This document shows, one piece after another, positions 1 to 64,000 of a stretch of DNA of 64,000 nucleotides (positions are counted from its first letter, which is position 1; each line of letters starts with the position of its first letter). This stretch comes from Candidatus Spongiihabitans sp. (GTDB lineage: Bacteria > Pseudomonadota > Gammaproteobacteria > Arenicellales > Poriferihabitantaceae). The stretch covers positions 3,497,283-3,561,282 of the forward strand of contig OZ250151.1 in assembly GCA_965237725.1 (NCBI GenBank), given 5' to 3'. The notes under the pieces were generated by a model. It was not told where the DNA came from. It was given only the letters and a program-made list of their open reading frames with translations, and did no database searches. The position numbers and the translations under genes were made by a program.

Positions 1-62
1 CAAGATGATCTGATGAAAAGATTAATATCATGAAAATATTTTTGTGGTGAATCGAATAATCA

Positions 63-929
63 ATGAAGTCCATGAAGCCCAAGGCATACAAACACATCCA
101 GGTCATTCCCCTTTCTGGAGCCTGCGGTGGTGAAATTCATGGGGTCGATATTGCAAAACCAATGTCAGATGCTGTTTATCAGGAAGTTCGTCGCGCATTG
201 CTTGAATCCCAGGTCATTTTTTTTCGTGATCAGAATCTCACAACCGACCAACTGAAGGCGTTCGCCGCACGATTTGGTGAGCTGGATATCCATACCATTT
301 TACAGGGTTTGGAAGGCCATCCAGAAATTCTCGAAGTGCTGACCGAGCCTGGAGACACTAACGTTTATTCCGAAGGCTGGCACGCTGATGTCACCTACCA
401 ACCCTGTCCTACCCTGGGCGCAATACTTTATGCTATTGAAGTTCCAAAAGTTGGTGGCGATACTTTATTTTCCAGTCAATACCTGGCCTATGAATCATTA
501 TCCAAAGGGTTGCAGCAAATGCTGTTGGGTATGACCGGGATCCACAGTTCTTTAAGAGTATATGGTGATCGACAGGCATCTATGGATCTCAAAGATGAGA
601 ATATGATTGTGACCAAAGAGCAAGCGCAAAGTGTGGTGTCCGAACATCCCGTAGTGCGAACCCATCCAGAAACCGGGCGTAAGTCGTTGTTTGTTAACGA
701 CCACTATACCCTGGGCTTCAAGGGAATGACCGAGCAGGAAAGTGCACCGCTGCTGCAGTTTTTGTTAAATCATGCCATCCAGCCAGAATTTACCTGTCGA
801 TTTCACTGGCAGAAAAATTCTATCGCATTTTGGGATAATCGCTGCCTGCTGCACAATCCCATTGGAGATTATCTGGGACAACGGCGTTATTTACACCGCG
901 TTGTAGTTGCTGGCGACCCGCCGTTTTGA
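63..929 (+). CDS. TauD/TfdA-family Fe(II)/2-oxoglutarate dioxygenase
   Basis: 288-aa ORF. Carries an HxD iron motif (WHADVTY), GGDTLFSS, and a C-terminal WDNRCLLH...YLHR block typical of taurine dioxygenase-like enzymes. Confidence 0.8.
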   Translation: MKSMKPKAYKHIQVIPLSGACGGEIHGVDIAKPMSDAVYQEVRRALLESQVIFFRDQNLTTDQLKAFAARFGELDIHTILQGLEGHPEILEVLTEPGDTNVYSEGWHADVTYQPCPTLGAILYAIEVPKVGGDTLFSSQYLAYESLSKGLQQMLLGMTGIHSSLRVYGDRQASMDLKDENMIVTKEQAQSVVSEHPVVRTHPETGRKSLFVNDHYTLGFKGMTEQESAPLLQFLLNHAIQPEFTCRFHWQKNSIAFWDNRCLLHNPIGDYLGQRRYLHRVVVAGDPPF

Positions 930-960
930 ATATCCGGTTTTAGATACAACAACGTTGCCC

Positions 961-1974
961 ATGAAATTACTGGTCACCGGCGGCGGCGGTTTTGTGATGT
1001 GTCATGTTGTACGGGAATTTTTGCTGGCCAATCCAGATGCCACGGCCTTAATTATGGATCAATCACCCCTCGATCCCAGCGCCCAGGGTTTTTTCGCCGA
1101 TCTGGCTGAGCGAATTGAGATTATGGTTGCTGATGCAGGTGATGCCGCGAGCTGGGGCGCTATCTCCGGGCAAACCCAGATCACCCATATGGTCCATGGT
1201 GCTGCAGTAACCAGTATTGTTTCCAGGCTGGATAGTATGCCTGAAATAGAAGACCGGCTGGGTCACATTGAAAATGCCATGGCGACCAATATTATGAGCT
1301 CGGTATATGCAATGGGATTCGCCCTCCAACAACATTCCTTAGAGAAATTTATTAATGTCAGTTCGGGTTCGATATACGGCCTTGAGGCGCCCACGGGTCC
1401 TTTACCGGAAAATGGCTATGTGGGCCCCAGCGGATTTTATGCGGTATCCAAATACAGCGCTGAATTGTTGTTGGACAGCTATAAGGAACAGTTTGGATTG
1501 CCCGGGGCTAGTGTTCGGTTATCTGGGGTTTACGGACCCATGGATCGACAAACATCTGGGCGCGATGTGCGTTGTGTGCCATATCGAATCGCCCATGGGA
1601 TTATAGAAAATAAACCACTACGCATCAATTCCCTGAATGTTATTGGCGATTTTATTCATGTTGTTGATGTGGCGAAGGCGATCAATGGCCTGTCAATTGC
1701 CGACACATTAAATCACGATGTATACAACATCGCCTATGGAAAACCAGTCAGCATAGGTCAAATGATAAGAATAGCCCAGCGACGATTTCCAGAATTAACC
1801 TATGAGATCGTGGCAGCGGATGAAGCAGAAATTTTTCTCGACCCACTGCTCGACAAGGGTCGTTATGGACCCTACAGTATTAAGCGCATTTTCACTGATA
1901 CCGGCTGGCAACCACGTAGTATCGAAGACGGCATTAGTGATTACCTGGCGTGGTTAGAGGGGCACAACTTTTAA
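961..1974 (+). CDS. NAD-dependent epimerase/dehydratase (extended SDR)
   Basis: N-terminal Rossmann motif LLVTGGGGFV and a YxxxK motif (YAVSKYSAE). I chose the ATG at 961 (MKLLVTGGGG) rather than the track's TTG at 907, which overlaps the upstream gene. Confidence 0.75.
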   Translation: MKLLVTGGGGFVMCHVVREFLLANPDATALIMDQSPLDPSAQGFFADLAERIEIMVADAGDAASWGAISGQTQITHMVHGAAVTSIVSRLDSMPEIEDRLGHIENAMATNIMSSVYAMGFALQQHSLEKFINVSSGSIYGLEAPTGPLPENGYVGPSGFYAVSKYSAELLLDSYKEQFGLPGASVRLSGVYGPMDRQTSGRDVRCVPYRIAHGIIENKPLRINSLNVIGDFIHVVDVAKAINGLSIADTLNHDVYNIAYGKPVSIGQMIRIAQRRFPELTYEIVAADEAEIFLDPLLDKGRYGPYSIKRIFTDTGWQPRSIEDGISDYLAWLEGHNF

Positions 1975-2048
1975 ATTAAAAATTACAGAAGATGCAGTAA
2001 AAATTCTAATTCTGGAAAACCTGGTTTACAATTTCCACAGCTAAAAAC

Positions 2049-2546
2049 TTGAATTGGAAATCTGATTTCAAATTCAACTACGATTGGAAAAACATGTATA
2101 AAATTATTCAAACCCCAGACATTGAAATACGCGACACTAAAACAAAAAAAGGTAGAGGCGTATACGCTTGTCGGGATTTTAAAAATAATGAAATTATCGA
2201 AATCTCTCCTTACATCGTATTAGAGGATCACTTCAGTTTAATACCTGATTGCCTACAGGAAATTGTGTATAACGGCAGCGGATTTAAGAAACTATCTCGC
2301 AAGGCTGAAAAAGAGGGCAAGCAGGTGTTAGCTATAGTATTGGGCTATGGCAGTATGTACAACCACGGAAATCCTGCCAATGTCAGCGCAAAACCAAATC
2401 CTAAAACCAGAATTATGGAATACAAATCGTTGCGGAAAATTACTAAGGGAACTGAGCTTTTGATTAACTACGATGCACTGTGGACGGGGGTTAGTAAGGG
2501 AAATAAATGGATTGCCCAACGAAAATTAAAATATATTAAGCCCTAA
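2049..2546 (+). CDS. SET-domain protein (putative protein-lysine methyltransferase)
   Basis: RGVYACRDFKNNEIIEISPYIVL matches the SET N-region. YNHGNPANV matches the NHSxxPN motif. GTELLINYD matches the ELxxDY motif. The track start is TTG at 2049; the ATG at 2094 is an alternative. The gene is visibly more A/T-rich than its neighbours. Confidence 0.7.
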   Translation: MNWKSDFKFNYDWKNMYKIIQTPDIEIRDTKTKKGRGVYACRDFKNNEIIEISPYIVLEDHFSLIPDCLQEIVYNGSGFKKLSRKAEKEGKQVLAIVLGYGSMYNHGNPANVSAKPNPKTRIMEYKSLRKITKGTELLINYDALWTGVSKGNKWIAQRKLKYIKP

Positions 2547-2647
2547 AATCTGTTGCTCATTAGCGAAATTCCGAGTTAAAATTAATCGTGTCGAAGGAAT
2601 AAACCTATTATTTAACCTTACTTTCGCTGATTCGCGAGGATGAATTA

Positions 2648-2854
2648 ATGCCCAAAATCACTAAAAACCAAATTGCACGCCGCAAAGCGCTTAAAACAAT
2701 GGCAATCGGTGGAGCCGCAGCGACTACTGCCAAGGAGCTTCCCGAACGCTGGGGAAAACCCGTAATTGATGGCGTCCTGTTACCCGCCCATGCGAAAATG
2801 AGTGGAAAAGGAAAAGGAAAAGGGAAAGGAGAACAACCAGAAGAAGGAAGTTAG
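2648..2854 (+). CDS. small exported peptide with a Tat-like leader and a (GK)n core
   Basis: 68-aa ORF with a GAGGA Shine-Dalgarno about 8 nt upstream. Contains RRKALK plus a hydrophobic stretch, then LPERWGKPVIDGVLLPAHA, then the tail KMSGKGKGKGKGEQPEEGS. The leader block is paralogous to the N-terminus of the 38278..39027 protein. Confidence 0.6.
   Translation: MPKITKNQIARRKALKTMAIGGAAATTAKELPERWGKPVIDGVLLPAHAKMSGKGKGKGKGEQPEEGS
2804..2830 (+). repeat. hexanucleotide tandem repeat (GGAAAA-like) encoding GKGKGKGKG
   Basis: The DNA reads gga aaa gga aaa gga aaa ggg aaa gga in frame with the 2648..2854 ORF. Confidence 0.9.
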
Positions 2855-2951
2855 AGGAAAGAAATTTGACCCGACTATTGGGATCATCCCTAGTCGTGCA
2901 ATCGCCAGTCATCTACGATTAGTAATCGTTTGTTAGCGTTTCGAACAATGA

Positions 2952-3527
2952 TTAGTTTCTTTTTCTGTCGAGATGAATAACAATCATTTTCTCTCCCAAT
3001 ACCTGAACGTCTTTGCTGCCTTGATCAAATTGCAATAAATGATTCCCAGGTAACACCCTGGTCTCAGGATAATTGGGCTCAATTAGTCCAGCAGAATGCT
3101 CAAGGCAAAATACAAATCCTTGATCGCAGGACATTAATCTGACTGACTGCCTGTCAACATACGTGTCCACCTGGGCATGGAAGTGGCTGGAGCGGTTCAT
3201 TAGGTTGAAGTCAGTAATCGGACCTGAAATCAGTGCCCCATGGGTTTTACTTCCACCATCAAAATTTGCTATGTCGAGAATATTTTCTAATCGGCTAGTT
3301 TTGCCAGTATCGTGAACAAGCTCTATGCCATTACCCTGAATCAAAATCAAATTCCGTTCAAAGCCGGGGAAATCTGAGAATGGGCCATCCTCAATTACAC
3401 TGGCAATGCTGATTCGCCATTGAAAACTCTCCAGGGTTCCACCTGGGTTAATGGCAAGCTCGGTGGTTTCGCCTTTGCCATTTTTCCACAGTGATTTCCT
3501 GAACTGATCAGGAGGGATGATTTTCAC
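2952..3527 (-). CDS. HutD/Ves-family protein
   Basis: N-terminal WKNGKGETTELAI and FQWRISIA motifs are characteristic of the HutD family. Confidence 0.65.
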   Translation of the reverse strand: MKIIPPDQFRKSLWKNGKGETTELAINPGGTLESFQWRISIASVIEDGPFSDFPGFERNLILIQGNGIELVHDTGKTSRLENILDIANFDGGSKTHGALISGPITDFNLMNRSSHFHAQVDTYVDRQSVRLMSCDQGFVFCLEHSAGLIEPNYPETRVLPGNHLLQFDQGSKDVQVLGEKMIVIHLDRKRN

Positions 3528-3562
3528 GGCGGCAGTCTAAAAGCCTCGTATCAAGCCAGGTC

Positions 3563-4006
3563 TCAGGCGGCGGTTGTAACATAGGTTAAAACTTCAACTA
3601 CCTGTTCTGGAGTTGTTGCCCAGGCTAGGGCGGAAGCATCAACTTCTTTTAGCGGATGAATAATATCTTCATCGTGGAGGGTAATATAAGGCGTATTCAT
3701 AGCCGCACAAAAACCGGCGTCGAAGGCTGCATTCCATTGCTTGTATTTATCACCGAATCGAATCACTGCCAGGTCACATTGCTCAATCATTGTTCTGGTG
3801 CGAATACTGTTTACTTTGGAAGACTTGTGATCGCGCCAAAATCCAGATTCCTGTTCTCCCACACAGTCCCCCGCTGCATCGCTGGCCTCGTGATTGGTTA
3901 CCGGAGACAGGAATGAAACCGGTAGTTCCAGCGCTTCTGCCGCAGTTTTAATTTGTTCACGCCAGTCGGTGTGGATTTCTCCTGATAAATAGATTTCCCA
4001 ATGCAT
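3563..4006 (-). CDS. YtoQ-family protein (nucleoside 2-deoxyribosyltransferase-like fold)
   Basis: The N-terminus IYLSGEIHTDWREQI matches my recollection of the YtoQ family signature. Confidence 0.6.
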   Translation of the reverse strand: MHWEIYLSGEIHTDWREQIKTAAEALELPVSFLSPVTNHEASDAAGDCVGEQESGFWRDHKSSKVNSIRTRTMIEQCDLAVIRFGDKYKQWNAAFDAGFCAAMNTPYITLHDEDIIHPLKEVDASALAWATTPEQVVEVLTYVTTAA

Positions 4007-4055
4007 TATACTTCTCGGTTAGTTAATTGGCTGGATTGTACAGAAATTTTCTGAC

Positions 4056-4820
4056 TTAGCTTCGCGCAGAAATATATTCTGCGGTTATTTCCTTGAGGCG
4101 ATCCGGGCCGAAGCTTTCATCATGGCCACCATGGATCACAGCAGCGGGCAGGTTTTGCAATCTTTCCATGGTAATTAAATAGTCTTCAATATTGGAATCT
4201 TCCAGGGTGTCCAGCAATGGGCCATCGTAAATGGCGTCCCCTGAAAACAAGGTTGCAGTTTTTTCTTCCCACAATCCGATGCTGCCGGGCGAATGGCCGG
4301 GCAGGTGCATGACCTGGAAATGACGATCACCCAGATCCAGAATATCGCCATCGTCTACCAGCCAGGTTGGCGTAGCAGCAGGGGTGTGGAAACTATGCAA
4401 ATCGAATCCGGGTTTGGGCAAGGCGGTTATCATGCGCTCACTCTCAAGGGCATAGCCGGAGTCCCGCAAGCTATTGATTTCTTCAATAGGCCAGTCGTTT
4501 ACATCGAGACTGACTTGAGGTGGTGCGGATAGATTATCCGCTTCACATCGATGCACAACCCGGGTGTCAAATTCATACATACTGCCCATGTGATCCAGAT
4601 GAGTATGGGTGGCGACTACAATAACCGGTTTGCCCAGTAGATCTTCGATTTCATCTTTAAGACTGCTGATGCCCATTCCGGTATCAATTAACAGGTCATT
4701 CTCCCTGCCTTTTACATGCCAGATATTGCAGCGCAACAATTCGTCGACATGGGGTTCTCGAATCAAGGTGATATCGTCACTGATGGTATTTCGTTCGAAC
4801 CATCGATCTGCCAGTTTCAT
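4056..4820 (-). CDS. MBL-fold metallo-hydrolase
   Basis: Contains the THTHLDHMG (HxHxDH) metal motif and a downstream HLPGHSPG. Confidence 0.8.
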   Translation of the reverse strand: MKLADRWFERNTISDDITLIREPHVDELLRCNIWHVKGRENDLLIDTGMGISSLKDEIEDLLGKPVIVVATHTHLDHMGSMYEFDTRVVHRCEADNLSAPPQVSLDVNDWPIEEINSLRDSGYALESERMITALPKPGFDLHSFHTPAATPTWLVDDGDILDLGDRHFQVMHLPGHSPGSIGLWEEKTATLFSGDAIYDGPLLDTLEDSNIEDYLITMERLQNLPAAVIHGGHDESFGPDRLKEITAEYISARS

Positions 4821-4868
4821 AAGTTTGATTTCTCCTATTTGTTTTTTTGTGTAACTAGGAACTATAAC

Positions 4869-5651
4869 TTATCTGTTGGCAATATATTGTGTTGGGGTCA
4901 TGCCAAGGTTCTGTCGAAACATGGCAATAAATGCAGAAGGGGATTCATAACCCATTTCCAGGGCCACTGTGGTTACCGCCACACCTTCAGCCAGCCGTTC
5001 CAGTGCGGATAATAAAATTCGACGCCGGCGCCATTCTCCGAAAGTCATGCCGGTTTCCTGCTTGAAAAGCCGCGCCAGGGTTCGGCCGCTGGCACCCACC
5101 CTTGAACCATGCTGTTCAATGGTGCGTCGGTCCGTGGGATCAGATAATAATGCATTGGTTACAGCACTCAATCGTGGGTTGGACGATAGAGGTAGATGTA
5201 GCGGGGCGGGTTTGGCGCAACGAATACGATCCAGAATTACCATCATAAGTCGGTTATCTGATCCATTCTCATCCCAGGCTCGGGGTAATTTGGCAGCTTC
5301 CAGAATTAGATTTCTAAGCAGCACATCTACGCTAAGTACGGTGCAGGAGTCCGGCATCCCCACCACTTCACTCGCTGCAATATACAGGCTTCTAAACTTG
5401 GCCGGGCCGATGGGACGGATATCGTGAGTGACACCCGGCGGTAACCATACCGCCATTGCAGGTGGCGCGGTAAAGTGGCCGTCGTCGGTGAGTACGGTGA
5501 GCACACCCTCAGCGGAATAAGTAAACTGTCCCCATTTATGTGCGTGGGGCTTAAAGGTTTCTCCGTCGGCCATGTCGAATGCTCGAACCTCAACGGGACG
5601 AATCAGCCGGGTTGGAATTTCGTTTATTCGTGTTTGTCTGTTTTCCGACAT
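4869..5651 (-). CDS. AraC-family transcriptional regulator (cupin N-domain)
   Basis: C-terminal HTH region SGRTLARLFKQETGMTFGEWRRRRIL...GYESPSAFIAMFRQNLGMTP, with a cupin-like N-terminal half. Confidence 0.85.
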   Translation of the reverse strand: MSENRQTRINEIPTRLIRPVEVRAFDMADGETFKPHAHKWGQFTYSAEGVLTVLTDDGHFTAPPAMAVWLPPGVTHDIRPIGPAKFRSLYIAASEVVGMPDSCTVLSVDVLLRNLILEAAKLPRAWDENGSDNRLMMVILDRIRCAKPAPLHLPLSSNPRLSAVTNALLSDPTDRRTIEQHGSRVGASGRTLARLFKQETGMTFGEWRRRRILLSALERLAEGVAVTTVALEMGYESPSAFIAMFRQNLGMTPTQYIANR

Positions 5652-5736
5652 AACTTGTCATTATACCGAAATTCAGACGAAGTTAAGAGCGCTATATTAG
5701 CGCCATTAATTATCGGTAAATTTTGGGAGAATCATC

Positions 5737-6996
5737 TTGAGTCGTTTTGTACCCCGTTTCCTGCAAGGCTATGAAGGCATGCTGGTATTAATGGCATGCG
5801 CCATGGCGGTGAGTTTATACGGCTGGTTCACTTTGTTGAATAATTTTGTGGTTGAGCGCGCCGCATTTACCGGCCGTGAAATTGGATTTCTTCAGTCCAT
5901 TCGAGAGATTCCTGGTTTCCTTTCATTCCTGGCAATATTTTTACTGCCGTTTATGCGTGAGCAGAATCTGGCTTATTTTTCTTTGGCCATGCTGGGGATT
6001 GGTACCGCAATCACAGGGTTTTTTCCTTCGGAATACGCCCTCTATGCAACCACATTCTGGATGTCTATGGGGTTTCATTATTATGAAACCATGAACCAGT
6101 CCTTGACCTTGCAACTGGTTGACAAAGCCCATACCCCCGTGCATTTGGCGATGCAGTTAAAAGCATCATCTATCGGTACCCTGGGAATTTTTGCCGTCAT
6201 CATCTTGTGTTTCGATGAGAAAGTTTTAATCATGGTTCAGAATATTCTCGGTATGGAATCCAGCTTCACCGGTTTTGCACTTGGGTTCACACCGTTGTAC
6301 ATGATCGCAGGTATTTTCACCTTGGCAGTAGCAATATTTTGTAAATTTTATTACCCCATTTTTGAGTCCAAAGAAGTACAGCATAAAACATTATTTTTGC
6401 GTCAGCGTTACTGGTTATATTATGCATTGACCTTTATGGGTGGTGCTCGGCGTCAGATATTTATGGTATTTGCCGGATTTCTCATGGTGGAAAAATTCGG
6501 CTATGACGTGACTTCCATTACGCTTTTATATCTGATTAACCTGATTGCCAATATCTGGATTGCCCCATATGTCGGACGGTTCATAAAAAAGCTGGGAGAA
6601 AGAAAAGCACTGATCATTGAGTATGTCGGATTGATTGCCATCTTCGCAGGTTATGCCGTTGTCGACGATCATCGCATGGCTGCCGGGCTTTATATTCTCG
6701 ACCATCTATTTTTTGCGTTTGCTATTGCCATAAAAACTTACTTCCAGAAGATTGCAGATCCCAAAGATATTGCGTCCACCGCAGGCACCAGTTTCACCAT
6801 TAACCATATCGCTGCGGTCGGTATCCCGGCGGCATTCGGACTGATCTGGATCGGCGATCCTGGTCTGGTTTTTTACATGGGATCAGCTATGGCCGTGGTG
6901 TCCTTATTGCTTGCGCTTATGATTCCAGGAGATCCACGTCCGGGGCGAGAGACAACTTTAAGTGATCCCCAGCTTGAGCTGCAGCCCACAGACTGA
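5737..6996 (+). CDS. polytopic membrane transporter (MFS-like)
   Basis: 419 aa with about 12 hydrophobic segments. The track gives a TTG start. The family assignment is tentative. Confidence 0.5.
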   Translation: MSRFVPRFLQGYEGMLVLMACAMAVSLYGWFTLLNNFVVERAAFTGREIGFLQSIREIPGFLSFLAIFLLPFMREQNLAYFSLAMLGIGTAITGFFPSEYALYATTFWMSMGFHYYETMNQSLTLQLVDKAHTPVHLAMQLKASSIGTLGIFAVIILCFDEKVLIMVQNILGMESSFTGFALGFTPLYMIAGIFTLAVAIFCKFYYPIFESKEVQHKTLFLRQRYWLYYALTFMGGARRQIFMVFAGFLMVEKFGYDVTSITLLYLINLIANIWIAPYVGRFIKKLGERKALIIEYVGLIAIFAGYAVVDDHRMAAGLYILDHLFFAFAIAIKTYFQKIADPKDIASTAGTSFTINHIAAVGIPAAFGLIWIGDPGLVFYMGSAMAVVSLLLALMIPGDPRPGRETTLSDPQLELQPTD

Positions 6997-7068
6997 ATTT
7001 AGCCTGCTCGCTGGTAAAAAATAATGTTGTTGCCCATAAAATATAGCAAAAAATTATAACTGACATAT

Positions 7069-7590
7069 ATGACTGAACAAACCGCAAATCAAGCGCAAGA
7101 GATGATGCAACTGGCTCTGGCAGAATGCCAGGCCACGGTTAGGGGCTACGACACTAAGGCTCAGATTGTTGGGGTAGGTTACATCTTTGCCCTGGAAATT
7201 ATTTTCCAATTGTCCAAGCTGCTTCCCAGTATAGGGCAGGAAGTGGATTTGCCTTTTGTTGTCGGCGCCTGGGCGGTTATGATTTTTCCCATCGCATTAT
7301 TCGGGTTTGTACTTTATCCAACGCGAAAATCTGTCAAGCATTTGAAAATCCCTTCTAAAACGGTAAAAAGATCGCTCTACCTCGAGCCCGAGCGATACGA
7401 TAATCTGGGGCAATACATTGAGGAAGTCAAACAGGCCGATATCAACGAAGAGCTTGCCCACGAGCTATTCAAAATTTCCAGTCTGCGAGAGCTTAAAAGA
7501 AATCGCTTCCTTCGCGCATTATTTTCATCGGGGTTAGCATTTGTCGTATTGTTTGCTGGCCAGGTGGCCAGAGTGTTGTGGAATAGTTAA
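7069..7590 (+). CDS. small 3-TM membrane protein (possibly DUF5706/Pycsar-effector-like)
   Basis: 173 aa. YDTKAQIVGVGYIFAL precedes TM1. A second TM follows, then a helical cytosolic stretch, then a C-terminal TM. Confidence 0.4.
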   Translation: MTEQTANQAQEMMQLALAECQATVRGYDTKAQIVGVGYIFALEIIFQLSKLLPSIGQEVDLPFVVGAWAVMIFPIALFGFVLYPTRKSVKHLKIPSKTVKRSLYLEPERYDNLGQYIEEVKQADINEELAHELFKISSLRELKRNRFLRALFSSGLAFVVLFAGQVARVLWNS

Positions 7591-7606
7591 TCAATTAGGA
7601 GAGGAT

Positions 7607-8296
7607 ATGTCGAAAATGCAATTGATTCAGGCAGAAGTCTGTCCCTACGCCCAGCGCACCCATATGTGTTTGCTGGAAAAACAGCTGGATTTTGAAGTCA
7701 TTGAAGTTGACTTGAAAAACAAACCCGCATGGTTTGAGGAAATTTCACCATATAGCAAGGTGCCGGTATTGAAGGATGAAAATATAAGGTTGTATGAATC
7801 GACCATCATCAATGAATACCTTGATGAGGTGTACCAGGATCCGCCCTTGATGCCCGAAGTTTCTGGTGATCGCGCTATGGCCCGAACCTGGATTGATTTT
7901 GATAACGTCAAATTTGTACCTGCCTTTTATCAGGTTCTGCTGGAGCAGGATCTGGATAAACGCCAGGGCATTGCCGATGACCTGGTCGAACAAATGCAGT
8001 TTATGGAAAGCCAGGGATTCTCCAAAGATGCCAATGGACCTTATTGGTTTGGTGAAAAAATCTCGCTAGTGGACCTGGCCATTTATCCCCACTTCGAGCG
8101 CATCGGCGTATTGGAAGCTTATAGAAATATTTCAATTCCCCAATCCTGTTCGAGGTTAAGGGAATGGTTGGCTGCCATGCTGGAAAGACCCAGCGCAAAA
8201 GCCACTGCTCATGACAATAATTATCACGTTGATGCATACAGCCACTATGCCGATGGAACGGCTTCTGGAACCACGGCCAAGGATATGCGTCGATAA
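7607..8296 (+). CDS. glutathione S-transferase (thioredoxin-like N-domain)
   Basis: CPYAQRTHMCL active-site region and KVPVL, ESTIINEYLDE motifs. I chose the ATG at 7607, preceded by AGGAGAGG, over the track start at 7541. Confidence 0.8.
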   Translation: MSKMQLIQAEVCPYAQRTHMCLLEKQLDFEVIEVDLKNKPAWFEEISPYSKVPVLKDENIRLYESTIINEYLDEVYQDPPLMPEVSGDRAMARTWIDFDNVKFVPAFYQVLLEQDLDKRQGIADDLVEQMQFMESQGFSKDANGPYWFGEKISLVDLAIYPHFERIGVLEAYRNISIPQSCSRLREWLAAMLERPSAKATAHDNNYHVDAYSHYADGTASGTTAKDMRR

Positions 8297-8312
8297 AATG
8301 AGGTTTTTGGGG

Positions 8313-9029
8313 TTAGTCCAGAGACAAAAGCGCTAACCCAACGACGGCCAACATGGCCAATGCCATGAAGCAGTTAACAATAAACTGCATACGAGGGTTG
8401 AGGTTGAGTTGTTCGATCAGGCTGCCAGCGCCTAGCCAAAGCAGATGGATAGGTATCCAAATTAAATTAATAATCAGAAACTTGATTAATGTTTCTTCGA
8501 TTAACGAGTCAGCATGAAAAGCAAAACCACTGAACAAAGTGGTGTTGACCACATAGGCTTTTGGGTTGATCGCCTGGAGTATTAATGCCGCACGTATCCC
8601 GGGTATTTTATCTGCGAAAATAAATGCAATCTTCGAACCCGCAAATGCAATACGTAGTGCGAGGTAAAACAAATAGAGCGTTGAAAGCACCAGTAGGGTA
8701 TTGCGTGCCCAGTGGGTCGTCAGAATTACGGTGGCGAGACCAGACACCACAGCAAGGGCAACCAGGTTTGTACCTATACATAATCCAATTACATATCGAA
8801 TCCCAGCACGAAAACCAAAAGCCGCACCAACCCCTGCAGTTGACAAGACGCCGGGTCCCGGGGTTATCAACAGCAGGAATACTGCGATACTAAATGCGAT
8901 CATGGCTTGGAATTCTACAGTAAACGATTTGTGGCTTGATTCGAGTAACTGATTAAATTTGTCGGCAATTTTTACATCATCCAGATTTACGTTGTTTTGA
9001 TTAGCGTTGATAACCATTAACAAAATCAT
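8313..9029 (-). CDS. LysE/RhtB-family amino-acid exporter
   Basis: Contains LLITPGPGV and multiple TM segments. The real start is probably the internal Met at 8903 (MIAFSIAVF...). Confidence 0.75.
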   Translation of the reverse strand: MILLMVINANQNNVNLDDVKIADKFNQLLESSHKSFTVEFQAMIAFSIAVFLLLITPGPGVLSTAGVGAAFGFRAGIRYVIGLCIGTNLVALAVVSGLATVILTTHWARNTLLVLSTLYLFYLALRIAFAGSKIAFIFADKIPGIRAALILQAINPKAYVVNTTLFSGFAFHADSLIEETLIKFLIINLIWIPIHLLWLGAGSLIEQLNLNPRMQFIVNCFMALAMLAVVGLALLSLD

Positions 9030-9200
9030 CAGTTCAGACCGGGCCGGGGGATATCAATTCGGAGGTCTTATCTCAAAACATCAGGATAAAGGGGCAGATT
9101 AAATTGTCTTGGTCAAGCGTCCCATTTGATCTGTACCCTCGTCAAATCTGTGCTGTTTTGCTATGATATACATCAGATCGATTTCAGTGGAGGGTACAAT

Positions 9201-9629
9201 ATGAGTAACGTAGGTGAAATTCTGGATGGAAGGCCCAATAATATTTGGAGTGTTCAATCTGACCAATCGGTGCTCGATGCAATTCGATTAATGGCCGAAA
9301 AGGGGATCGGTGCGTTGCTGGTAATCGACAATAACAAATTATCCGGGATTTTCAGTGAACGAGATTATGCGCGCAAGGTTGTACTAGAAGACCGATCTTC
9401 AAGTGACACATTGGTCAGTGACATCATGACCAGTAAAGTGCAGACCACCAGTCGGCAGACCAGTGTATCGGAATGCATGTCTCTTATGACAGATAATGAT
9501 TTTCGTCATCTGCCTGTGGTTGAGAACGATAAGGTACTAGGGATGATCTCAATTGGTGATCTGGTCAAAACTATAATCAAGGAACAGCAAAATACCATAG
9601 AACAGTTAGAACACTATATCTCAGGTTGA
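9201..9629 (+). CDS. CBS-domain pair protein
   Basis: Two CBS repeats (IGALLVID...GIFSERD and FRHLPVVENDKVLGMISIGD). The ATG at 9201 follows GGAGGG. Confidence 0.8.
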   Translation: MSNVGEILDGRPNNIWSVQSDQSVLDAIRLMAEKGIGALLVIDNNKLSGIFSERDYARKVVLEDRSSSDTLVSDIMTSKVQTTSRQTSVSECMSLMTDNDFRHLPVVENDKVLGMISIGDLVKTIIKEQQNTIEQLEHYISG

Positions 9630-9663
9630 TCTGATAAAAGATATGATGCCTGAAAATTTAAAT

Positions 9664-12129
9664 CTAATTTAGGTGTTCCCGACTTAAAGCATAGGCTAGT
9701 TTTTCGACCAGAATTTTCACATGGTCATTGTTAAATACCATGGGTGGTCGAATTTTTAGAACGTTATTGTGGATTCCATCAATTCCAATGAGAACCCCCT
9801 GGCGCTTCATCTGATTCGCAACCCAGGTTGCTTTTTCTGGTGCGGGTTCCTGAGTTTGGCGATCATTAACCAGTTCAACGCCAATAAATAGTCCACTGCC
9901 ACGGACATCACCAATAATCGAATGATGTTCCATAAGTGATTGGAGCCCATTGATTAAATTGCCGCCCACATCATTGGCGTTCACCATCAGGTTTTCATCT
10001 TCGATAACATCAAGCATCGCAAGTGCGGCGGCGCAGGCAACGGGATTTCCGCCGGTTGTACTGAAAAATTCATGGGTTGCTTCGAACTTTTGAGAAATTT
10101 CACGGGTGGTTACCACCAGTCCCATGGGATATCCGCCCGCAATGGGTTTACCAAAAGTAACAATATCCGGACTGATGTCACCAAACTGGAATCCCCACAT
10201 GTGTTTTCCGGTTCGGCCGAAACCCGACTGGACTTCATCAGCGATACACAGTGCGCCTGCATCTCGGGCGATTTTATAAACCGCTTCGAGATAATCCGGA
10301 GGCGACGTGAAAATGCCGCTGCTACTCATGATCATGTCCATAATAAAACTTGCAGGCTTGTGTCCATGATCACTCAATTGGGCAATGGCAGTCCTGCAAT
10401 ATTCAGCATACTTGGGTCCGCGATTCGGGTCATCGCGCTTCCAGGGCCCTCGATAGTCGTTGGGCCCAGGGAAGGCTGCAATAAATTCTTGGGATTTTTT
10501 TGAACCGTCATGACTATAGGGTGTTAGGTGATCTGTGGCTTCGGTGATGCCATGGTAGGCATTTTCAAGCACCAGTCCCCCCTGATTTCCGGTCCATGAT
10601 TTTGACAGGCGCCAGGCCAGATCATTGGCTTCGCTGCCTGAAGATACAAAATAGCAGCAGTCGAGGCCATCGGGCAAAGTAGCGGTCAGCCGCTCGGCGT
10701 ATTGGGTAATGACATCGTATAGATACCGCGTATTGGTATTGAGTGTAGCGGTTTGTCTTGCGATGGCATCTACAATTCGTGGATGGCAATGACCGGCATG
10801 AGGCACATTGTTATAGGCGTCAAGGAATGCATTACCGTTTGTATCGTAGAGCCAGACACCTTTGCTGCGGACCACATGCACAGGCTCATCGTAGGCAAAA
10901 TGGCGTGCATTACCAAGGTATTGCTGCCTGCGTCGAAACTGATCATCCAGATGATTGGAATTGTTGCCGTGGATTGCTCCGGAGACATGAACACCGCAGA
11001 CATTTCTGAATAACGTTTCAATTTGTTTCGGGCCGGTTGTCTGAATGATTTCGAGCATGGCGATGGACTTTTCATGCCAGCCAATCAGGTATTCACGATC
11101 ATCATTCCATTGGGCCTCACTGGATGACCAGGCATCAATCATGATGCCCATGGCCAGTCGAGTTGCCATTAAATCGGGTAAAAGCTTAAATTCGATGTCC
11201 TCCAATGGAGAGACGGCGTGAAAACCAGATACGATTTCAGCGCATTGGGCTAATGAGTCGATACAGCCTGCGCCGATTTCAGAAGTGGTGGTTGCCAGGT
11301 CCTGAATCAGCGGTGCATGAATCATATCTCCAAAATCAAAAATACCAGAAATAACAGTGGGATTATCTGGATCAACTACCGTATTGTGAAACGAAACATC
11401 ATTGTGAATAACCTGGGTACGACAACCGGCTAAGTTTGGTTTGACCTCGGTTTCAAAACGGGTCATCACCTCTAAAATTTGCTGCTTGACCTCATCGTCT
11501 CCAATGAATATCTCCAGTCCCTTGAGTTGATCGAAGCATTGAATGTTCCAGCCCAATGGGTGTTGAGCGGCAGGGTGGAAGAAACCTCTGAGGGCCAAAT
11601 TCATTTTGGCAAGCTTGTTGCCTAGATCTAACATTAACCTGGAATCTTCCGGAGCGTGATCAAACTGAATTCCAGGCATGAAATTGAAACCACGAACTCG
11701 CATATCTACCCCGGACTTTAATTTACAGGTTCCCCAGTTTTTACCTTCGATAGTTGTTATCAGATTTGAAACAGGCAGCGAAGGGTCTCGTGCTTGTATG
11801 TGCGCCAATGCCTGACATTGCATATCAAGCAATTGATCGGGCTCAGCGGTGTTTGCTATTTTTATTAAATAGTCGCCTTGGTCGGACTTCAGACGATAGT
11901 TGCAATCCCTTTCTCCACCAAGGATTTTTATATCGCCTGCCAGTCCAAAAATGTTTTGTGCGATTTCCTTGACCTCGCTTATGGAAACCTCAGGAGGCGG
12001 TACGCGAAGTGAGTCAAGTAGGTGGGTCAAGATTGTGGAATGCCGAAGTAATTTAGTGTTCCCTAGGTTGGCCAGGTATCGGAGATAGTATAGCCCGTTG
12101 GCAGGGGGTCGTCGTGTTCCAGAATCCAT
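9664..12129 (-). CDS. fusion protein: aminoglycoside-phosphotransferase-like kinase plus class-III PLP aminotransferase-fold domain
   Basis: The N-terminal half has the kinase catalytic loop IHNDVSFHN and FDFGD. The C-terminal half has DEVQSGFGRTG and TFGKPIAGGYP (PLP lysine). The start is uncertain because the ATG at 12129 overlaps the upstream gene by 67 nt. Confidence 0.8.
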   Translation of the reverse strand: MDSGTRRPPANGLYYLRYLANLGNTKLLRHSTILTHLLDSLRVPPPEVSISEVKEIAQNIFGLAGDIKILGGERDCNYRLKSDQGDYLIKIANTAEPDQLLDMQCQALAHIQARDPSLPVSNLITTIEGKNWGTCKLKSGVDMRVRGFNFMPGIQFDHAPEDSRLMLDLGNKLAKMNLALRGFFHPAAQHPLGWNIQCFDQLKGLEIFIGDDEVKQQILEVMTRFETEVKPNLAGCRTQVIHNDVSFHNTVVDPDNPTVISGIFDFGDMIHAPLIQDLATTTSEIGAGCIDSLAQCAEIVSGFHAVSPLEDIEFKLLPDLMATRLAMGIMIDAWSSSEAQWNDDREYLIGWHEKSIAMLEIIQTTGPKQIETLFRNVCGVHVSGAIHGNNSNHLDDQFRRRQQYLGNARHFAYDEPVHVVRSKGVWLYDTNGNAFLDAYNNVPHAGHCHPRIVDAIARQTATLNTNTRYLYDVITQYAERLTATLPDGLDCCYFVSSGSEANDLAWRLSKSWTGNQGGLVLENAYHGITEATDHLTPYSHDGSKKSQEFIAAFPGPNDYRGPWKRDDPNRGPKYAEYCRTAIAQLSDHGHKPASFIMDMIMSSSGIFTSPPDYLEAVYKIARDAGALCIADEVQSGFGRTGKHMWGFQFGDISPDIVTFGKPIAGGYPMGLVVTTREISQKFEATHEFFSTTGGNPVACAAALAMLDVIEDENLMVNANDVGGNLINGLQSLMEHHSIIGDVRGSGLFIGVELVNDRQTQEPAPEKATWVANQMKRQGVLIGIDGIHNNVLKIRPPMVFNNDHVKILVEKLAYALSREHLN

Positions 12130-13124
12130 TGTCCCACACCCATAATCCAGGACTGACCGCTTATAGCAGGTATAACAGCATCAAATGTCCCAACCTTTGT
12201 TTCAGAAATGATCCCGGTATGAAATGTAGTATCAATTATTGAATGATGAACAAAATTCTCACCCACTCCAATTTTACCCCTTACATGCATTACCGCGAGA
12301 CGCGCTGAGGTACCCGTGCCGCAGGGGCAACGATCAATTCGACCTGGGGACACAACCACTGCATTTTTTGAAACCAAACCTTCTGCAGATTTTTTCACTG
12401 GCAGAGTAAACATCGTTTGGGTGATGGGAGTGGTTTCGGCAATTTCTGGATGCTGGGCGGCAATTTGCTCGTGTGCGGCGGTTTTAATGACCTTCCCCAA
12501 ATCACATATCTGTTTTCCTTCTGAGGGTATAAGCTCGAAACCAAATTGTCTTGCGTCGGTTATCGCATAGTTCATTCCACCCCAGGCAACATCCACACTA
12601 ATCTTGCCAATATCTGGGACTTCTATGATTCTATCCAGGCAGTGGACAAATGCGGGCTGATTGATCAGCTTGACGCGACCAATTCGTCCCTCCTGACAAT
12701 CACATTCAATATCGATTAAACCCGCTGGTGACTCGAGAGTGAACCGGGTTACGGGTTCAGTAGCTGGAATCATGCCCGATTTAAGTAATACCGTTGCGAC
12801 GGAAATTGTATTACCACCTGACATCAACGGATACTCTTCGCTTTCTCCGATTAAGAAGCCATAGGCCGCCGCTGGGTTGTCCGAAGGAACAATAAAATTA
12901 ACGCAGTGAGCCATTCCGCCTCTGGGTTCGTGGAGAAAAAATTGGCGAATGTTATCGTGGTGTTGTCGGAAATAATTTAACTTTTCAATCATGGTGCCAG
13001 CGGGTAATTCTGGCAGACCATCGGTCACCACTTTTTCGATATCACCTTCGCAATGGCATTCATAAACCGTATATATCTCAGTAGCAGTGACTTTGTCACT
13101 AAGTAGATTATTTAGTGTAATCAT
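12063..13124 (-). CDS. proline racemase / hydroxyproline epimerase / 3-hydroxyproline dehydratase family protein
   Basis: The second catalytic motif DRCPCGTGTSARLA is present. The first motif reads LMSGGNT, with Ser where the family has the first catalytic Cys. Confidence 0.8.
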   Translation of the reverse strand: MITLNNLLSDKVTATEIYTVYECHCEGDIEKVVTDGLPELPAGTMIEKLNYFRQHHDNIRQFFLHEPRGGMAHCVNFIVPSDNPAAAYGFLIGESEEYPLMSGGNTISVATVLLKSGMIPATEPVTRFTLESPAGLIDIECDCQEGRIGRVKLINQPAFVHCLDRIIEVPDIGKISVDVAWGGMNYAITDARQFGFELIPSEGKQICDLGKVIKTAAHEQIAAQHPEIAETTPITQTMFTLPVKKSAEGLVSKNAVVVSPGRIDRCPCGTGTSARLAVMHVRGKIGVGENFVHHSIIDTTFHTGIISETKVGTFDAVIPAISGQSWIMGVGQWILEHDDPLPTGYTISDTWPT

Positions 13125-13136
13125 CCGTGAAAGAGC

Positions 13137-13925
13137 TTAATCCTCGAGCAATGCGTCGAGTAATTCCTGGCCGAGTTCTTTTACCTTTTCTTCCACCAGG
13201 TCGGTAATTTTGCGTGCAGCAGCCCGCTTAAGTGTTTCATTGCTCAATTCGTGCACTATTTTAATTCCTAGTTCTCGGGTTCCAATGCCTTTTTTGCCGC
13301 CAATATTTTCAAGTTTAATCTCGTCAATAGAATCCGACCACTGATCGATTCCACGTTGTGCATTCAGGTTTACGTCTCTGATCAATAGTTGATCAATTGT
13401 CAGGCGAAAATAGTCTTCCTCAACATACCGCGGCTTTTTATCCTCATCAGGCTCTTCCGTATTGTCATCATCATTTTCTGGTTTCTTTTCAGATTTTTTA
13501 GCAGGCTTTTTGCCATATTCCTTGTGTCCCTTTTCTATTTGCTTTTTACTTACATCAATTATATCCTGCAAATTGGATTTGAAATCTTGCTTGAATTCGA
13601 GGTTAACCACAGGGGACTCAAACACCAGGTTATTGATTGGCAGTGGCCGGGTGAATAATTGCGACAAATTGACGTCAAAATGAATTTCATCCATTTCGAA
13701 TGCATATTTATCGCGGTAACCATCTGGATTTTCCACGGTTAATTTGGTAATACTTCCAGTTCCGCCCAGTATGGAAATTTGCAACGAATCAATTTCAACG
13801 GCAACTCCAGTTAGATGACTAGCGGTACTTTCAAGATGTGTTTTGATTCGCGTATCCAATGTATATCCGTACCAGGAGACAACAACGATTGCGAATATCA
13901 ATATGGCGCTTAGAAATTTTTTCAT
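13137..13925 (-). CDS. membrane-anchored hypothetical protein with a K/E/D-rich central segment
   Basis: N-terminal TM or signal anchor MKKFLSAILIFAIVVVSW. The charged low-complexity middle region is KKPAKKSEKKPENDDDNTEEPDEDKK. Confidence 0.4.
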   Translation of the reverse strand: MKKFLSAILIFAIVVVSWYGYTLDTRIKTHLESTASHLTGVAVEIDSLQISILGGTGSITKLTVENPDGYRDKYAFEMDEIHFDVNLSQLFTRPLPINNLVFESPVVNLEFKQDFKSNLQDIIDVSKKQIEKGHKEYGKKPAKKSEKKPENDDDNTEEPDEDKKPRYVEEDYFRLTIDQLLIRDVNLNAQRGIDQWSDSIDEIKLENIGGKKGIGTRELGIKIVHELSNETLKRAAARKITDLVEEKVKELGQELLDALLED

Positions 13926-14247
13926 ATTTAAATGACGGGTTTTGGGTGGACTAGGTTCTGAAAAGGTAATCTTTCAAACAAAACAATTTTTGTTGATTGG
14001 AATTTGAGGATTAGAGTAACGCATATTCTACAAGTTCAGGTAAAAAATGATAGGTTGCTCGCGATCTATCCATAATCTAATTTTAACTGTTCAGTCTCTA
14101 GGAATTAAACGTACCCTGTATTTGAATCAGCCAGTGTGCAGTCTGCGCAATTATTTGTCTGCTGGATTTATTTGGCCTCTATAGTTGTTATTTCGTCAAT
14201 TGATGTCATAAACTGTGCTGTGAATAATAAACGGCCGTTTCAGCTTT

Positions 14248-14880
14248 ATGCAATTAGTCAACGAGTGGTACTACTTCACCCAGGCCCTGGACAAGGCGAC
14301 CTGTGAACGGATTATTGGCCTGGGTGCGAATGAATTCAAAGAAGCAGCAGTTGACGTTAAAGTCGGTATATCCGAAGAAGAAAGAATTTCTGGCGTAAAA
14401 CCAGTCATTGGCAAGAACAAGAAAATTAGGACCAGTGAAGTTGTATGGCTAGCTGAGCAGTGGATATACGATTTGATCTGGCCCTATATGCAAACGGCTA
14501 ATGAAAAAGCTGGCTGGAAGTTTGATATAAAAGGCGCGGAATCAATACAGCTAACCCGTTATTCCCCGGGTGGGTTTTATGCCTGGCATCGGGATGGTAA
14601 GTCAGATCATCTTTCAGTTTATGACAATCCGGAAAATAAGTTCCTGCACGGCCACGTTCGAAAACTGTCCATGACCATTTTGTTAAACGATGAATTCGAA
14701 GGGGGTAATTTTGAATTTTCAACTTATGCCAAGGAAAAACACAGCGTCTCTACACCAGATTTCAAATCCCGGGGATCGATTATTTTTTTTCCGTCTTTTA
14801 TTGAACACCGGGTTGCGCCGGTTACTACTGGGGTGCGTTATTCTCTTGTGGCCTGGCTGGTGGGGCCGCCTTTCCGGTAA
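14248..14880 (+). CDS. 2OG-Fe(II) oxygenase (prolyl 4-hydroxylase-like)
   Basis: HxD motif in WHRDG, a distal His in FIEHRV, and RYSLVAW at the C-terminus. Confidence 0.7.
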   Translation: MQLVNEWYYFTQALDKATCERIIGLGANEFKEAAVDVKVGISEEERISGVKPVIGKNKKIRTSEVVWLAEQWIYDLIWPYMQTANEKAGWKFDIKGAESIQLTRYSPGGFYAWHRDGKSDHLSVYDNPENKFLHGHVRKLSMTILLNDEFEGGNFEFSTYAKEKHSVSTPDFKSRGSIIFFPSFIEHRVAPVTTGVRYSLVAWLVGPPFR

Positions 14881-14947
14881 TCGCATCCAGGTGATTGAAG
14901 GGTTGTCCCGAGCAGATATAGATACGACATAGTTGCAAATTTAAATA

Positions 14948-15736
14948 ATGAACCATTGCAAAGATACCGCAAAATTTCTATTGGATCGTCGCCTCGATCA
15001 AACCCTGGTAGACAACATTCCGGAAAACCTCTATCCCCGGTCTGTTGTCGAGGCATATGAAACCCAGGACGAACTGGTTAGCCAACTCACAGAAAAACAT
15101 AATTCAGAAACCTGTGGCTACAAGCTGGCCTGCACCAACAAACTGGCAATGGATTTGCTCAATGTGGATGGTCCGTTTTCTGGAAAAATGATGACCCATT
15201 CCATATTTAGTAATGGCGTGGTTTTAGATTCCAAGGATTTTGTGCGACGAGTTGTTGAACTGGAATTTAATTTTGTTTTGGGCGAAGACGTAGCTGAAAC
15301 ATCCGTGCCATACACCGCTGAAACAATTAAACCCTATATAAAATCATTTCTGCCAGGGATAGAAATTGTGGATCATCGCTACACGGATTTTACTAATGTA
15401 GGTGGCAATGCCCTGATTGCAGATAATGCCATTCACGGCGCCTGTATTCATGGCGAAGCTAGTGGGGATTGGCAGGCGACAGATTTAAGCCAGCATGGTG
15501 TTCAGCTGGTTGTAAACAATGAGGTTGTATCACGGGGTAGTGGAGAAGCGGTGTTGGGTCATCCACTAAATGTTATGGCCTGGCTTCAGAACCATCTGCA
15601 ATCCAGAGGCCGGGGATTAAAGTCTGGAGAAATCGTCACTACCGGTACTGCCTGCGATGTTTATAATGCTGAAGCAGGTGACAAAATCCGTGCAGATTTT
15701 GGTAAGCTCGGCAGCGTATCACTTGAATTTAAGTAA
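14948..15736 (+). CDS. 2-keto-4-pentenoate hydratase / 4-oxalocrotonate decarboxylase-family protein
   Basis: CGYKLACTN fits the GxK[LIV][AG]xT signature of the MhpD/HpcG/XylJ family. The 262-aa length also fits. Confidence 0.55.
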   Translation: MNHCKDTAKFLLDRRLDQTLVDNIPENLYPRSVVEAYETQDELVSQLTEKHNSETCGYKLACTNKLAMDLLNVDGPFSGKMMTHSIFSNGVVLDSKDFVRRVVELEFNFVLGEDVAETSVPYTAETIKPYIKSFLPGIEIVDHRYTDFTNVGGNALIADNAIHGACIHGEASGDWQATDLSQHGVQLVVNNEVVSRGSGEAVLGHPLNVMAWLQNHLQSRGRGLKSGEIVTTGTACDVYNAEAGDKIRADFGKLGSVSLEFK

Positions 15737-15761
15737 CAACATTTAAAACCTTAGTATTTCT

Positions 15762-16676
15762 ATGACCACCCTCGCATTTTTCGAAGGGGACATCGTCCCT
15801 ATTGACCAGGCCAAAATCAGCATTACCAACCATACCTTTCATTATGGCACCGGGTGCTTCGCAGGCATTCGCGGCTACTGGAATGATTCGCAGAAACAAT
15901 TATATGTATTTAGATTGGAAGATCATTTCGAACGTTTTTTAAACAGCAATAAACTATTGCATAGTGTTATCAATTACGACAACGCGCAATTGTGCGGTTT
16001 TACTCTGGATCTGTTGAGAGCCGAAGACTGGAAGGAGAACGTATATATCCGACCCATCGCCTATAAAGACGAAGGGGTATACCGGGTGTGGTTACACGAT
16101 GCCAATGACAAGGTTGCGATTTTCAGCCAGCCCATCGGCGGATACCTGCCCAGTGATGAAGGGATCAAGGTTTGTGTGAGCAGTTGGCGTAGGGTAGACG
16201 ATACTGCCATTCCTGCCCGCGGCAAAGTCAATGGTACTTATGTGAATAGTTCGCTGGCCAAGAGTGACGCTATGCTCAGTGGTTTTCATGAAGCAATTCT
16301 GCTGAATCAGGACGGCCATGTGTCCGAAGCCACTGCAGCCAACTTCATGATGATTCGCAAAGGCGTGCTAATAACGCCGCCGATCACCGCAAATCTACTG
16401 GAAGGTGTGGTTAGAAGATCCATGGTCGAACTGGCTCGGGATAGACTCGGTATTATCGTAGAAGAACGGGAAATTGATCGGTCGGAACTTTATATGGCAG
16501 ACGAAGCCTTTTTCTGTGGCACTGGGGTACAGATGGCCGCGGTGGAAAGCATTGATCACCGAATAGTGGGTGACGGTAAAATGGGTCCGCTAACTCGGCA
16601 GCTAGGTGATCTGTTTTACAGCGTACTCATCGGCGAAGAAACCGACTACCAGCACTGGGTTACGCCCGTCTATTAA
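15762..16676 (+). CDS. branched-chain-amino-acid (class IV) aminotransferase
   Basis: FAGIRGY, NLLEGVVRRS and FFCGTG motifs are typical of IlvE-type fold-IV aminotransferases. Confidence 0.8.
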   Translation: MTTLAFFEGDIVPIDQAKISITNHTFHYGTGCFAGIRGYWNDSQKQLYVFRLEDHFERFLNSNKLLHSVINYDNAQLCGFTLDLLRAEDWKENVYIRPIAYKDEGVYRVWLHDANDKVAIFSQPIGGYLPSDEGIKVCVSSWRRVDDTAIPARGKVNGTYVNSSLAKSDAMLSGFHEAILLNQDGHVSEATAANFMMIRKGVLITPPITANLLEGVVRRSMVELARDRLGIIVEEREIDRSELYMADEAFFCGTGVQMAAVESIDHRIVGDGKMGPLTRQLGDLFYSVLIGEETDYQHWVTPVY

Positions 16677-17003
16677 TCCAGATTGATTAAAAATTCGAAA
16701 TTGGATTTTTAAATTCCACCTCCTTCAACTGATTAGTGGTTCAGTTCAGTTTGGTTTTGTTCAATTCAACACCCCATCAGGGTCGCTGATCTTGGCCTTG
16801 TTCTTGGTCTAACTATGGTTCGATATTTATGTTTGCGAGTAAACTCAGATTCCTGTAATGTGCCATCGCCTTTATAAATAACGAGATAAGTTTAAAACTT
16901 GTACGGCACTATCATAATTTATAAGAGCGAATTGGAAAGTTCTGTTTGAAACACTCTGTCCAAATTCGCAATAAAATTTAAATAATATCGGAGGAAGTTG
17001 AAA

Positions 17004-17711
17004 ATGAAAACCGTTAACAGGTTTGCTATTTGTGCGTCTATTTGTTTTTTGTTATCTAACCCCATTTATGCAGAAGAGTGGAAAGTTACTTCCCTCGACT
17101 GGCAGCCTTATTCGGGTGCTGATATATCCGATGGTGGTAATTCAGTTGTAAAACTGCGAGAAATTTTGGCCAAGGCTGGGATTGATTTAGTCATTGAGTT
17201 TTATCCGTGGGCACGAGCCCAAAAACTGGCATTAACCGAAGAATATGTGGGTTATTTTCCAGCCTGGCCAGAAGAAGTTTATGACGGATTTGTAGGTTCA
17301 GATCCTGTGGATTTTTCCCATGTTGGTGTCATGACCTATGCTGGATCAAACTTGCAATGGAAGAGTCTGGAAGACTTGTTTCAAAATTACAAAGTTGGCC
17401 ATGTGGGAACTTATGCCTACCCTGAGAAAATTGAAACACTAAAGGCCCAATATCCGGATGCCGCAGATAGTGCACCTAATGAAATTTTACTGATGCGCAA
17501 ATTATCGCGCGGACGTAATGATGTTGCGCTAACAGATCCGTCGGTTATGTCATACAACGCAAATTTGGAGGGTATCTACAATATAGAAGTGCTCAATGCA
17601 AGCATTGAAAAAAAGGCGCTATTGCTTTCGTTTCGTCAGGGTGCGGATAATGATGATCGGATTAAATTGTTAAACGAGCTACTGCAAGAGTATTCAATCG
17701 CGGATCAATAG
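17004..17711 (+). CDS. periplasmic solute-binding protein (family 3-like)
   Basis: Signal peptide MKTVNRFAICASICFLLSNPIYA. The ATG at 17004 is preceded by GGAGGA. The body resembles small ABC-type substrate-binding proteins. Confidence 0.5.
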   Translation: MKTVNRFAICASICFLLSNPIYAEEWKVTSLDWQPYSGADISDGGNSVVKLREILAKAGIDLVIEFYPWARAQKLALTEEYVGYFPAWPEEVYDGFVGSDPVDFSHVGVMTYAGSNLQWKSLEDLFQNYKVGHVGTYAYPEKIETLKAQYPDAADSAPNEILLMRKLSRGRNDVALTDPSVMSYNANLEGIYNIEVLNASIEKKALLLSFRQGADNDDRIKLLNELLQEYSIADQ

Positions 17712-17876
17712 TTGAACTGGTCAGGAACTTTATCGGGCTCCATTGATTGTAAGATATCAAAAATCTACGATGTTGGTGTTTATGCTATGTTTGGGTAGTA
17801 TGGGGTTGGCGATTTTGATCGCCCCACATTCGCAACCCATCAGTGATAAACAGGATGCCTTGAATTTTCTCTTAAC

Positions 17877-18788
17877 TCACAAACCCTCGTAAATTATATT
17901 TATCCACTGCGCGCTGCTGAGAAATCCATCACCCCATTGTGCCTCGAGATCGCTTAAAGGCGATTGGGCAGCGGCATCCTCAGCAGACATTCCAGCGGAT
18001 TTGAGCTCGCTCAGGCGTTCTCTCACCGTGTTCAGCATATCCCGATAAGCGGCTAAATCTTTAACCCCGGCCAGAGGACCGTGACCGGGTATGATTTTTG
18101 TTTGATCATTGGCCAGCTTAAGAATTTTATCTGCGGCAGCTATCACACCGGTCACAGTGCCGCCGTGCTCCACATCGATGAAAGGGTAGAAGCCATTAAA
18201 AAAGACATCACCAGTATGAATGGTCTTTGAGTTAGGAAAAAACACCACCGAATCACCATTGGTATGCGCATTGGGGGTATGAAAAATCTGTACGGCTTCG
18301 TCATTGATGTGAAAGGTTATTTCTGAAGAAAAGGTGATTGCTGGCAGCGCCGTACCGGGTGCAGGCGGGGTTTCCATGTTAAAAGCCTTAATCGTCGATC
18401 CGCTGGCCAGGAGTGCATGGACATTATCATGAGATACAATAGTCGCTCCGGCACTGCCAAAGTTTTCATTACCGCCGGTGTGATCACCGTGATAATGCGT
18501 ATTGAGCAAAAATTTGGGTTGATCACCACCGAGGGATTCGATAGCCGCTGAAATTCCCTCGCTCATCGGTGCATATTTATCATCGATCATGAAAGTCCCA
18601 TCAGCGCCGATGAATACACCAATGTTGCCGCCTTTGCCTGAAATCATATAAATCGAATCAGTGACCTGTACTGTTGTAACGTCCTGTTGGGCGAAGCCTG
18701 TCATCGGTGCAATTGTTGTAATGGTTGCGACCAGGGCAATTAAAATGTTGGATAGTGGCCGATGTCGAGAATACTTGCTATTTAACAT
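17877..18788 (-). CDS. secreted MBL-fold metallo-beta-lactamase-superfamily protein
   Basis: Contains an HYHGDHTGG motif. I chose the internal Met at 18788 (MLNSKYSRHRPLSNILIALVA...AQQ signal peptide), which is preceded by GGAGAA. Confidence 0.8.
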   Translation of the reverse strand: MLNSKYSRHRPLSNILIALVATITTIAPMTGFAQQDVTTVQVTDSIYMISGKGGNIGVFIGADGTFMIDDKYAPMSEGISAAIESLGGDQPKFLLNTHYHGDHTGGNENFGSAGATIVSHDNVHALLASGSTIKAFNMETPPAPGTALPAITFSSEITFHINDEAVQIFHTPNAHTNGDSVVFFPNSKTIHTGDVFFNGFYPFIDVEHGGTVTGVIAAADKILKLANDQTKIIPGHGPLAGVKDLAAYRDMLNTVRERLSELKSAGMSAEDAAAQSPLSDLEAQWGDGFLSSAQWINIIYEGL

Positions 18789-18942
18789 ATTGAATTCTCC
18801 AATTTGAGAATGGAAGCTTCGGAATGTACTGATAATAACAGACCCGTATTTTGACTGAAAATTCCACAAAAATTGGGTATGTCCCAATGTTATCTTGGTT
18901 ATACTCACTCGCTTTGTAAACTCTCGTCTCCGATGAATCTAT

Positions 18943-20304
18943 ATGCTCCGGTTTGAGGCCAAAAGTCTTGCCGTAATTTCATTGCCATTAATTGCCGCAT
19001 ACCTTGGGGAGTTTGCAATGTTTGTTACCACTAAATTGGTAGTCGGCCAACTTGGTTATAGGGAGCTGGCCGCGGTAGGGATTGCGGGTGATATATCCTT
19101 TGAAATTCTAATTATTGTAATGGGGCTGCTTTCCATCGTCGGCGTACTGTGCGCCCAGGCTGAAGGCGCAGGGGAAAAGAAAGAGGCGGGGCTGGCGGTA
19201 CGCCAGGGAATGATTGTGTCGGTTATTCTCGGCATTCCTTGCATGGCATTAATCTGGAACCTGGATATCATCCTAGGGTTCACCGGGCAGGATCCGGTCG
19301 TTTTATCTCTAGTCAAACCATACGCTCACTATTTTTCCAGTGCAGTTTTGCCGATTCTATTTTTTGCGGTGTTGAGAAATTTCGTTTCAGCCCTGGCTAA
19401 ACCGATGATGGTCATGGTGATTAGTGTCATCGCGGTGTTCGTGAATTATGTTTTTACGGTGTGGTTTGTATTCGGCGGCATGGGTGTTCCAGCCATGGGT
19501 ATCGCTGGTGCCGGACTGGCGACCAATTTGGTTTCGTGGTTAATGTTTTTCGGTTTGTTGCACTACGTCTACTCAACCTCATCACTGCGAGGCTATGGCG
19601 TTTTTGCAGAACGTTGGCGATTCGATCCAGTGTTGTGCGGGAAAATTGTCCGGCTGGGAATCCCCGTAGCGGGGCTGGTTTTTCTCGAAGCGGGTATGTT
19701 TGTCGCAGCCTCTATTTTGTCAGGTATTGTCAGTGCTGAAACCTTGGCTGCCTATGAAGTGGTTACCGCTTGGGTTGGTATTCCTTTTGTTATCGCAATG
19801 GGTATAGCTGAGGCTACCATGGTACGGGTGGCTCATGGAATCGGTGGCAAGAATTTTCTCGCCGCGCGCCATGCCGGAATACTCGGTATGTGCATTGGTA
19901 CTGCTATACTGGTTTTGCTGATCATCGTGCCCCTTGGCTTTGCCAGTTATATCATTGACGCTTTCATCAATCCTGAGGATCCGGGTTTTGCAATCGTATC
20001 TTTGCTCGCAGTAGAAATTTTTACTATTGTTGTAGTTTTTCAGGTTTTCGACGGCTTGCAGGCGATCGCCGCCCGGGCGCTACGGGGTATGCACGACAAT
20101 GTAATTCCATTATGGATTGCCAGTTTTGGATACTGGTTCCTGGGGATCGGCGGTGGATCTTTGCTGGCATTCAAGTTTGATCTAGGCGGTGCTGGGCTCT
20201 GGTGGGGACTGGCATTAGGTGTAACCGCCACCGGATCTTTACTGTCGGGGCGATTTATGCAGGTATCTGGGCGAATGGTTAAGAGATCATTAGAAAATGG
20301 GTAG
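18943..20304 (+). CDS. MATE-family efflux transporter
   Basis: 453 aa with 12 TM segments. The conserved pattern is that of NorM-type MATE proteins. Confidence 0.75.
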   Translation: MLRFEAKSLAVISLPLIAAYLGEFAMFVTTKLVVGQLGYRELAAVGIAGDISFEILIIVMGLLSIVGVLCAQAEGAGEKKEAGLAVRQGMIVSVILGIPCMALIWNLDIILGFTGQDPVVLSLVKPYAHYFSSAVLPILFFAVLRNFVSALAKPMMVMVISVIAVFVNYVFTVWFVFGGMGVPAMGIAGAGLATNLVSWLMFFGLLHYVYSTSSLRGYGVFAERWRFDPVLCGKIVRLGIPVAGLVFLEAGMFVAASILSGIVSAETLAAYEVVTAWVGIPFVIAMGIAEATMVRVAHGIGGKNFLAARHAGILGMCIGTAILVLLIIVPLGFASYIIDAFINPEDPGFAIVSLLAVEIFTIVVVFQVFDGLQAIAARALRGMHDNVIPLWIASFGYWFLGIGGGSLLAFKFDLGGAGLWWGLALGVTATGSLLSGRFMQVSGRMVKRSLENG

Positions 20305-21163
20305 CAACCTTCGTGGAATTGTATTCATTTTGATTTCTGGAATCTTCCTGTCATTGAACGATGCCATCTCAAAATCACTGGTCGCACATTACCCGGCGGG
20401 ACAGATACTTTTTGTCAGTGGTACAACCGTGGCAATTCTTACCTGGGCTATTTTACGATTTCATATCGGTACCGGCGTTGTAATTAATAACTGGCCATGG
20501 CATGTCAGTCGGGGGTTGTTGTTTGCTATTGCATCCTATGCCTTTGTGGTTTCTCTCAAATTTTTGCCATTGGCCGAAGTGGTTTGTATTGCCTTTGCCG
20601 GGCCGTTGATTATGACTGTGCTTGGGAAATTTTATTTAAAAGAGCAGGTTGGAATTTATCGCATGTCTGCGGTTCTACTCGGGTTTGTTGGGGTGGTCAT
20701 CATAATAGAACCCGGCAGCATTAATTTTCAGTGGATTTTGCTGTTGCCATTAGTTGTTGCGCTGGGCGATGCGGCACGGGATGTCTTAACCCGTAAAATG
20801 GCACCGACGGAATCAACTTTATCTATTGTATTTAGCACTTCATTGGTGCTTGCCCTGGTTATGTCTTTAACCCTGTTTGGTGAATGGAATGTAATTGAAT
20901 TGAAACATGGGTTTCGTTTTGGGTTAAGTGCGGTCATGACGGTGGCGTCCTATATATTTATGGTAGAAGCCTACCGCCATTCTCCAACAGTGGTGATTGC
21001 ACCATTTCGGTATTTTCAGATTATCTGGGGCATCCTCGCAGGATTATTAATTTGGGGGGAAGTGCCCAAAACCACAATCTATATCGGACTGATTTTTACC
21101 GTGGGTTCGGGCATTTTTATTGCCATTAGAGAGGCCAGGGTTAAATCTGAAGCCAGTAGTTAA
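20297..21163 (+). CDS. EamA/DMT-family transporter
   Basis: 288 aa with 10 TM segments and a duplicated EamA-type organisation. Confidence 0.75.
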   Translation: MGSNLRGIVFILISGIFLSLNDAISKSLVAHYPAGQILFVSGTTVAILTWAILRFHIGTGVVINNWPWHVSRGLLFAIASYAFVVSLKFLPLAEVVCIAFAGPLIMTVLGKFYLKEQVGIYRMSAVLLGFVGVVIIIEPGSINFQWILLLPLVVALGDAARDVLTRKMAPTESTLSIVFSTSLVLALVMSLTLFGEWNVIELKHGFRFGLSAVMTVASYIFMVEAYRHSPTVVIAPFRYFQIIWGILAGLLIWGEVPKTTIYIGLIFTVGSGIFIAIREARVKSEASS

Positions 21164-21369
21164 TCTATATCGACTTCAACTTTTCCACCCATGGCGATAT
21201 CTGCGCATCGGCTGCCCCGTTCATTACAGATGACAACTTTCAGCGGTTGATTGGCAATGAAGACGGATTCCTGGGCAATAGCATTTTCAAGTGATTGTTG
21301 TGAACCTATCCAGATCAGGCTAACTGCTATTACGGTCAGTATAAAACGGGTGTAAAGATCGATTTTCAT
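21160..21369 (-). CDS. small secreted hypothetical protein
   Basis: 69 aa with an N-terminal hydrophobic signal-like segment and two Cys. Coding status is unproven. Confidence 0.3.
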   Translation of the reverse strand: MKIDLYTRFILTVIAVSLIWIGSQQSLENAIAQESVFIANQPLKVVICNERGSRCADIAMGGKVEVDID

Positions 21370-21530
21370 TTTGGATCCCCTGTGGTGTTGTGATGAATAT
21401 AAGGGTGGAAAGTATCACATCTTGTTGAAGGACCTTACTTATTATTAAACATGGATTCCGGATATCCTTGCAGGATTCCGGAATGACGGTGGGTGGGTTC
21501 CGAAATGACGACGAGTGGTTTAGTAGTAGT

Positions 21531-21830
21531 CTAAGCTTTTAAAACCCCATCAATAATCTCACCGTAGGAATCAGTATCAAATGCCGGCAGGACCAAGGGG
21601 TCTACATACCCATCTCTTCTCGCCGTTAATACATATTCCATCATCGCCTCATTGTCAGGCATCTCAAAAATCTGGATAAAGTCATATTGTCCCATGGTGG
21701 CATAAAATGAAATCGATTTACCGCCCAACGCAACGACCCTTTTCTCGCTGAGTTTTCTGCGTGTGGCGCTGTCTTCCAGGGCATTGAGGCCCTTGGCAGT
21801 CAATTTCATTAAAGATATATAGCGTTGCAT
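21531..21830 (-). CDS. GYD-domain protein
   Basis: 99 aa. RYISLMKLTAKG at the N-terminus and the MGQYDFI (GxYD) motif are both present. Confidence 0.75.
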   Translation of the reverse strand: MQRYISLMKLTAKGLNALEDSATRRKLSEKRVVALGGKSISFYATMGQYDFIQIFEMPDNEAMMEYVLTARRDGYVDPLVLPAFDTDSYGEIIDGVLKA

Positions 21831-21845
21831 AATAGATTTTGCAAA

Positions 21846-22508
21846 TTAAATTAATTTTCTCAAGCCAGCGACAACGTTATCCGTATTCGAAACCGTTCCG
21901 AAAATACCATCTTCTATTAATACCATTTTTATTGCAGCTTCATGGGCCCATTGCTCACCACTGGCGCAGGCATCCTCAATAGTCAGGCACAGAAAGTTCC
22001 GGTCGCAAGCTTCGCGTAACGTCGTATGTACGCATACGTCGGTTGTACAGCCGGTAAATAATAAATGGGTAATGCCCTGGGATCGCAGAACATGTTCCAG
22101 TTCGGTAGCGGTAAAAGAACCATTGCAGGTTTTATCAACGACTATATCTGTAGGTTCAACATCAATTTCAGGATCGGTTTCGAATCCCGGGCTGGATCTT
22201 AAAAGTACCGTCGTGCCTTCCAGTCCCGAACGTTTTCTGCGCCACTTTTCATAAGGCGTCATGTCTGCCATATCACCACGATAGCCTTGGCGGGTATGAA
22301 TTATCAAACAACCCGCCTGACGCGCAGTTGCAATGACTTTATTGACATTGGGAATAATTGCCCGTAACGGTGATGGGTCGTAGCCCATTTTCGCGAAATA
22401 ACCGTGCTCGGATAAAAAATCAACCTGCAGGTCGATGACCAGCAATGCGGTATTTGATGGAACTAATTTTCCGTCGTAAGGATAGTCAAATGGCTGGGCT
22501 TTGATCAT
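21846..22508 (-). CDS. isochorismatase-family cysteine hydrolase
   Basis: ALLVIDLQVDF and GCTTDVCVHTTLREA (catalytic Cys). Confidence 0.85.
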   Translation of the reverse strand: MIKAQPFDYPYDGKLVPSNTALLVIDLQVDFLSEHGYFAKMGYDPSPLRAIIPNVNKVIATARQAGCLIIHTRQGYRGDMADMTPYEKWRRKRSGLEGTTVLLRSSPGFETDPEIDVEPTDIVVDKTCNGSFTATELEHVLRSQGITHLLFTGCTTDVCVHTTLREACDRNFLCLTIEDACASGEQWAHEAAIKMVLIEDGIFGTVSNTDNVVAGLRKLI

Positions 22509-22586
22509 GGTTAACTACGAAGCTCTTTGTGTGAAAAGTTATTATTTAAGTATGCAATTAGAAATTATGCTAGCACAAACATTTTA

Positions 22587-24023
22587 TCATTTCTTCGTAT
22601 CAATAAATTTTCGACGCAACCAGATTTCCAATGCCCGAGTGGCGCGAACATCATCATAGTTGTAATCCAAAATGGCAATCTTTATTTGCCCTCTTTGGGA
22701 ATCTCTCGCTTCATCCAAAAACTCATTAAACTGAACTACTGACCATAACGATCCCGATTCGCTGTCCTGCCAGTGAAAATTAACCAGATCTTTGTGCTTG
22801 CAAATGTCTTTCAGACCATATCCATCCAGGGGTAGAACCAGGTTTGCCCTGATGGGTTCAAGCAAATCGAACAGCGGACTGTTGTCTCCAAGCAAATGTT
22901 CAACAGTAGGGTGGTTTTCCATTTCATAACGCACCGCGTATTGTTTGATTGTTGTTACTTCGTGGTTTGAATAATGGGCGAGGACTAAATCTGAAAAATC
23001 TTTTCGATATTCTTCAATCAGTTCGAGGAATTTTATCCACCCCTCATAATCCTGTTCTTCAGAATCAGTCCAGATAGATTGATAATCCAGTTCGCTGTAA
23101 TCGGGATTTAGAAAGCCCCATAGATAGACGTGTTTTTCACCACTCGGAGTTAGCGGGTTGTCTTCGATATCAAAATGAATCCAGGTTCCATCTGGCAAGG
23201 TAAAATCATTCAGCTTAAAAACTTCTCCATCCAAAATGGATTTTGCCTGGTGCACTGCCCGGGTTTTCCTCTCAATACTTTTTAAATATTTTATTTCCGG
23301 CATTGCCTCGGGTTTTGTTCTGGATAGCTCGGTGATGGTATGTATGTTTGCATCTTTTTCCAGGGACTCAGCAGCACGACCTTCTACGCCATATAGCAAT
23401 GATGTGTCCTGTTTTTTCTCAAAACCTGGTCGACAATGCAGGTAATAGGGGCAGGCACGACATTTGCTATGGCTATAGCGCACTTTGGGTTCAAATTTTT
23501 CTGAAAGTATTTTTCTCATGTCGTCTACGAAGCCATCAACAATATTGTCAGCATTTTCGTCTATCAGAGCCTGGCTACGGTCGCCGCGGAAAACAATTGC
23601 AGGTAAATCATTTCCAAGCATTCGACGATAGAGTCCCAGCTGTGCCTGAATTTCCTTTTTGTTTTCATTTAGTGCCAGTTTTGCATCCGCTGCCTGATAC
23701 TTCCCAGACCCATTCCGGATCAGGAAATCCGGATTACCGATGATTTTATTTTTTGAATCGCGAAGATGTCCCTGATAAATAACGTCAACACCGGAATCCA
23801 TCAAGGCTTTGGTTTTTGATACGGATTGTCCGTTTACAACAGTGAAAGATTTTTCAAGCTCTGCCAGAATCTCTTTTTCATGGGCGAGTCCCATTTCGAT
23901 AATTAACTGCTCGAATGGATCATCGCTTTCGATCCAGACCCCGGGCTGGTTGTCCAGCCAGACCCGGCGGTGGCACAGGGCCCAGGCTTTTGCATCAGAT
24001 GGTTTTATAAATTTAGAGTTCAT
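22587..24023 (-). CDS. RecB/Cas4-like PD-(D/E)XK nuclease fused to an RNase H-fold exonuclease-like domain (TM0106-type)
   Basis: The N-terminal half has GNPDF...AADAKL (D...D-x-K) plus Cys ligands (ALCHRR early and CRACPYYLHC). The C-terminal half has FDIED, HYSNHE and YNYDD acidic motifs. Confidence 0.6.
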   Translation of the reverse strand: MNSKFIKPSDAKAWALCHRRVWLDNQPGVWIESDDPFEQLIIEMGLAHEKEILAELEKSFTVVNGQSVSKTKALMDSGVDVIYQGHLRDSKNKIIGNPDFLIRNGSGKYQAADAKLALNENKKEIQAQLGLYRRMLGNDLPAIVFRGDRSQALIDENADNIVDGFVDDMRKILSEKFEPKVRYSHSKCRACPYYLHCRPGFEKKQDTSLLYGVEGRAAESLEKDANIHTITELSRTKPEAMPEIKYLKSIERKTRAVHQAKSILDGEVFKLNDFTLPDGTWIHFDIEDNPLTPSGEKHVYLWGFLNPDYSELDYQSIWTDSEEQDYEGWIKFLELIEEYRKDFSDLVLAHYSNHEVTTIKQYAVRYEMENHPTVEHLLGDNSPLFDLLEPIRANLVLPLDGYGLKDICKHKDLVNFHWQDSESGSLWSVVQFNEFLDEARDSQRGQIKIAILDYNYDDVRATRALEIWLRRKFIDTKK

Positions 24024-24127
24024 TCCATAAAGCGTATCACAATGAATCGATCTTACTTCTTGCTGTCAACCCAATCCGGAATAATATAGTATTCAAATTT
24101 CTTAATCCTTTTAACAGAATATCAGCT

Positions 24128-24769
24128 ATGTCTTACCAATTATTCTATTCAGAAAAAAGTGCAGCCATGGGTATACGGGTGATGCTCGAAGAAATGAATC
24201 AATCATACGAGTTAATCGATACCAGTATTACTATGGACGTGCCACGGGATCCGAAGGTGCTTGCTTTAAACCCCAATGGCTGGATTCCAGTTCTCATCTG
24301 GGAGGCAGGTGCAATTTACGAATGTGGTGCGATCACTACTTTTTTATGCGATCGACACTCAGATTCAAACCTGATACCGGGTATAGATCACCCGGATCGA
24401 GGGCTATTTCTGCAATGGATTTTCTTTTTCTCAAGTTCCATACAGAATGCCTACCAGATGACCTATTATCCTTTTCGATTCTGCGACGGTGAAGAAGACG
24501 AAGCCAGCGTGAAACGCCGATCTATAACAAGATTGTCCGAATTATGGCAGGTGATAGATGATGCCATAGGTGACAATGACTGGCTGGTGGGAAATCGATT
24601 TAGCGCGGCAGATATTTACTTGTTTATGTTAACAACCTGGATCGGGACAAATCTAGGGCATCCGTCCATAAGTTCATTCTCCAATGTTTATCGGGTAGCC
24701 AATGGGGTTATGCAGCGTCCATCGGTACAACTGGTTTATAAAAACTGGATCAAGAACCCAGAGGCATAA
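24128..24769 (+). CDS. glutathione S-transferase
   Basis: LNPNGWIPVL and ECGAITTFL in the N-domain, with an alpha-helical C-domain containing FSAADIYLF. Confidence 0.75.
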   Translation: MSYQLFYSEKSAAMGIRVMLEEMNQSYELIDTSITMDVPRDPKVLALNPNGWIPVLIWEAGAIYECGAITTFLCDRHSDSNLIPGIDHPDRGLFLQWIFFFSSSIQNAYQMTYYPFRFCDGEEDEASVKRRSITRLSELWQVIDDAIGDNDWLVGNRFSAADIYLFMLTTWIGTNLGHPSISSFSNVYRVANGVMQRPSVQLVYKNWIKNPEA

Positions 24770-25027
24770 GCTGAGGGTCCAAACCAATCGATGATCGGGT
24801 TGTTTACTTCGTAAATTTAGGAAATCCCTTATATGTTCATATAAATCAATGGTATATCTATGTTATTTCGCCTTGTTTCATGATTAAAGATAGTTGTATA
24901 ACGTGAATTTGAATTGACTCCAAAACATATATAGATTACTTTATATGTTTTACAGGCCCAACAGCCTCCAATAGCCGAGTTCTCTAGTCATCACGGTTAA
25001 TTCTCTAAACCCGCCAGGAGCGTTGAA

Positions 25028-26407
25028 ATGCAATATTACAACTCAATCATTGAAACCGTCGGAAACACCCCGCTAGTCAAACTAAATTCTGTTGTAGATG
25101 GGATAAAGGGCACCGTTCTGGCAAAGGTTGAATATTTCAATCCGGGTAATTCCATGAAGGACCGCATGGCAATAAAGATGATTGAGGACGCTGAGGCTCG
25201 GGGTGATTTGAAACCCGGCGGCACAATTATCGAAGGGACTTCGGGAAATACCGGTATGGGACTGGCATTGGGGGCAATCGCAAAGGGGTATAAATGCATA
25301 TTCACCCTGGCGGATAAACAATCCCAGGAAAAGATCGATATTCTAAGAGCGGTGGGTGCTGAAGTTTTTGTTTGTCCTACCAGCGTCGCTCCGGAAGATC
25401 CACGATCCTATTATTCCGTAGCCCAAAGGAAAAACGAAGAAATCGAAAATTCCTATTATCCAAACCAGTATGACAATCTTTCAAATACCGAGGCACATTA
25501 TGAAACCACGGGTCCGGAGATATGGCAACAAACCGAGGGTAAGGTCACCCATTATGCAGCGGGGGTTGGAACCGGTGGTTCGATGTGCGGCGTGTCCCGA
25601 TATCTGAAGGAACAAAACCCGGATATCGTAACTGTGGGTATTGATACCTATGGTTCAGTTTTTAAGAAATACAAAGAAACAGGCCAGTTCGATGAGAATG
25701 AAATTTACCCTTACTTGACCGAAGGCATTGGTGAAGACATTTTGCCGGCCAACGTTGATTTTTCCCTGATCGACCATTTTATTAAGTGTACCGATAAGGA
25801 TGCTGCGGTAATGACCCGTCGACTCTCCAGAGAAGAGGGATTATTTGTGGGCTGGTCCTGTGGCTCAGCAGTTTGGGGCGCGCTCGAATGGGCCAGGGAT
25901 AAATTAAAAGATGATGATGTTATGGTTATTATATTGCCAGACCACGGTACTCGATATCTGGGCAAGGTATACAACGATAACTGGATGAAAGACCACGGCT
26001 TTCTGGAAGAGCGGGACTATGCTTCTGCAACCAGTATTATCGCCAAGCAAAGTGGAGCAGATGCGTTGACAACCATTGACAGAAAAGCCACAGTATCTGA
26101 TGCGATTAAACTCATGTCGGAGCTTAGTATTTCTCAGCTGCCTGTAGTTGATGATAAAAATGAATTTGTCGGCCGTCTTTCTGATTCGAAATTACTTTCT
26201 CAGTTAATCGAAGATCCATCAACCAATAACAAGGCAGTCGAAGAAGTTATGGAAAGTCCATTTCAGTTTGTACCAGCGAACAGCACACTGGACGTATTGT
26301 CTTCGATGATTACTCGAGACAATCCGGCGGTAATGGTGCGCGACGCTGATAATAATCCACGTATTATTACTCAGCAGGATTTACTCGAATCAATCGCTGT
26401 TCGGTAG
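25028..26407 (+). CDS. cystathionine beta-synthase (PLP fold-II domain plus C-terminal CBS pair)
   Basis: PLP-lysine motif NSMKDR, GTSGNTG, and GVGTGGS. The C-terminal region has two CBS repeats. Confidence 0.85.
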   Translation: MQYYNSIIETVGNTPLVKLNSVVDGIKGTVLAKVEYFNPGNSMKDRMAIKMIEDAEARGDLKPGGTIIEGTSGNTGMGLALGAIAKGYKCIFTLADKQSQEKIDILRAVGAEVFVCPTSVAPEDPRSYYSVAQRKNEEIENSYYPNQYDNLSNTEAHYETTGPEIWQQTEGKVTHYAAGVGTGGSMCGVSRYLKEQNPDIVTVGIDTYGSVFKKYKETGQFDENEIYPYLTEGIGEDILPANVDFSLIDHFIKCTDKDAAVMTRRLSREEGLFVGWSCGSAVWGALEWARDKLKDDDVMVIILPDHGTRYLGKVYNDNWMKDHGFLEERDYASATSIIAKQSGADALTTIDRKATVSDAIKLMSELSISQLPVVDDKNEFVGRLSDSKLLSQLIEDPSTNNKAVEEVMESPFQFVPANSTLDVLSSMITRDNPAVMVRDADNNPRIITQQDLLESIAVR

Positions 26408-26451
26408 GGTTGCCAAAATTTATCCTTTCAGTTTCATTGATCGTCGTCGAT

Positions 26452-26790
26452 TTATTTGCTGTAGTGTTTATTAATAGTTTCTATAAAAGGTATGAGCAAC
26501 GGTTGTTCGTTATATAAAGAACAGTAAGATTCATAATCCTTTACCGCTTCATTTTTATTGACGTAATAGTTTGTTGCCAGTCGGTATCGTAAATCTGTCA
26601 ATGACAATTTTCGGCCTTCACTCCACAACTCATTGTGTAATTCTGTTGCCTTTTGACCGCTGACCAATGGTGTAAGCCCATGCCCCATGGTATAGCAGGC
26701 CGCCTTGAGCGCAAGCCTGGTGAAATACCAGTTATTTTTGAAATGCTGCCAATAGGTTTGGCCATGACTTGCCAGATGTTTTTTAATCAT
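26452..26790 (-). CDS. hypothetical protein
   Basis: 112-aa ORF. I do not recognise the family with confidence. Confidence 0.4.
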   Translation of the reverse strand: MIKKHLASHGQTYWQHFKNNWYFTRLALKAACYTMGHGLTPLVSGQKATELHNELWSEGRKLSLTDLRYRLATNYYVNKNEAVKDYESYCSLYNEQPLLIPFIETINKHYSK

Positions 26791-26842
26791 TTGTTATCTC
26801 AATCGATTACAACAGTTAATCTTGTGACCTTTGTCAGAACGG

Positions 26843-27142
26843 CTAAATTTGTTTTTGACCATCCATAAATACGCGGGTCCATTCGAAAATCTCTATCGAT
26901 TTTCTTAATCCCGTAGGCCAGAAGGGGTCTTCTTCAACCAATTGTTGAATCTGAGACGAATCCTCAGCTTCTACAAACCATATTCCTCCTGCAGGTTCAT
27001 CAGTTTTTGTGTTCTTTATTGGACCTGCCATATGGATCGAATTTGCATTTTTAGTCAGGAATTCCAGATGATTTGCCATAAATTTTACTCTTTGCGCACT
27101 ACAGGCTTCGTTATCTTCAAATCGAACGATATAAAATGACAT
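26843..27142 (-). CDS. YciI-family protein
   Basis: About 99 aa starting MSFYIVRFED, with a DPFW-type C-terminal motif (EEDPFWPTGL). Confidence 0.6.
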   Translation of the reverse strand: MSFYIVRFEDNEACSAQRVKFMANHLEFLTKNANSIHMAGPIKNTKTDEPAGGIWFVEAEDSSQIQQLVEEDPFWPTGLRKSIEIFEWTRVFMDGQKQI

Positions 27143-27234
27143 CAGTATCTCCAAGAAATTATTTTAATGGTAATTATTCTAAACCTGCATTAATCTAAGT
27201 AACATACAAAAAAGTGCAAAGTAACGTGGCAAAA

Positions 27235-28089
27235 ATGCAGGAATTGAATTGGAGTAGCCTCAAATATGTATTGGCAGTGGCGAGGTCAAAATCACTCGCT
27301 GAAGCAGCGCGCAAACTGACTGTCAATGAGACCACCGTCTCTCGCCGAATTGCTCAAATTGAAAAGCAACTCAACGCCAGGGTATTTGAACGTCTCCGTG
27401 GGGTTCTGGTCCCAACCGTCACCGGCGAAGCTGTTATCCAAAGTGCAGAACGAATTGAGAATGAAACCCAACATCTGCTCAACACGGTTTCAGGCGCGGA
27501 TCAACTGGTTGCTGGAAAGGTACGATTAACTGCCGTTCCCATTATGTTGAACCACGTACTTGTTCCACGATTACCTATGTTAGTAGACCATCACCCGGAA
27601 TTGCAGGTAGAAATGGTTGCAGATTCGCGTGATCTGAGCTTGATCAACCGACAGGCGGACATTGCGGTTAGGTTGGCCAGGCCGACAAAGGAAAACCGAG
27701 CCCTTGCCAGAAGAGTGGGCCAATTTGACTACGCGCCATACGTTCGGTCGGATCAACTAGAGCATAGATCGAACTGGATTACCTTTGAAGATAGTATGAA
27801 TTATTTGCCTCAGTCACAATGGATCACGAACCACACAAAACGCAGCGATCAAAATTCGGCTCTGATTAGAGTAAACGATGGTGAAACCATTCTCGCCTGC
27901 GTGAAGGCAGGCCTTGGGAAATCTCTTTTACCTACGGTGATTGGTGACGCGGATTCCGAGCTTGAGCGTTTGGGCGTCGGTATAGCTTTATCTCGGGAAG
28001 TTTGGCTTATGTCACATCCTGATTTACGACAGTTGGCACGAATAAAGCAAGTCATCAATTGGGTGGAAACCGTAATTAACGAGATGTAA
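27235..28089 (+). CDS. LysR-family transcriptional regulator
   Basis: N-terminal wHTH LKYVLAVARSKSLAEAARKLTVNETTVSRRIAQIE. It is divergent from the YciI-like gene. Confidence 0.85.
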   Translation: MQELNWSSLKYVLAVARSKSLAEAARKLTVNETTVSRRIAQIEKQLNARVFERLRGVLVPTVTGEAVIQSAERIENETQHLLNTVSGADQLVAGKVRLTAVPIMLNHVLVPRLPMLVDHHPELQVEMVADSRDLSLINRQADIAVRLARPTKENRALARRVGQFDYAPYVRSDQLEHRSNWITFEDSMNYLPQSQWITNHTKRSDQNSALIRVNDGETILACVKAGLGKSLLPTVIGDADSELERLGVGIALSREVWLMSHPDLRQLARIKQVINWVETVINEM

Positions 28090-28167
28090 GCTCTGGGTTA
28101 TTGCTGTGGCTCGATTGCGCTACTTGTTTTTAAATTAATTTGATCGTTTGATATTTTGAGTATTGTT

Positions 28168-28734
28168 ATGTCTGCAAATACCGTGGAAGAGAACAAAAAA
28201 CGGCATGTATTCTCGGAAAGTGAACAAATCTGGTTGTTCGGATATGGGTCATTGATATTCAAGGCAGATTTCCAATATCTTGAAAGACGCCCTGCAACAC
28301 TTCAAGGATGGGAGCGTCGATTCTGGCAAGGTTCCCACGATCATCGTGGTACCGAGGAATTTCCGGGAAGAGTGGTTACGCTTATAGCAAGAGATGATTC
28401 AGTTTGCCACGGCATGGCCTATCGGATTACCAAAGATAATCTGGAACATCTGGATTATCGTGAAAAGAATGGGTACTTACGATTCTTCACAAATCTTTGT
28501 TTCGATGATCAATCCACCGTTGACGGGCTGGCTTATATCGCCAGGGAAAATAATAGCGCATTTCTGGGACCGCTTCCAGAAGCGGATATTGCGCGCCAAA
28601 TTTATTCTGCAAAAGGACCTAGTGGCACCAATGGTGATTATCTGCTGAAACTGGCGGATGCATTAAGAAATTTAAATGCCAGTGATGAACATGTATTTAG
28701 CGTAGAGCAGCATTATCATAATCTCATCGGTTAA
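28168..28734 (+). CDS. chaC: ChaC-family gamma-glutamylcyclotransferase (glutathione-specific)
   Basis: FGYGSLIF and RRFWQGSHDHRGTEEFPGRVVTL motifs. Confidence 0.8.
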   Translation: MSANTVEENKKRHVFSESEQIWLFGYGSLIFKADFQYLERRPATLQGWERRFWQGSHDHRGTEEFPGRVVTLIARDDSVCHGMAYRITKDNLEHLDYREKNGYLRFFTNLCFDDQSTVDGLAYIARENNSAFLGPLPEADIARQIYSAKGPSGTNGDYLLKLADALRNLNASDEHVFSVEQHYHNLIG

Positions 28735-28851
28735 TCATTATTACAGAAAATGGTTTCTGCTGATAAATATTGTGCTCGGGTATGATCTATACTCAGCGAA
28801 ATTATTCTTACGAGAAATATTCTTTAAATTGGTTCCAATTTAATATCGATA

Positions 28852-29778
28852 ATGTCTACACTGATAAAAATTAAAAATCTGAGTAAAACATATAGTGACG
28901 GTTTTACCGCTCTGGATTCAATTAATCTGGACATTGAGGAGGGTGAAATCATTGCCCTCCTGGGCCCCAATGGCGCAGGGAAAACCACATTAATCAGCAT
29001 CATTTGTGGAATTGTGAATCCCGGTTCGGGTAGCATTAGCGTAGATGGAAATGACATTGTTAGAGATTATCGAGAAACTCGAAAACGCATTGGTCTGGTT
29101 CCCCAGGAATTGACCACTGAAGCCTTTGAAAGCGTATTTGATACCGTGTCATATAGTCGAGGACTGTTCGGCCGTGGGCCAAACCCTCAGCGCATAGAAA
29201 AAATTCTAAAAGATCTGTCTTTGTGGGATAAAAAAGATACCCGAATCATGGCACTCTCTGGGGGCATGAAGCGTAGAGTAATGATCGCAAAAGCACTTTC
29301 CCACGAACCGCGAATATTATTTCTGGATGAGCCCACCGCCGGGGTGGATGTGACTTTGAGAAAAGATATGTGGGCATTGATTCGACAGTTACGAGACAGC
29401 GGCGTAACCATTATTCTGACAACCCATTACATCGAAGAAGCGGAGGATATGGCCGACCGTATTGGCGTGATCAGCAAGGGCAGGTTAATTTTGGTTGAAC
29501 AGAAAGCAGAGTTGATGCGCAAATTGGGTAAGAAACGTCTAATCCTTGATTTGCACAATTGTTTGTCTGAATTGCCTGGCAGTCTCGATCAATACGATCT
29601 GAAAATCTCGACCGATGGGAGTCAGCTGATTTATACCTACGACACCCAGAAAGAACGTAAAGGGATTACTTCTCTGTTACACGACTTGAGCCAGTCTGGA
29701 ATAAAGTTCAAAGATCTCAATACCGAACAGAGTTCCCTGGAAGATATTTTTGTCAATCTGGTGGAGCAATCTCAATGA
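28852..29778 (+). CDS. ABC transporter ATP-binding protein (ABC-2 type)
   Basis: Walker [10 protein letters not shown], signature LSGGMKRR and Walker B ILFLDEPT. Confidence 0.9.
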
Positions 29779-30536
29779 ACATCCACGGTATGAAGGCGAT
29801 ATATATGTTCGAAATGACCCGGGCATGGCGTACGGTATTCCAGTCCTTGGTTTCGCCGGTCATTTCAACTTCACTGTATTTTGTTGTGTTCGGCTCAGCT
29901 ATCGGTTCGCGCATTACAGATGTGGATGGAATTTCCTACGGTTCTTTTATTGTGCCCGGCCTGATTATGTTGGCGCTCATGACCCAAAGTGTTGCCAATG
30001 CTTCATTTGCCATTTTTTTTCCAAAATTCACCGGTACGGTGTATGAGCTTTTATCCGCACCGATTTCCTATTTTGAAATTGTTCTCGCGTACGTTGGTGC
30101 GGCTGCAACCAAGTCTCTGATAATCGGCGTGGTGATTCTGGCCACCGCGGGAATATTTGTGCCCATCGAGATTGCCCACCCGGGATGGATGATTCTGTTT
30201 TTGGTACTAACTGCTTTTACATTTAGCTTGTTTGGTTTCTTAATTGGAATCTGGGCGGATAGTTTTGAGAAATTACAAATTATTCCGTTGCTGGTTGTGA
30301 CCCCACTGGTATTTCTCGGCGGCAGTTTTTATTCGGTAAATATGCTGCCTGAGTTATGGCAAAAAATTACATTGCTCAACCCTGTATTGTATCTGGTGAG
30401 CGGATTCCGCTGGAGTTTCTATGAAATTTCCGATGTCAGTGTCATTACAAGCTTGTTGATGGTGATATTTTTTCTGATTGTCTGTATTGCTCTTGTGTGG
30501 TGGATTTTTAAAACGGGTTACCGGTTAAAACAATAA
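29775..30536 (+). CDS. ABC-2 transporter permease
   Basis: 253 aa with 6 TM segments. Its start overlaps the ATPase stop by 4 nt (translational coupling). Confidence 0.8.
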
Positions 30537-30592
30537 CCACGCAGAATAACAAAATCCGCTGACCGACAATTATTTCTGGATGACTATTTCCA

Positions 30593-31486
30593 ATGAATAA
30601 GCTGTTTAAGAATGATACCCAGTTGGGTATTGCCATGGTTATGTTCGGGCTGGGTGTTGCTGCCTTTACCGGTTCGATGATGAAATTCCTTGCTAATGAT
30701 TTGAATGCATTTCAAATAACCTGGTTTCGATTTCTTGGGTATGCGCTGATTTTATTACCCATTGTCGCTATTCGTGTTGGACGATCGGCGATTAAACCCG
30801 GGCGAATAGGGATGCAAATTTTTCGCGGTGTGACTCTGGCTACAGCAACTACTGCATTTGTGGTTGGCGTAAAAACTATCGATTTTGCAGATGCCATCGC
30901 AATCCTCTATGCCTATCCGTTTTTGATTACCATTCTGGCAGTGTTTTTTCTGGATGAACGTGTGCCCTGGATCGGCTGGATTGGGGTTATTGGCGGGTTC
31001 GTTGGCGTGTTGCTGGTTATGCGCCCTGAATTCGATAACTTTAATGTTGGTTCATTATATGTATTTTTGTGTGCCGTGATTATCAGCATACAGATGATAC
31101 TGAATCGGAAACTCGGCTATCGGTCCCATCCCCTGGCGACTTCAATCTGGGGTGCGGTTGTTGCAACAATTTTGCTTTCTTTCATCGTACCGTTTTACTG
31201 GCAGCCTATAAATCTGAATCAATTCTGGTTGCTCTGTCTGATGACTTTTACCGGAGCGGTTAACCAGACCTGTCTGGTATATGGATTTTCAAAAGCCAAG
31301 GCCTCCACACTTGCGCCCTTTACCTATTTTGAAATTGTAGCTTCGGTATTTATTGGCTTTTTCATGTTTGGTACGTTGCCCGATTGGGTTTCCTGGATAG
31401 GAATCGGACTGATAATTGCCAGCGGATTACTGGTTGCACATTCCCTTGCAGGTGGGCACACTCCCCGTCGCATTCCGAAATACTAG
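30593..31486 (+). CDS. EamA/DMT-family transporter
   Basis: 297 aa with 10 TM segments. Confidence 0.75.
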   Translation: MNKLFKNDTQLGIAMVMFGLGVAAFTGSMMKFLANDLNAFQITWFRFLGYALILLPIVAIRVGRSAIKPGRIGMQIFRGVTLATATTAFVVGVKTIDFADAIAILYAYPFLITILAVFFLDERVPWIGWIGVIGGFVGVLLVMRPEFDNFNVGSLYVFLCAVIISIQMILNRKLGYRSHPLATSIWGAVVATILLSFIVPFYWQPINLNQFWLLCLMTFTGAVNQTCLVYGFSKAKASTLAPFTYFEIVASVFIGFFMFGTLPDWVSWIGIGLIIASGLLVAHSLAGGHTPRRIPKY

Positions 31487-31545
31487 GGAAACCCTGACCA
31501 AACTAGGGTCTACCTGGCCGACCTTCCCGTTAATAGTGCCCGCAT

Positions 31546-32457
31546 ATGAAAAACAAAGAAGCTACCTCGGCCATGGCGATGATGATAGTGGCAATGTTAA
31601 TGCTGCCCGGGCTGGATGCCATTGCAAAATGGCTATCGGGTTCAATTTCTTCCGGGCAAGTGACCTGGAGTCGTTTCGCATTTCAGATTCTTTTAATGAC
31701 ACCGTTGTTACTACGAACTCAAGGTCCCTGGTTCAATCGGACCCTGTATCTACATGCCGTCCGGGGCGCATTAATTGCCGGGGCGACGCTGTTATTTTTT
31801 AGTGGTTTGGCATATTTACCAATTGCAGATGCCATCTCCATATTTTTTATCGAACCGCTTCTGGTCACATTATTGTCTGCGGTATTCCTCGGCGAGACTG
31901 TTGGTTGGCGTCGACTCTCGGCCATTGCTGTGGGGTTTATTGGTGCATTGATAATTATTCGACCAACATTCGCAGATGTCGGCTGGCCGGTGATGTATCC
32001 CGTGGGGGCAGCAACCTGTTTTACCTTTTACATTTTACTCACCAGAAAACTGGTTGCAAAAGAAGATCCCATTCGGCTGCAGTTTTTTGCGGGCATTTTT
32101 GGATTTCTGGTTATGAGCGTGGCTTTGTATTTTGGCACGATTAATGATGTCGGAATTCTAAGCGCGGTATGGCCGACTCGTTTTCAATGGTTTTTGCTCG
32201 GGGGCTTGGGACTAATCGCCACCATCGGCCACATGCTGGTGGTACTTGCATACCGGCGCGCGCCGGTGAGTGTGCTGGCGCCATTTCAGTATGTGGAAAT
32301 TATTGGTGCAACTGTTTTAGGGTATATTATATTTGATGATTTTCCCGATCTGGTTACCTGGCTGGGAATTACTATTATTGTCGGTTCCGGAATTTATATT
32401 TTTCATCGCGAATCCCAACTACCAGGAATAGATTCAAATCTGGATCTTCCAGGTTAA
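31546..32457 (+). CDS. EamA/DMT-family transporter
   Basis: 303 aa with 10 TM segments. It lies in tandem with the previous EamA gene. Confidence 0.75.
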   Translation: MKNKEATSAMAMMIVAMLMLPGLDAIAKWLSGSISSGQVTWSRFAFQILLMTPLLLRTQGPWFNRTLYLHAVRGALIAGATLLFFSGLAYLPIADAISIFFIEPLLVTLLSAVFLGETVGWRRLSAIAVGFIGALIIIRPTFADVGWPVMYPVGAATCFTFYILLTRKLVAKEDPIRLQFFAGIFGFLVMSVALYFGTINDVGILSAVWPTRFQWFLLGGLGLIATIGHMLVVLAYRRAPVSVLAPFQYVEIIGATVLGYIIFDDFPDLVTWLGITIIVGSGIYIFHRESQLPGIDSNLDLPG

Positions 32458-32781
32458 TTCGCATTCATAACCAACGACGTAAAATTCTCCCGAGTCCCGT
32501 TTGGTCATCTGGGTATCAGGGCGGCCGACTATTTTTGCAATGTCCAAAATAGCGTTACACTGAGGACAGCGCTGGCGCGCGTTTCTGGAAAACCGATCGC
32601 CGCACTGACAATCAGACATGTAATCCTCTATTAGCAGGTCGGAGTCATAATTCGGGGGGATGCTGGATTTGTGTTTGACAACGGAGCGCGCACATTTATT
32701 GCAACGGTAAACGTCAATCCCAACGTGACCGGGTGAATACTCTTTTAATTCAAATTCTGCACTGCACTCCGGGCAAGCCAT
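32434..32781 (-). CDS. zinc-ribbon hypothetical protein
   Basis: 115 aa with CPEC, CNKC, CQC and CPQC pairs. Its 3' end overlaps the convergent EamA gene by 24 nt. Confidence 0.45.
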   Translation of the reverse strand: MACPECSAEFELKEYSPGHVGIDVYRCNKCARSVVKHKSSIPPNYDSDLLIEDYMSDCQCGDRFSRNARQRCPQCNAILDIAKIVGRPDTQMTKRDSGEFYVVGYECELTWKIQI

Positions 32782-32817
32782 TCTGAAATCCCTCGAACCA
32801 GTTAAAACTGAAAAACG

Positions 32818-33792
32818 TTATGACAACAACACTGTGGACCCTGTGGTAGCGCGGGATTCCAAATCACTATGGGCTTTAGCAGTTTCTGACAAAGCATAGG
32901 TCTGGTTAACCGAAATTTTTATGGTCCCAGAACTAACCGCATCAAACAGCCGGTTTGCGCCTTCTTCCAGTAATTCGCGGGTTGCAGTATGGGTCGCCAG
33001 AGTAGGGCGGGTCACATATAACGAACCTTTTGGTGCAAGGATGCCGGGACTGAATGGTTCAACGGGACCCGAAGCATTTCCGTAGGTTACCAACGTACCG
33101 AATGGTGCCAGTGAATCCAGGGAGGCTTCGAACGTTGACTGGCCAATGGAATCATAAGAAACCGCTACGCCGTTGCCGTCAGTAATTTCTTTTACTCGTT
33201 GGGCGATATCTTCCTGTTTGTAATTTATAGTATGGTCCGCACCATTAGCCCTTGCCAGTTGAGATTTTTCTCCGGAACCAACGCAGCCGATTACCGTAGC
33301 GCCAAGGTGTTTTGCCCATTGACAGAGAATCAAACCCACACCTCCCGCTGCCGCCATCACCAGGATGGTATCCCCGGGCTTAACTGCATAGGTCCGAAAT
33401 AACAGGTAGTGGGCAGTGAGACCTTTGAGCATCATCGCAGCGGCTGTTTGGTCGTCTATACCGTCGGGTAATTTTAATAACTTTTCAGCAGCAACGTTAC
33501 GCAATTCCACATAAGCGCCTGGCACCATACAATAGGCAACCCGGTCTCCAATGGACAAACTGCTAACGCCATCACCTACAGCCTCAACTACCCCTGCGGC
33601 TTCCATTCCCAGCACTGCAGGCATATTCGCCATGGGATATAAACCAGTACGCATATAGACATCGATAAAATTCAGTCCGATGGCGGTTTGTTTAATTTGT
33701 GCTTCGCCAGGGGCTGGATCGCCAACGCTGATTTCGTCCCAACTCAATTTATCTGCGCCACCAACTTCGTGGATACGTATGGCGTGTGTCAT
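32818..33792 (-). CDS. qor: NADPH:quinone oxidoreductase (zeta-crystallin/MDR family)
   Basis: GLNFIDVY, the AAGGVG nucleotide motif and overall MDR architecture. Confidence 0.8.
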   Translation of the reverse strand: MTHAIRIHEVGGADKLSWDEISVGDPAPGEAQIKQTAIGLNFIDVYMRTGLYPMANMPAVLGMEAAGVVEAVGDGVSSLSIGDRVAYCMVPGAYVELRNVAAEKLLKLPDGIDDQTAAAMMLKGLTAHYLLFRTYAVKPGDTILVMAAAGGVGLILCQWAKHLGATVIGCVGSGEKSQLARANGADHTINYKQEDIAQRVKEITDGNGVAVSYDSIGQSTFEASLDSLAPFGTLVTYGNASGPVEPFSPGILAPKGSLYVTRPTLATHTATRELLEEGANRLFDAVSSGTIKISVNQTYALSETAKAHSDLESRATTGSTVLLS

Positions 33793-33891
33793 TGTTGTTC
33801 TCCTGTACTATTGCTAGCTGTTTTGAAGCGGTAGAGTATAAACAAAAATTAGAGAAAAGTAGTGCGTGAGGTTGAGACAAACCGAGTCAGG

Positions 33892-34347
33892 TTATTCGGG
33901 TTCATCTCCGAGCAAATATCGGGGCCCGGAGCCAAGATTGGCGGCCTGATCGTCGGCGTTGTATAAGGCACAACGCTTTAACGACAAACAACCGCAACCA
34001 ATACAACCCGCCAGTTTTTCTCGCATAATCTGCAATTGACTGATGCGATCATCGAGTTGAACTTGCCAGTTCCTTGAAAGTTTTTCCCAGTCTTTTTTGG
34101 TGGGTGTGCGCCGGTCTGGCAGGGTGTCGAGGGCAGCACCAATCTCTTTCAAACTCAGACCGAGGGATTGCGCAATTCGGATTAACGAAATCCGTCTTAA
34201 CATGGCGCGATGATATTGCCTCTGATTGCCACTACCGCGCCTGGATTTTATCAAATCCCGGGTTTCATAAAATCGCAGTGTGGACGTGGCGACACCACTA
34301 CGCCAGGCAGTATCGCCAATACTCAGATATTCATTGGGTTTTGTCAT
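33892..34347 (-). CDS. soxR: redox-sensitive transcriptional activator SoxR (MerR family)
   Basis: MerR HTH (LSIGDTAWRSGVATSTLRFYE) plus the diagnostic 2Fe-2S cluster motif CIGCGCLSLKRC. Confidence 0.9.
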   Translation of the reverse strand: MTKPNEYLSIGDTAWRSGVATSTLRFYETRDLIKSRRGSGNQRQYHRAMLRRISLIRIAQSLGLSLKEIGAALDTLPDRRTPTKKDWEKLSRNWQVQLDDRISQLQIMREKLAGCIGCGCLSLKRCALYNADDQAANLGSGPRYLLGDEPE

Positions 34348-34381
34348 AATATTTGTACCGAAATTAGATAGTATTTTTTAC

Positions 34382-34412
34382 TTGACTTAAAGTTAACTTT
34401 AACTTTTATAAT
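34382..34412 (+). promoter_or_regulatory. SoxR-box promoter: TTGACT, 19-bp spacer containing the perfect palindrome TTAAAGTTAACTTTAA, then TATAAT
   Basis: Read directly from the 98-bp soxR/Rieske divergent intergenic region. The overlong 19-bp spacer with a central palindrome is the hallmark of MerR/SoxR-activated promoters. Confidence 0.75.
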
Positions 34413-34445
34413 CCCAATATTCAACCTGGTCCTGGAAATCTAAAA

Positions 34446-36068
34446 ATGAACACAATTGCCACAACAGCAGAAAAAATAGAACCAACCAAAATTACATCGG
34501 AAAATGAAATCTGGTGTATGACAACGACAATCGCGGAACTTGAAAGCGAAGGGATGTTAATGGTGCGGATTGAGGGCAAACAAATCGCTCTGTTTAAAAC
34601 AAAGGAAGGTGTTCGAGCCTGTGATAATCGATGTCCCCACGAGGGCTTTCCACTTTCTCAGGGAAGTCTTTCAGATAGCTGTACGTTGACCTGTAACTGG
34701 CACAACTGGAAATTTAATCTCGACACTGGGGATAATCTTTATGGCGGTGACCGGTTGCGCACCTATCCAGTCGAATTGCGTGGAAATGAAATCTGGGTAG
34801 ATATCAGCGATCCGCCTTATGATGAGCGTTATAAATCCATCGTCAATAGTTTGCGTGATGCATTCGAAGATCATGCCTATGATCGCATCGGCCGGGAAAT
34901 TGCACGATTGTTCAAAATTGGTGCGGATCCTCTGGATTCTCTGCGGCTCGCTATTGACTGGTCCTGGCAGCGCATGGAGTTTGGCTGGACCCATGCTTAT
35001 GCGGGAATGATGGACTGGTTAACCCTGTACGACGAGACCGACGACAAAGAGCTTAAGTTAGTCTGTTTAATGGAAAGCGTTGGCCACACGTCTTTTGACG
35101 TACTTCGAGAACCCGAATTTCCCTATACCAAGCGGACCGAGAGTTACGACCAGTCTGGATTTCTTGCGGCAATCGAAGCAGAAGACGAGGACAGCGCGGT
35201 TGCGATGATCCGCGGCGGATTAAAAGATGGTTTGGGTTTTAATGAGTTTGAATTTGGTTTCAGCCATGGGGCTCTAGCTCACTATAATGGTTTTGGTCAT
35301 TCGCTGATTTACGTTTCCAAGGCGGGTGGTTTGATTGAACGTCTCGGAAGTCAGGTTGCAGCGCCATTGTTACTGTCATTGGTGCGGGAACTGATTTATT
35401 CGCCCAGAGAAAATAAAATCCCCGAGTTCAGGCATTATGATACGGCGTTGCAGAAATGGGGTAATCATGACGGCACTGAACCAGATAAAGCGCTCTGGTT
35501 TAAGTTGGGTATAAATAAGGCCCTGGACGCTACGGTAAGTTGCAGTGGAGCGCCTCCAGAGTCAATTTACAGCGAACTGCTGCTGGCAAATGCAGTGAAT
35601 ATGCTCAGATTCGATCTTTCCCAACAGCAGAAAGTACATGTCAGCATTTCGGGTAATGTAGGCTGGCTGGACTTTACCCATGGCCTGACTTTTGCCAATG
35701 CAGTTAGAAAGCAATGCACGCGTTTTCCTGAACTATGGCCCAATGGACTATTACAAATGGCCTGTTTCAGTGGCCGCAATGCTGCATTTACAACAGCTAA
35801 AAACGATTTGGATCAATGGAAAATAGACCATACAAATGGAGAATTCGATAAATTAATTCAGGGCTTGTTCGATCACGGACAGGATGAATATATCGTTTCG
35901 GTACATTTGCTGAAAACTGCATTGGCGGTGCGGGAAGAAATTCAGGCATTGGATTTCGATGATGAAATTCTTGGCGCTACACTCAACCGATTTTTTAACT
36001 CTCCGTTAAAACGCAAACAGGCGCAGCGGACGGCCTATCAGTCTTTACAATTTGTTTCCAAAGAATAA
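34446..36068 (+). CDS. Rieske [2Fe-2S] domain protein with a ~400-aa uncharacterised C-terminal region
   Basis: Rieske ligand motifs CPHEGFPL (CxH) and CNWHNWKF (CxxH) lie near the N-terminus. I do not recognise the remainder. Confidence 0.75.
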   Translation: MNTIATTAEKIEPTKITSENEIWCMTTTIAELESEGMLMVRIEGKQIALFKTKEGVRACDNRCPHEGFPLSQGSLSDSCTLTCNWHNWKFNLDTGDNLYGGDRLRTYPVELRGNEIWVDISDPPYDERYKSIVNSLRDAFEDHAYDRIGREIARLFKIGADPLDSLRLAIDWSWQRMEFGWTHAYAGMMDWLTLYDETDDKELKLVCLMESVGHTSFDVLREPEFPYTKRTESYDQSGFLAAIEAEDEDSAVAMIRGGLKDGLGFNEFEFGFSHGALAHYNGFGHSLIYVSKAGGLIERLGSQVAAPLLLSLVRELIYSPRENKIPEFRHYDTALQKWGNHDGTEPDKALWFKLGINKALDATVSCSGAPPESIYSELLLANAVNMLRFDLSQQQKVHVSISGNVGWLDFTHGLTFANAVRKQCTRFPELWPNGLLQMACFSGRNAAFTTAKNDLDQWKIDHTNGEFDKLIQGLFDHGQDEYIVSVHLLKTALAVREEIQALDFDDEILGATLNRFFNSPLKRKQAQRTAYQSLQFVSKE

Positions 36069-36088
36069 AATTTATACCCGAATATCCC

Positions 36089-37117
36089 TCAAACGATATC
36101 CGTGTTCAATAAACTGGCATCCCAGTTGTCTGGGTCGGTTAAATCAACGCCATTGATATTTTGAAAACTTAATCTTTGGGTATTGAAATTAGTTAGCAAA
36201 TAGGGGCGCTGGGCTGTTTCTATTTCGATGGATACTGCAAATTGGTTTTCCGTCAAAAGTTCAAGTAGGGATGCTGGGATTGCAACCGAGGATATTGCGA
36301 TTGGATTGTGTCTTATAGCTTTAACAATATATTCAACCACTGCGGCGTAAGTTTCATCTGTATCTGCGCTCAGTTGCAGAATACATATCGTATTGGAAGT
36401 TCGATTTCTTCCCAGAATAGCGTAACCACATAATTCCGAATTATCAGCATAAATTACCCGATACTCGCAGCCCGGATTCAATAGACGCCACTTAAAAAAT
36501 TCAGCAGTTTTATATGTGGTTGCAGGGTAAGGGTCGGATTGAACTTGACAATAATGAGCTAACTCATTTTCGCGTAATGGGCCGCTGGATAGTCTAATCC
36601 CCAAAGCTTTAGAAGCTGCACTGGGCAATTGATCCAGATCACTAAAAGGTAAGCCTTGTTTCATCGCACCTCCAGACCCAGATTTGTAATATATATCCCA
36701 CGGTCCAACGGTGAGCCAGTTACGCCGTTGGGATAATCCTGCGACAACAGGCCCAGGGCTGAGATTTATTCCAAAGTCGAATTTTTGCTCCAAAGCCAAT
36801 TCGAACAAGGCATCTGTCATTTTACTCACCAGGCCTCTGCCTTCGTAAGATTCCCGTACCACGGTGCCACCAAAACAGGCCAGCTTTTTTGGTTCTAAAG
36901 ACGCGCCAATTTTCCACTCCAGACCATAGGCATTACGAGTACCCACTACCTCTCCACTGTCTATGGCAACAACAACGAGGGGTTGATCAGAAACCGGATT
37001 TGCAATGTGCTTCCATTTAAATATCTGAGCAAGGCGCTGGGGCGTGGCGCTGGATAGGCGTTGGTATAAGATCAGAAGATCTTCCAGGTAACGAATATGA
37101 AATGGAACAATTTCCAT
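36089..37117 (-). CDS. GNAT-fold acyltransferase-like protein (two-lobed)
   Basis: VVRESYEGRGLVSKM fits the GNAT acyl-CoA-binding R/Q-x-x-G-x-G/A motif. It is the last gene of the 39027->36089 minus-strand cluster. Confidence 0.55.
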   Translation of the reverse strand: MEIVPFHIRYLEDLLILYQRLSSATPQRLAQIFKWKHIANPVSDQPLVVVAIDSGEVVGTRNAYGLEWKIGASLEPKKLACFGGTVVRESYEGRGLVSKMTDALFELALEQKFDFGINLSPGPVVAGLSQRRNWLTVGPWDIYYKSGSGGAMKQGLPFSDLDQLPSAASKALGIRLSSGPLRENELAHYCQVQSDPYPATTYKTAEFFKWRLLNPGCEYRVIYADNSELCGYAILGRNRTSNTICILQLSADTDETYAAVVEYIVKAIRHNPIAISSVAIPASLLELLTENQFAVSIEIETAQRPYLLTNFNTQRLSFQNINGVDLTDPDNWDASLLNTDIV

Positions 37118-37154
37118 AATGTCAGAAATTAACGTTTACGCTATGGTTTAGCAG

Positions 37155-38207
37155 CTATATTTTTAGTCGTTGGAAACCACCCCAATTTTCCAGTGGTTCA
37201 TAATTTTCTGATTCCAGTTGCAGGTCTTTTATAATCAGGCCAATCATGTCTTCGATAAGTTGGTATTTTAGGTTGCCCGAATATTCTGGCGTCATCGCCG
37301 GGCCACGATTACATTCGATAAGCCAGGGCTGCATGTTGCTATCGATCATCATATCCAGACCAATCAATTCGAAGCACATACGTGGGTCACCTAATAACTT
37401 ATTTGTTGTTGCCTGTAATGGTTCAGTGATGGAATTGAGGGTATCTATAAGGATTTTCTCAATTTGCGCCCATGTATTGGATCCGGCGGTTGTTTTTGAC
37501 GCATAGGATTGCCAATATTCAATGGTGCGACAATGAATCTCGGCGTCATAGTCCGGGTGGGTGGATTGGACCCCTGAATTGGTGTTGTACATGTAGTCAC
37601 TGACCAAAGGATCGTGTCCCGGTTCATAGGGAATGACACACAAGTCGGTACAACCTTCATTATATAAATAGGCGGTTAATGGATTGGTATTGACGATCAG
37701 AAGATACAGCCGAAGATTGTATTTACAGCCGTCAATCAAATGAACGTCATCGAGATATTCCTGTACCAGCCATTCCCCCGAGATCGGCATTTCTGACACA
37801 TCATTAACCCGTCTGATATATCTTCCCCAGGATCCACCTCTTGGTTTTATTAGCCATTGACCGCAGTCAAATATTTTCGAGATATCATCCTTTTGATCGG
37901 GCCAAAGATAGCTTTTTGGGAAATATCGCGGAAAATTGTCTTTATCGTGATTATTAGAATAGGCGTTGGAGAGATTTTGAAACAGCGACCACTTGTTGGT
38001 CAGTACAGATATGCCAGGAATATGGTTAATTCTCCGACCGGTAGGGATATGTTTGTAAAAATCCCGGGGTGGTTCTTTGTCGTTGTACCAGAGAATATCC
38101 CAATCGGGTGTTTCAACCTGAATTACGCCGGCGTTTTTGAAACCCTGGATGACAACCTGTGCGGATGGGTCGGATACAGGGCCGACAAATCCAAACTTTG
38201 TTGCCAT
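37155..38207 (-). CDS. tubulin-tyrosine-ligase (TTL/TTLL)-family ATP-grasp enzyme
   Basis: Four serial TTL-family blocks are present: RINHIPGISVLTNKWSLFQNL, WLIKPRGGSWGRYI, VQEYLDDVHLIDGCKYNLRLYLLIV and CFELIGLDMMIDSNMQPWLIECNRGPAM. Confidence 0.8.
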   Translation of the reverse strand: MATKFGFVGPVSDPSAQVVIQGFKNAGVIQVETPDWDILWYNDKEPPRDFYKHIPTGRRINHIPGISVLTNKWSLFQNLSNAYSNNHDKDNFPRYFPKSYLWPDQKDDISKIFDCGQWLIKPRGGSWGRYIRRVNDVSEMPISGEWLVQEYLDDVHLIDGCKYNLRLYLLIVNTNPLTAYLYNEGCTDLCVIPYEPGHDPLVSDYMYNTNSGVQSTHPDYDAEIHCRTIEYWQSYASKTTAGSNTWAQIEKILIDTLNSITEPLQATTNKLLGDPRMCFELIGLDMMIDSNMQPWLIECNRGPAMTPEYSGNLKYQLIEDMIGLIIKDLQLESENYEPLENWGGFQRLKI

Positions 38208-38277
38208 GAAGTTTGTTAGTTAGAAACAAATTCGCATGTTTTGGGTTGTACCAAAAGTAGATCAAATTGTGATCGGG

Positions 38278-39027
38278 CTAGGGGGTCACTTTTACTATAA
38301 TTTTTGAGCCCATAGAATCGCCGCAGCCGGGAACACAGATAAATTGATCTGTCGGCACAAGGTTGGCGGTAAACTTTATACTTTTGCAAGATTTATTTCC
38401 GTTGTCCTCATTAAAAATATCGAATGCTCCCGTTACGGTCATTGCATCAGGGTCATACTCCATACTGAATAGGTCCACCCTCTCCTGATCATCTTCAATG
38501 TCAATACTCTCATCAATTCTCAAAATCGATGTGTCCACGAGTTTATTGTCTGGCAGGAGGGTAGAGCTTGTCTGGCCAGTGCATTCCTGAAACCCACCGG
38601 TAGTACTAAAACAGATATCGACGTCACCATTTTGGAGGATTCGAAATATGACAATAATGTTTATTTTATTATCCTGGCAGGCAGACTCACCCACATCATT
38701 GTGATAGCTGTCCAGTGCTGAGGCGGTTGGGATGACACTTTCCAGTGTAGCTGGTATAAGCCCTTCCAGCAGGGTATTGCCTTCCCACCATTTGGAATTA
38801 TCAGCCATATCGATAGCTTCAGTTGTAAATATGCCTAGAGGTGACATCATGGCATGAGCAGGCAGAAATACCGTATCAACAACAGGTTTTCGCCAGGTTT
38901 CTGGCAAAGCCTGGCTGCCCGCCACTAATCCGCCAGAAGCAACCAGCGACTTAAGCGCTGTACGTCGGTGGATATTTGGTGTGGTATTGGATTTCCCGAA
39001 TATTTTGTCTTTATCGATATTTCTCAT
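38278..39027 (-). CDS. exported hypothetical protein with the Tat-like leader shared with the 2648..2854 peptide
   Basis: HRRTALKSLVASGGLVAGSQALPETWRKPVVDTVFLPAHAMMS aligns ungapped with the small peptide's leader. The mature part is about 190 aa with 6 Cys and no family I recognise. Confidence 0.65.
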   Translation of the reverse strand: MRNIDKDKIFGKSNTTPNIHRRTALKSLVASGGLVAGSQALPETWRKPVVDTVFLPAHAMMSPLGIFTTEAIDMADNSKWWEGNTLLEGLIPATLESVIPTASALDSYHNDVGESACQDNKINIIVIFRILQNGDVDICFSTTGGFQECTGQTSSTLLPDNKLVDTSILRIDESIDIEDDQERVDLFSMEYDPDAMTVTGAFDIFNEDNGNKSCKSIKFTANLVPTDQFICVPGCGDSMGSKIIVKVTP

Positions 39028-39256
39028 AATTCTGCCTCAAATTCTGTTAACCCATTAGGTAGCGTTAAATTGTGCGGCAATTGGTTGATGCTGTCAAAAG
39101 ATTATTGGGAAATATTGGGTAAAAACCGATTAATACGGATGTTGAAATCCTATTTGCACAATTTTGATGTCCATATGCTGGTTAATCTTTTGCAAAAAAT
39201 AGTGTATCGTTGAAAAAATACAATTTATCTAATCGAAACGTAAAGAGAATCTCGAA

Positions 39257-39433
39257 ATGAAGCTTAAGAACGTGTTAAATATTGGAATTGCGACTGTCAT
39301 TGCCTTAATGTTTACAGGCTGCGCACCGGAGGTCGGTAGTGATAAATGGTGCGCCAACATGAAAAACAAATCCAAAACTGACTGGTCGGTAAACGAAGCC
39401 ACGGACTTTGCCAAGCACTGCCTTTTAAATTAG
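39257..39433 (+). CDS. small lipoprotein (DUF3012-like)
   Basis: 58-aa ORF below the track cutoff: MKLKNVLNIGIATVIALMFTGCAPEVGSDKWCANMKNKSKTDWSVNEATDFAKHCLLN. It has the lipobox LMFTGC, and the body matches my recollection of DUF3012. Confidence 0.6.
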   Translation: MKLKNVLNIGIATVIALMFTGCAPEVGSDKWCANMKNKSKTDWSVNEATDFAKHCLLN

Positions 39434-39499
39434 TCGTCGAGACTACTGTTCCAGATTCGTATTCAGGGATTGAGCCTGGGAAATTTAGTACGTAGTTGA

Positions 39500-40372
39500 T
39501 TAATTAAGAACGCTGGTGAGTAGTCGTCTGTATTTCGAAGCCAGCTCGCCTTTACCGCCGAGTAATTCAAACACCTTGATCAGGGTAAGTCTTGCGATGT
39601 CGTCCTGGAACTGCCGATCCTGTTTAATAATTTCCAATAACTGATCCATGCCTTCGGCGTATTTTTGTTCAGCGATGTAGCGCTGTGCCAACTCCAATCT
39701 GGCCTGCAAATTTGATGAATCCTCATTGATGGCATTGAGTAATTCAGACTCTGCTGGCAGGTCGTTAACCACCTGATCAAATTCGATTTTGGCCAAATAG
39801 GCCTGAAATTCCGGCGTTGATTTTCCTTCATCGGAAATTGCTTCAGCCACCTTGGCGGCATCAGTCATATTATCTTCCGCGCACAGCCACCCCAGTAGAA
39901 CAAGCTTCGGTTGATCGTTATCCGGCTGGGAATGCATCATCTGCACCATCAAGGCTTTGGCGCCATCGGTATTACCATTTTCGTATTCCGCCTGGGCAAT
40001 TTCAACTTCACCAGGGCCTGGCGCACCAACGTGTTTGTCGATAATTTCCCGAATTGCGGATTCCGGTTGGGCGCCCATAAATTGATCCACTGGCTGCCCA
40101 TCTTTAAAAAAGAATACCGTTGGCAAACTGCGGATTCCAAATTGCCCTGCCAGTTCCTGTTCCTGCTCGGTATCTACCTTGACTAATTTGATTGCGCCCT
40201 GGTATTGAACCACCAGATTGTCAAGAATTGGTGCCAGGGATTTACAGGGTGCGCACCAGTCAGCCCAGAAATCAACAAGTACCAGGGCTTCATTGGATGC
40301 TTCGATAACGTCCGCAGCAAAGGTTTGCATGCCTGAATTGACATGGTTTTCAGTGGTTGTGTTCATATACAA
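39500..40372 (-). CDS. thioredoxin-domain/TPR co-chaperone (YbbN/CnoX-like)
   Basis: N-terminal thioredoxin fold with WADWCAPCK, followed by a TPR-like helical C-terminal half. Confidence 0.8.
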   Translation of the reverse strand: MYMNTTTENHVNSGMQTFAADVIEASNEALVLVDFWADWCAPCKSLAPILDNLVVQYQGAIKLVKVDTEQEQELAGQFGIRSLPTVFFFKDGQPVDQFMGAQPESAIREIIDKHVGAPGPGEVEIAQAEYENGNTDGAKALMVQMMHSQPDNDQPKLVLLGWLCAEDNMTDAAKVAEAISDEGKSTPEFQAYLAKIEFDQVVNDLPAESELLNAINEDSSNLQARLELAQRYIAEQKYAEGMDQLLEIIKQDRQFQDDIARLTLIKVFELLGGKGELASKYRRLLTSVLN

Positions 40373-40433
40373 ATATTGTGGTTTGACAGGTTGGTATCTA
40401 TGGCCGGATAAGTCCGGAAAATTTCGTAGACGA

Positions 40434-40565
40434 TTAAATATTATAAATCAAATACGCTGATAAAAGTTTCCCCCCAATAAGAATTATCATTCCAAACAGG
40501 AATGTGGAAACAAAGATTCCTGCGGATGAGCGAATGCCCATTAGTACGCTTTGGCGAGTGTCCAT
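40434..40565 (-). CDS. candidate 43-aa single-TM membrane peptide
   Basis: Hand-translated as MDTRQSVLMGIRSSAGIFVSTFLFGMIILIGGKLLSAYLIYNI. An AGGAAG Shine-Dalgarno lies about 8 nt upstream. It falls between same-strand genes and is below the track cutoff. Confidence 0.35.
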   Translation of the reverse strand: MDTRQSVLMGIRSSAGIFVSTFLFGMIILIGGKLLSAYLIYNI

Positions 40566-40589
40566 CGAATTTGCTTCCTATTTGTTTTT

Positions 40590-40895
40590 TTAGTGAATTT
40601 CTTGTACCAGAACCCAGGGCGCGGTAACTACAGCCCAGAAGGTACTCTGATTTTCATGCCACAACCGGGCATCGTCCTGTTGCGCTTTTCGTACGCTCGA
40701 ATCATTTAACAGCGCCTCAATTTTTGTTTTGTCGTCGTCAACAAAATTCGCGGCGATGTCAACCAGATCCAACTTCGGATCGACAATCAGAATTAACCCC
40801 TGGGCGTAAAATTTCTGCAACTCTGACCAATGGATTTTCGCGGTTTCAAGATTTAATTTTTGCGCGGAGGTGAGAATTGGATCGTGGTTGGGCAT
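40590..40895 (-). CDS. DUF2288-like protein
   Basis: 101 aa. ETAKIHWSELQKFYAQGLILIVDPKLDLVDIA matches my recollection of DUF2288. Confidence 0.55.
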   Translation of the reverse strand: MPNHDPILTSAQKLNLETAKIHWSELQKFYAQGLILIVDPKLDLVDIAANFVDDDKTKIEALLNDSSVRKAQQDDARLWHENQSTFWAVVTAPWVLVQEIH

Positions 40896-40952
40896 TTGTG
40901 ACCTTGAAATTACTTTAGAGGATTATGGTAGGGTAGGATTTTATTATAGTTC

Positions 40953-41495
40953 TTGCATTCACTATACAACGATTTCCAAAATCCAATGACCATAAGTTTT
41001 CGATCGGCAAACCCTGAGGACATTGATGCCATGGTGACGTTTTTGTTTAAGCACGGCCAGAACCAGTGGAACTACTTACCCGAGGAAGGTATTGCCGCAG
41101 AATTTCAATGTTTAAATTCCGGGGAGGCCATTGCCTTTATCGCCGAGGACACCAATATGGTCGGATTTGCCATTTCCCTTTTGAGTCAGGCATGTCCGGA
41201 ATATCTGTGGAAATATACCCCGTTGTCTAAAATTATGTTTATAGCGGATGTGGTTGTCGGTGCAGACCACGCAGGGAAAGGCATTGGCAGTGAATTGTTA
41301 AAATTATCTATTGCACAATCCGTAACCCTGAGATGTGAATCAGTCTTTATCGAACGCCACGAAGAGAATTTGGCTTCCGCAGCGATGATGAACAGAGCGG
41401 GTTTTACGCTGGTAGAAACTTTTTACGATCCAGGTAAGCGGCATTCGGGGTCGCAAAATTCTTCAATTTTAAAAATTGAACATAACAAATCCTGA
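40953..41495 (+). CDS. GNAT-family N-acetyltransferase
   Basis: VVGADHAGKGIGSELL acetyl-CoA motif. The likely real start is the ATG at 40986 (MTISFRSANPEDID). Confidence 0.8.
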   Translation: MHSLYNDFQNPMTISFRSANPEDIDAMVTFLFKHGQNQWNYLPEEGIAAEFQCLNSGEAIAFIAEDTNMVGFAISLLSQACPEYLWKYTPLSKIMFIADVVVGADHAGKGIGSELLKLSIAQSVTLRCESVFIERHEENLASAAMMNRAGFTLVETFYDPGKRHSGSQNSSILKIEHNKS

Positions 41496-41529
41496 ATCAG
41501 TCCAGTTTTGTATCGCTGTACAAATTTTT

Positions 41530-42609
41530 TTATCGCTGTTGAAATGGAATTTCGCAATAGGGGTCGAGTTCGATAATTTCACTAATCGGTAAATTGCCAT
41601 GAGGGGCATAGGCCCAGCTCGGCAGAACCATGGAATAGGTTCCCATGCCGCCGGCGACAACCAGCATGATTTGATCAACATGTTGTAGTGCGCGAAAACC
41701 TGATTCGGGTTCCTCTGATTCAATGGCCAGGTCACCATAGATCGATTTCCCATAGTCAGAGGACATCACAGCAAATTCCATCATTTGTGCCCGTGCGCTC
41801 TCACGCGTGTAGCCCGCTTTGAAAAGAATCGTCGCATGTTCCGGACAAATCACCACAACCAGCCCACCGTTACCTCCGCGATAGATGTTGTTACTGCCGG
41901 GATTAGCGATCACGCCACCAATTATTTTCAACAAACGCAATGCATCCGAGTCGATGTCCTCGGTAGGTTCCATGATCAGGGAATGGGGCGCTTCCACAGC
42001 AATGACCGTAGCCACACTTTGATCAGCTTTGAATCCTTTGGTCACATGATAGGGCTCAAACGGCGATTCATGCTCGGCTTCGGCGAAACAGGCGGAGAAT
42101 TTTCCCGGTGTGCTGAATATGGCCATATCGCTGGAACCCGGCTTACGTCCGCCGATATTGATAATGGCCAGGGAAAGGGCCCTGCCAATGGCCGCGCTGG
42201 CTCGGTTGCCAGGGCCAAGGATGCCTGCACCCGATGCGATGGGGCCGCATAAATCCCGCGCCGGACCGTTTACGATGATTAATGGTGCAAGGCAGTGGGT
42301 GGTTTGATTGACCTCGGTCAAATCAAATTCCGGTCGGCAAACTGCTTTTACAGCGGCCACCACCACTGGAAAATATCCGGGCATACAACCCGCCATCACC
42401 GCAGATGCCGCAACCAGCTCTACCCTGGCCGCGCCCTGTTTAGGACCCATTTCACCCAACACCAAATCCGGGTCAAGGTCGGTGCTCGACATCATGGCTT
42501 CGATTCTTGTTTGCGTGGGAATGACCACGGGCAGACCATCGGTACAGCCCTGGGCGTGCAGAAGCTCGAGGGCGGCTTCTTCATCAGCAGCTTCAAGCTG
42601 CCTGGGCAT
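41530..42609 (-). CDS. conserved hypothetical protein (partner of the UGSC-family gene)
   Basis: 359 aa with GCTDGLPVVIPT near the N-terminus. Its start overlaps the upstream gene's end by 17 nt. Confidence 0.5.
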   Translation of the reverse strand: MPRQLEAADEEAALELLHAQGCTDGLPVVIPTQTRIEAMMSSTDLDPDLVLGEMGPKQGAARVELVAASAVMAGCMPGYFPVVVAAVKAVCRPEFDLTEVNQTTHCLAPLIIVNGPARDLCGPIASGAGILGPGNRASAAIGRALSLAIINIGGRKPGSSDMAIFSTPGKFSACFAEAEHESPFEPYHVTKGFKADQSVATVIAVEAPHSLIMEPTEDIDSDALRLLKIIGGVIANPGSNNIYRGGNGGLVVVICPEHATILFKAGYTRESARAQMMEFAVMSSDYGKSIYGDLAIESEEPESGFRALQHVDQIMLVVAGGMGTYSMVLPSWAYAPHGNLPISEIIELDPYCEIPFQQR

Positions 42610-43132
42610 TACTATTTTCCAGAGCCTCGAGGATATTTATGATTACATCATCTGCCACTGCGCGCATGGAAATTTCGTCCGTCCCCCAAATTGGATAGGG
42701 CAGTTGCACCCGCGGTGCGTCGGGCCAGCCCAGGGACCGGGACAGGGTTGTGGCCTGCTCCCAGAATATTTCAGTGACCAGAGAAACCGCAGGGCAGTTT
42801 CGGCTGACCAGCGCGATGCCATCTTTTACCGTTCCCGCGGTACACGAGCCACAATGACCAATTGCGCATATCGCGGCATCACATTCCTCAGCAACACGAC
42901 ACATGAGAGCATCATCAGCATAGGTAATTTTTCCGGTTTCGTAGTACTTGATTGTGGTGCCAGGTCGTGCCTGAAGCAGGGTGTCACCAACAATCTTCAT
43001 GAAAACATCACAATGCACAATTTTATTAATCACCAGGCCCACAGTTGCCGGTTTGCCAAGATCAATAGCAAGATTATAGACCTGTGCGGGAACCAGGCAT
43101 TGTGCTTCCGGGTTGATAAAAGTGACTGGCAT
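42593..43132 (-). CDS. UGSC-family protein (Cys form)
   Basis: 179 aa with IGHCGSCTAGT, i.e. CGSC where the selenoprotein members have UGSC. The family name is from memory of RefSeq naming. Confidence 0.55.
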   Translation of the reverse strand: MPVTFINPEAQCLVPAQVYNLAIDLGKPATVGLVINKIVHCDVFMKIVGDTLLQARPGTTIKYYETGKITYADDALMCRVAEECDAAICAIGHCGSCTAGTVKDGIALVSRNCPAVSLVTEIFWEQATTLSRSLGWPDAPRVQLPYPIWGTDEISMRAVADDVIINILEALENSNAQAA

Positions 43133-43276
43133 GATTATTTCAATATTGTATAGTCTGGATTATGTAGTTTGGCAATTTATTAATCGTGGTTAAATAACGT
43201 TAAGTGCTTGTATCGGCAATGGGCCATGCTACAAATTTTATAACAAATATTCAAACTAAATATACCGGATATCATC

Positions 43277-44113
43277 ATGAAACCAGAAAGATGGTCAAAT
43301 CCTGACCTAAAACTTTTTCCATATCAAGTCGGATTCACCGCGCCACCCATGGATTTTGATGCTGCACCCACGGATTTTTTGCGCATAGCGCCGGAGACAG
43401 TGGGTGTGCATGGGCGATTGTTACATCTTCCGGGATATGCCCACGAATTAAAACAACGGGCAAATAATTTTCATCTGCTCGAAGAAGTGGTGCATTGCAT
43501 GTCCAATTCAGGCGCCGATGCGGTAGGCCAGGTCGGAACCAACTGGGTGCATTGCAATGGCACCAGTGCAGACGATATTCGAAAATTTTGCCAGGAGATG
43601 GTGGATAAATATGAAACCCCATTTCGCATGGCAGGAATGTGTCTTGTCGAAGCTTGTGAATCATTAAATATTTCGAAGGTTGCGTTAAATTCGGTGTACT
43701 TCTGGCCGGACTGGCGGGATGGGGTTGTCCGATTTTTGAAAAGTGCCGGGTTGGAAGTGTTGTGGCATGGCAATTTTGTCGATCAGGGATTTTATGCTGA
43801 CCAGCAGGAAGTGAATGATGCGACCTGGATATTCCCAGGAGATCTGGCATTAAAATCGACTTTGAAAACCGCGGAAATGGCACCCGACGCTGAAGCTATT
43901 CTGATTAATGGTATGCCCAACTGGCGCCGGGCAGATGGTCTGCCCCAACGAACTTTAAGTCGTGTCAATGAACTGGAAGCGGCGGTCGGTAAACCGGTGA
44001 TTTCTTCAGATTTTGCATTGTACTGGGGGGTATTCCAGAGTCTTGGGGTTGCACCCTCCGGCAATCATGGGCACTTACTAACTTCGCTGCAAAAAGAGCT
44101 GGGCAACAAATAA
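43277..44113 (+). CDS. Asp/Glu/hydantoin-racemase-superfamily protein (maleate isomerase / arylmalonate decarboxylase-like)
   Basis: The length and overall pattern fit. However, the positions where maleate isomerases carry catalytic Cys appear to read VGTNW and INGMPNW. Confidence 0.45.
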   Translation: MKPERWSNPDLKLFPYQVGFTAPPMDFDAAPTDFLRIAPETVGVHGRLLHLPGYAHELKQRANNFHLLEEVVHCMSNSGADAVGQVGTNWVHCNGTSADDIRKFCQEMVDKYETPFRMAGMCLVEACESLNISKVALNSVYFWPDWRDGVVRFLKSAGLEVLWHGNFVDQGFYADQQEVNDATWIFPGDLALKSTLKTAEMAPDAEAILINGMPNWRRADGLPQRTLSRVNELEAAVGKPVISSDFALYWGVFQSLGVAPSGNHGHLLTSLQKELGNK

Positions 44114-44131
44114 TTCGAGGGTCTGGATTTA

Positions 44132-44788
44132 ATGAGTATTGATATTTACTGGATTAGCGGTAGCTCGCCCGCCTGGCGCGTGCTGCTCATGCTCGACTGC
44201 AAGAACATCCCCTATACGTCCCATATTCTGGAGAATTCCAAAAACCAGCAAAAGGAACCCTGGTTTTTGGCGTTAAGTCCGCGAGGTCAAATTCCACTGC
44301 TCAAGGATGGCGATCTTGTAATCAGCGAGTCCCTGGCGATTATGCATTATCTTGAGAAGCGCTATGTTGAATCACCCATGTTTGGATCAAGTGCAATGGA
44401 TACCGCGAAAATTGAACAATGCATGCACGAAATTTTATCTTATGTGGATAAGCCAGTCGGCGATTTTGTACAACCGGTGTTTAGAAACAAGGTCGAGGAA
44501 CATCGGCATACGCTGCCAGATACTGCTGAAAATATCGTAAAAGAATTGACCGCGCTGGAAACCAGACTGTCGGTGAGCAACTGGTTAGTAGGTGATTTTT
44601 CAGCTGCAGATATTATTCTTACTCCGACTTTCCAAAGGTTGCTGCGGGCAATAAACAAGGCGCCGGAACTTGCAGATGAAATAGGATTGAATGCACTGGA
44701 TACTCAATTTCCCAATCTGGATCGGTGGAATAACAATTCAGAAAACCTGCCAGCGTTTCAGAAAACTTTTCCGCCACACTGGAGATAA
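44132..44788 (+). CDS. glutathione S-transferase
   Basis: LSPRGQIPLL and ISESLAIMHYLE in the N-domain. The C-domain contains FSAADIILT. Confidence 0.75.
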   Translation: MSIDIYWISGSSPAWRVLLMLDCKNIPYTSHILENSKNQQKEPWFLALSPRGQIPLLKDGDLVISESLAIMHYLEKRYVESPMFGSSAMDTAKIEQCMHEILSYVDKPVGDFVQPVFRNKVEEHRHTLPDTAENIVKELTALETRLSVSNWLVGDFSAADIILTPTFQRLLRAINKAPELADEIGLNALDTQFPNLDRWNNNSENLPAFQKTFPPHWR

Positions 44789-44806
44789 ATACAGTAACGG
44801 GATAAC

Positions 44807-45673
44807 TCAGATCGGCTCGGTCAGGGTAGGGCCGCTGCCGCGAACTCGGGTCTGATGCATACGCCTGCGGTATCGATCCGCATCGTATCCACATCCTCGG
44901 TGTAACACGCATCGATTATCCCAGATCGTCAGGTCACCCGCATTCCATTGGTGACGGTAGATGGATTCAGGCCGGGTTGCCTCCTTCAACAGCCTATCCA
45001 GTAGCTTGCGGGATTTCTGATTGGGCCAGTCAACAATATCCCGCACGTGGGAGCCTATGTAAATATTTTTTTCACCTGTCCGGGGGTTTTTCCGCACCAG
45101 GCGTTGGCGGACGGGGCGCATAAAAGTGCGTTGCCCTTCGCTTACCGCATCTTCGCTCACCTTGGTCCGTGAATAGATGTAGTCGTGGATACCGATCAGC
45201 GGGGCTATTAAATCCTGGGTTTTTTCATCCAGTCGATTGTATGCCGCACGGCTACTGACAAACTCGGTATCACCCCCGCTTTCGGGTACCTCGTAGGCAT
45301 AGAGAATAGAATACAAACTGGGGTTTTCTCTAAACGAGCTGTCTGAATGCCACATCTCGTTTCCGGTTTGGGCATTTACCCGTCGATTTTTGTTTTTTTG
45401 TTGTTTCCCCGAATCATCAACATTGCCTACATGTCCGATGTAACCCACCTGCCCAAAACTGTAAAAAGACACATGCTCTTCTTCGAGTGGACCAAACATT
45501 TGGGTAAAGTTTAAATGACGCTCATCATCCAGATTCTGGTCTGAGAAAATTAAAATCGAATACTGGTTAATTGCATTATCGATGAATTCGAATTCAGCTT
45601 CGGATAATATGGCGGATAAGTTAATTCCTGATACCTTCGCGCCAAATTCCGGATGAATAGATTTAATTTTCAT
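44807..45673 (-). CDS. TauD/TfdA-family Fe(II)/2-oxoglutarate dioxygenase
   Basis: WHSDSSF (HxD), GGDTEFVS and WDNRCVLHR motifs. I chose the Met at 45673 (MKIKSIHPEFGA). Confidence 0.8.
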   Translation of the reverse strand: MKIKSIHPEFGAKVSGINLSAILSEAEFEFIDNAINQYSILIFSDQNLDDERHLNFTQMFGPLEEEHVSFYSFGQVGYIGHVGNVDDSGKQQKNKNRRVNAQTGNEMWHSDSSFRENPSLYSILYAYEVPESGGDTEFVSSRAAYNRLDEKTQDLIAPLIGIHDYIYSRTKVSEDAVSEGQRTFMRPVRQRLVRKNPRTGEKNIYIGSHVRDIVDWPNQKSRKLLDRLLKEATRPESIYRHQWNAGDLTIWDNRCVLHRGCGYDADRYRRRMHQTRVRGSGPTLTEPI

Positions 45674-45690
45674 AACGGTTAATTTATAAA

Positions 45691-46689
45691 TCAGTTCCAG
45701 ATCATATCCCAATATTGCATGGCATCATTCGCTTCATCGCTGTGTTCGTGGAAATAGGCAGCATGCTGATCGGCGCTGATGTTTTGTTGTATTTCTATCA
45801 TCCAGAATGCATCGATCCTGTTGGGAATCATCGAGTATCGAATATCGATTATACGGTTAGGATTCTCGGGATGGATAGCGAGAAAATCATCGGAAAACCA
45901 GCGAAAGCGCTCAACATCCCTGGCCTGTTGGGAGCTGGGGTCGAGCCACGGAAAATCTTCTTCAATTTCCAGTTTCTTGATTGCGTCCCCTGGATAGTGT
46001 TTCGAATTGATACCCAGTTTAAATCCATCCACATAAAACTGGTTATCAACCTCATAAACGATTTTCCACATTAAATTACTACCAAAACCTGGCTTGGCCT
46101 CCAGTCGAACCGGCTCGTGACCTCGTGACGCTGCCACTTCCCAGCCTGCGATTTCAGCTCGTTCCCGTTGAATAATGCCCAGACTCATATAAATTAAAAC
46201 CCATGCTGCCGCGATTTTGGCGTAATGAGATTTGCGTTTCATCGCTGCGGTGATGATTAAAACCAGCAGGGGAATAGTAAAAAATGGATCAATAATCGAA
46301 ATGGTATTCCATGAGACACGCACATCGCTAAAGGGCCAGAATAATTGGGTGCCATAAGAGGTACAGGCGTCGAGCAAAGCATGGGTTGCATAACCTGCGG
46401 TGCAGTACAGGTAGGTTGTCTTGAATCGAAGTTGCCAGCGTTTGGCCAAAAGCCATTGGAATACCAGGCTGCAGATCAAACCGCCGATTGGAATAAATAT
46501 CAGGGAATGGGTAAATTGCCGATGGTATTCAAGGAACATCATAGGATCAGTTTCCGAGCGGATAAATACATCGAGATCTGCGGCCATTCCGGACAAAATA
46601 CCGAGAAAAGTGGCAATAATAATATTACGCTTAGTTGCGCTATTTTGAGAGGCGACAGCCCCCAGCACACCCTGGGTTACGGGATCCAT
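45691..46689 (-). CDS. membrane-bound metal-dependent hydrolase (YdjM/DUF457-like)
   Basis: N-terminus MDPVTQGVLGA, with FTHSL and HALLD His motifs and several TM segments. Confidence 0.65.
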   Translation of the reverse strand: MDPVTQGVLGAVASQNSATKRNIIIATFLGILSGMAADLDVFIRSETDPMMFLEYHRQFTHSLIFIPIGGLICSLVFQWLLAKRWQLRFKTTYLYCTAGYATHALLDACTSYGTQLFWPFSDVRVSWNTISIIDPFFTIPLLVLIITAAMKRKSHYAKIAAAWVLIYMSLGIIQRERAEIAGWEVAASRGHEPVRLEAKPGFGSNLMWKIVYEVDNQFYVDGFKLGINSKHYPGDAIKKLEIEEDFPWLDPSSQQARDVERFRWFSDDFLAIHPENPNRIIDIRYSMIPNRIDAFWMIEIQQNISADQHAAYFHEHSDEANDAMQYWDMIWN

Positions 46690-46931
46690 ATGAATAATTT
46701 CAGGTAATTTCTATTGGTTTAAGGCTGCTGAATTCTACGGGATTCCAGAGAAGAAAAACGGGTGACTCGTTTTGAGTTGTGCACCCTTGTATTAGGGTAA
46801 TCATAATCTCTTTTTAACTTCACTAGTTGGCTATGATGTTGAGGTTCAGTTCAGTATCGGTTCGGACACCGCGATTTTTGTGGCTATGCTAGACTTATCA
46901 ATTTCCTGTTTTAAAACAAGGCTATCAACAC

Positions 46932-47642
46932 ATGTTCAGTCCAGCGGTAATTGAAAAACTGGAACACTATGTTTATTTTCTTCAGGATCCAAGAAGCGAT
47001 GAAGTATTTTACGTCGGTAAGGGCATTGGTAATCGCGTATTCCACCACGCCCAGGATGCACTGGAACCTTTTGAAAAATCCGCCAAGCTCGATCAGATTC
47101 GACAGATTTATGCCAGCGGACATGAGGTCAGGCATTTCATATTAAGGCACGGATTGACCGAAGTCGTTGCGTTTGAAATCGAGGCTGCGTTTATTGATTA
47201 TATTGGCATGGAAGATTTGTCCAATGTTATGGGTGGGCACTATTCCAGTGACTTCGGGCTCAAGAGCCCAGGTGAAATAATCGCCATGTACCATGGCGAA
47301 GAATTAGATGCGGACTTGCCCATAATGCTGATCAATATCAATAAACACTATGGTCGGGAAATGAGCCAACGCGAGCTCTACAATATCACCCGAAAGGCCT
47401 GGCGAGTCGGTACTCGCCGGGAAAAGGTAAAATATGCAGTTGCGGTCTATGGCGGTTTAACACGTGAAGTGTATCGGGTTAAAAAATGGTTCCCGGTTAA
47501 GGTTAAAGGGAAAATCCGCTGGGGGTTTAAAGCAAAAGGGGGTGCGATCAATTTGGAGGTTCTGGAGAAGCTGCGATATAAATCAGTTCGCTCATATTTT
47601 AAGCCTGGCGCCACTAATCCGATCAAATATTTAAATTGTTAA
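46932..47642 (+). CDS. GIY-YIG-domain nuclease-family protein
   Basis: YVYFLQDPRSDEVFYVGKGIGNRVFHH matches the GIY...YVG...R motif series. I do not recognise the C-terminal ~130 aa. Confidence 0.55.
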   Translation: MFSPAVIEKLEHYVYFLQDPRSDEVFYVGKGIGNRVFHHAQDALEPFEKSAKLDQIRQIYASGHEVRHFILRHGLTEVVAFEIEAAFIDYIGMEDLSNVMGGHYSSDFGLKSPGEIIAMYHGEELDADLPIMLININKHYGREMSQRELYNITRKAWRVGTRREKVKYAVAVYGGLTREVYRVKKWFPVKVKGKIRWGFKAKGGAINLEVLEKLRYKSVRSYFKPGATNPIKYLNC

Positions 47643-47785
47643 TCGGTGCCGAAATTTTCTGAAATTCTCAACATACGCATTCGCTTTATATCAAGGCTTT
47701 ATGTCAAAATAGCGTTAGTACGTAAAATCAGATATCGTAACCGCCATTGGAATTGCAGTACAATTAATCCAGGGCTACGGAAAAT

Positions 47786-48514
47786 ATGCAAATAAAATAT
47801 CGAAACTTAACACCCTGGATGGTCCTTGGATTGTCAATTGCCATGGCATTGTGGGTGGTATTTGAAATGACAAACCGGCTTAGGGAGTTGTCGGTGGAAG
47901 ATCAGGTATTGCACTTTGGCGAAGATTCTGCAGATCCCCAATTACCCCAATCGCTGACACTGGATTCGGTTATAAACGCCCATCTGTTTGGTCTGCCGCC
48001 AACCGAAAAAAAGGTTGTTGTGCCAAAGGTAGTTAATGCCCCCATCACCGAGCTAAATCTTATCCTTAGCGGCCTGGTTATCGGACCAACCCTGGATAGT
48101 GGTTATGCATTGATTGAGGTCGCCCGTGGTGAAACCAGTATTGTTAATATCGGCCAGAAAATTGGAAAAACTGGGGCGGTTCTACATGGCATTGAAGCCG
48201 ATCATATTTTGATTGAGCGCGGTGGAAAAATTGAGAAACTTGAGATGGATCGAGAAGTTCTCGGTAGTGCAAACCAGGAATCAATTTCCATGAACACAAT
48301 AAAACCGCTTAATCTTAGCGAAGCGGAATTGTCGGCCCTTACTGAAATAGGCGAGGCTCAAACAGGCGAGGCTCAATACAGTGAAGTCCAGCAAGAATTT
48401 CAATCCGGGGAAATCCTTGAGAGTGATGACGATTTCCTGGATTCAGACGAAGACCTTGAGCCAGGCCTTGATGAAAATCTGGACCAAAACTCCGAGGTAG
48501 ATGACGGTCAATAA
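47786..48514 (+). CDS. GspC-like (T2SS protein C N-terminal/HR-domain-like) membrane protein with an acidic tail
   Basis: N-terminal TM, then LILSGLVIG...YALIEVARGETSIVNIGQKIGKTGAVLHGIEADHILIERGGKIEKLEM resembling the GspC HR domain. The C-terminus is D/E-rich. Confidence 0.4.
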   Translation: MQIKYRNLTPWMVLGLSIAMALWVVFEMTNRLRELSVEDQVLHFGEDSADPQLPQSLTLDSVINAHLFGLPPTEKKVVVPKVVNAPITELNLILSGLVIGPTLDSGYALIEVARGETSIVNIGQKIGKTGAVLHGIEADHILIERGGKIEKLEMDREVLGSANQESISMNTIKPLNLSEAELSALTEIGEAQTGEAQYSEVQQEFQSGEILESDDDFLDSDEDLEPGLDENLDQNSEVDDGQ

Positions 48515-48518
48515 TCAG

Positions 48519-49457
48519 TTATAGTTTAATATCAGCATCAAAATTTTCCCGGTATCGGGCTTCGATATCGCTTTTGCTGGGGGAGTGATTTTGGGTGCCA
48601 TGCTGTTCAATTTTTATGCCACCCATTAGCGATGCCAGTTGGCCGGCCGACTGCCAGTCCCATTTATTTTGCACCCCATACAACAGCCCAGAACGGAAGG
48701 CGTCACCACAACCCGTTGGGTCCTTGATCTCGGAAATTTTAATGGGCGGAATTTTAATTTGTTGAATCCCAGTGTAAATTTCAGAACCTTCACCACCGCG
48801 AGTAACGATCAATGCTTCAACCTCACTCGTAATTTGTTCCAGTGACTTTCCGGTTTTATCGATCATCATTTCCGATTCATAATCATTTAAAACAACATAG
48901 GTTGCCTGTTCGATAAATCGATTAAGTTCGTCGCCATCAAACATCGGCAATCCCTGGCCGGGGTCGAAGAAAAATGGAATGTTTGCATCCACGAACTGGG
49001 TGCAGTGTTCAATCATGGCATCCCGTCCATCCGGGGCGACAATACCGAGACTGATATCTTTTGCATCGCCCACTTTGTTTTCATTAGCATTATTCATGGC
49101 GCCGGGATGGAAGGCGATAATCTGGTTATTATCCGTGTCGGTGGTGAGAAAGGCCTGGGCGGTATAGGTGTCTGCAATTTCTTTTACGTGGCTGTCATCG
49201 AGACCGATTTTTTTCAACCACTTTCGATAGGGTGCAAAGTCTTCTCCTACTGTGCCCATGGGTACCGGGTTTCCACCGAGCAAATGCAGGTTATATGAAA
49301 TATTGCCGGAACACCCACCAAACTCTTTGCGCATCTCTGGTACAAAAAAGCACACATTCAGAATATGAACCTGATCGGGCAAGATATGATTTTTGAACTG
49401 GTCCTGGAATACCATAATGGTATCGAAGGCAAACGAGCCGGTAACTAATGTGCGCAC
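48519..49457 (-). CDS. PfkB-family carbohydrate/nucleoside kinase (adenosine kinase-like)
   Basis: DPTGCGDAFRSG catalytic motif and the N-terminal GSFAFD pattern. Confidence 0.8.
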   Translation of the reverse strand: MRTLVTGSFAFDTIMVFQDQFKNHILPDQVHILNVCFFVPEMRKEFGGCSGNISYNLHLLGGNPVPMGTVGEDFAPYRKWLKKIGLDDSHVKEIADTYTAQAFLTTDTDNNQIIAFHPGAMNNANENKVGDAKDISLGIVAPDGRDAMIEHCTQFVDANIPFFFDPGQGLPMFDGDELNRFIEQATYVVLNDYESEMMIDKTGKSLEQITSEVEALIVTRGGEGSEIYTGIQQIKIPPIKISEIKDPTGCGDAFRSGLLYGVQNKWDWQSAGQLASLMGGIKIEQHGTQNHSPSKSDIEARYRENFDADIKL

Positions 49458-49514
49458 GAAATTACTCCTGATAAATAGGTTATGAGAAAAAGATTGAATA
49501 TCTTGTTGTTAAAT

Positions 49515-49931
49515 CTAATTGTCGGCTTCGCAGCGCTTGCAGATTCCATAGAGTGTAAGGGAATGATCCTGAATCGAAAAGCCATGCTCTTCAGCAACTT
49601 TTTCCTGAAGTGCTTCGATCCTTTTGTCTAAAAATTCGGTTACGCTGCCACATTTTGCGCAAATCATATGATCGTGGTGATCCTCATCATTTAATTCGAA
49701 TACCGATCTCTCACCTTCAAAATTATGGCGAATCACCAGCTCAGCGCTTTCAAACTGGGTCAACACTCGGTAAACCGTGGCCAGGCCAATGGGGTCGTCT
49801 TCGTCAAGTAGTTCTTTATACACGTCTTCCGCCGAAAGGTGGCGGATCTTGCTGTTTTCCAGAATAGACAGCACCCGCAATCGGGGCAGTGTGGTTTTCA
49901 ATCCCGCCTGCTTTAAGTCTGTGCTATCCAA
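49515..49931 (-). CDS. fur: ferric uptake regulator Fur
   Basis: LKTTLPRLRVLSILE wHTH, HHDHMIC and CxxC pairs (CAKCGSV, CKRC). The track gives a TTG start. Confidence 0.9.
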   Translation of the reverse strand: MDSTDLKQAGLKTTLPRLRVLSILENSKIRHLSAEDVYKELLDEDDPIGLATVYRVLTQFESAELVIRHNFEGERSVFELNDEDHHDHMICAKCGSVTEFLDKRIEALQEKVAEEHGFSIQDHSLTLYGICKRCEADN

Positions 49932-49983
49932 GTTATCTGCTTTTCGTTAAAAATCTGGGTGGGGATTATACAGTACGGCCTTG

Positions 49984-50054
49984 CCTATATGTATTGGCCT
50001 ATATGCCTGGCCCTATATGCAAGGGCGTTTCACAGGACTTTGCTACCCTATATA
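49984..50054. repeat. CCTATATG motif repeated three times at exact 14-bp spacing, plus one degenerate copy, upstream of fur
   Basis: Copies start at about 49984, 49998 and 50012 (gcCTATATGt, gcCTATATGc, ccCTATATGc). A degenerate CCTATATA lies at about 50047. All sit in the ubiI-fur intergenic region. Confidence 0.8.
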
Positions 50055-50062
50055 AAGTGCAA

Positions 50063-51292
50063 TTATTGCTTGCAGATTTCCGGAATGTCGCCGGACAGTC
50101 CCATGGCATATCGGGCAAACTGATTTTTCAGAGGCAGTATCTGGTCGGTTACTTTAAGACCAGCCTGTCGTGCTGTTTTTGCCGGGCCGGTAGTCTGACC
50201 AAATAGGATTTTAAATCCTTTCATCATATTCAACACCAATCCATTATCGCCTTTACGCCATCGCTCATAACGGCGTAAAACCGAATGCTTTGAAATATTC
50301 TGGTTTTTACCCATTGCGTCCTGTACCACTTCAGCCAGTGCTGCGGCATCCATAAATCCGATATTCGCGCCCAGTCCCGCCAGGGGATGAGTGACATGGG
50401 CGGCATCGCCAACCAGGGCGGTAAAGCGCGAGATATACTGAACCGCATGGTATTGTTCCAGAGGGAAACGAAATCGTGTTGTGCAGGTATTTATCTCGCC
50501 CAGATGGGTGCCGAAATATCCGGTCAGTTCGCTACAGAACTGTTGATCAGATAATGACATTAACCGGTCGGCATGGCTCCGATCACAGGACCAGACAATG
50601 GAACAACTGCCGTCTGTCAGGGGCAACAAGGCCACTGGGCCGGAGGGCAAGAACGTCTGCCAGGCGGTATGGCAATGGCTTTTATCAGAGGATATGCAGG
50701 TGACAATGGCGTCTTGCTCATAGTCAAAATAGGCGGCATCTATGTCGCAAATCTCACGAACCTTGGAACGCGCACCATCTGCCCCCACCAGCAATTTACA
50801 AGCGATGCTTTTATTATCATCGGTGGTGATGATTAAGCGATCGTGTTCGATTTGTCGCCCCACCAGGGTTGTATTTTCCAGGATTTTAACGTTGTAGTTC
50901 TGGCGAAGTTTGTCAGCTAGAGATGAGATGATGGCGCTGTTCTCAATGATGTAACCCAGTTGCGCCTGACCTATAGATTGGCGATCAAACGAAATCGATG
51001 CATTGCTTTGGTGTTCCCATACCTCCATGGCATGATAAGGGCTTGGGCGTTTTGCCTCAATATCATCCCAGATATCAAGCTGACGAAATAGATTCATCGA
51101 TGCGATATTAATCGCGCTGACCCGTCCGTAATCCTGGTCTTCGTGCCATTGCTGCAAAGTGCTGGAATCAATTAAGCCTACCTTTAACCCCTGTTTTGCA
51201 AATAAACAGGCCGTAGCACCACCAATCATCCCGGCGCCAGAAACCAGCACATCGAATTCCGAAGTGGTTTTTGAATTTCGACTAGTTGGCAT
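50063..51292 (-). CDS. ubiI: UbiH/UbiF/UbiI(VisC)/COQ6-family FAD-dependent ubiquinone hydroxylase
   Basis: FAD motif VLVSGAGMIGGA. The family DAAH/GLGAN motifs are present. Its position after ubiH matches E. coli pepP-ubiH-visC. Confidence 0.7.
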   Translation of the reverse strand: MPTSRNSKTTSEFDVLVSGAGMIGGATACLFAKQGLKVGLIDSSTLQQWHEDQDYGRVSAINIASMNLFRQLDIWDDIEAKRPSPYHAMEVWEHQSNASISFDRQSIGQAQLGYIIENSAIISSLADKLRQNYNVKILENTTLVGRQIEHDRLIITTDDNKSIACKLLVGADGARSKVREICDIDAAYFDYEQDAIVTCISSDKSHCHTAWQTFLPSGPVALLPLTDGSCSIVWSCDRSHADRLMSLSDQQFCSELTGYFGTHLGEINTCTTRFRFPLEQYHAVQYISRFTALVGDAAHVTHPLAGLGANIGFMDAAALAEVVQDAMGKNQNISKHSVLRRYERWRKGDNGLVLNMMKGFKILFGQTTGPAKTARQAGLKVTDQILPLKNQFARYAMGLSGDIPEICKQ

Positions 51293-51308
51293 TTTTCATC
51301 AACAGGAT

Positions 51309-52628
51309 TTACTCGTTTAACGGGATACCCAGTGCCATGCGGGATTGCCTGCCGGACGCGCCCACAGACAGGCCCATAGTACGATTCAATAAAAATCGTT
51401 TGGCTATAGGCAAGTGTTCAATGGTATTTAATCCTAGATTTCGAACAAATGATATGGGTTTGGACTGGCTGGTAAATACCTCAATAAGGCCATGGGTAAA
51501 CGCACTGACCATTGCGGTATCCCGTTTTCGAGATCCCAGGTACTGATCAATCATGGATTGACTGCCGGGATCTTCATTGCAGTAGATCAGTTCAGCCAGA
51601 GCGGCGACATCTCTCAGGCCCAGATTAAATCCTTGTCCTGCCACGGGGTGGACGGTATGAGCGGCATTACCAATGACAATCACTCTGCTGGCGGCAGGAT
51701 GACTTAAGCTGGAACGTTTTAGGGGGTACGCCATTCTTTTTGATGGTGCACTGAAACTTCCGGCCCGATGACCAAAGGCAGCTTGCAGGGCAGCGGCAAA
51801 ATCAGTATCAGACAATCCCAGGCGTGATTCCAGGTTTTTATCCTGCGTACTCCAAACCACGGCATATCGGTGCTGGCCATTGATTTTGCTATGGGGCAGC
51901 AGGGCCAGGGGACCTTCATCGGTAAACCGTTCATAAGCCCGGCCGTTGTGCTCTCGATCCACGCTAACAATGCTGAGCACTGCAGATTGGTTATATGAAC
52001 TGGACTGATAGTGATTTGATGATCCATCATCGGTATTATCCTGAATTTGGTTTGCGAGGTGTTTCGCCAATGGCGATCGGCCACCATCTGCCAAAACCAC
52101 CAGTTGCGCATTTACACTATGGGTGGTGTTGTCCTGTTCAATAGTTACCGTAGTGCCATCATCCTGAAATTCGATGTCCTCGGCGGTGGCCGGGCAGACC
52201 ACAGTCGTGTTTTCATGCTCGCTCATTTTATCCCATAGCACTTGCCCAATTGTTCGCGTGGGAACAACATAACCCAGGGCATCGGTACCGGCGTGTTTGT
52301 GGGATAAATGGGTTTGTCCAAAATGCCCACGATTGGAAATATGAATATCCAGTATGGGTTCAACCCCTAAATTCAGAATTTCGTCCCAGATACCCATAGC
52401 GCTGAAAATTAGTTTCGCACTATGGGTCAGGGCGACGGTGCGCTCATCGTAACTGGGCTGACTATGGGACTGGTGGGGAACGGATTCCACCACCAGCACT
52501 TTTTTATTCGTCGGGACCAGGGCAACTGCCAGACTGGCACCAACCAGGCCACCGCCAATAATTACAATATCGTATGACGACACGCAATCTTCGAGTTTAT
52601 TACTACTGATCCTGGGTGTTGCGGGCAT
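51309..52628 (-). CDS. ubiH: 2-octaprenyl-6-methoxyphenol hydroxylase
   Basis: FAD motif IVIIGGGLVGAS and GNAAHTVHPVAGQGFNLG. It lies immediately downstream of pepP. Confidence 0.75.
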   Translation of the reverse strand: MPATPRISSNKLEDCVSSYDIVIIGGGLVGASLAVALVPTNKKVLVVESVPHQSHSQPSYDERTVALTHSAKLIFSAMGIWDEILNLGVEPILDIHISNRGHFGQTHLSHKHAGTDALGYVVPTRTIGQVLWDKMSEHENTTVVCPATAEDIEFQDDGTTVTIEQDNTTHSVNAQLVVLADGGRSPLAKHLANQIQDNTDDGSSNHYQSSSYNQSAVLSIVSVDREHNGRAYERFTDEGPLALLPHSKINGQHRYAVVWSTQDKNLESRLGLSDTDFAAALQAAFGHRAGSFSAPSKRMAYPLKRSSLSHPAASRVIVIGNAAHTVHPVAGQGFNLGLRDVAALAELIYCNEDPGSQSMIDQYLGSRKRDTAMVSAFTHGLIEVFTSQSKPISFVRNLGLNTIEHLPIAKRFLLNRTMGLSVGASGRQSRMALGIPLNE

Positions 52629-53929
52629 CAGCTTGCCATCAGTGCTTCGACATCATCCATTTCACTGGGAACATCTTTGGTTAACACTTCATTTCCTTTG
52701 CTGGTGACATGGACATCGTCCTCAATGCGAATGCCGATGTCATGCCATTTGGTGTCGATATCATCTTCGGCAGAAATATACAATCCGGGTTCAACGGTCA
52801 GCACCATGCCAGGTTCCAGAATCCGCCAGTCTTCATCGATTTTATAGTCGCCAACGTCGTGGACATCCATGCCCAACCAATGGCCGGTTCGATGCATATA
52901 AAATCGGTGATAGGCGTTGGTTTCAATCAGCTCATTGACCTCGCCACTTAACAGGCCAATATCAATCAGACCCTCTGTAATAACCCGCACCGCGGTTTCG
53001 TGATATTGAAATACACTGGTGTTGGGCTTAACCTCGGCGATGGCTGCTTTTTGCGAGGCCAGCACAATTTCATATAGCGCCCTTTGTGGACCACTGTATT
53101 TACCATTGACAGGAAAGGTTCGGGTTATATCTGAGGCATAACAATCTACCTCCGCACCGGCATCGATTAGCAATAAATCACCATCGTTTAACTCGGCATT
53201 ATTTTCCACGTAGTGAAGAATGCAGGCATTTTTTCCGCCTGCGACGATGGATGGATATGCCGGAAACTGGCTGCCACCCAGTGAAAATACACATTCCATT
53301 TCCGCCTGGACCTGATATTCATATTTTCCGGGAGCGGTGGACTGCATGGCACGAATGTGCCCTGCAGCGGCCAGTTTTCCTGCGGCGCGCATAATTTTTA
53401 TTTCGTCTTTTTTCTTAATTAAACGCATCTCGTGTAGGATGTGACGCAGATCGACATATTCACCAGGGGCATGGGCGCCAGAGCGGCGATTACTGCGCAC
53501 GGCATTGATGTTGTTCAATAGTTCGCTGTCAAATTCGGGATAACGCCCCATCATGGTAAATACCTTGTCGCGGTTATCCAAAAGCGCGGGGAGATGTTGA
53601 TCTAGCTGTTCGATAGGAAAGGCCTGGTCCGCGCCATAATCTTTGACTGCACCTTCGAGTCCAGCGCGCAGTCCATCCCATTGTTCTTTTGCGGGGTCCT
53701 TCTGGCGACAAAACAACATAAATTCACCCTCGACCCGATTGGGAATAAATACTGCAACGGCTTCGGGTTCGGGGAAATTTGTCAGATAGAAAAAATCGCT
53801 ATCCGGTCTGAACTGAAACAGCACATCGCCATTACGTAATTGATGGTGGGCGGTGGTCAAAATGGCGATACCATCACCAAGCATACTCATCAAATCCTGG
53901 CGTCTACGTTTGTGAATGTCTTGGGACAT
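52628..53929 (-). CDS. pepP: Xaa-Pro aminopeptidase
   Basis: M24B metal-ligand motifs LLIDAGAE..YASDITRT, HRTGHWLGMDVHD and TVEPGLY. Confidence 0.9.
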   Translation of the reverse strand: MSQDIHKRRRQDLMSMLGDGIAILTTAHHQLRNGDVLFQFRPDSDFFYLTNFPEPEAVAVFIPNRVEGEFMLFCRQKDPAKEQWDGLRAGLEGAVKDYGADQAFPIEQLDQHLPALLDNRDKVFTMMGRYPEFDSELLNNINAVRSNRRSGAHAPGEYVDLRHILHEMRLIKKKDEIKIMRAAGKLAAAGHIRAMQSTAPGKYEYQVQAEMECVFSLGGSQFPAYPSIVAGGKNACILHYVENNAELNDGDLLLIDAGAEVDCYASDITRTFPVNGKYSGPQRALYEIVLASQKAAIAEVKPNTSVFQYHETAVRVITEGLIDIGLLSGEVNELIETNAYHRFYMHRTGHWLGMDVHDVGDYKIDEDWRILEPGMVLTVEPGLYISAEDDIDTKWHDIGIRIEDDVHVTSKGNEVLTKDVPSEMDDVEALMAS

Positions 53930-53967
53930 AAAATTAGATTTTTAATTTAGTGTGGATGTTGCAATTC

Positions 53968-54570
53968 TCAATGAATTTCTGCGCTGGGGACGGCGGTTGG
54001 TAACGATGAATTATTGACCAATTCGTCATAAATCAGCTGAACGCCGACGCGCAGGAACTCTTCAATTTCGATAATGGATTTTTCATCTTCATGATCTTTA
54101 TTCTTGATCGAATCGACTTCCATGCTGCTGATATTTAAAACGTCATTGACCATTTCCTGGACTGTTGCGCTACTCTGCGCAATTGCAGATTCACCATCGT
54201 GACAAAAACCGAGCACAAAGCCTTCGCACCAATTGACTATTTCAGTAGCCGTTTCATTGTTGCTGGCGTCTTCACCGGGTAATAACAGATTAAAGCTGAA
54301 TTCGGTGGATTCCAGGTCTCGCAACACCAGATCAAACAGCCCGCTCAGAGCGGCAAATTCTTCCGTGTCGGAAATTTGAAACAAAACCATTTTATTCTGA
54401 ATTTGTTCCGAATTGATGCCCCGACAAGCCAGACCGGTCAGTGCACCATGGGCTTCAGATGCGCCGCTGTTCCAGGCGGTGGACTTCAGTTTTTCGTCCA
54501 GGGTCTGGTATATTTTTTGCTGAAACGCCCTGGGGCTAGCCTGGGGGTTATCCGGATTTGATTCGTTCAT
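53968..54570 (-). CDS. ygfB: UPF0149-family protein YgfB
   Basis: The size, the acidic helical character and the conserved position directly upstream of pepP all fit. Confidence 0.65.
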   Translation of the reverse strand: MNESNPDNPQASPRAFQQKIYQTLDEKLKSTAWNSGASEAHGALTGLACRGINSEQIQNKMVLFQISDTEEFAALSGLFDLVLRDLESTEFSFNLLLPGEDASNNETATEIVNWCEGFVLGFCHDGESAIAQSSATVQEMVNDVLNISSMEVDSIKNKDHEDEKSIIEIEEFLRVGVQLIYDELVNNSSLPTAVPSAEIH

Positions 54571-54601
54571 ATCGCGTCATCTGGACCATTTTTAGGGTTT
54601 T

Positions 54602-55261
54602 TTACCAAGGAAGCTCGCTGCCGTCTGCATGATAAAACGAGCCTGAATTTTCCATGTCGAGCCGATCAACGCGTTCGATTAAGCCCTGGGCTGCCTGTTC
54701 CGGTGGTATGCCATTTTTATCGGTCATTTCCGTTGCAACCATCCCAGGATGGAGCAGAATGACGGCAATGCCCCGTGGTTCCAGATCTCGAGCCAGGTTG
54801 ACTCCCGCCATATTAACAGCGGCTTTGGATATTCTATAGCCATAATAGCCTCCCGAGCTGTTATCGTCTATGGAGCCCATACGACTACTGACAATTCCAA
54901 TTTTTGAGCCGTTTACTAAGTTTTGCTGTAACCCATGAATAACTCGCAGTGGACCCAGGGTATTGACCCGAAACTGGGTTTCTATATGGTCAAAATCCAG
55001 GGTATCCAGGGAATCCCTAAGTAGTATCCCGGCGTTGTGGATCAACATATCCAGCTTGGTATTGCCCAGGGCCTTTTGTAAAACCGGAATGTCATGGGCC
55101 CTGGACACATCGATATCTTGAATGACCTGAACGTTCAGCATATTCAGTTCTGGGGTCGATTTGCGACAGGTAGCGATGACATCGTCACCACGGGCGCTAA
55201 GTTGCCGGCATATTTCCAGGCCAATTCCTCGATTTCCGCCAGTTACTAAAACTTTTGACAT
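54602..55261 (-). CDS. short-chain dehydrogenase/reductase
   Basis: VLVTGGNRGIG cofactor motif and the YRISKAAVN catalytic YxxxK. Confidence 0.85.
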   Translation of the reverse strand: MSKVLVTGGNRGIGLEICRQLSARGDDVIATCRKSTPELNMLNVQVIQDIDVSRAHDIPVLQKALGNTKLDMLIHNAGILLRDSLDTLDFDHIETQFRVNTLGPLRVIHGLQQNLVNGSKIGIVSSRMGSIDDNSSGGYYGYRISKAAVNMAGVNLARDLEPRGIAVILLHPGMVATEMTDKNGIPPEQAAQGLIERVDRLDMENSGSFYHADGSELPW

Positions 55262-55538
55262 GGGATATTGATATTTGGTGGGTTAAATTATTGGGTGTAT
55301 TGTAAACTACCGCTATCAATTTTCTCGAATATAAAATTTTATAATCATAAAATTTTCAAATCTCCAATAAAAATTGATATAGTTACTGAATGTTGATTAA
55401 CAACAACTGACTGTGACCTTTTAACGACTACGATTTTAATATTAATTTTAATTTTGATTAATCCATAATCCAACGACGTCTTGGACTATTAAGAATTCGC
55501 GGACTATCAAAATAGCAAGTTTAAGAATATCGAAAAAT

Positions 55539-55739
55539 ATGGTAGACACAATTGAGAAACTAGAACAACGAATTGCGGACATGATTCAACTGGTAGAGGA
55601 CATGGGGCGGGATAATGAAACTCTGAGGACTGATCAACAAATGCTTCGGCAGGAATTTAGGTCGCTCCAGGAAAAAAACAAGATTGCCAGGGGTAGGGTT
55701 GAGCAAATAGTTGCGCGACTGAAATCCCTCGAACCATAA
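55539..55739 (+). CDS. small coiled-coil protein upstream of zapA (TIGR02449/ZapB-like)
   Basis: 66 aa with heptad-rich sequence. It sits immediately 5' of zapA, as in other Gammaproteobacteria. Confidence 0.55.
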   Translation: MVDTIEKLEQRIADMIQLVEDMGRDNETLRTDQQMLRQEFRSLQEKNKIARGRVEQIVARLKSLEP

Positions 55740-55779
55740 CCATAAACCTAAACCAATAACATTATTGGAGCGCTAATCC

Positions 55780-56103
55780 GTGGCGGATTCAGATAAATCA
55801 AAAAAACAAAGCGTCAAAGTCAGCATAATGCAACGGGAATATACCGTTGCCTGCAGCGATGAAGAAATGGATGGACTGGTGGAGGCAGCGGCTTATCTGG
55901 ACAAACAAATGAGCACTATTTCCAAAGGTAGTCAGGTGCTCGCCATCGATCGCTGTGCAATCATGGCGGGTTTAAATATCAGCCACCTTTATCTGGAATT
56001 GCAGAAAAAGGCTGGCAGTCACGAATCTGTGGATGATCGATTGCAAAAACTCCACGACCAGGTTGATCAGGTTGTATCCAGTATTCAGGAAGTAGAAAAC
56101 TAA
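55780..56103 (+). CDS. zapA: cell division protein ZapA
   Basis: VKVSIMQREYTVACSDEEMDGLVEAAAYLDKQM...AIMAGLNISH matches the ZapA pattern. GTG start. Confidence 0.85.
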   Translation: MADSDKSKKQSVKVSIMQREYTVACSDEEMDGLVEAAAYLDKQMSTISKGSQVLAIDRCAIMAGLNISHLYLELQKKAGSHESVDDRLQKLHDQVDQVVSSIQEVEN

Positions 56104-56129
56104 TTCGTTTTTCTCTAATCCTCTTCGTC

Positions 56130-56168
56130 GGCCCTCTCCATCGGCCCGCTCCATCAGCCCTCTCCATC
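56130..56168. repeat. 13-bp tandem repeat x3 (GGCCCTCTCCATC-like) between zapA and 6S RNA
   Basis: Three contiguous units: ggccctctccatc / ggcccgctccatc / agccctctccatc. Confidence 0.85.
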
Positions 56169-56194
56169 ACCCCTTCGGCTTTTTAGTTTTCTCT

Positions 56195-56405
56195 GGTACA
56201 CTTCACTTTGGTATTACCTGCGGTGTTCGAGTTGTTCTCCGAATCCCTTAGAACCTAATATTTATACTCGGGTGCTGTTATGAATGACCGGCGTGTATGA
56301 CCCCAGCCTGGCTGGTGCGAATCCCAAAGTTATTCTTTGTACCCACTTGGACCTCCTTGGTTCAAGGTAAAGTGAGCATACGGCACTCGCGGGTAATGCT
56401 TTTTA
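56195..56405 (+). ncRNA. ssrS: 6S RNA (SsrS)
   Basis: A non-coding gap lies in the conserved zapA-ssrS-ygfA position. The 3' part, ccttggttcaagg...cggcactcgcgggtaatgc, resembles E. coli 6S (CCUUGAACCAAGGGUUCAAGG...GCCUGCGGCGGCAUC). The 5' gtattacctgcg can pair with the 3' cgcgggtaatgc. An internal hairpin CCAGCC/GGCTGG is present. A T-run follows the closing helix. The ends are approximate. Confidence 0.7.
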
Positions 56406-56418
56406 TCTCTCCGTTTAG

Positions 56419-57033
56419 TTGACATCATTTGTGATAAACACCACCAACAAAACCGATTTGCGTAAACTGATACGCGATAAACGAAAATCCCTTTCTGATA
56501 TTCAGCAGGCTAAGGCTGCTCAGGGGTTGTTAAGCCAATTATTGGTCATTCCCGAATTTCTTAGCGCCGAAAAAATTGCCCTATATTTGTGTAATGATGG
56601 CGAAATAGATCCTGTTGAAGTAATGCAATGGTGCTGGAAAAATTCCAGGCAGGCCTATGTACCTAGGGTGGTGCAAAATCATAAGAATTCACTTTTGTTT
56701 GCGCAAGTGACAGAAAACACGGAATTTACCGAAAATCGCTATGGCATCAGCGAACCGGTGGTTGCGCAAGAACAACTGTTATCCGCGCAAGATCTGGATT
56801 TGGTTTTAATGCCCCTGGTAGCTTTTGATGATAACGGTAATAGGCTGGGAATGGGTGGTGGTTTCTATGACACGACTTTCGAATTCATTAAAAAAGGTAA
56901 TGTGGTGAAACCGCATTTGATTGGCATTGCTCATGAGATTCAAAAAGTAGAAAACATCGAAGCCGAAAGCTGGGATATTCCGCTGTCAACGGTGGTCAGC
57001 GATAGTCGGGTTTATAATTTGACGATTGAGTGA
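56419..57033 (+). CDS. ygfA: 5-formyltetrahydrofolate cyclo-ligase
   Basis: MPLVAFDDNGNRLGMGGGFYD motif. It sits downstream of ssrS. Confidence 0.85.
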   Translation: MTSFVINTTNKTDLRKLIRDKRKSLSDIQQAKAAQGLLSQLLVIPEFLSAEKIALYLCNDGEIDPVEVMQWCWKNSRQAYVPRVVQNHKNSLLFAQVTENTEFTENRYGISEPVVAQEQLLSAQDLDLVLMPLVAFDDNGNRLGMGGGFYDTTFEFIKKGNVVKPHLIGIAHEIQKVENIEAESWDIPLSTVVSDSRVYNLTIE

Positions 57034-57225
57034 TAAATTACTGAAACCTCTGCGATAGTCATGTCGGACCAAATTGAGTCCAAACTTTCCAATATTTTCG
57101 TTGGACAACTTCGTAATTGATCGACTATTGCGTGGGTTCCCCGTCTTAATCTAGAAAAGTTTTTCTATCAACTTGATTCGCCCAGATATAGGCTTTCTCA
57201 ATTGCTAGCATAGAATCTTTCTAAA

Positions 57226-57258
57226 ATGATATGACTAAAGTCACATCATTTTTTATTA
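57226..57258 (+). terminator. candidate Rho-independent terminator
   Basis: The stem ATGATATGAC / GTCACATCAT (9 of 10 pairs) has a TAAA loop and is followed by TTTTTTATT. The stem is A/T-rich, so this call is weak. Confidence 0.4.
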
Positions 57259-57622
57259 CAATTTGGTAGAAAAGGGCTAACAAGGGATATTGATGATAGT
57301 TTCATTTTAGGTTTACTCTCGATTTTATCTAAACCTTAAAGGTACAGCTTATCTGTAAAAAGCGACACTTCGTTTGAAATATTCGTATTCGCATAAAATT
57401 TAAGTTAGTTTCAAAGTGCTCCGTGGGGTTGAATTAGTTACACCCCACAAACTGTCTTTGAGATTAGTTTGAGAGACGTTTGGTAATAGTCAGACTTTGG
57501 TAGGTACGTAAATTAGTACTCCAATAGTCAGTCTCGGAAAAAATGGAAGCGCACTAGTAAATCTTGGCCATTTAAAACTAAATGGCGTATTTGGATTGAA
57601 CGAGAAATGAAAAGGGAAATTA

Positions 57623-59092
57623 ATGGATTTTTCACTGCTCAAAATCTACGGTATTACATTTCATGGCGGTGGAATTATATCTACTGTGGGCTTTACTTTT
57701 CGATCTCAGTGGCTATTAGGACTTTTTCGTCGCCTTTGCTTCGTCACAGTCTTAGTCTATTCGTCTTTCCCAACTTTTCTCCATGCCCAAACCCAAGACT
57801 ACATCGAATATCAATACGATGGTGCGGGGAATATTATCGGCATCATTACTAAGAATAATGGAGGACAACCTGATGTAACTAGCCTGGTCCCCGACCATGT
57901 TAATCGGGATAAAACAATTACGATTAGCGCGGCAGGCGTGAATCTTTATAAAGCACAAGTTGCCACGGATCACGACGGCATCACTATATTAAATACTGAG
58001 ACGATTTCATCGGAATTGGTTAAATTTACAATTTCATCAAAATTTGATGCGGAAATTGGCTTTGCGAATTTCACCTTTACCACAAGATTAGGGAGGGATA
58101 TCGAATCAATTTTTGTCGCAATAAGACTTCCGGTCATTTCAACAGACCCAAATCCGATTGCACTTGTGGCAAGTGGACCAAGCCGTCCTGTATCGCTCAC
58201 ATTTGATTTGCCATATCCAACAGATCAGGAGTTTAACCTGGCGGCCTCAAATACATCATTAGCAAAAACCAATGTTGGCAGTGTGACATTAGAGGCAGGC
58301 TCAACAGAAGCTTCATTTTTCATGGCGGGGTTAGAAAAGGGAGTTACAACCCTCGAAGTATCCCAGCCTGCGGCATTCTCTGGCGTATCCATCCCGGTTT
58401 TTGTCTCTGATCCTTTTGATTTGCCAAATGGAAATACCGAATTTACCAGTAAATCTGTGGGAGTTACGGTTAGCCGTTTTGATCTTTCAACAGGGGAATC
58501 TGAATTTGTTTTATCCACAGTGGGTGTTCTAAGAAATGCCAATGAATTGATCGTTGGGGATAAATTTGTTCATTCAAATTCAGTGGGTATTTCGATGCCC
58601 GCCCCAATTAACGAGCTACCTAGCGGAAACGCATACCTAAATACCGAACCTTTGGGTGTGTTAAAAAATTCAGAAAACATGTTACCTGAGGGTGAAAGTT
58701 ATTCTTACAGCGATTTGCTTGGCATAAATATTAATACAGAATTTCTCCTTCCCAATGGGGACGCATCATTGTTGTCTGATGCATTGGGCGTGACCAATCC
58801 TCCCTACATCAATAATCGATCTCATGGAAATTTTAGTCAAGGTTCCTCCCTAATATTAATATTAACGGGTGTAGGTCTCGATGTTTCGAGGACAGTAATA
58901 TTTGAACCAACAACAGGAATAACACAATCGTCGGTATTTGTCGTCAATCCAGCTGGTACTCAAATTGAAGTGTTCCTGGACATCAGCCCAACGGCGTCTT
59001 TAGGCCCGCGACAAATAAAAATAAACACCTTAACTGGAGCAGTTCCATTTATCCAATCTACTAACGAAATTTTTCAAACAATTAGTAATTAA
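57623..59092 (+). CDS. secreted repeat protein (single YD motif, Ig/IPT-like domains, 6x ~22-aa repeat)
   Basis: Signal-like LLGLFRRLCFVTVLVYSSFPTFLHA followed by YIEYQYDGAGNIIGI (YD-repeat motif). The start codon is uncertain; an internal GTG is possible. Confidence 0.6.
   Translation: MDFSLLKIYGITFHGGGIISTVGFTFRSQWLLGLFRRLCFVTVLVYSSFPTFLHAQTQDYIEYQYDGAGNIIGIITKNNGGQPDVTSLVPDHVNRDKTITISAAGVNLYKAQVATDHDGITILNTETISSELVKFTISSKFDAEIGFANFTFTTRLGRDIESIFVAIRLPVISTDPNPIALVASGPSRPVSLTFDLPYPTDQEFNLAASNTSLAKTNVGSVTLEAGSTEASFFMAGLEKGVTTLEVSQPAAFSGVSIPVFVSDPFDLPNGNTEFTSKSVGVTVSRFDLSTGESEFVLSTVGVLRNANELIVGDKFVHSNSVGISMPAPINELPSGNAYLNTEPLGVLKNSENMLPEGESYSYSDLLGININTEFLLPNGDASLLSDALGVTNPPYINNRSHGNFSQGSSLILILTGVGLDVSRTVIFEPTTGITQSSVFVVNPAGTQIEVFLDISPTASLGPRQIKINTLTGAVPFIQSTNEIFQTISN
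58418..58798 (+). repeat. six degenerate tandem ~21-23-aa protein repeats (L-P/S-x-G ... S..(L/V)G(V/I))
   Basis: Repeat starts fall at aa 267, 288, 309, 332, 354 and 376 of the 489-aa protein: LPNGNTEF..VGV, LSTGESEF..VGV, LIVGDKF..VGI, LPSGNAY..LGV, LPEGESY..LGI and LPNGDAS..LGV. Confidence 0.6.
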
Positions 59093-59141
59093 ACATATGA
59101 AACCGAATTCAATATTACCCAAACCGAACAGGAGTACCGTC

Positions 59142-60596
59142 ATGAAACACTTGTATATCTATTCAACGTCACTAATTTTATTGATACTAACATTTACAAA
59201 CTCTCTTGCTTTCGAAAGCGGTAGTAATGGGTCCGATGGCGTTCTAAATGTGACTGTTGATACTGTCTTACAACTTCCGGCGAGCGGCGTATTTAATTTT
59301 ACGGATGTGACAGTGGCCGAAGGTGCGACGTTGAGATTTAGAAAAAATTCATCTAATACGCCGGTTTATCTTTTAGCTAGTGGCAATATTACAATCGAAG
59401 GTACGATCCAGGTTAATGGAGAAACCTCAGTCAACACTGATGACGACGACCGGGTCGGTGACGGACAACCAGGTTCAGGTGGCGCGGGTGGATTTGACGG
59501 GGGACGAGGCGGATACATTGGTATTGATGCTGATAACGATGGTGCTCCGGGTCAGGGGCCAGGAGGAGGGAACCCTGGAACACTCGCAAAATCTTGTGCA
59601 TTTGAATTTTCCGGAACAGGTGGTGGTGGTGGTGGGTATTTTGCCGCCGGTTTGAAAGGCGACTCTGGGGGAGCTGGCGGACAAGCTTATGGGGTTAGTT
59701 ACTTAATCCCGTTGATTGGCGGATCAGGAGGTGGGGGCGCTTCTGGTCCTGGAAATAGCGGTCGCAGTAACACCTTTGGTTCTGGAGGCGGTGGAGGCGG
59801 TGGCGCAATGTTAATTGCGTCATCAGGATTAATCTCAATTACAGGGACAATCACGGCAAATGGTGGTGGTTCTGGGTCAGTTGTAAAACCTTCGGGTGGA
59901 AGTTGCGCGACTGGAGGTAGCGGTGGTGGTGGCAGTGGTGGTGCAATTCGAATTATTGCCAGCAAGCTTACGGGTACTGGAACATTGAGGGCAATTGGCG
60001 GTGTCGCAGCGAGAGATGCACGTGAGAAAGGTGGACGCGGATCACATGGTCGAATTCGACTTGAAGCCGATGAGTTTCAATGGTGGGTAGCAACAACTCC
60101 TTCATTTAGTTCATCCGCACCAAACCCGGTATTTGTAGCGGATCTCCCTGGAATCGTAATCAGCTCTGTTGGCGGCATTAATGCGCCCGGTTCACCAACT
60201 GGCTTTAACGATATTATTCTACCTGACAATACACCTAACCCAGTTACAGTGGAATTCACAACAACAGATATACCCACAGGAGGTGTAATCGAATTAACTG
60301 CGACTCCCGTTACAGGATCTAGCGTTACAGTCAATAGTTCCGCAATTGGTGGTTCAGAAGCAAGCGGGTCGGCATCAGCCTTAATCGATTTACCCAACGG
60401 CCCCAGTACGTTGATTGCCACAACGACATTTCTGGTTATCGCCGATCTTGGAAAAGATTATTCAAAATATGTCATGGGAGAAGAAGTGAAAGAAGTGAAG
60501 ATTGCTTCTGTTGCAGGTCAGGGCTCGGTTACGACTTTTATTACAACCCAGGGTAATGAATACCCTTGGCATACGGGGCAGCTTTCAAATAACTAA
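59142..60596 (+). CDS. secreted glycine-rich, probable beta-solenoid protein
   Basis: Signal peptide MKHLYIYSTSLILLILTFTNSLA, with AGGAG upstream of the ATG at 59142. Poly-Gly runs alternate with I-x-I-x-G-x-I strands (ISITGTITANGGGSG, AIRIIASKLTGTGTLRAIGG, GRIRLEAD). Confidence 0.6.
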   Translation: MKHLYIYSTSLILLILTFTNSLAFESGSNGSDGVLNVTVDTVLQLPASGVFNFTDVTVAEGATLRFRKNSSNTPVYLLASGNITIEGTIQVNGETSVNTDDDDRVGDGQPGSGGAGGFDGGRGGYIGIDADNDGAPGQGPGGGNPGTLAKSCAFEFSGTGGGGGGYFAAGLKGDSGGAGGQAYGVSYLIPLIGGSGGGGASGPGNSGRSNTFGSGGGGGGGAMLIASSGLISITGTITANGGGSGSVVKPSGGSCATGGSGGGGSGGAIRIIASKLTGTGTLRAIGGVAARDAREKGGRGSHGRIRLEADEFQWWVATTPSFSSSAPNPVFVADLPGIVISSVGGINAPGSPTGFNDIILPDNTPNPVTVEFTTTDIPTGGVIELTATPVTGSSVTVNSSAIGGSEASGSASALIDLPNGPSTLIATTTFLVIADLGKDYSKYVMGEEVKEVKIASVAGQGSVTTFITTQGNEYPWHTGQLSNN

Positions 60597-60649
60597 GCAA
60601 TGAGCCAGTTGAGTTTGAACAACGATGCAAATTGCATAGTGGAATTAGC

Positions 60650-63600
60650 ATGAAACCAAATTGGAAGTATTGCCGAATATGGGTGGCTTCAGTTTTTCGA
60701 GTATCTTCTCGAAGAAAAAATTCGAATGGTCGACTCTCCCATCCAATTGAACAAGTAGGAAAAACGACCTTAGGTGGGGCAATCTTCTTAGTTTTCATGG
60801 GAATGGGAGCATTAATCTGGCAGTCCCACGTTACTGGGCAAGTTTCCCAACCCATTAATTCCGCGCCCTGGGTTGGTGAAATAACGGGAATTTTTAAACT
60901 AGACACTGATGGCCAACTAGTCAATCATTTCAAGCTTGGTGAAGAAATTGAAGACAGAGACATAGATTGTTCACCGCTGGAAGAATGGCAAGAGAAAGTG
61001 AAGTATCGGAAAGGGGATTTTGTACAACATAATGGCAATGCCTGGCGGGCCAATAAAAAAACCAAGAAGGAACCAAAGGCGGGCGGAAAGGGGTCAAAAG
61101 GTCCCAAGGGATCGAAAGGATCCAGGGGATCGAAAGGTTCCAAAGGTTCCAAGGGTTCCAAGGGTTCTAAAGGTTCCAAAGGTTCCAAAGGTTCCAAGGG
61201 TTCTAAAGGTTCGAAAGGTAATGGCTCGAAAGGCAAAGGTTCGAACTGGGCGTTACTAGGCCCTTGTGCATCCGACTCAAACGATAAGTCAACTGGTGTG
61301 ATTGGGCTAATTGACGACGAATCCATATTGTGGGCCTACCTTCACGATCACCGTTTATATCAAATTAATACCGATAGCGAACAAATTACCGAAATTATCT
61401 TCCCCGATCCACCCCAGGACGGTAATTTCGATTGTGCTGATTTAAATCTCTGGGATGCTTCAGAAAAATATAAGAAAAACGATTTTATCGAATTCATCGG
61501 ACATGCCTGGGAAGCCAAAAAATCAACCTCTAAAGAACCCGATTTGTCATCGGATAAATATTGGAAAGATTTAGGAGAGTGCATAGCGGATGTTAACTAT
61601 GCGGGACACCTCATAACCGATGGACAAGTGCTGTGGCTAGCACGAGGGAGGCAAATTATTCGCTATGAGAATGCAATAGCGGAATCGTTTGAAACGATAA
61701 ACCCAGTCAATGCCATCACCTGGGATGAAATCAGTCAGCAATTGTGGGTTGCATCCGGTACAACTTTCGAGCGCAGAATTGCGAATGGAACTATTGTCGA
61801 TGTAGATTCCTTGACTAACGGCCCAGTAACCGCCATGGGTGTGGATCTTCGCAATGGTTATTTATGGCTTAGCACAAATTCAGGAGTGTTATCACAATAC
61901 GATGCGAATAGTACTTTCATTGGTAATCTGATTTTGCCAATGGGTGTGGTCGAGCATATTATTTCTGATAATCAGGGTGGGTTGTGGGTAGCGGACGCGA
62001 GCAAGGTTATCAACCTGGACGAATTCGGAAACATTGTGCAAATTCTCGAACCCGTACTGGGCGGTAGTGCCATTAGAGATATTACAGTCGCAGCAGACGG
62101 TAGTTTGTGGATAGCCACTGCAGATCAACTTTGGCGCTACGATGACGTCCAAGGTCTAACCCAAGAATGGGTAGCCCCGAGTGCAAACCCGATTATCGTA
62201 AATGTTCTTTCACAACAAGTTAGCCATAACAATCCGCCAGAAATTACTTCGGACCCTATTACCGACGCAATCCTTAACGACAATTACAGCTACGATGTTA
62301 TAGCGACAGATGCAGATGGAGATGATCTGGAGTTTCAATTAACCGCCGCACCTGTTGGAATGACCATCGATGAATTCACAGGTTCAATCTTATGGCTTGC
62401 GGACAGCATAGGCGACTTTGATGTAACTGTTGAAGTATTCGATACCCGAGGTGGGGTTGATAGTCAAAGTTTTACGGTTAGCGTCATCGATCCAGATACC
62501 ACGCCGCCAGTCATTACCCTGACCAGCCCCCAGAACGGACTCCTGACCAATAATTCAGTACTCTCCATCGTGGGATTCATAGACGAGATCGCCACGTTAT
62601 CGCTAAATGGTTCGCCCCTTTCCCAAAATCCAGATTTGTCGTTTGGCGCTACCGTTAGTTTGGTTGAAGGGATCAATAATTTTGTGCTCAATGGGGTAGA
62701 CCCTTCTGGAAATTCCAGTGATGTTTTATTCAGCGTTACATTAGACAGCATCGCGCCACAAATTGTGGTCAGCTCACCCAGCGATGGCGATTTAACTAAT
62801 GAGGAAAATCAATCCGTTGAAGGTAGCTTATCGGAATCCGCTGTACTCACCATCAATGATCAGTCGGTTACAGTTCATCCATCATTAGATTTTACAAGCG
62901 CCCTTACCCTAATCGAAGGCAACAACACCATAACCCTTGTTGCTACTGATCCCGTTGGCAATCAATCCACCACAAACCTATCCGTTACCTTAGATAGCAT
63001 TGCACCAGAAATCACTAACTTAGTCCCAATATCGGGTTCGTTTACCAATATTCCAAACCAAACTATTTCTGGTCAACTAAGCGAACCCGGCAGCGTAACC
63101 GTTAATGGTAATGCAGCGACGGTAAACAAAGATGACTCATTTGTGTTTACCCCTTTTGCGTTAACCGAAGGGGCCAATCTGATCGATATCACAGCAACGG
63201 ACTCAGCGGGAAATTTTACTGATGCTCAGATTAACATTACCCTAGATACAGTAGCGCCGGTTATACAACTCGATGCGCCAAACAACAACGTTCAATTTAA
63301 TAATCCAGATGTTCTGTTTGAAGGCACTGTTAGCGAGCTTGTCAATCTAACTATTAATGGTGATGCCATAGCCTTAGAAAATGATAATTCATTTAGCGCA
63401 ACCCTGACCCTGTTAGAAGGGGATAACAGTGGGGACATTGTGGCCACCGATTTCGCGGGAAACCCAACGACGATTACCCGTCAAATCAATATCGATTCGA
63501 TCCCCCCAGCAGCCATTGATCAGGGCTTGGTCAATCGGGGTAATCCCACTAATGAAATTGTTATGGTCAGTGGTTTGCCCGGGGCCGCAGAACCCGGAAG

Positions 63601-64000
63601 TCTGGTGCATATCATCAACATCATTACCAGCTTCGAAGTATTTACCCTTGCTCAAAATGATGGCAGTTTTTCAGCGGATATAGCCGCATTCGATAACGAA
63701 CCGTTTACCTTGTTTAGCGTTGATGCTGCAGGTAACCAGGGACCGTCATTTGTACTGGTCCCACCAAACCCGCCGTCTTTAATTCAGGATCCAGTCGGAA
63801 ATCGTATTGCACCTTTAGGCAAAACAACGAGCTTTACGATCACAGCAAATGATAGCGATGGCGATCCCATAACCCTGGGCGTGACCCCGTTGCCCCTGCT
63901 AGATGGCATGACCTATAACATCGTCACTGGTGAAGTCAAATTTACTCCATCAGAAGATCAAGTGGGTGATCATGAATTAATCTTTAGCGCCCAGACCGAT
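60650..64000 (+). CDS. giant surface/adhesin-like protein, 5' partial (>1117 aa, continues past the window end)
   Basis: I hand-translated this frame from the ATG at 60650 to base 64000 with no stop. It is absent from the ORF track, presumably because it is open-ended. It contains an N-terminal TM (GGAIFLVFMGMGALIW), two CBM5/12-like Trp motifs, a (GSK)n array, LW-rich propeller-like repeats, PPEITS...DADGDDLEF cadherin/He_PIG-like domains and five Ig-like modules. Confidence 0.85.
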   Translation, partial: MKPNWKYCRIWVASVFRVSSRRKNSNGRLSHPIEQVGKTTLGGAIFLVFMGMGALIWQSHVTGQVSQPINSAPWVGEITGIFKLDTDGQLVNHFKLGEEIEDRDIDCSPLEEWQEKVKYRKGDFVQHNGNAWRANKKTKKEPKAGGKGSKGPKGSKGSRGSKGSKGSKGSKGSKGSKGSKGSKGSKGSKGNGSKGKGSNWALLGPCASDSNDKSTGVIGLIDDESILWAYLHDHRLYQINTDSEQITEIIFPDPPQDGNFDCADLNLWDASEKYKKNDFIEFIGHAWEAKKSTSKEPDLSSDKYWKDLGECIADVNYAGHLITDGQVLWLARGRQIIRYENAIAESFETINPVNAITWDEISQQLWVASGTTFERRIANGTIVDVDSLTNGPVTAMGVDLRNGYLWLSTNSGVLSQYDANSTFIGNLILPMGVVEHIISDNQGGLWVADASKVINLDEFGNIVQILEPVLGGSAIRDITVAADGSLWIATADQLWRYDDVQGLTQEWVAPSANPIIVNVLSQQVSHNNPPEITSDPITDAILNDNYSYDVIATDADGDDLEFQLTAAPVGMTIDEFTGSILWLADSIGDFDVTVEVFDTRGGVDSQSFTVSVIDPDTTPPVITLTSPQNGLLTNNSVLSIVGFIDEIATLSLNGSPLSQNPDLSFGATVSLVEGINNFVLNGVDPSGNSSDVLFSVTLDSIAPQIVVSSPSDGDLTNEENQSVEGSLSESAVLTINDQSVTVHPSLDFTSALTLIEGNNTITLVATDPVGNQSTTNLSVTLDSIAPEITNLVPISGSFTNIPNQTISGQLSEPGSVTVNGNAATVNKDDSFVFTPFALTEGANLIDITATDSAGNFTDAQINITLDTVAPVIQLDAPNNNVQFNNPDVLFEGTVSELVNLTINGDAIALENDNSFSATLTLLEGDNSGDIVATDFAGNPTTITRQINIDSIPPAAIDQGLVNRGNPTNEIVMVSGLPGAAEPGSLVHIINIITSFEVFTLAQNDGSFSADIAAFDNEPFTLFSVDAAGNQGPSFVLVPPNPPSLIQDPVGNRIAPLGKTTSFTITANDSDGDPITLGVTPLPLLDGMTYNIVTGEVKFTPSEDQVGDHELIFSAQTD
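61082..61243 (+). repeat. 9-bp tandem DNA repeat (GGTTCCAAA-like) encoding a Gly-X-Lys collagen-like triplet array
   Basis: In frame it reads GGK GSK GPK GSK GSR followed by 10 x GSK, giving 15 uninterrupted G-X-Y triplets. It then degenerates to GNGSKGKGS. Confidence 0.9.
62495..63760 (+). repeat. five tandem ~84-aa Ig-like modules within the giant ORF
   Basis: The recurring frame is D(S/T)(I/V)(A/P)P.I...P..G..TN....(V/I).G...E...(L/V)T(I/V)NG......D.SF.....L.EG.N.I...A.D..GN, repeated five times. Confidence 0.75.

Follow-up and report, generated by a model that had tools for sequence, protein, structure and literature searches.

The stretch of DNA analysed here, the window (64,000 nucleotides), carries two unlinked genes, one for a protein of 249 amino acids and one for a peptide of 68 amino acids, whose products share a leader block of 43 residues (Table 1). 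The 249-aa gene appears to head an operon together with genes for a TTL-family ATP-grasp ligase and a GNAT-family acetyltransferase, the latter of which has a second GNAT-like region where Acetyltransf_9 and Acetyltransf_18 stay below their cut-offs. The 68-aa gene lies next to a gene for a SET-domain protein, and in both precursor ORFs a Shine-Dalgarno-like GAGG is found 7–9 nt before the ATG (GAGGA in case of the 68-aa ORF).

Table 1. Features of the two leader-bearing loci, in the coordinates of the window.
Feature	Position (nt)	Strand	Details
SET-domain protein (putative lysine methyltransferase)	2049–2546	+	101 nt upstream of the 68-aa peptide gene; Pfam SET 36.1 bits
68-aa precursor gene	2648–2854	+	Leader and 19-residue Lys/Gly-rich tail KMSGKGKGKGKGEQPEEGS
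Leader block of the 68-aa peptide	2675–2803	+	Residues 10–52, ARRKALKTMAIGGAAATTAKELPERWGKPVIDGVLLPAHAKMS
RR motif of the 68-aa peptide	2678–2695	+	
W-G-K-P of the 68-aa peptide	2750–2761	+	
A-H-A of the 68-aa peptide	2786–2794	+	
GNAT-family acetyltransferase (342 aa)	36089–37117	-	Third gene of the apparent operon; Acetyltransf_1 28.5 bits
TTL-family ATP-grasp ligase	37155–38207	-	71 bp downstream of the 249-aa gene, same strand; Pfam TTL 148.7 bits
249-aa precursor gene	38278–39027	-	Leader (residues 1–62), linker, second hhDxLhPxAxA motif, ~130-aa Cys-containing beta domain
Second partial copy of the distal motif	38716–38772	-	L86-L-E-G-L-I-P-A-T-L-E-S-V-I-P-T-A102-S-A104
Leader block of the 249-aa protein	38842–38970	-	Residues 20–62, HRRTALKSLVASGGLVAGSQALPETWRKPVVDTVFLPAHAMMS
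Signal-peptidase-type A-x-A, A57-H58-A59	38851–38859	-	Conserved block ends at S62 (+3)
Candidate RRE docking motif, W45-R-K-P48	38884–38895	-	Basis: invariance and published motif
Twin-arginine motif, R21-R22-T-A-L-K26	38950–38967	-	Basis: family conservation and consensus fit
Promoter-like TTGACA-17-CACAAT	39069–39097	-	~42 nt before the 249-aa ATG; consensus scan, not above shuffle expectation

A recount confirmed the similarity reported in an earlier reading of the sequence only, with 22 of 43 residues and 16 of the last 22 being identical without any gap, and BLASTP gives 24/48 identities, again ungapped (E=3e-13). When the last 22 residues were scanned without gaps against every ORF of 60 aa or more in the six frames of the window (40,044 residues), a BLOSUM62 score of 35 or more was reached by two segments only, the query itself and its counterpart in the 68-aa ORF, which scores 86. 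The two blocks share only 55% nucleotide identity and use different codons at 14 of the 22 identical residues, which indicates that they are conserved at the protein level by selection on the peptide and do not stem from a recent duplication. The sequence-only reading had also described the sequences behind A-H-A as unrelated, and this holds for both window proteins except for a serine at position +3.

A scan of public proteins with a model of the block, as this reading had proposed, retrieved a large family. A leader profile of 43 positions built from three sequences, among which the 249-aa block scores 96.5 bits, was searched against 1.84 billion representative proteins and matched 3,555 protein clusters at E<=1e-3 (733 at E<=1e-10). 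Most of the clusters come from marine Gammaproteobacteria that are Arenicellales-like. This family is unnamed and absent from Pfam and NCBIfam, where we found sub-threshold matches to Tat signals and one irrelevant hit (NCBIfam at E<=10). One member is annotated as hypothetical protein in its NCBI record, a literature search for LPAHA-type strings yielded no relevant paper and nothing for longer strings, and a word-indexed homologue search with the short leader alignment returned a single candidate. All window proteins that were looked up are singletons at 90% identity. The best 150 of the 3,555 clusters range from 55 to 271 aa in length and carry the block at the N-terminus without exception, with a spacing of exactly 40 residues from xRR to AHA in 146 of them. 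Across the alignment of these 146 protein hits (consensus SRRKLLKSIAAGSGAVVAGKSLPESWSKPVVDSVMLPAHAQTS), R, W, P, P and H do not vary, and L-P-A-H-A is nearly invariant. The common layout consists of S-R-R-x-L-L-K, a Gly/Ala h-region, W-x-[K/R]-P-[V/I]-[V/I]-[D/E]-x-V-x-L-P-A-H-A and Q-T-[S/T], followed by hypervariable sequence; position +1 from AHA is Q or E in 84% of members and position +3 is S or T in 146/146 protein-derived and 138/138 genome-derived sequences (the latter among the matches listed), before conservation collapses at +4. Remoter members have a shorter h-region and retain W-x-[K/R]-P...L-P-A-H-A.

At the DNA level, a scan of one genome per GTDB species, using a pattern that forced the core residues and giving locus statistics that describe a sample and not a census, found at least 115 loci, and the leader HMM confirms 113 of those listed. 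The listed loci come mostly from Arenicellales and unclassified Gammaproteobacteria MAGs; Desulfobulbales are represented as well, with Desulfofustis glycolicus DSM 9705 as an isolate, and so are other phyla by a few MAGs. Many genomes hold numerous copies, some of them in tandem arrays of three (L007), four (L068) or six (L127). Given that the same DNA pattern had 0 hits in viral contigs, a phage origin of the leader is unlikely. We note that tblastx comparisons of the window to fetched loci outside the TTL and SET loci gave best matches of 60–68% amino acid identity, to Gammaproteobacteria MAGs.

The proximal part of the block resembles a Tat signal. Its twin-arginine motif reads H-R-R-T-A-L-K in the 249-aa protein and A-R-R-K-A-L-K in the 68-aa peptide, close to a family consensus of S-R-R-K-L-L-K in which R-R occurs in 144–146 of 146 members and R-R-x-x-L-K is invariant or nearly so, and it is followed by an h-region of 12–16 uncharged Gly/Ala/Val-rich residues (SLVASGGLVAGSQALP; TMAIGGAAATTA). 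The A-H-A lies 18–20 residues past this h-region with the LPE-W-x-K-P-V-V-D-x-V block in between, and a lipoprotein signal was ruled out because the lipobox cysteine is absent. Motif consensus and h-region indeed fit the definition S/T-R-R-x-F-L-K of Tat motifs (PMC1182353), in line with the sequence-only reading, but the curated Tat HMMs stay below threshold or silent: the 68-aa peptide reaches 16.0 bits with TIGR01409 (cut-off 16.7) and 11.3 bits with PF10518 (cut-off 22.7), the 249-aa protein has no hit to either model, and PF10518 detects just two of the best 150 family members at E<=0.01. In the PDB, the leader profile has only weak hits, among which this part aligns to N-terminal stretches with an RR motif in two other proteins. 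The same loci or MAGs also encode Gluconate_2-dh3 subunits and a DctP binding protein whose RR signals are short, ordinary and without a match to the leader HMM, and Tat signals of the organisms that bear the block thus do not generally contain it. Rather than being spread over ordinary Tat substrates without a conserved neighbourhood, it is missing from such substrates and has a neighbourhood that recurs.

Tabulating what follows A-H-A and which genes are adjacent, again along the lines of the earlier proposal, revealed hypervariable passengers next to a recurrent RRE neighbourhood (see below). A total of 249 passengers fall into 124 BLAST clusters with 99 singletons; their median length is 132 aa, roughly a tenth of them are peptide-sized, and those of 150 members contain essentially no Pfam domains. 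Their composition is rich in G, T, S and P, poor in K and R and includes 2.6% Cys, as expected of extracytoplasmic proteins. Cysteine-rich passengers usually point to periplasmic folding, as for Sec substrates. Pfam and NCBIfam searches of the two window proteins and 150 members gave no hits to bufferin families (DUF2282 / BUF_6/12Cys), MNIO (DUF692) or DUF2063. We also considered a polymorphic toxin with an immunity gene, which was rejected for want of a recurrent small gene downstream.

The largest passenger group includes the 249-aa protein of the window, which itself matches no family in Pfam or NCBIfam and has a homologue, P0002, with 39% identity. Members of this group have a second motif 25–55 residues past the leader and then a Cys-containing domain. 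In an alignment of 47 sequences of this subfamily, A104 of the second motif is invariant and A102 is conserved in at least 90%, and the leader HMM finds weak second hits at the same place in homologues. An AF2 model of the 249-aa protein shows strands at residues 124–222 (block-mean pLDDT 62–91) and a detached leader with a pLDDT of ~50, so that a leader packed on the passenger domain was rejected; a Foldseek search of this model against the PDB had no hit at E<=0.001.

This same subfamily is the one that travels with TTL genes. A search for TTL homologues, which were thereby sampled independently of the leader, gave 11 hits (ten besides the window's own protein), and in 5/6 distinct loci the gene right after TTL encodes a protein of 249–256 aa with leader and second motif, which in two cases is flanked by two TTL genes. 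Together with two further cases, L001 and L011, TTL and a leader protein of the 249-aa subfamily are paired in eight loci (with L118/119, L120, L121, L122 and L124 also among them). A TTL gene occurs in just 1 of the 115 pattern-matched genome loci listed, which argues that TTL partners the 249-aa passenger subfamily and led us to reject it as a partner of the leader in general. Homologues of the GNAT protein adjoin leader genes twice in L012, and scans of metagenomes with TTL and SET alignments produced no confirmed locus.

The 68-aa peptide is found as an exact match in a public collection (P0003) and has a syntenic orthologue, P0033, with the leader, a Lys-rich tail (KMTKKMAVKKTT) and a SET neighbour. 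The pair of SET and leader peptide is present in two loci, the second of which is the metagenome contig L117, and the SET proteins of the two are 56% identical. From these arrangements we infer that the TTL protein would ligate amino acids onto its partner protein and that the SET protein would methylate tail lysines of the 68-aa peptide and of P0033.

The distal part of the block centres on W-x-[K/R]-P, whose W and P occur in all 146 protein hits and which is located 12–15 residues ahead of the A-x-A site. PqqA peptides open with W-x-x-P, after which come hydrophobic residues and an acidic one. At the motif level, W-x-x-P of the leader fits the sequence W/Y/L-x-x-P/L/I that a 2025 survey gives for recognition by the large PqqD/FusE/McjB/StsC group of RiPP recognition elements (RREs; PMC12710340), making it a candidate RRE docking motif. 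Leader genes have no universal neighbour, and the best non-leader ORF cluster around them is present at 9/113 loci among the matches listed. It comprises proteins of ~700 aa with an N-terminal PqqD domain (RRE) and then GT2 and GT25 domains, which in L040, L041, L055, L072, L097 and L106 are encoded directly 3' of the leader gene and in the same orientation; fusions of RRE and GT2 were not previously known according to the same survey (PMC12710340).

An HMM built from these RREs detects RRE ORFs in 11/112 genome loci among the matches listed, most of them confirmed by Pfam above the gathering score, and 12 of 14 such ORFs lie no more than 200 bp from a leader gene. PF05402 exceeds its gathering score beside leader genes in L031, L035, L040, L041 (two), L042, L057, L072, L089, L106 and L125, with sub-threshold copies in L055 and L097, and a PqqD-type RRE protein is the immediate neighbour of the leader gene in 10/112 genome loci among the matches listed (raw count). 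Several of the RREs are stand-alone or of unknown type, including a stand-alone PqqD protein that precedes the 55-aa family member P0026, and others are fused to GT2 and GT25, to PS_pyruv_trans (L031, L057) or to GT2 (L072), with differing taxa and passengers. L072 additionally encodes a PhyH-cupin-sulfotransferase protein, and in L126 a PqqD / NTP_transf_5 / GT2+GT25 cluster starts ~5.4 kb from the leader gene. Overall, an RRE is encoded within 2.5 kb of ~10% of leader genes (4/39 of those whose sampled flanks extend 2.5 kb or more to either side), with a distance of less than 200 bp likewise in about 10% of the family, and for ~90% there is none within the sampled flanks. In the 64-kb window, no PqqD-like ORF was found at E<=1 with the HMM built from leader-linked RREs, and the TTL, GNAT and SET proteins contain no RRE by sequence. 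The proposal of the sequence-only reading that the block serves as a recognition sequence for a dedicated partner is indirectly supported by the invariance of the distal block, its absence from ordinary Tat substrates, the RRE neighbours at 10/112 listed loci and the W-x-x-P match.

The union of an export signal and an enzyme-docking-type motif in one leader suggests that modification of these small secreted proteins probably takes place in the cytoplasm, ahead of their export. We lean toward a composite leader, which joins a Tat signal to an RRE docking motif and a site of the signal-peptidase type for modification before export, as the probable explanation, if with limited confidence. S-R-R-x-L-L-K and the short Gly/Ala-rich hydrophobic stretch would target the precursor to the Tat translocase, W-x-[K/R]-P-[V/I]-[V/I]-[D/E] would be the docking site for PqqD-type RREs, whether stand-alone or fused to tailoring enzymes, and L-P-A-H-A would be a signal-peptidase-type cleavage site followed by Q-T-[S/T], of which the hydroxyl residue at +3 may itself be modified. 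The precursor would be made in the cytoplasm, where tailoring enzymes that are recruited by an RRE or encoded by neighbouring genes could modify the passenger; the modified passenger would then be exported by Tat and its leader cut off after AHA. An RRE bound to the c-region could delay engagement of Tat and would thereby constitute a modify-before-export checkpoint. In the window, TTL and GNAT would be the enzymes for the 249-aa protein and SET the one that acts on the 68-aa peptide with its Lys-rich tail. The evidence is comparative throughout: the family, its layout, its distribution and its gene neighbourhoods were observed, and dependence on Tat, binding of an RRE, the position of cleavage and every chemical modification are predictions made from sequence. 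Tat takes folded, bulky cargo.

More tentatively, and as something quite possible that we would not call likely, the family might represent an unrecognised, thousand-member class of peptides and small proteins that are tailored by RRE-guided glycosyl-, pyruvyl- and sulfotransferases, ATP-grasp ligases and methyltransferases and then exported by Tat, with the checkpoint in the c-region; this would be the first natural coupling of RiPP-type leader recognition to Tat. A search of open-access papers and bioRxiv gave no natural RiPP-type leader with a Tat signal, and the mentions that it did turn up were engineered or incidental. Points against the composite leader are that most passengers have the size of proteins and a predicted fold, which sets them apart from classical RiPP cores, that no PqqD-like ORF was found in the window or in the sampled flanks of ~90% of leader genes, that the curated Tat HMMs stay below their cut-offs, and that the passengers are rich in Cys.

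As the main rival we see a signal peptide peculiar to this lineage, a Tat (or Sec) signal that is simply unusually long and has no dedicated partner. The distal block would then be kept by constraints of translocase and signal peptidase such as Sec avoidance by K/R, spacing or hairpin insertion, and the family would have grown by duplication and leader shuffling, with RRE neighbours being the concern of a minority. RR motif, h-region and A-x-A are indeed all present, Tat signals average 37 residues (PMC1182353) so that total length alone is not aberrant, and the large share of leader genes without a nearby RRE, its lack in the window and the missing universal neighbour are all what this explanation would lead one to expect. 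It has more difficulty with ordinary Tat substrates of the same genomes that do without the block, with residues W, P, D/E and S/T(+3) that do not vary and a spacing fixed at 40 residues, which extend over several phyla and thousands of unrelated passengers and go beyond signal-peptidase c-regions, with RRE ORFs that abut leader genes far tighter than chance, and with window copies that share the peptide while their codons differ. We consider this explanation rather unlikely, if still to be taken seriously.

The distal hhDxhhxP-A-x-A could alternatively serve mainly as the site that a dedicated protease for leaders or pro-peptides recognises and cuts, akin to a cognate signal peptidase; in the 249-aa subfamily this protease would cut once behind the leader and again behind the second motif, and so free a pro-linker. 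The second partial motif copy with its invariant A-x-A in the largest passenger subfamily speaks for such a protease, as does the prevalence of Q/E at +1, which would permit an N-terminal pyroglutamate once cleaved. Since no protease gene recurs beside leader genes among the loci listed (nor does any Tat paralogue), and since the invariant W-x-x-P and the RRE neighbours are left unexplained, we regard this idea as improbable on its own; it is compatible with the composite leader. Finally, the sequence-only reading had itself raised the concern that the 68-aa ORF might be no gene and its similarity a decayed duplication fragment of the larger gene. The ORF is short and no sigma-70-like promoter was found at positions 2400–3000, but the codon differences and low DNA identity point to selection at the protein level, the GAGGA ribosome-binding site is good, P0033 retains leader, Lys-rich tail and SET neighbour on another contig, and there are dozens more peptide-sized family members, leaving very little room for this concern.

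The closest known systems include the leaders of RRE-dependent RiPPs such as lasso peptides (YxxP) and PqqA-PqqD, with which the composite leader shares an aromatic-x-x-Pro ~12–17 residues before the cleavage site and PF05402 domains that are encoded beside the precursor and often fused to a tailoring enzyme (PMC12710340). The composite leader differs by the added twin-arginine motif and A-x-A site, by passengers that are mostly folded domains of 100–200 aa and by fused enzymes that are glycosyl- or pyruvyltransferases instead of cyclases or radical-SAM enzymes, with binding here being predicted from the motif. Nif11, NHLP and prochlorosin systems combine a conserved leader with hypervariable cores and many unlinked or tandem precursors, mostly distant from the modifying enzyme, and their leaders have no general export signal but a double-glycine site for a dedicated ABC-transporter peptidase. 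The conserved leader, variable cores and many unlinked or tandem genes recur here, though without any sequence relationship, as the curated Nif11 and NHLP leader HMMs did not match the window proteins (NCBIfam scan, E<=10). Serine-rich glycoproteins of the accessory Sec pathway are glycosylated in the cytoplasm before export, and SipW is a cognate peptidase. In these systems, too, a special extended signal peptide defines the family, but they are Gram-positive, involve other translocases and unrelated motifs and have dedicated export genes in the operon.

Dedicated chaperones that bind within Tat signals are a precedent known from TorA-TorD and DmsA-DmsD (PMC3712460, PMC3316669), where a cytoplasmic partner likewise couples maturation of the cargo to export. 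These chaperones belong to other families and are specific to cofactor-containing redox enzymes, and their binding overlaps the h-region without a separate W-x-x-P extension. Bufferins and oxazolins are RiPP precursors with Sec signal peptides (PMC11626156, PMC12452194), of which the bufferins are a further precedent, and resemble the family described here in having a general-secretion signal instead of a classical leader, small folded periplasmic products and an RRE-like domain in the partner. Unlike in our family, their signal is Sec and not Tat, dispensable for modification and devoid of a conserved recognition motif (PMC12710340), and their MNIO/DUF2063 enzymes were not seen here, where the neighbours are TTL/GNAT and SET.

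If the composite leader is correct, the tag RR...W-x-K-P-V-V-D-x-V-x-L-P-A-H-A-Q-T-S would flag thousands of unannotated secreted proteins, encoded by Gammaproteobacteria that live in marine sediments or as symbionts, as substrates of a modification guided by the leader and extend RiPP logic beyond peptides to folded proteins. The use of Tat by these cargos would then be explained by bulky cytoplasmic modifications that are incompatible with Sec, RRE-glycosyltransferase fusions would gain a defined substrate family, and the leader might be usable as a portable tag for glycosylation plus export. To the best of our knowledge, the bacterial targets of TTL and SET homologues are mostly unknown, and the window proteins would provide testable substrates for these relatives of eukaryotic protein-modifying enzymes.

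Beyond the TTL and SET loci, the best matches of the window are Gammaproteobacteria MAG loci with 60-68% amino-acid identity. Seven proteins of the window were retrieved from the protein collection, all on a single contig of 4,414,935 bp and each alone in its 90%-identity cluster; the source genome is therefore without a close relative there. The window contains a 6S RNA gene. No tRNA genes were found across its entire 64 kb, and a small ORF with a lipoprotein-type signal lies between the gene of the 249-aa leader protein and a thioredoxin-TPR gene (see the table).

Features in the window and in compared loci (L-numbers, from other genomes or metagenomes)
Feature	Location	Strand	Remarks
6S / SsrS RNA gene	window, 56212-56399	+	Rfam RF00013, 65.9 bits, full length
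58-aa ORF	window, 39257-39433	+	lipoprotein-type signal (…ALMFTGC…)
Thioredoxin-TPR gene	window, 39500-40372	-	
38-aa Lys/Ser-rich ORF	L123, 4875-4991		MKTKKKSVAQGLIEQLKKRLSFKIKSKVRAGSESSRGG; upstream of the TTL gene
PhyH-cupin-sulfotransferase protein	L072, cluster 380-7079		870 aa
GT2-PqqD protein	L072, cluster 380-7079		409 aa
Leader protein	L072, cluster 380-7079		
RRE-GT2-GT25 protein	L072, cluster 380-7079		678-758 aa

In Arenicellales genomes, genes for a Gluconate_2-dh3 small subunit and a GMC oxidoreductase repeatedly adjoin leader genes of the subfamily with a partial second copy of the distal leader motif (L009, L067, L068 and L100; also L037 and L099), which may reflect either inherited synteny or a functional link. 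This small subunit carries a Tat signal of the ordinary type. At five other loci (L008, L065, L069, L076 and L091), a small leader protein of 109-121 aa with six cysteines (…CVTDTTVGGPL…CQAACEAEA…CGCDLDLP) is found together with giant, repeat-rich proteins of surface type (1,088-1,694 aa) that end in a hydrophobic tail and, close to the C-terminus, repeat a motif of the NSFDQ..D.DGDGF type.

Locus L127 (1-4940) carries six leader genes in tandem with near-identical leaders and passengers (the parts following the AHA) that are all different (149-287 aa), and no PqqD-type RiPP recognition element (RRE; PF05402) was found in its 9.5 kb. At L121 (205-3229) and L122 (71-3104), a leader protein of ca. 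250 aa is encoded between two paralogous genes of TTL-family ATP-grasp ligases, and this flanking of a single precursor by a TTL pair suggests that ligation takes place in two steps or with two specificities. Among the TTL homologues, the most distant one (28% identity), encoded at L123, has no adjoining leader protein, and the Lys/Ser-rich ORF upstream of its gene is possibly a different small substrate.

The richest cluster among the loci seen is that of L072, and because it combines a leader protein with PhyH-cupin-sulfotransferase, GT2-PqqD and RRE-GT2-GT25 proteins (GT2 and GT25 being glycosyltransferase domains), its gene content implies that one substrate is tailored in several ways.

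Follow-up and report, generated by a model that had tools for sequence, protein, structure and literature searches.

The open reading frame at 60650–64000 (plus strand), which runs to the end of the 64,000-nucleotide stretch of DNA analysed here (the window), is a real coding gene and encodes the front part of a giant membrane-anchored surface protein. We consider it probable that this gene (gene 3) is intact and that its product belongs with the Rhs/YD-repeat polymorphic toxins, as a surface protein exported by Sec and anchored through its N-terminus, the toxin identity being derived from its relatives. The window covers perhaps ~40% of the gene. The part seen here (1,117 residues) makes up a stalk for display and binding, in which an anchor is followed by a propeller with Trp modules, a He_PIG domain and five Ig-like modules, with another He_PIG-like domain after them. 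In a preliminary description of this DNA, the product had been read as an adhesin-type exoprotein. The visible domains are indeed adhesin-like, but the relatives end in an RHS/YD-shell toxin, which had not been foreseen and which makes display or delivery of a toxin the likely function in place of adhesion.

Translation of the window sequence gave 1,117 codons without a stop in frame 60650+3n, open at the window end, and the other five frames of 60650–64000 contain 30–94 stops. The nearest in-frame stop on the 5′ side is a TAA at 60590–60592. Candidate starts are TTG 60632 and ATG 60650, the latter matching in our alignment the position of the start of the closest orthologue, at locus L003. 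Gene 3 is missing from the ORF list for the sole reason that it runs off the end of the window. Two minus-strand ORFs are present in that list: 60541–60924, with no family match, and 60925–61326, with a sub-threshold, low-complexity match to Amelogenin and no credible family. The plus frame, in contrast, carries Pfam domains above the curated cut-offs, and its product is collinear by protein homology with proteins of loci L003, L004 and L007. Re-translation and homology bear out the earlier statements that the frame is stop-free to the window end and absent from the ORF track, and that the minus-strand ORFs are mirror artefacts.

The protein begins with a basic tail (residues 1–38) followed by a hydrophobic helix (residues 39–57, 60764–60820), together spanning 60650–60820 (plus strand). 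This region may act as a signal-anchor for Sec or, alternatively, as a signal peptide of unusual length. The motif TLGG...LIWQ..V[ST]GQ is common to gene 3 and L003, and the hydrophobic residues are kept in L003, in agreement with the N-terminal membrane anchor proposed before. The giants of L004 and L007 have comparable hydrophobic segments at their N-termini. Searches of Pfam and NCBIfam gave no PAAR, DUF4150 or VgrG-related match in gene 3.

The head of the gene 3 product is predicted to be a roughly seven-bladed β-propeller of the Reg_prop type, the number of blades being taken from a four-sequence AF2 model and its exact value uncertain. The first propeller part contains the strands PWVGEITGIFKLDTDGQL... 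(60866–60934, plus strand), which AF2 places at model positions 23–27 and 33–38 (protein residues 80–95) and which are kept in L003. A further blade, also kept in L003, lies between the two Trp modules (residues 216–249; 61295–61396, plus strand) and has four AF2 strands at model positions 160–192. Five more four-stranded Reg_prop-type blades follow at 61598–62179 (plus strand), with 20 strands in the model. The Reg_prop profile scored 29.8 bits (cut-off 20.4), and the AF2 model (pTM 0.67, pLDDT 75.6) resembled seven-bladed propellers in Foldseek (TM 0.70–0.71, rmsd 4.4), which supports the blade-like LW/WV repeats noticed at the outset. An exhaustive phmmer search with the propeller returned 233 matches with E<=1e-10. 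Most are long proteins with many repeats, and those with an annotation are Reg_prop sensor kinases.

Two Cys/Trp modules appear to be insertions in this propeller, bracketed by predicted disulfides. Module 1 (C107...C206; 60968–61267, plus strand), which is split by a GSK loop, is CBM5/12-like, as originally described. It matched Pfam CBM_5_12 (PF02839) with 30.8 bits (cut-off 26.2), or 27.7 bits when the sub-sequence was scored by itself, the match covering only the first half of the model (positions 1–23 of 44). The Cys, Trp, Tyr and Gly columns of module 1 are conserved in the alignment with L003 (A2), and the aromatic residues W113, Y119 and W132 are kept there. Module 2 (C262...C311; 61433–61582, plus strand) scored below the CBM_5_12 cut-off (16.4 bits, E 0.0095), but its local score against module 1 was 116, compared with 24.7 ± 5.1 for shuffled sequences, so the second copy of the Trp motif that had been claimed is a true duplicate. 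A 450-aa ORF of L003 has one CBM_5_12 match (residues 256–282, 26.6 bits), over its second Cys/Trp module.

The loop that splits module 1 is a (G-S-K)n array of 16 Gly-X-Y triplets (residues 145–192; 61082–61225, plus strand), nearly all of them G-S-K and with one proline. At the DNA level it is a 9-bp tandem repeat, in which TRF found the unit AAAGGTTCC 13.7 times at 61097–61219. The array had been described as collagen-like and listed as a part of its own between the two Trp motifs. We reject a collagen triple helix, because the match to Pfam Collagen (PF01391) reached 26.0 bits, below the 27.2 cut-off, because the AF2 pLDDT was ~27–31 and disorder is predicted, and because the array is absent from the L003 orthologue, which has an unrelated linker instead. 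On the model and the alignment, it is a lineage-specific, predicted-disordered, Lys-rich loop, placed inside the first Trp module and not between domains.

The Ig-like stalk starts with a He_PIG domain with a DADGDD motif (residues 530–612; 62237–62485, plus strand). This is the DADGD domain of the preliminary description; it scored 32.8 bits (cut-off 24) and is 42–47% identical to the He_PIG repeats of Marinobacter locus L001. The five Ig-like modules of ~84 aa counted earlier were recovered, with starts at residues 616, 699, 782, 866 and 949. The first four (62495–63493, plus strand) are 83–84 aa long and of the Glucodextran_B/Big_13 type, with 32–39% mutual identity and a Glucodextran_B score of 140.4 bits over four stretches. 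The fifth (63494–63769, plus strand) is divergent, 21–32% identical to the other four, and Big_6-like, with 25.2 bits over residues 976–1036, just below the 27.6 cut-off. A second He_PIG/Big_9-like domain (63770–64000, plus strand; Big_9, residues 1057–1114, 29.9 bits, cut-off 23.6) is cut by the window end and aligns with L003 positions 14382–14600, the Ig domain that comes last ahead of the RHS region.

Neither RHS repeats nor a core motif, a toxin or an immunity gene are visible in the window; the 3′ part of gene 3 lies beyond its end. Residues 5–790 of the product align in order along three successive ORFs of L003 (joint E 1e-142), which represent one gene split by two small indels and yield a reconstructed protein of 2,645 aa. 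This protein shares with gene 3 the anchor, the pair of Cys/Trp modules, the propeller and the He_PIG/Ig modules, and it was the only one found with the distinctive N-terminal module of gene 3. After the Ig stalk, it continues into RHS repeats (189.8 bits), the Rhs core motif PVNWIDPRGL and then a 117-aa Cys-rich tip. The ORF on its 3′ side encodes a lipoprotein-like product of 185 aa with a lipobox-like motif, an immunity candidate. Residues 782–1117 of gene 3 are 52% identical to a 2,605-aa giant of L007, which comprises a TM anchor, He_PIG, Glucodextran_B, a transthyretin-like CarboxypepD_reg domain and, after it, a shell of RHS repeats (184.9 bits), with a weak RHS core model match (residues 2366–2401, 17.1 bits, below 27.9) and a weak Tlde1-like tip. 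Residues 525–1117 are 44–46% identical to the L004 giant of >2,083 aa. RHS repeat arrays occur in the L005, L007, L008 and L010 giants, TEN_YD-shell matches are present in relatives (precomputed Pfam), and L007 and L008 have small downstream immunity candidates (216 and 112 aa). The order gene 1-like, gene 2-like, giant was found in 7/7 loci sampled via the gene 2 family, and the giant is an RHS/YD-shell protein in 5/5 loci where its C-terminal part is visible. T2SS operons directly adjoin the L004 and L007 cassettes (2/7 loci).

The reading as a pure giant adhesin without a toxin, put forward in the preliminary description, would have the propeller/CBM head and Ig stalk bind the cell to particles of chitin or other polysaccharides, with more repeats or a sorting signal at the C-terminus outside the window. 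All visible domains (CBM_5_12, Reg_prop, He_PIG, Glucodextran_B) fit an adhesin, and the product has weak NCBIfam matches to Ca2+-stabilised adhesin repeats and LapB repeats. The L006 cassette, moreover, precedes a PKD/Big_9/Sde0182_C giant, cellulose-binding-like and free of RHS over the 1,078 aa that are visible, so that a plain adhesin may also follow such a cassette. However, L003, the sole sharer of the N-terminal module, ends in an Rhs toxin; the best Ig-stalk matches are likewise RHS proteins (L007) or cut off (L004, as far as visible); and all the cassettes with a visible giant C-terminal part point the same way, which leaves the adhesin as a rather unlikely reading. That the gene is decaying, intact in the window and broken further downstream so that no full-length product is made, is improbable. 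The split of L003 by two frameshifts would fit such decay, as would the lack of a full-length gene 3 product from the protein collection, where both neighbours are on record. Against this stand the 1,117 unbroken codons of gene 3. The breaks in L003 are small indels in a metagenome assembly, one of them in a G run, and thus compatible with sequencing error, and the word-indexed search also misses intact relatives of 2,057–2,605 aa, so the index probably just leaves out very long proteins.

Two other kinds of YD-shell protein have to be weighed. Bacterial teneurin-like proteins (TLPs) combine an FN-plug, an NHL propeller and a YD shell in one superfold (Raoelijaona et al. 2026, PMC13018210). 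Gene 3 shares with them a type II-like anchor, a β-propeller, Ig domains and a probable YD shell; relatives have the TEN_YD-shell matches mentioned above, and the L003 shell finds a match in 9PT5, a TLP of known structure (E 6e-17). We nevertheless think it very improbable that gene 3 encodes a TLP in the strict sense of the 2026 definition: no NHL, FN-plug or TTR-TIP Pfam match was found in the gene 3, L003 or L007 proteins, the propeller of gene 3 is of the Reg_prop type and far from the shell, with the Ig array between, and among solved structures the L003 shell resembles classical Rhs proteins (7Q97, E 1e-46) far more than the TLP. The structures that match this shell best are T6SS Rhs proteins, yet a type VI secretion Rhs effector is hardly to be expected here, given a hydrophobic anchor or signal where a PAAR or VgrG-binding domain would stand, neighbours (genes 1 and 2) with signal peptides, and seven related loci in which no T6SS genes were found.

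On the preferred reading, an Rhs/YD-repeat toxin exported by Sec, gene 3 would continue beyond the window into a YD/RHS shell, as in L003 and five related loci, followed, on the pattern of the relatives, by the autoproteolysis motif of the Rhs core (PxxxxDPxGL), a toxin tip, short and variable, and then a small immunity gene. Sec would carry the product across the inner membrane, after which it would either stay attached to the cell surface or be released. A T2SS may serve for export, because two related cassettes abut T2SS operons; in the window, annotated in part, no T2SS genes were found among 27 upstream ORFs annotated by Pfam. The propeller/CBM head and Ig stalk may contact a glycan-bearing surface, either a competitor cell or a particle, and the encapsulated toxin would be delivered to competitors. 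Such toxins have gene 1- and gene 2-like neighbours in many bacteria, and genes 1 and 2 would here be dedicated secreted partners, co-transcribed with gene 3. As hypotheses drawn from synteny and motifs only, the single N-terminal YD hairpin of gene 1 would plausibly dock on the YD shell by strand addition, and the Gly-rich solenoid of gene 2 may serve as a spacer, a receptor-binding or a membrane-approaching element.

WapA of Bacillus subtilis and Streptococcus suis is a Sec-exported, wall-associated YD-repeat toxin of contact-dependent competition. It resembles the proposed gene 3 product as a Sec-dependent, cell-surface-associated YD-repeat toxin, but belongs to a Gram-positive envelope, with no outer membrane to cross, and lacks anything corresponding to genes 1 and 2. 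The hybrid two-component sensors BT4663 and BT3049 (Reg_prop + Y_Y_Y) share the Reg_prop repeat type, and glycan-sensing periplasmic domains of this kind are among both the fold matches and the sequence matches of the gene 3 propeller. Unlike them, gene 3 has no kinase or receiver module, and its predicted propeller heads a surface protein and bears two CBM5/12-like insertions. Closer in context, the Rhs bacteriocin Bcn-A depends on a T2SS (PMC7259588), gspG-linked Rhs families have been described (bioRxiv 10.1101/2025.05.08.652813), and a Sec/T2SS class is known among RHS polymorphic toxins whose N-termini carry adhesion domains (PMC3482391). Bcn-A of Xanthomonas perforans and XRhs F VIII / RRhs F II have, like gene 3, an N-terminal signal or anchor in place of PAAR, and Bcn-A and the gspG-linked families share a T6SS-independent genomic context with occasional T2SS gene linkage. 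Bcn-A also needs accessory genes for activity, which we count as a likeness to the cassette of genes 1 and 2. It differs in its length of 1,398 aa and in its accessory ORFs 2–4, which lie downstream, whereas the partners here are upstream and absent from Pfam and NCBIfam. Gene 3 is set apart from the Bcn-A class by its long propeller/CBM/Ig stalk, and by RHS repeats not being visible in its window part. TLPs are like the proposed gene 3 product in that they are toxins with a YD shell displayed at the surface: they are targeted by Sec, vary in their N-terminal adhesion domains and have a polymorphic tip of ~15 kDa, with an immunity gene downstream. No delivery machinery is known for TLPs. Besides the differences in superfold and shell given above, the paper on them mentions no partner genes upstream (PMC13018210).

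Gene 1 (57623–59092, plus strand) encodes a 489-aa protein with a signal peptide and a single YD repeat, in addition to Ig-like domains and LGV repeats. Its protein is on record as a singleton and is 49% identical to the L003 neighbour. The YD repeat YQYDGAGNIIGI sits at the mature N-terminus, and the motif is kept in five gammaproteobacterial members (alignment A3). Scored as RHS_repeat, it reached 15.4 bits in the window copy, sub-threshold alone, and 38–39 bits in L008 and L010. Gene 2 (59142–60596, plus strand) encodes 484 aa from M16, the form on record, with a signal peptide, a Gly-rich solenoid and two C-terminal β-sandwiches (AF2 model, pLDDT 86.9, pTM 0.76). It is 44–65% identical to its counterparts in five loci (tblastn), and 2,514 relatives were found at E<=1e-3 among 8,000 candidates scored. 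The gene 2 protein gave no significant match in the PDB by fold or by profile; its fold resembles Gly-rich 'collagen-like' virus proteins in BFVD (E down to 4e-12). Genes 1 and 2 represent conserved families without a Pfam or NCBIfam entry, and no match of gene 2 to either collection was found.

We tentatively propose, as a possibility that we would not yet favour, that genes 1 and 2 make up a two-protein accessory module, widespread and not described before, with which diderm bacteria would mount, display or deliver Sec-exported Rhs/YD-shell toxins without the T6SS. Gene 1 would be a YD-tagged Ig protein that plugs its lone YD hairpin into the YD shell of the toxin. Gene 2, with its >2,500 relatives, would contribute a Gly-rich solenoid, and gene 3 would be the cargo, with an unusual glycan-binding propeller/CBM head.

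Genes 1 and 2 lie directly 5′ of gene 3 on the same strand, and no terminator-like sites were found between the three genes on the plus strand. Upstream of gene 1 is an intergenic gap of 589 bp (57034–57622), presumed to be regulatory, in which no sigma-70-like site on the plus strand scored above shuffles. The gap is A/T-rich, with a GC content of 0.35–0.36 compared with ~0.43–0.46 in its surroundings. Gene 3 had been described as the third gene of an exoprotein cluster that begins after an A/T-rich gap of ~590 bp, and the co-directional secreted-protein genes behind this gap match that description.

The largest gene of the locus, gene 3, had been left out of the mechanical ORF list because its frame runs past the end of the window. 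Translation of plus-strand positions 60650–64000 gave 1,117 codons without a stop, in agreement with the preliminary description, which had reported this frame as stop-free. The remaining five frames contain 30–94 stops over the same interval, which places the open frame far beyond chance. An in-frame TAA lies upstream at 60590–60592, and the candidate start codons are TTG 60632 and ATG 60650; the start of the nearest orthologue, found in the related locus L003, aligns with the ATG. The two antisense ORFs at 60541–60924 and 60925–61326 had been regarded as artefacts, and neither produced a credible family match in Pfam. Gene 3 is a real gene. We rejected the idea that the lack of a self-hit in a protein search marks a pseudogene: the word-indexed search returned nothing longer than ~1,900 aa and equally missed known relatives of 2,057–2,605 aa, so its silence on gene 3 is uninformative.

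Ordinary chromosomal genes occupy the region upstream of the cluster. They encode two UbiH-type FAD monooxygenases, aminopeptidase P, a UPF0149 protein, a short-chain dehydrogenase, ZapB-like and ZapA proteins, a full-length 6S/SsrS RNA (56212–56399, plus strand, 65.9 bits) and a 5-formyltetrahydrofolate cyclo-ligase (Pfam). The placement of the 6S RNA between zapA and the cyclo-ligase gene is the classical gammaproteobacterial order. An A/T-rich gap, previously given as 590 bp, measures 589 bp (GC 0.35–0.36) and precedes gene 1; a promoter scan of this gap was uninformative. Gene 1 (57623–59092), gene 2 (59142–60596) and gene 3 (60650 onwards) are co-directional, and a scan found no plus-strand terminator-like site among them, which fits the earlier placing of gene 3 as the third member of an exoprotein cluster.

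The visible part of gene 3 encodes a chain of domains. Pfam places a CBM_5_12 domain at residues 112–134 (30.8 bits, cut-off 26.2), He_PIG at 530–612 (32.8 bits, cut-off 24), four Glucodextran_B matches (best 703–782, 140.4 bits, cut-off 27), Big_13 (best 798–867, 46.1 bits, cut-off 27), a Big_6 match under its cut-off at 976–1036 (25.2 bits, cut-off 27.6) and Big_9 at 1057–1114 (29.9 bits, cut-off 23.6). Searches with sub-sequences added Reg_prop (29.8 bits, cut-off 20.4) and a CBM_5_12 score of 16.4 bits for the second Trp motif. The two Trp motifs align with a local score of 116, compared with 24.7 ± 5.1 for shuffled sequences, and on this measure are genuine duplicates. In the alignment with the L003 orthologue, conserved cysteines bracket both modules (C107...C206 and C262...C311). 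Five Ig modules begin at residues 616, 699, 782, 866 and 949 and share 21–39% identity with one another. These results bear out the preliminary description in its CBM5/12-like motif and second motif copy, its LW/WV blade-like repeats, its He_PIG-like domains and its five Ig-like modules of ~84 aa.

Its collagen-like reading of the (GSK)n array did not hold. At the DNA level it corresponds to a 9-bp repeat (61097–61219), and it falls inside the first Trp module, with 'EP' before it and the closing 'W..LG.C' after it. The Collagen match (residues 144–192) scores 26.0 bits, under the cut-off of 27.2; the array is disordered in the AF2 prediction, and the L003 orthologue carries an unrelated 24-residue linker at this position. 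Matches of gene 3 to 'spindle fibril' and collagen entries in the PDB were likewise restricted to this low-complexity stretch. Apart from the array, the AF2 model of residues 58–530 (pLDDT 75.6, pTM 0.67) is beta-structure: two N-terminal strands, a four-stranded blade between the Trp modules and five more blades. Foldseek matched the model to 7-bladed propellers at TM 0.70–0.71, and also to the BT4663/BT3049 sensor propellers. Given this arrangement of blades and these matches, the Trp modules are best read as insertions within one predicted propeller, whose blade count is uncertain.

Few proteins share the distinctive N-terminal module of gene 3: across 1.84 billion representatives, exhaustive phmmer searching yielded only two below 1e-30, and the remaining matches were far weaker (E 1e-22 or worse) and mostly long multi-repeat proteins. 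The word-indexed search with full-length gene 3 was swamped by GSK/collagen words; a repeat without the array again missed both gene 3 itself and the relatives of 2,057–2,605 aa. Scanning a genome collection with gene 3 recovered no orthologue, its matches in Marinobacter and Roseibacillus being confined to He_PIG domains, and a metagenome scan with the N-terminal alignment retrieved zero relatives.

L003 was located through the closest relative of gene 2 (65% identity). Residues 5–790 of gene 3 are collinear with three consecutive L003 ORFs, each in a different frame (joint E 1e-142). Small indels account for the frame breaks at positions 12795 and 13228, and one of the two sits in a GGGG run. 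Homology runs on past each break, and the indels may reflect either errors of assembly or true decay of the gene. As reconstructed, the orthologue has 2,645 aa. It shares with gene 3 the anchor motif, the pair of Cys/Trp modules, the propeller and the He_PIG/Ig modules, and these are followed by RHS repeats (189.8 bits), the Rhs core motif PVNWIDPRGL and a very Cys-rich tip of 117 aa. Its shell is closest to the solved Rhs proteins 7Q97 (1e-46) and Tse5 (6e-40) and more distant from a teneurin-like protein (6e-17) and TcdB2-TccC3 (6.5e-8). The last domain of gene 3 visible in the window aligns with the L003 domain directly preceding the RHS region. Sequence comparison shows gene 3 to be orthologous to an Rhs toxin. 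Its Ig stalk further has 52% identity to an anchored Rhs protein of 2,605 aa in the related locus L007, and 44–46% identity to the giant protein (>2,083 aa) of L004. The ORF 3′ of the L003 Rhs gene (19360–19917, 185 aa) is lipoprotein-like; its lipobox-like signal, LLTSGCS, points to a putative immunity protein in the envelope and hence to a toxin that would act in the periplasm.

Two observations concern the surroundings of these relatives. At 20519–21446, just 3′ of the L003 Rhs locus, is a gene for a group II intron reverse transcriptase. In L007, an orphan Rhs C-terminal cassette (20169–21479; core motif PIHFSDPLGL) lies 3′ of the main Rhs gene, and its 115-aa tip has a precomputed Pfam match to SAA (serum amyloid A), unusual for a toxin tip.

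Sampling by way of the gene 2 family covered seven independent loci, and in every one a gene 1-like gene is followed by a gene 2-like gene and then by the gene for a giant surface protein. In this sample the two partner genes, both for secreted proteins, are tightly kept upstream of Rhs-type toxins in Gammaproteobacteria, Burkholderiales and Myxococcota. The giant has an RHS/YD shell in each of the five loci where its C-terminal part is visible (L003, L005, L007, L008 and L010). The giants of L004 and L006 run off their contigs and stand outside this count; the visible part of the L006 giant is a PKD/Big_9 array. Complete T2SS operons directly adjoin the L004 and L007 cassettes. The whole L004 cassette is divergent from its T2SS operon, and its gene 1-like/gene 2-like pair is present as a tandem duplicate (8704–14319; 392 + 486 aa, then 432 + 492 aa) with one giant downstream.

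Genes 1 and 2 each form a singleton cluster at 90% identity. Gene 1 encodes a signal peptide followed directly by one YD repeat (I.Y.YDGAGNI) and then Ig-like domains. Conservation of this repeat extends from the window to L003, L007 and L004, the last of which has two copies; against the Pfam RHS_repeat model the window copy scores 15.4 bits, and those of L008 and L010 reach 38–39 bits. Gene 2 encodes a signal peptide and a Gly-rich region and matched no Pfam or NCBIfam model; of the 8,000 candidates scored, 2,514 were relatives at E ≤ 1e-3. The confident AF2 model of its product (pLDDT 86.9) shows a solenoid-like Gly-rich body, with pLDDT >90 and hardly any regular secondary structure, and two C-terminal beta-sandwiches. 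Comparison with the PDB by fold and by profile gave no significant match. Fold matches (E 4e-12 to 1e-6, TM 0.33–0.38) were to predicted Gly-rich 'collagen-like' proteins of Pandoravirus, Orpheovirus, a Bathycoccus virus and phages, none of them a solved structure.

The visible part of gene 3 is most probably the display and binding stalk of a Sec-exported, T6SS-independent Rhs polymorphic toxin, and gene 3 probably serves as a weapon against competitors, not as a simple adhesin. If no RHS region followed downstream, it would be an ordinary, though architecturally unusual, giant adhesin. On the toxin reading, gene 3 would continue into an RHS region, a toxin and an immunity gene in its own genome. 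Its protein would be displayed at the surface or exported with T2SS help, and its head may bind glycan. Genes 1 and 2 would act as dedicated partners, with the YD hairpin of gene 1 possibly docking on the shell; any role of gene 2 is conjectural.

Such toxins are already known, and the variant is what is new here. Zhang et al. (2012; PMC3482391) defined a class of RHS polymorphic toxins that is linked to Sec/T2SS and has adhesion domains at the N-terminus. The Rhs bacteriocin Bcn-A of Xanthomonas perforans needs xpsD and accessory ORFs for its activity (PMC7259588); these ORFs lie downstream, whereas the partner genes of the present cassette lie upstream of the giant. We therefore rejected Bcn-A as a homologous system and keep it as a functional precedent. 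A 2025 survey tied Xanthomonas and Ralstonia Rhs families to gspG, with T2SS export unconfirmed (bioRxiv 10.1101/2025.05.08.652813), and teneurin-like proteins were described in 2026 with no obvious delivery machinery and with immunity genes reported only downstream (PMC13018210). A YD-tagged Ig protein paired with a Gly-rich solenoid upstream of the toxin is absent from these four studies and from the literature searched, which makes the gene 1 and 2 cassette a candidate for a new accessory module. In the display and delivery of Rhs and teneurin-like shell toxins that lack a T6SS handle in Gram-negative cells, these two genes, one with a single YD repeat, are concrete candidates for a part.

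Elsewhere in the window, a tubulin-tyrosine-ligase family/ATP-grasp protein (36089–38207, minus strand; TTL, 148.7 bits) is encoded beside a weak-GNAT protein, a pairing uncommon in a bacterial chromosome. An ORF at 46932–47642 (plus strand) encodes a LEM-3-like GIY-YIG nuclease domain (62 bits).

What the first reader, a model, noticed from the sequence alone, without database searches (positions are those of the whole stretch)
61082..61243. Fifteen uninterrupted Gly-X-Lys/Arg triplets encoded by a near-perfect 9-bp DNA repeat
The array GGK-GSK-GPK-GSK-GSR-(GSK)10 is a strict G-X-Y repeat, as in bacterial collagen-like proteins. It is unusual in being almost purely Ser/Lys at the X and Y positions and in carrying very high positive charge. 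It lies exactly between two paralogous Trp-rich binding-type motifs (60968-61075 and 61433-61540).

The DNA is a 9-bp unit repeated with only third-position wobble. That makes it a plausible hot-spot for in-frame length variation. The regular lysine array also offers a conspicuous potential substrate for the SET-domain enzyme encoded at 2049-2546. That link is pure inference.
Basis: partly seen in the sequence, partly recalled or inferred. Interest (0 to 1): 0.6.

Follow-up and report, generated by a model that had tools for sequence, protein, structure and literature searches.

The report
Lysine-rich repeat loop, not collagen
The Gly-Ser-Lys repeat is real. It is a species-specific, positively charged floppy loop that grew inside a small sugar-binding-type module at the front of a giant exported bacterial protein. 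It is a fairly ordinary low-complexity expansion rather than a collagen-like rod.

Summary
The array exists as described: 15 uninterrupted Gly-X-Lys/Arg triplets at 61082-61216, in the + strand ORF that starts at 60650 and runs off the window.

Two details are wrong.
- The DNA repeat is degenerate. Only 3 of 15 units equal the consensus.
- The array does not lie between two motifs. It lies inside the first of two paralogous, Cys-bracketed CBM5-type modules, in the surface loop before the last conserved Trp.

Both modules replace the near-invariant chitin-binding Tyr-Trp pair with Lys-Lys or Lys-Ser.

The only orthologue found (L211, 38% identity over about 440 residues) keeps the modules and the basic substitutions. 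In place of the array it has a 24-residue non-repetitive basic loop, so the array is a lineage-specific expansion.

Homologues of the host protein carry RHS repeats.

A loop tied at both ends, with 1 Pro, no acidic residues and a net charge of +17/+18, is not a plausible triple helix.

(GSK)n arrays recur as tails, linkers and loop insertions in unrelated proteins in metagenomes and giant viruses.

Best reading: a flexible polycationic loop that extends an already cationic binding face, probably for electrostatic attachment to polyanions.

I found no support for the SET link. Copy-number polymorphism could not be tested.

The parts
60650..64000 (+). 5' part (1116 codons) of a giant exported protein. 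The ORF is still open at the window end.
   Evidence: Translation. Pfam finds CBM_5_12, He_PIG, 4x Glucodextran_B, Big_13 and Big_9. Homologues in L211 and L212 continue into RHS repeats.
60764..60823 (+). Single hydrophobic segment (residues 39-58), preceded by a basic N-terminus. It is a signal anchor or a long signal peptide, so the rest of the protein is extracytoplasmic.
   Evidence: Kyte-Doolittle scan. The segment is conserved in the L211 orthologue. Topology is inferred.
60968..61267 (+). CBM5-type module 1 (Cys107 to Cys206), which contains the array as a loop insertion.
   Evidence: Pfam CBM_5_12 scores 30.8 bits against a cut-off of 26.2. With the array removed, the module aligns end to end with the solved chitodextrinase CBM 9x9r_A (E = 3e-6) and with 6z40_A. 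See also alignments A1, A2 and A3.
61055..61060 (+). Lys136-Lys137, at the positions of the near-invariant chitin-binding aromatic pair of CBM5 (Y282-W283 of CjCBM5).
   Evidence: Alignment A2. The role of the pair is described in PMC8449059. The L211 orthologue has Lys-Arg here.
61076..61246 (+). The whole expanded loop of module 1 (residues 143-199, 57 aa, net charge +18).
   Evidence: The same loop is 7 aa in module 2, 24 aa in the L211 orthologue and about 10-12 aa in solved CBM5s (counted from the alignment).
61082..61216 (+). The 15 G-X-[KR] triplets: GGK GSK GPK GSK GSR (GSK)10.
61127..61216 (+). The homogeneous part of the array: ten GSK units that differ only at synonymous third positions. 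It includes a 36-bp higher-order duplication that starts at 61154.
61433..61582 (+). CBM5-type module 2 (Cys262 to Cys311), a paralogue of module 1 without the array. Lys291-Ser292 occupy the aromatic-pair positions.
   Evidence: BLASTP between the two modules gives E = 2e-11. Pfam CBM_5_12 gives E = 0.013. 6z40_A gives E = 0.0097 over residues 5-57. See also A2.
62237..62485 (+). First Ig-like (He_PIG) domain. It is followed by Glucodextran_B, Big_13 and Big_9 domains up to the window end.
57623..60596 (+). Two upstream genes (489 aa and 499 aa) that form a conserved three-gene cluster with the giant protein.
   Evidence: Homologues occur in the same order in L211, L212 and L213. Neither has a Pfam or NCBIfam family. 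The N-terminal signal-peptide-like sequences of both proteins were read by eye.

Best explanation
The array is a lineage-specific tandem expansion of a 9-bp unit, most likely by replication slippage or unequal exchange. That origin is inferred from the 9-bp and 36-bp periodicity.

It sits inside a surface loop of the first of two degenerate CBM5-type modules. These modules lie at the extracytoplasmic N-terminus of a giant Rhs-family-like protein. The host is a gammaproteobacterium related to the sponge symbiont Candidatus Spongiihabitans.

The loop leaves and re-enters the same small disulfide-bracketed fold. It therefore behaves as a flexible loop of about 57 residues with net charge +18, not as a collagen rod.

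The expanded loop is the one that carries a third binding-surface aromatic residue in CjCBM5 (Tyr296). The conserved Tyr-Trp chitin-stacking pair is replaced by Lys-Lys here, and by Lys-Arg in the orthologue.

The most likely role, by inference, is to enlarge a cationic binding face. This would let the module attach electrostatically to polyanionic surfaces, such as sulfated glycans, LPS or other acidic envelope polymers, nucleic acid or biosilica, rather than to chitin.

**Shown**
- The anatomy and the position of the insertion.
- Loss of the aromatic pair.
- Absence of the array from the orthologue.
- Synonymous-only variation within the array.

**Inferred**
- Flexibility of the loop.
- The ligand class.
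- The Rhs nature of the unseen C-terminal part.
For: **Position of the insertion**
- Module 1 without the array aligns over its full length, including both Cys, with solved CBM5 domains (9x9r_A E = 3e-6, and 6z40_A).
- The paralogue alignment, the five-sequence alignment and the orthologue alignment all place the array between 'EP' and the conserved core Trp.

**Both ends tied**
- In CjCBM5 the disulfide C253-C306 joins the N- and C-termini of the domain.
- Y282-W283 is almost fully conserved in CBM5 and is needed for chitin binding. Y296 and G297, in the neighbouring loop, belong to the binding surface (PMC8449059).

**Conserved cationic face**
- The aromatic-pair positions are KK and KS in the window, and KR and KR in L211.
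- The core of module 1 has net charge +4 in both species. The loop is +18 here and +5 in L211. Solved CBM5s are about neutral.
- The rest of the protein is strongly acidic: -92 over 1062 residues.

**Lineage-specific expansion**
- The L211 orthologue shows 38% identity over about 440 residues and has a 24-residue non-repetitive loop in place of the array.

**Constraint at the peptide level**
- 16 synonymous against 3 non-synonymous variant codons. 18 of 22 differences fall at third positions (binomial p = 4e-6, events not independent).

**Precedent**
- 24 stand-alone (GSK)6-28 arrays occur in ORFs of at least 150 aa. They form C-terminal tails (L084, L106, L092), an insertion within a stretch matched by the Pfam fn3_6 model (sub-threshold hit, L133) and linkers in intracellular enzymes (topoisomerase II L123, LigD-like L114). 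The enzyme names are my reading of the sequences, not family searches.

**Host protein**
- RHS repeats are present in the homologous giant proteins of L211 and L212 (E about 1e-55).
Against: - No binding or structural experiment exists, and the ligand class is pure inference.
- The single-sequence AlphaFold model was uninformative (pLDDT 39.7). That the module still folds with a 57-residue loop rests on conservation of the C-terminal W..LG.C strand alone.
- Only one orthologue was found, so the direction of change (gain here or loss there) rests on the repeat structure.
- The L211 orthologue is split into three ORFs and may be a pseudogene.
- Module 2 of the window protein is not basic overall (net charge -2).
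- Synonymous-only variation could partly reflect shared descent of duplicated units.
Confidence: 0.6

Rival explanations
1. Neutral or nearly neutral low-complexity expansion. The loop tolerates insertions, slippage inflated it, and it has no function beyond being harmless.
For: - The array is absent from the only orthologue.
- The same array type turns up sporadically in unrelated proteins, including intracellular enzymes.
- The homologous loop is already variable in length: 7, 24 and 57 residues.
Against: - Variation among units is almost entirely synonymous (16:3). Gly is never replaced and Lys is replaced only by Arg. This argues for constraint on the peptide after the units diverged.
- The expansion increases a charge property that is conserved in the orthologue.
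Confidence: 0.22
2. Collagen-like triple helix. Three chains would associate through the G-X-Y tract to form a short cationic rod, as in bacterial collagen-like adhesins.
For: - There are 16 uninterrupted G-X-Y triplets.
- Pfam Collagen scores 30.5 bits on the excised 120-residue fragment.
- There are weak sub-threshold matches to Scl1, Scl2 and Lcl.
- A proline-free (GAS)19 tract gave a weak triple-helix CD signal when carried by the trimeric Bucl8 scaffold (PMC7682875).
Against: - Both ends of the tract belong to one small fold whose termini are disulfide-linked in relatives. A loop cannot run as a parallel three-chain rod about 13 nm long (my estimate of its length) (PMC8449059).
- No trimerisation domain flanks it. 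Scl-type collagens need one to nucleate folding (PMC8968730).
- It has 1 Pro and no acidic residue, hence no KGE/KGD-type interchain salt bridges (PMC11923368 abstract), and would put about +51 charge on a trimer.
- From my memory of host-guest data, GSK has a lower propensity than GAS.
- The orthologue lacks the tract.
- In the whole protein, Pfam Collagen is below its cut-off (26.0 against 27.2).
- 23 of 24 other GSK arrays are stand-alone and occur in non-collagen contexts.
Confidence: 0.06
3. Contingency locus. The array exists mainly to vary in copy number in frame, giving surface or antigenic variation between cells or strains.
For: - The 9-bp and 36-bp periodicity, with exact self-matches of 20-26 nt.
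- Loop length differs between orthologues.
- (GAS)n in Bucl8 ranges from 6 to 38 copies among about 100 alleles (PMC7682875).
Against: - The units are interrupted by synonymous differences, which is not what a rapidly turning-over array looks like.
- In 5 pairs of related, non-identical contigs with such DNA arrays, the copy number was identical.
- No conspecific sequence of this gene could be found.
Confidence: 0.08
4. Substrate array for lysine modification. Either the SET-domain protein at 2049-2546 methylates it, or a radical-SAM system matures it as with HxsA.
For: - Regularly spaced, exposed lysines.
- A SET-domain gene in the same 64 kb.
- A sub-threshold match to NCBIfam HxsA4 (45-49 bits against a cut-off of 55).
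- From memory: lysine-rich repeats of the mycobacterial adhesin HBHA are methylated.
Against: - The SET gene is 58 kb away, between TauD/epimerase and HutD/MBL genes. Its product has no N-terminal hydrophobic segment.
- The array's host protein is exported.
- The HxsA4 match is carried by the array's periodic composition alone (34 bits) and vanishes without it.
- The array contains no His-X-Ser motif.
- No ORF of at least 100 aa in the window has a CxxxCxxC radical-SAM motif.
Confidence: 0.03

Closest known systems
Family 5 carbohydrate-binding modules (e.g. CjCBM5 of Cellvibrio japonicus LPMO10A, PDB 6Z40; the N-terminal module of a chitodextrinase, PDB 9x9r)
   Same: - Same size and sequence pattern outside the expanded loop.
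- The N- and C-terminal Cys pair is present.
- The core Tyr and Trp are conserved (Y119/W200 and Y274/W305).
- The T-x-x-x-P turn is conserved.
(PMC8449059.)
   Different: - The almost invariant surface Tyr-Trp pair that stacks on chitin is Lys-Lys or Lys-Ser.
- The loop before the last Trp is 57 residues in module 1, against about 10-12 in solved CBM5s.
- The module is strongly basic.
Bucl8 (GAS)n collagen-like region of Burkholderia pseudomallei and B. mallei (PMC7682875)
   Same: A monotonous, proline-free G-X-Y tract encoded by a 9-bp repeat in an exported bacterial protein.
   Different: - Bucl8's tract is a free extension on a trimeric outer-membrane channel and is electrically neutral. 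It showed a weak triple-helix CD signal.
- The tract here is an internal loop of a small module, carries about +17 charge, and has no trimeric scaffold.
Streptococcal Scl1/Scl2 and other bacterial collagen-like adhesins
   Same: Gly at every third residue. Weak sub-threshold profile matches.
   Different: - Those have a trimerising V domain, longer tracts (from memory), many Pro residues and mixed charged residues (PMC8968730).
- None of these features is present here.
HxsA effector of the HXS anti-phage system (PMC13128918)
   Same: - A polysaccharide-binding-type domain followed by basic three-residue repeats, proposed to engage a polyanion (DNA) electrostatically.
- It gives the best NCBIfam match to the array, though below the cut-off.
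   Different: - There are no His-X-Ser motifs.
- There are no HxsB/C/D partners in the window.
- The match disappears when the array is removed.
- HxsA is a small periplasmic protein, not a giant Rhs-like one.
Stand-alone (GSK)n arrays in metagenome and giant-virus proteins (L084, L092, L106, L133, L153, L114, L123, L207)
   Same: The same tripeptide unit and the same kind of 9-bp DNA array, with 6-28 copies. In L133 the array lies within a stretch matched by the Pfam fn3_6 model (sub-threshold hit), much as here.
   Different: - They are unrelated proteins. Most arrays are terminal tails or interdomain linkers.
- None is in a CBM5-type module.
Polycationic Lys/Ser-rich binding peptides: silaffin R5 (SSKKSGSYSGSKGSKRRIL) and, from memory, the Lys-rich heparin-binding repeats of mycobacterial HBHA
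   Same: Lys, Ser and Gly composition. R5 contains GSKGSK (the string was found verbatim in 21 papers). Both are polyanion- or silica-binding by charge.
   Different: There is no homology. The resemblance is in composition only, and no evidence here bears on silica or heparin.

Membership tests
Collagen-like (triple-helical) protein | Uninterrupted Gly-X-Y repeat | tested here: met
   16 consecutive G-X-Y triplets, residues 145-192.
Collagen-like (triple-helical) protein | Passes the Pfam PF01391 gathering score | tested here: inconclusive
   26.0 bits against 27.2 in the 1116-aa protein. 30.5 bits on an excised 120-aa fragment. The model responds to any periodic Gly.
Collagen-like (triple-helical) protein | Stabilising composition: imino acids and/or interchain charge pairs | tested here: not met
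   1 Pro and 0 Asp/Glu. The 54-residue stretch has 16 Lys and 1 Arg.
Collagen-like (triple-helical) protein | Free tract next to a trimerising or nucleating domain | tested here: not met
   The tract is a loop inside a CBM5-type module. No coiled-coil or V-type domain was detected.
Collagen-like (triple-helical) protein | Triple-helix CD signature and trimeric state | not testable with these tools
   This needs a recombinant protein.
CBM5 (Pfam CBM_5_12) | Profile or sequence match over the domain | tested here: met
   Module 1 scores 30.8 bits against a cut-off of 26.2. PDB 9x9r_A gives E = 3e-6 over residues 4-55 of the array-less module. Module 2 is weaker: Pfam E = 0.013 and 6z40_A E = 0.0097.
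CBM5 (Pfam CBM_5_12) | Cys pair joining the N- and C-termini, plus the core Tyr and Trp | tested here: met
   C107/C206, Y119 and W200 in module 1; C262/C311, Y274 and W305 in module 2. All align with those of 6Z40 and 9x9r and are conserved in L211 (PMC8449059).
CBM5 (Pfam CBM_5_12) | Surface aromatic pair (Y-W or W-W) that binds chitin | tested here: not met
   K136-K137 and K291-S292 here, and K-R in both modules of L211.
CBM5 (Pfam CBM_5_12) | Binds chitin | not testable with these tools
   This needs a binding assay. Loss of the aromatic pair predicts weak or no binding.
HXS system (HxsA) | NCBIfam cut-off, His-X-Ser motifs and neighbouring radical-SAM HxsB/HxsC | tested here: not met
   45-49 bits against a cut-off of 55, carried by the array alone. 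There is no HxS run and no CxxxCxxC ORF in 64 kb.
Rhs / YD-repeat giant proteins (the host protein) | RHS/YD repeats forming a shell | tested here: inconclusive
   The window ends at residue 1116, before any RHS repeat. Homologues that share the Ig-like region (44-50% identity) carry RHS_repeat at E = 5e-57 (L211) and 2e-54 (L212).
Length-variable (contingency) tandem repeat | Copy number differs among strains or reads | not testable with these tools
   No conspecific sequence could be retrieved. The orthologue lacks the array. 5 related contig pairs with such DNA arrays elsewhere show equal copy number.

The most novel reading that the evidence does not exclude
The two modules represent an undescribed, conserved variant of the CBM5 fold. 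In this variant the chitin-stacking aromatic pair has been exchanged for basic residues, which would make it a polyanion-binding targeting module at the tip of an Rhs-type giant protein.

In this lineage a selected (GSK)n expansion would turn its binding loop into a long polycationic tether. The tether would anchor the bacterium or its toxin to sulfated or otherwise acidic host matrix, to biosilica, or to the envelopes of competing cells in a sponge.
Probability: 0.2. Interest if true: 0.55.

Novelty: new member of a known kind. Interest (0 to 1): 0.27.

Why it matters
This result mainly stops a mis-annotation. A strict G-X-Y tract, and a borderline Pfam Collagen hit, do not make a collagen-like protein when the tract is a loop inside another fold.

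The modest positive result is a CBM5-type module whose conserved aromatic binding pair is replaced by basic residues in two orthologues, with a species-specific polycationic loop on the same face. If binding assays confirm a switch from chitin to polyanions, this would show how a carbohydrate-binding scaffold is retargeted in surface or toxin proteins of host-associated bacteria.

The survey also shows that (GSK)n arrays recur as a generic low-complexity element in bacteria, eukaryote-like sequences and giant viruses.

Tried and rejected
- **Protein search with residues 1-520.** The 8000 candidates were saturated by collagens that share GSKGS-type words, so it gave no information on orthologues.
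- **Exhaustive HMMER search with residues 199-618.** Hits to the He_PIG Ig domain at the end of the query dominated it, so it was wasted for finding orthologues.
- **Relatives of residues 199-618 in species-representative genomes and JGI metagenomes, and of residues 199-515 among 5.8 billion proteins.** Nothing was found.
- **Exact look-ups of window proteins and of the 100% identical P0173.** None was retrievable. The rest of the gene and the source record could not be read, and cluster look-up gave no names.
- **Route that worked.** A search with the upstream 489-aa neighbour, followed by reading the contigs of its homologues.
- **AlphaFold2 on residues 96-320 without an alignment.** Mean pLDDT was 39.7, so it was unusable. 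No fold search was run.
- **Copy-number polymorphism in near-identical metagenome contigs.** An apparent 6 against 7 units between L098 and L103 turned out to be a Ser/Ala substitution, not a length change.
- **HxsA4 lead.** Rejected as a compositional match.
- **SET link.** No support.
- **Antisense ORF 60925-61326 (FEPLEPLEPL...).** Rejected as a mirror image of the repeat. The + frame is continuous with recognised domains, and its variation is synonymous.
- **L213 and L214.** They hold the neighbour genes but no CBM5-type N-terminus.
Full report
**Observation**

The stretch 61082-61216 encodes GGK GSK GPK GSK GSR followed by ten GSK. It lies in the frame of a + strand ORF that begins at ATG 60650 and is still open at base 64000, giving 1116 codons. 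One more G-X-Y triplet (GNG) follows. The register then breaks (SKG KGS) up to 61243.

Tandem Repeats Finder reports a 9-bp period with 13.7 copies and 81% matches, and a 36-bp higher-order period with 3.7 copies. A three-unit degenerate pattern matches eight times, all here, and never in 100 shuffles.

Only 3 of 15 units equal the consensus GGTTCCAAA, and the longest exact self-match at offset 9 is 20 nt.

The variation itself is informative. 18 of 22 departures from the consensus are at third codon positions, and 16 of 19 variant codons are synonymous. Gly is never replaced, and Lys is replaced only once, by Arg. This fixes the coding frame. It also suggests the peptide has been kept while the units drifted.

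**Where the array sits**

Pfam finds a CBM_5_12 match at residues 112-134, just before the array. After the array come a weak propeller signal, He_PIG, four Glucodextran_B domains, Big_13 and Big_9.

Each module is bracketed by cysteines: C107...C206 and C262...C311.

Aligning the two modules shows that the array is an insertion of about 50 residues in module 1. It lies between 'KEP' and 'W..LG.C', where module 2 has DLSSDKY.

With the array removed, module 1 aligns end to end with the N-terminal module of a solved chitodextrinase (9x9r_A, E = 3e-6), including both Cys. It also aligns with CjCBM5 (6z40_A). Module 2 aligns with 6z40_A over residues 5-57.

The NMR study of CjCBM5 (PMC8449059) makes these points:
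- The fold is closed by a disulfide between its N- and C-terminal ends (C253-C306).
- Y265 and W299 are core residues.
- The pair Y282-W283 is almost fully conserved in family 5 and mediates chitin binding.
- Y296 and G297, in the neighbouring loop, belong to the binding surface.

Here the Cys pair and the core Tyr and Trp are present. The aromatic pair is Lys136-Lys137 in module 1 and Lys291-Ser292 in module 2. The array replaces the loop that would carry the Tyr296 equivalent.

So the array is not a spacer between two binding motifs. It is a loop that leaves and re-enters one small fold, on or next to what is the binding face in canonical relatives.

**Organism and host protein**

The window carries pepP-ubiH-ubiF, a 6S RNA and a 5-formyltetrahydrofolate cyclo-ligase gene.

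PepP is 78-81% identical to that of four Candidatus Spongiihabitans genomes, which are sponge-associated gammaproteobacteria. All other genomes are at 58% or below. Synteny with those four genomes holds from about 48.5 kb. In three of them it runs to the end of the cyclo-ligase gene at 57.0 kb and stops there. In the fourth (L003) it ends earlier, near 54.5 kb. None of the four carries the three genes 57623-64000 at this place.

Direct searches for relatives of the N-terminal region failed. A search with the upstream 489-aa neighbour found homologues, and their contigs could be read. The order 489-aa protein, Gly-rich 499-aa protein, giant protein is conserved in L211, L212 and L213. In L212 it follows a complete type II secretion cluster.

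The giant proteins of L211 and L212 share the Ig-like region with the window protein (44-50% identity). They continue into RHS repeats (E = 5e-57 and 2e-54). The window protein is therefore most likely the N-terminal third to half of an Rhs-family giant protein, but the window ends before this can be seen.

A single hydrophobic segment (residues 39-58) is conserved in L211 and follows a basic N-terminus. This indicates that the rest of the protein is exported.

**The orthologue**

L211 encodes a true orthologue of the N-terminal 440 residues (38% identity in the MAFFT alignment, 34% by BLASTP). There it is broken into three ORFs.

Both CBM5-type modules are conserved, with their Cys, Tyr and Trp. 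Both have Lys-Arg at the aromatic-pair positions.

In place of the array, L211 has AFLRRNFSSLPPYPFLGGLRGTKK. This loop is 24 residues long, non-repetitive and carries net charge +5. The loop in the window is 57 residues with net charge +18. Solved CBM5s have about 10-12 residues there and are about neutral overall.

Three conclusions follow:
- The cationic face is a conserved property of this protein family.
- The loop was already long and basic.
- The GSK array is a lineage-specific expansion of that loop.

The rest of the window protein is strongly acidic (-92 over 1062 residues). The array is its only large cationic patch.

**Is it collagen-like?**

The periodic Gly is real, and the Pfam Collagen model sits at its threshold: 26.0 against 27.2 in the whole protein, and 30.5 on an excised fragment. 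The other requirements fail.
- The tract is a loop whose two ends belong to one disulfide-closed module. A parallel three-chain rod of 15 triplets would be about 13 nm long (from general knowledge of about 0.86 nm per triplet) and would pull the module apart.
- No trimerising domain flanks it, whereas Scl-type collagens need one (PMC8968730).
- It has one Pro and no acidic residue. The interchain Lys-Glu/Asp salt bridges described as the folding code of collagens (PMC11923368 abstract) therefore cannot form, and a trimer would carry about +51 charge.
- From my memory of host-guest data, GSK has a lower helix propensity than GAS.
- The orthologue does without it.

The best counter-example is Bucl8. 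Its proline-free (GAS)19 tract gave a weak triple-helix CD signal. That tract is a free extension of an obligate trimer and is uncharged (PMC7682875).

**How unusual is (GSK)n?**

I scanned for six or more GGN-TCN-AAR units.

Among the 86 distinct arrays that I could read, 24 have the GSK frame as the longest of the six frames, in an ORF of at least 150 aa. Only one of these (L130) is part of a long genuine collagen-like run.

The others fall into several contexts. Enzyme names below are my reading of the sequences, not family searches.
- C-terminal tails: a (GSK)28 tail on a 1190-aa DUF11/DUF7507 secreted protein (L084), and also L106 and L092.
- An insertion within a stretch matched by the Pfam fn3_6 model, a hit below its cut-off (L133).
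- A small secreted protein (L153).
- Linkers in intracellular enzymes, such as a giant-virus topoisomerase II (L123) and a LigD-like protein (L114).

So the array type is a recurrent, generic low-complexity element. Its usual contexts exclude a triple helix.

**Other leads**

The best NCBIfam match is HxsA4 (45-49 bits against a cut-off of 55). [quoted passage not shown] Those repeats are thought to engage DNA electrostatically after radical-SAM maturation (PMC13128918).

The match is carried by the array alone (34 bits). It disappears when the array is removed and is absent in the orthologue. There is no His-X-Ser motif and no CxxxCxxC ORF in the window. The protein is therefore not a member of that family, only a functional analogy.

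The SET gene (2049-2546) encodes a small protein without an N-terminal hydrophobic segment (my reading of the sequence). It lies between TauD/epimerase and HutD/metallo-beta-lactamase genes, 58 kb from the array. Nothing links the two.

**Length variation**

The 9-bp and 36-bp periodicity, and the absence of the array from the orthologue, show that this loop changes length over evolutionary time. Whether it varies within the species could not be tested, because no conspecific sequence was retrievable.

The synonymous interruptions argue against very rapid turnover. In five pairs of related, non-identical contigs carrying such DNA arrays elsewhere, the copy numbers were equal.

**Verdict**

It is a slippage-type expansion of a Gly-Ser-Lys unit inside a surface loop of a degenerate, cationic CBM5-type module at the exported N-terminus of a probable Rhs-family giant protein.

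The most likely role is to extend a positively charged binding surface for polyanionic ligands. This is inferred from position, charge, conservation of the basic substitutions and synonymous-only variation, and remains untested. The collagen and SET readings are not supported.

Noticed in passing
window 56212-56399 (+): A 6S/SsrS RNA (Rfam RF00013, 65.9 bits against a gathering score of 46.4) lies directly upstream of the 5-formyltetrahydrofolate cyclo-ligase gene at 56419-57033. This is the classical ssrS-ygfA arrangement.
   Followed up: yes
window 57623-64000; L211 10001-20901; L212 10001-20878; L213 2418-5841: The three-gene cluster is conserved in at least three other contigs: a 489-aa protein, a Gly-rich 499-aa protein and a giant protein. 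In L212 it follows a full gsp type II secretion cluster. The two smaller proteins have no Pfam or NCBIfam family.
   Followed up: partly
window about 57033-57623, compared with L001, L002 and L004: In three of the four Candidatus Spongiihabitans genomes, synteny ends right after the cyclo-ligase gene. The cluster that holds the array is therefore an accessory region at this place.
   Followed up: partly
L211 12965-20901: The orthologue of the giant protein is split into three ORFs (450, 136 and 2057 aa), with a frame change near 14275-14280. I did not resolve whether it is a pseudogene or an assembly error.
   Followed up: no
window 59097-60596 (+): The 499-aa neighbour has a signal-peptide-like N-terminus and long Gly-rich tracts (GGSGGGG...). 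Its homologues are 64% (L211) and 50% (L212) identical. Its function is unknown.
   Followed up: no
L098 10392-12789 and L103: These are eukaryote-like proteins. Blocks of (GSK)5-7 alternate with acidic Tyr-rich blocks (DDYYYEDD, EYYPS) and with SSKGKGGSKS stretches. In composition they resemble diatom silaffin-type proteins.
   Followed up: no
L084 (reverse-complement coordinates 5064-8633): A 1190-aa secreted DUF11/DUF7507 protein ends in 28 perfect GSK units followed by GKKGYRRY. This is the longest such array seen. It looks like a polycationic C-terminal anchor.
   Followed up: partly
L123/L210, L207, L209 (giant-virus contigs): (GSK)6-12 arrays occur inside giant-virus proteins, including what reads as a DNA topoisomerase II. 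There they can only be flexible linkers.
   Followed up: partly
window 2049-2546 (+): A 165-aa SET-domain protein (Pfam E = 9e-9) with a TTG start and no N-terminal hydrophobic segment. It is flanked by TauD, an epimerase, HutD and a metallo-beta-lactamase-fold gene. Its target is unknown.
   Followed up: partly
window 60925-61326 (-): The antisense frame of the array gives a 133-aa ORF with (EPL)n/(FEPLP)n. It is a mirror artefact of the repeat, not a gene.
   Followed up: yes
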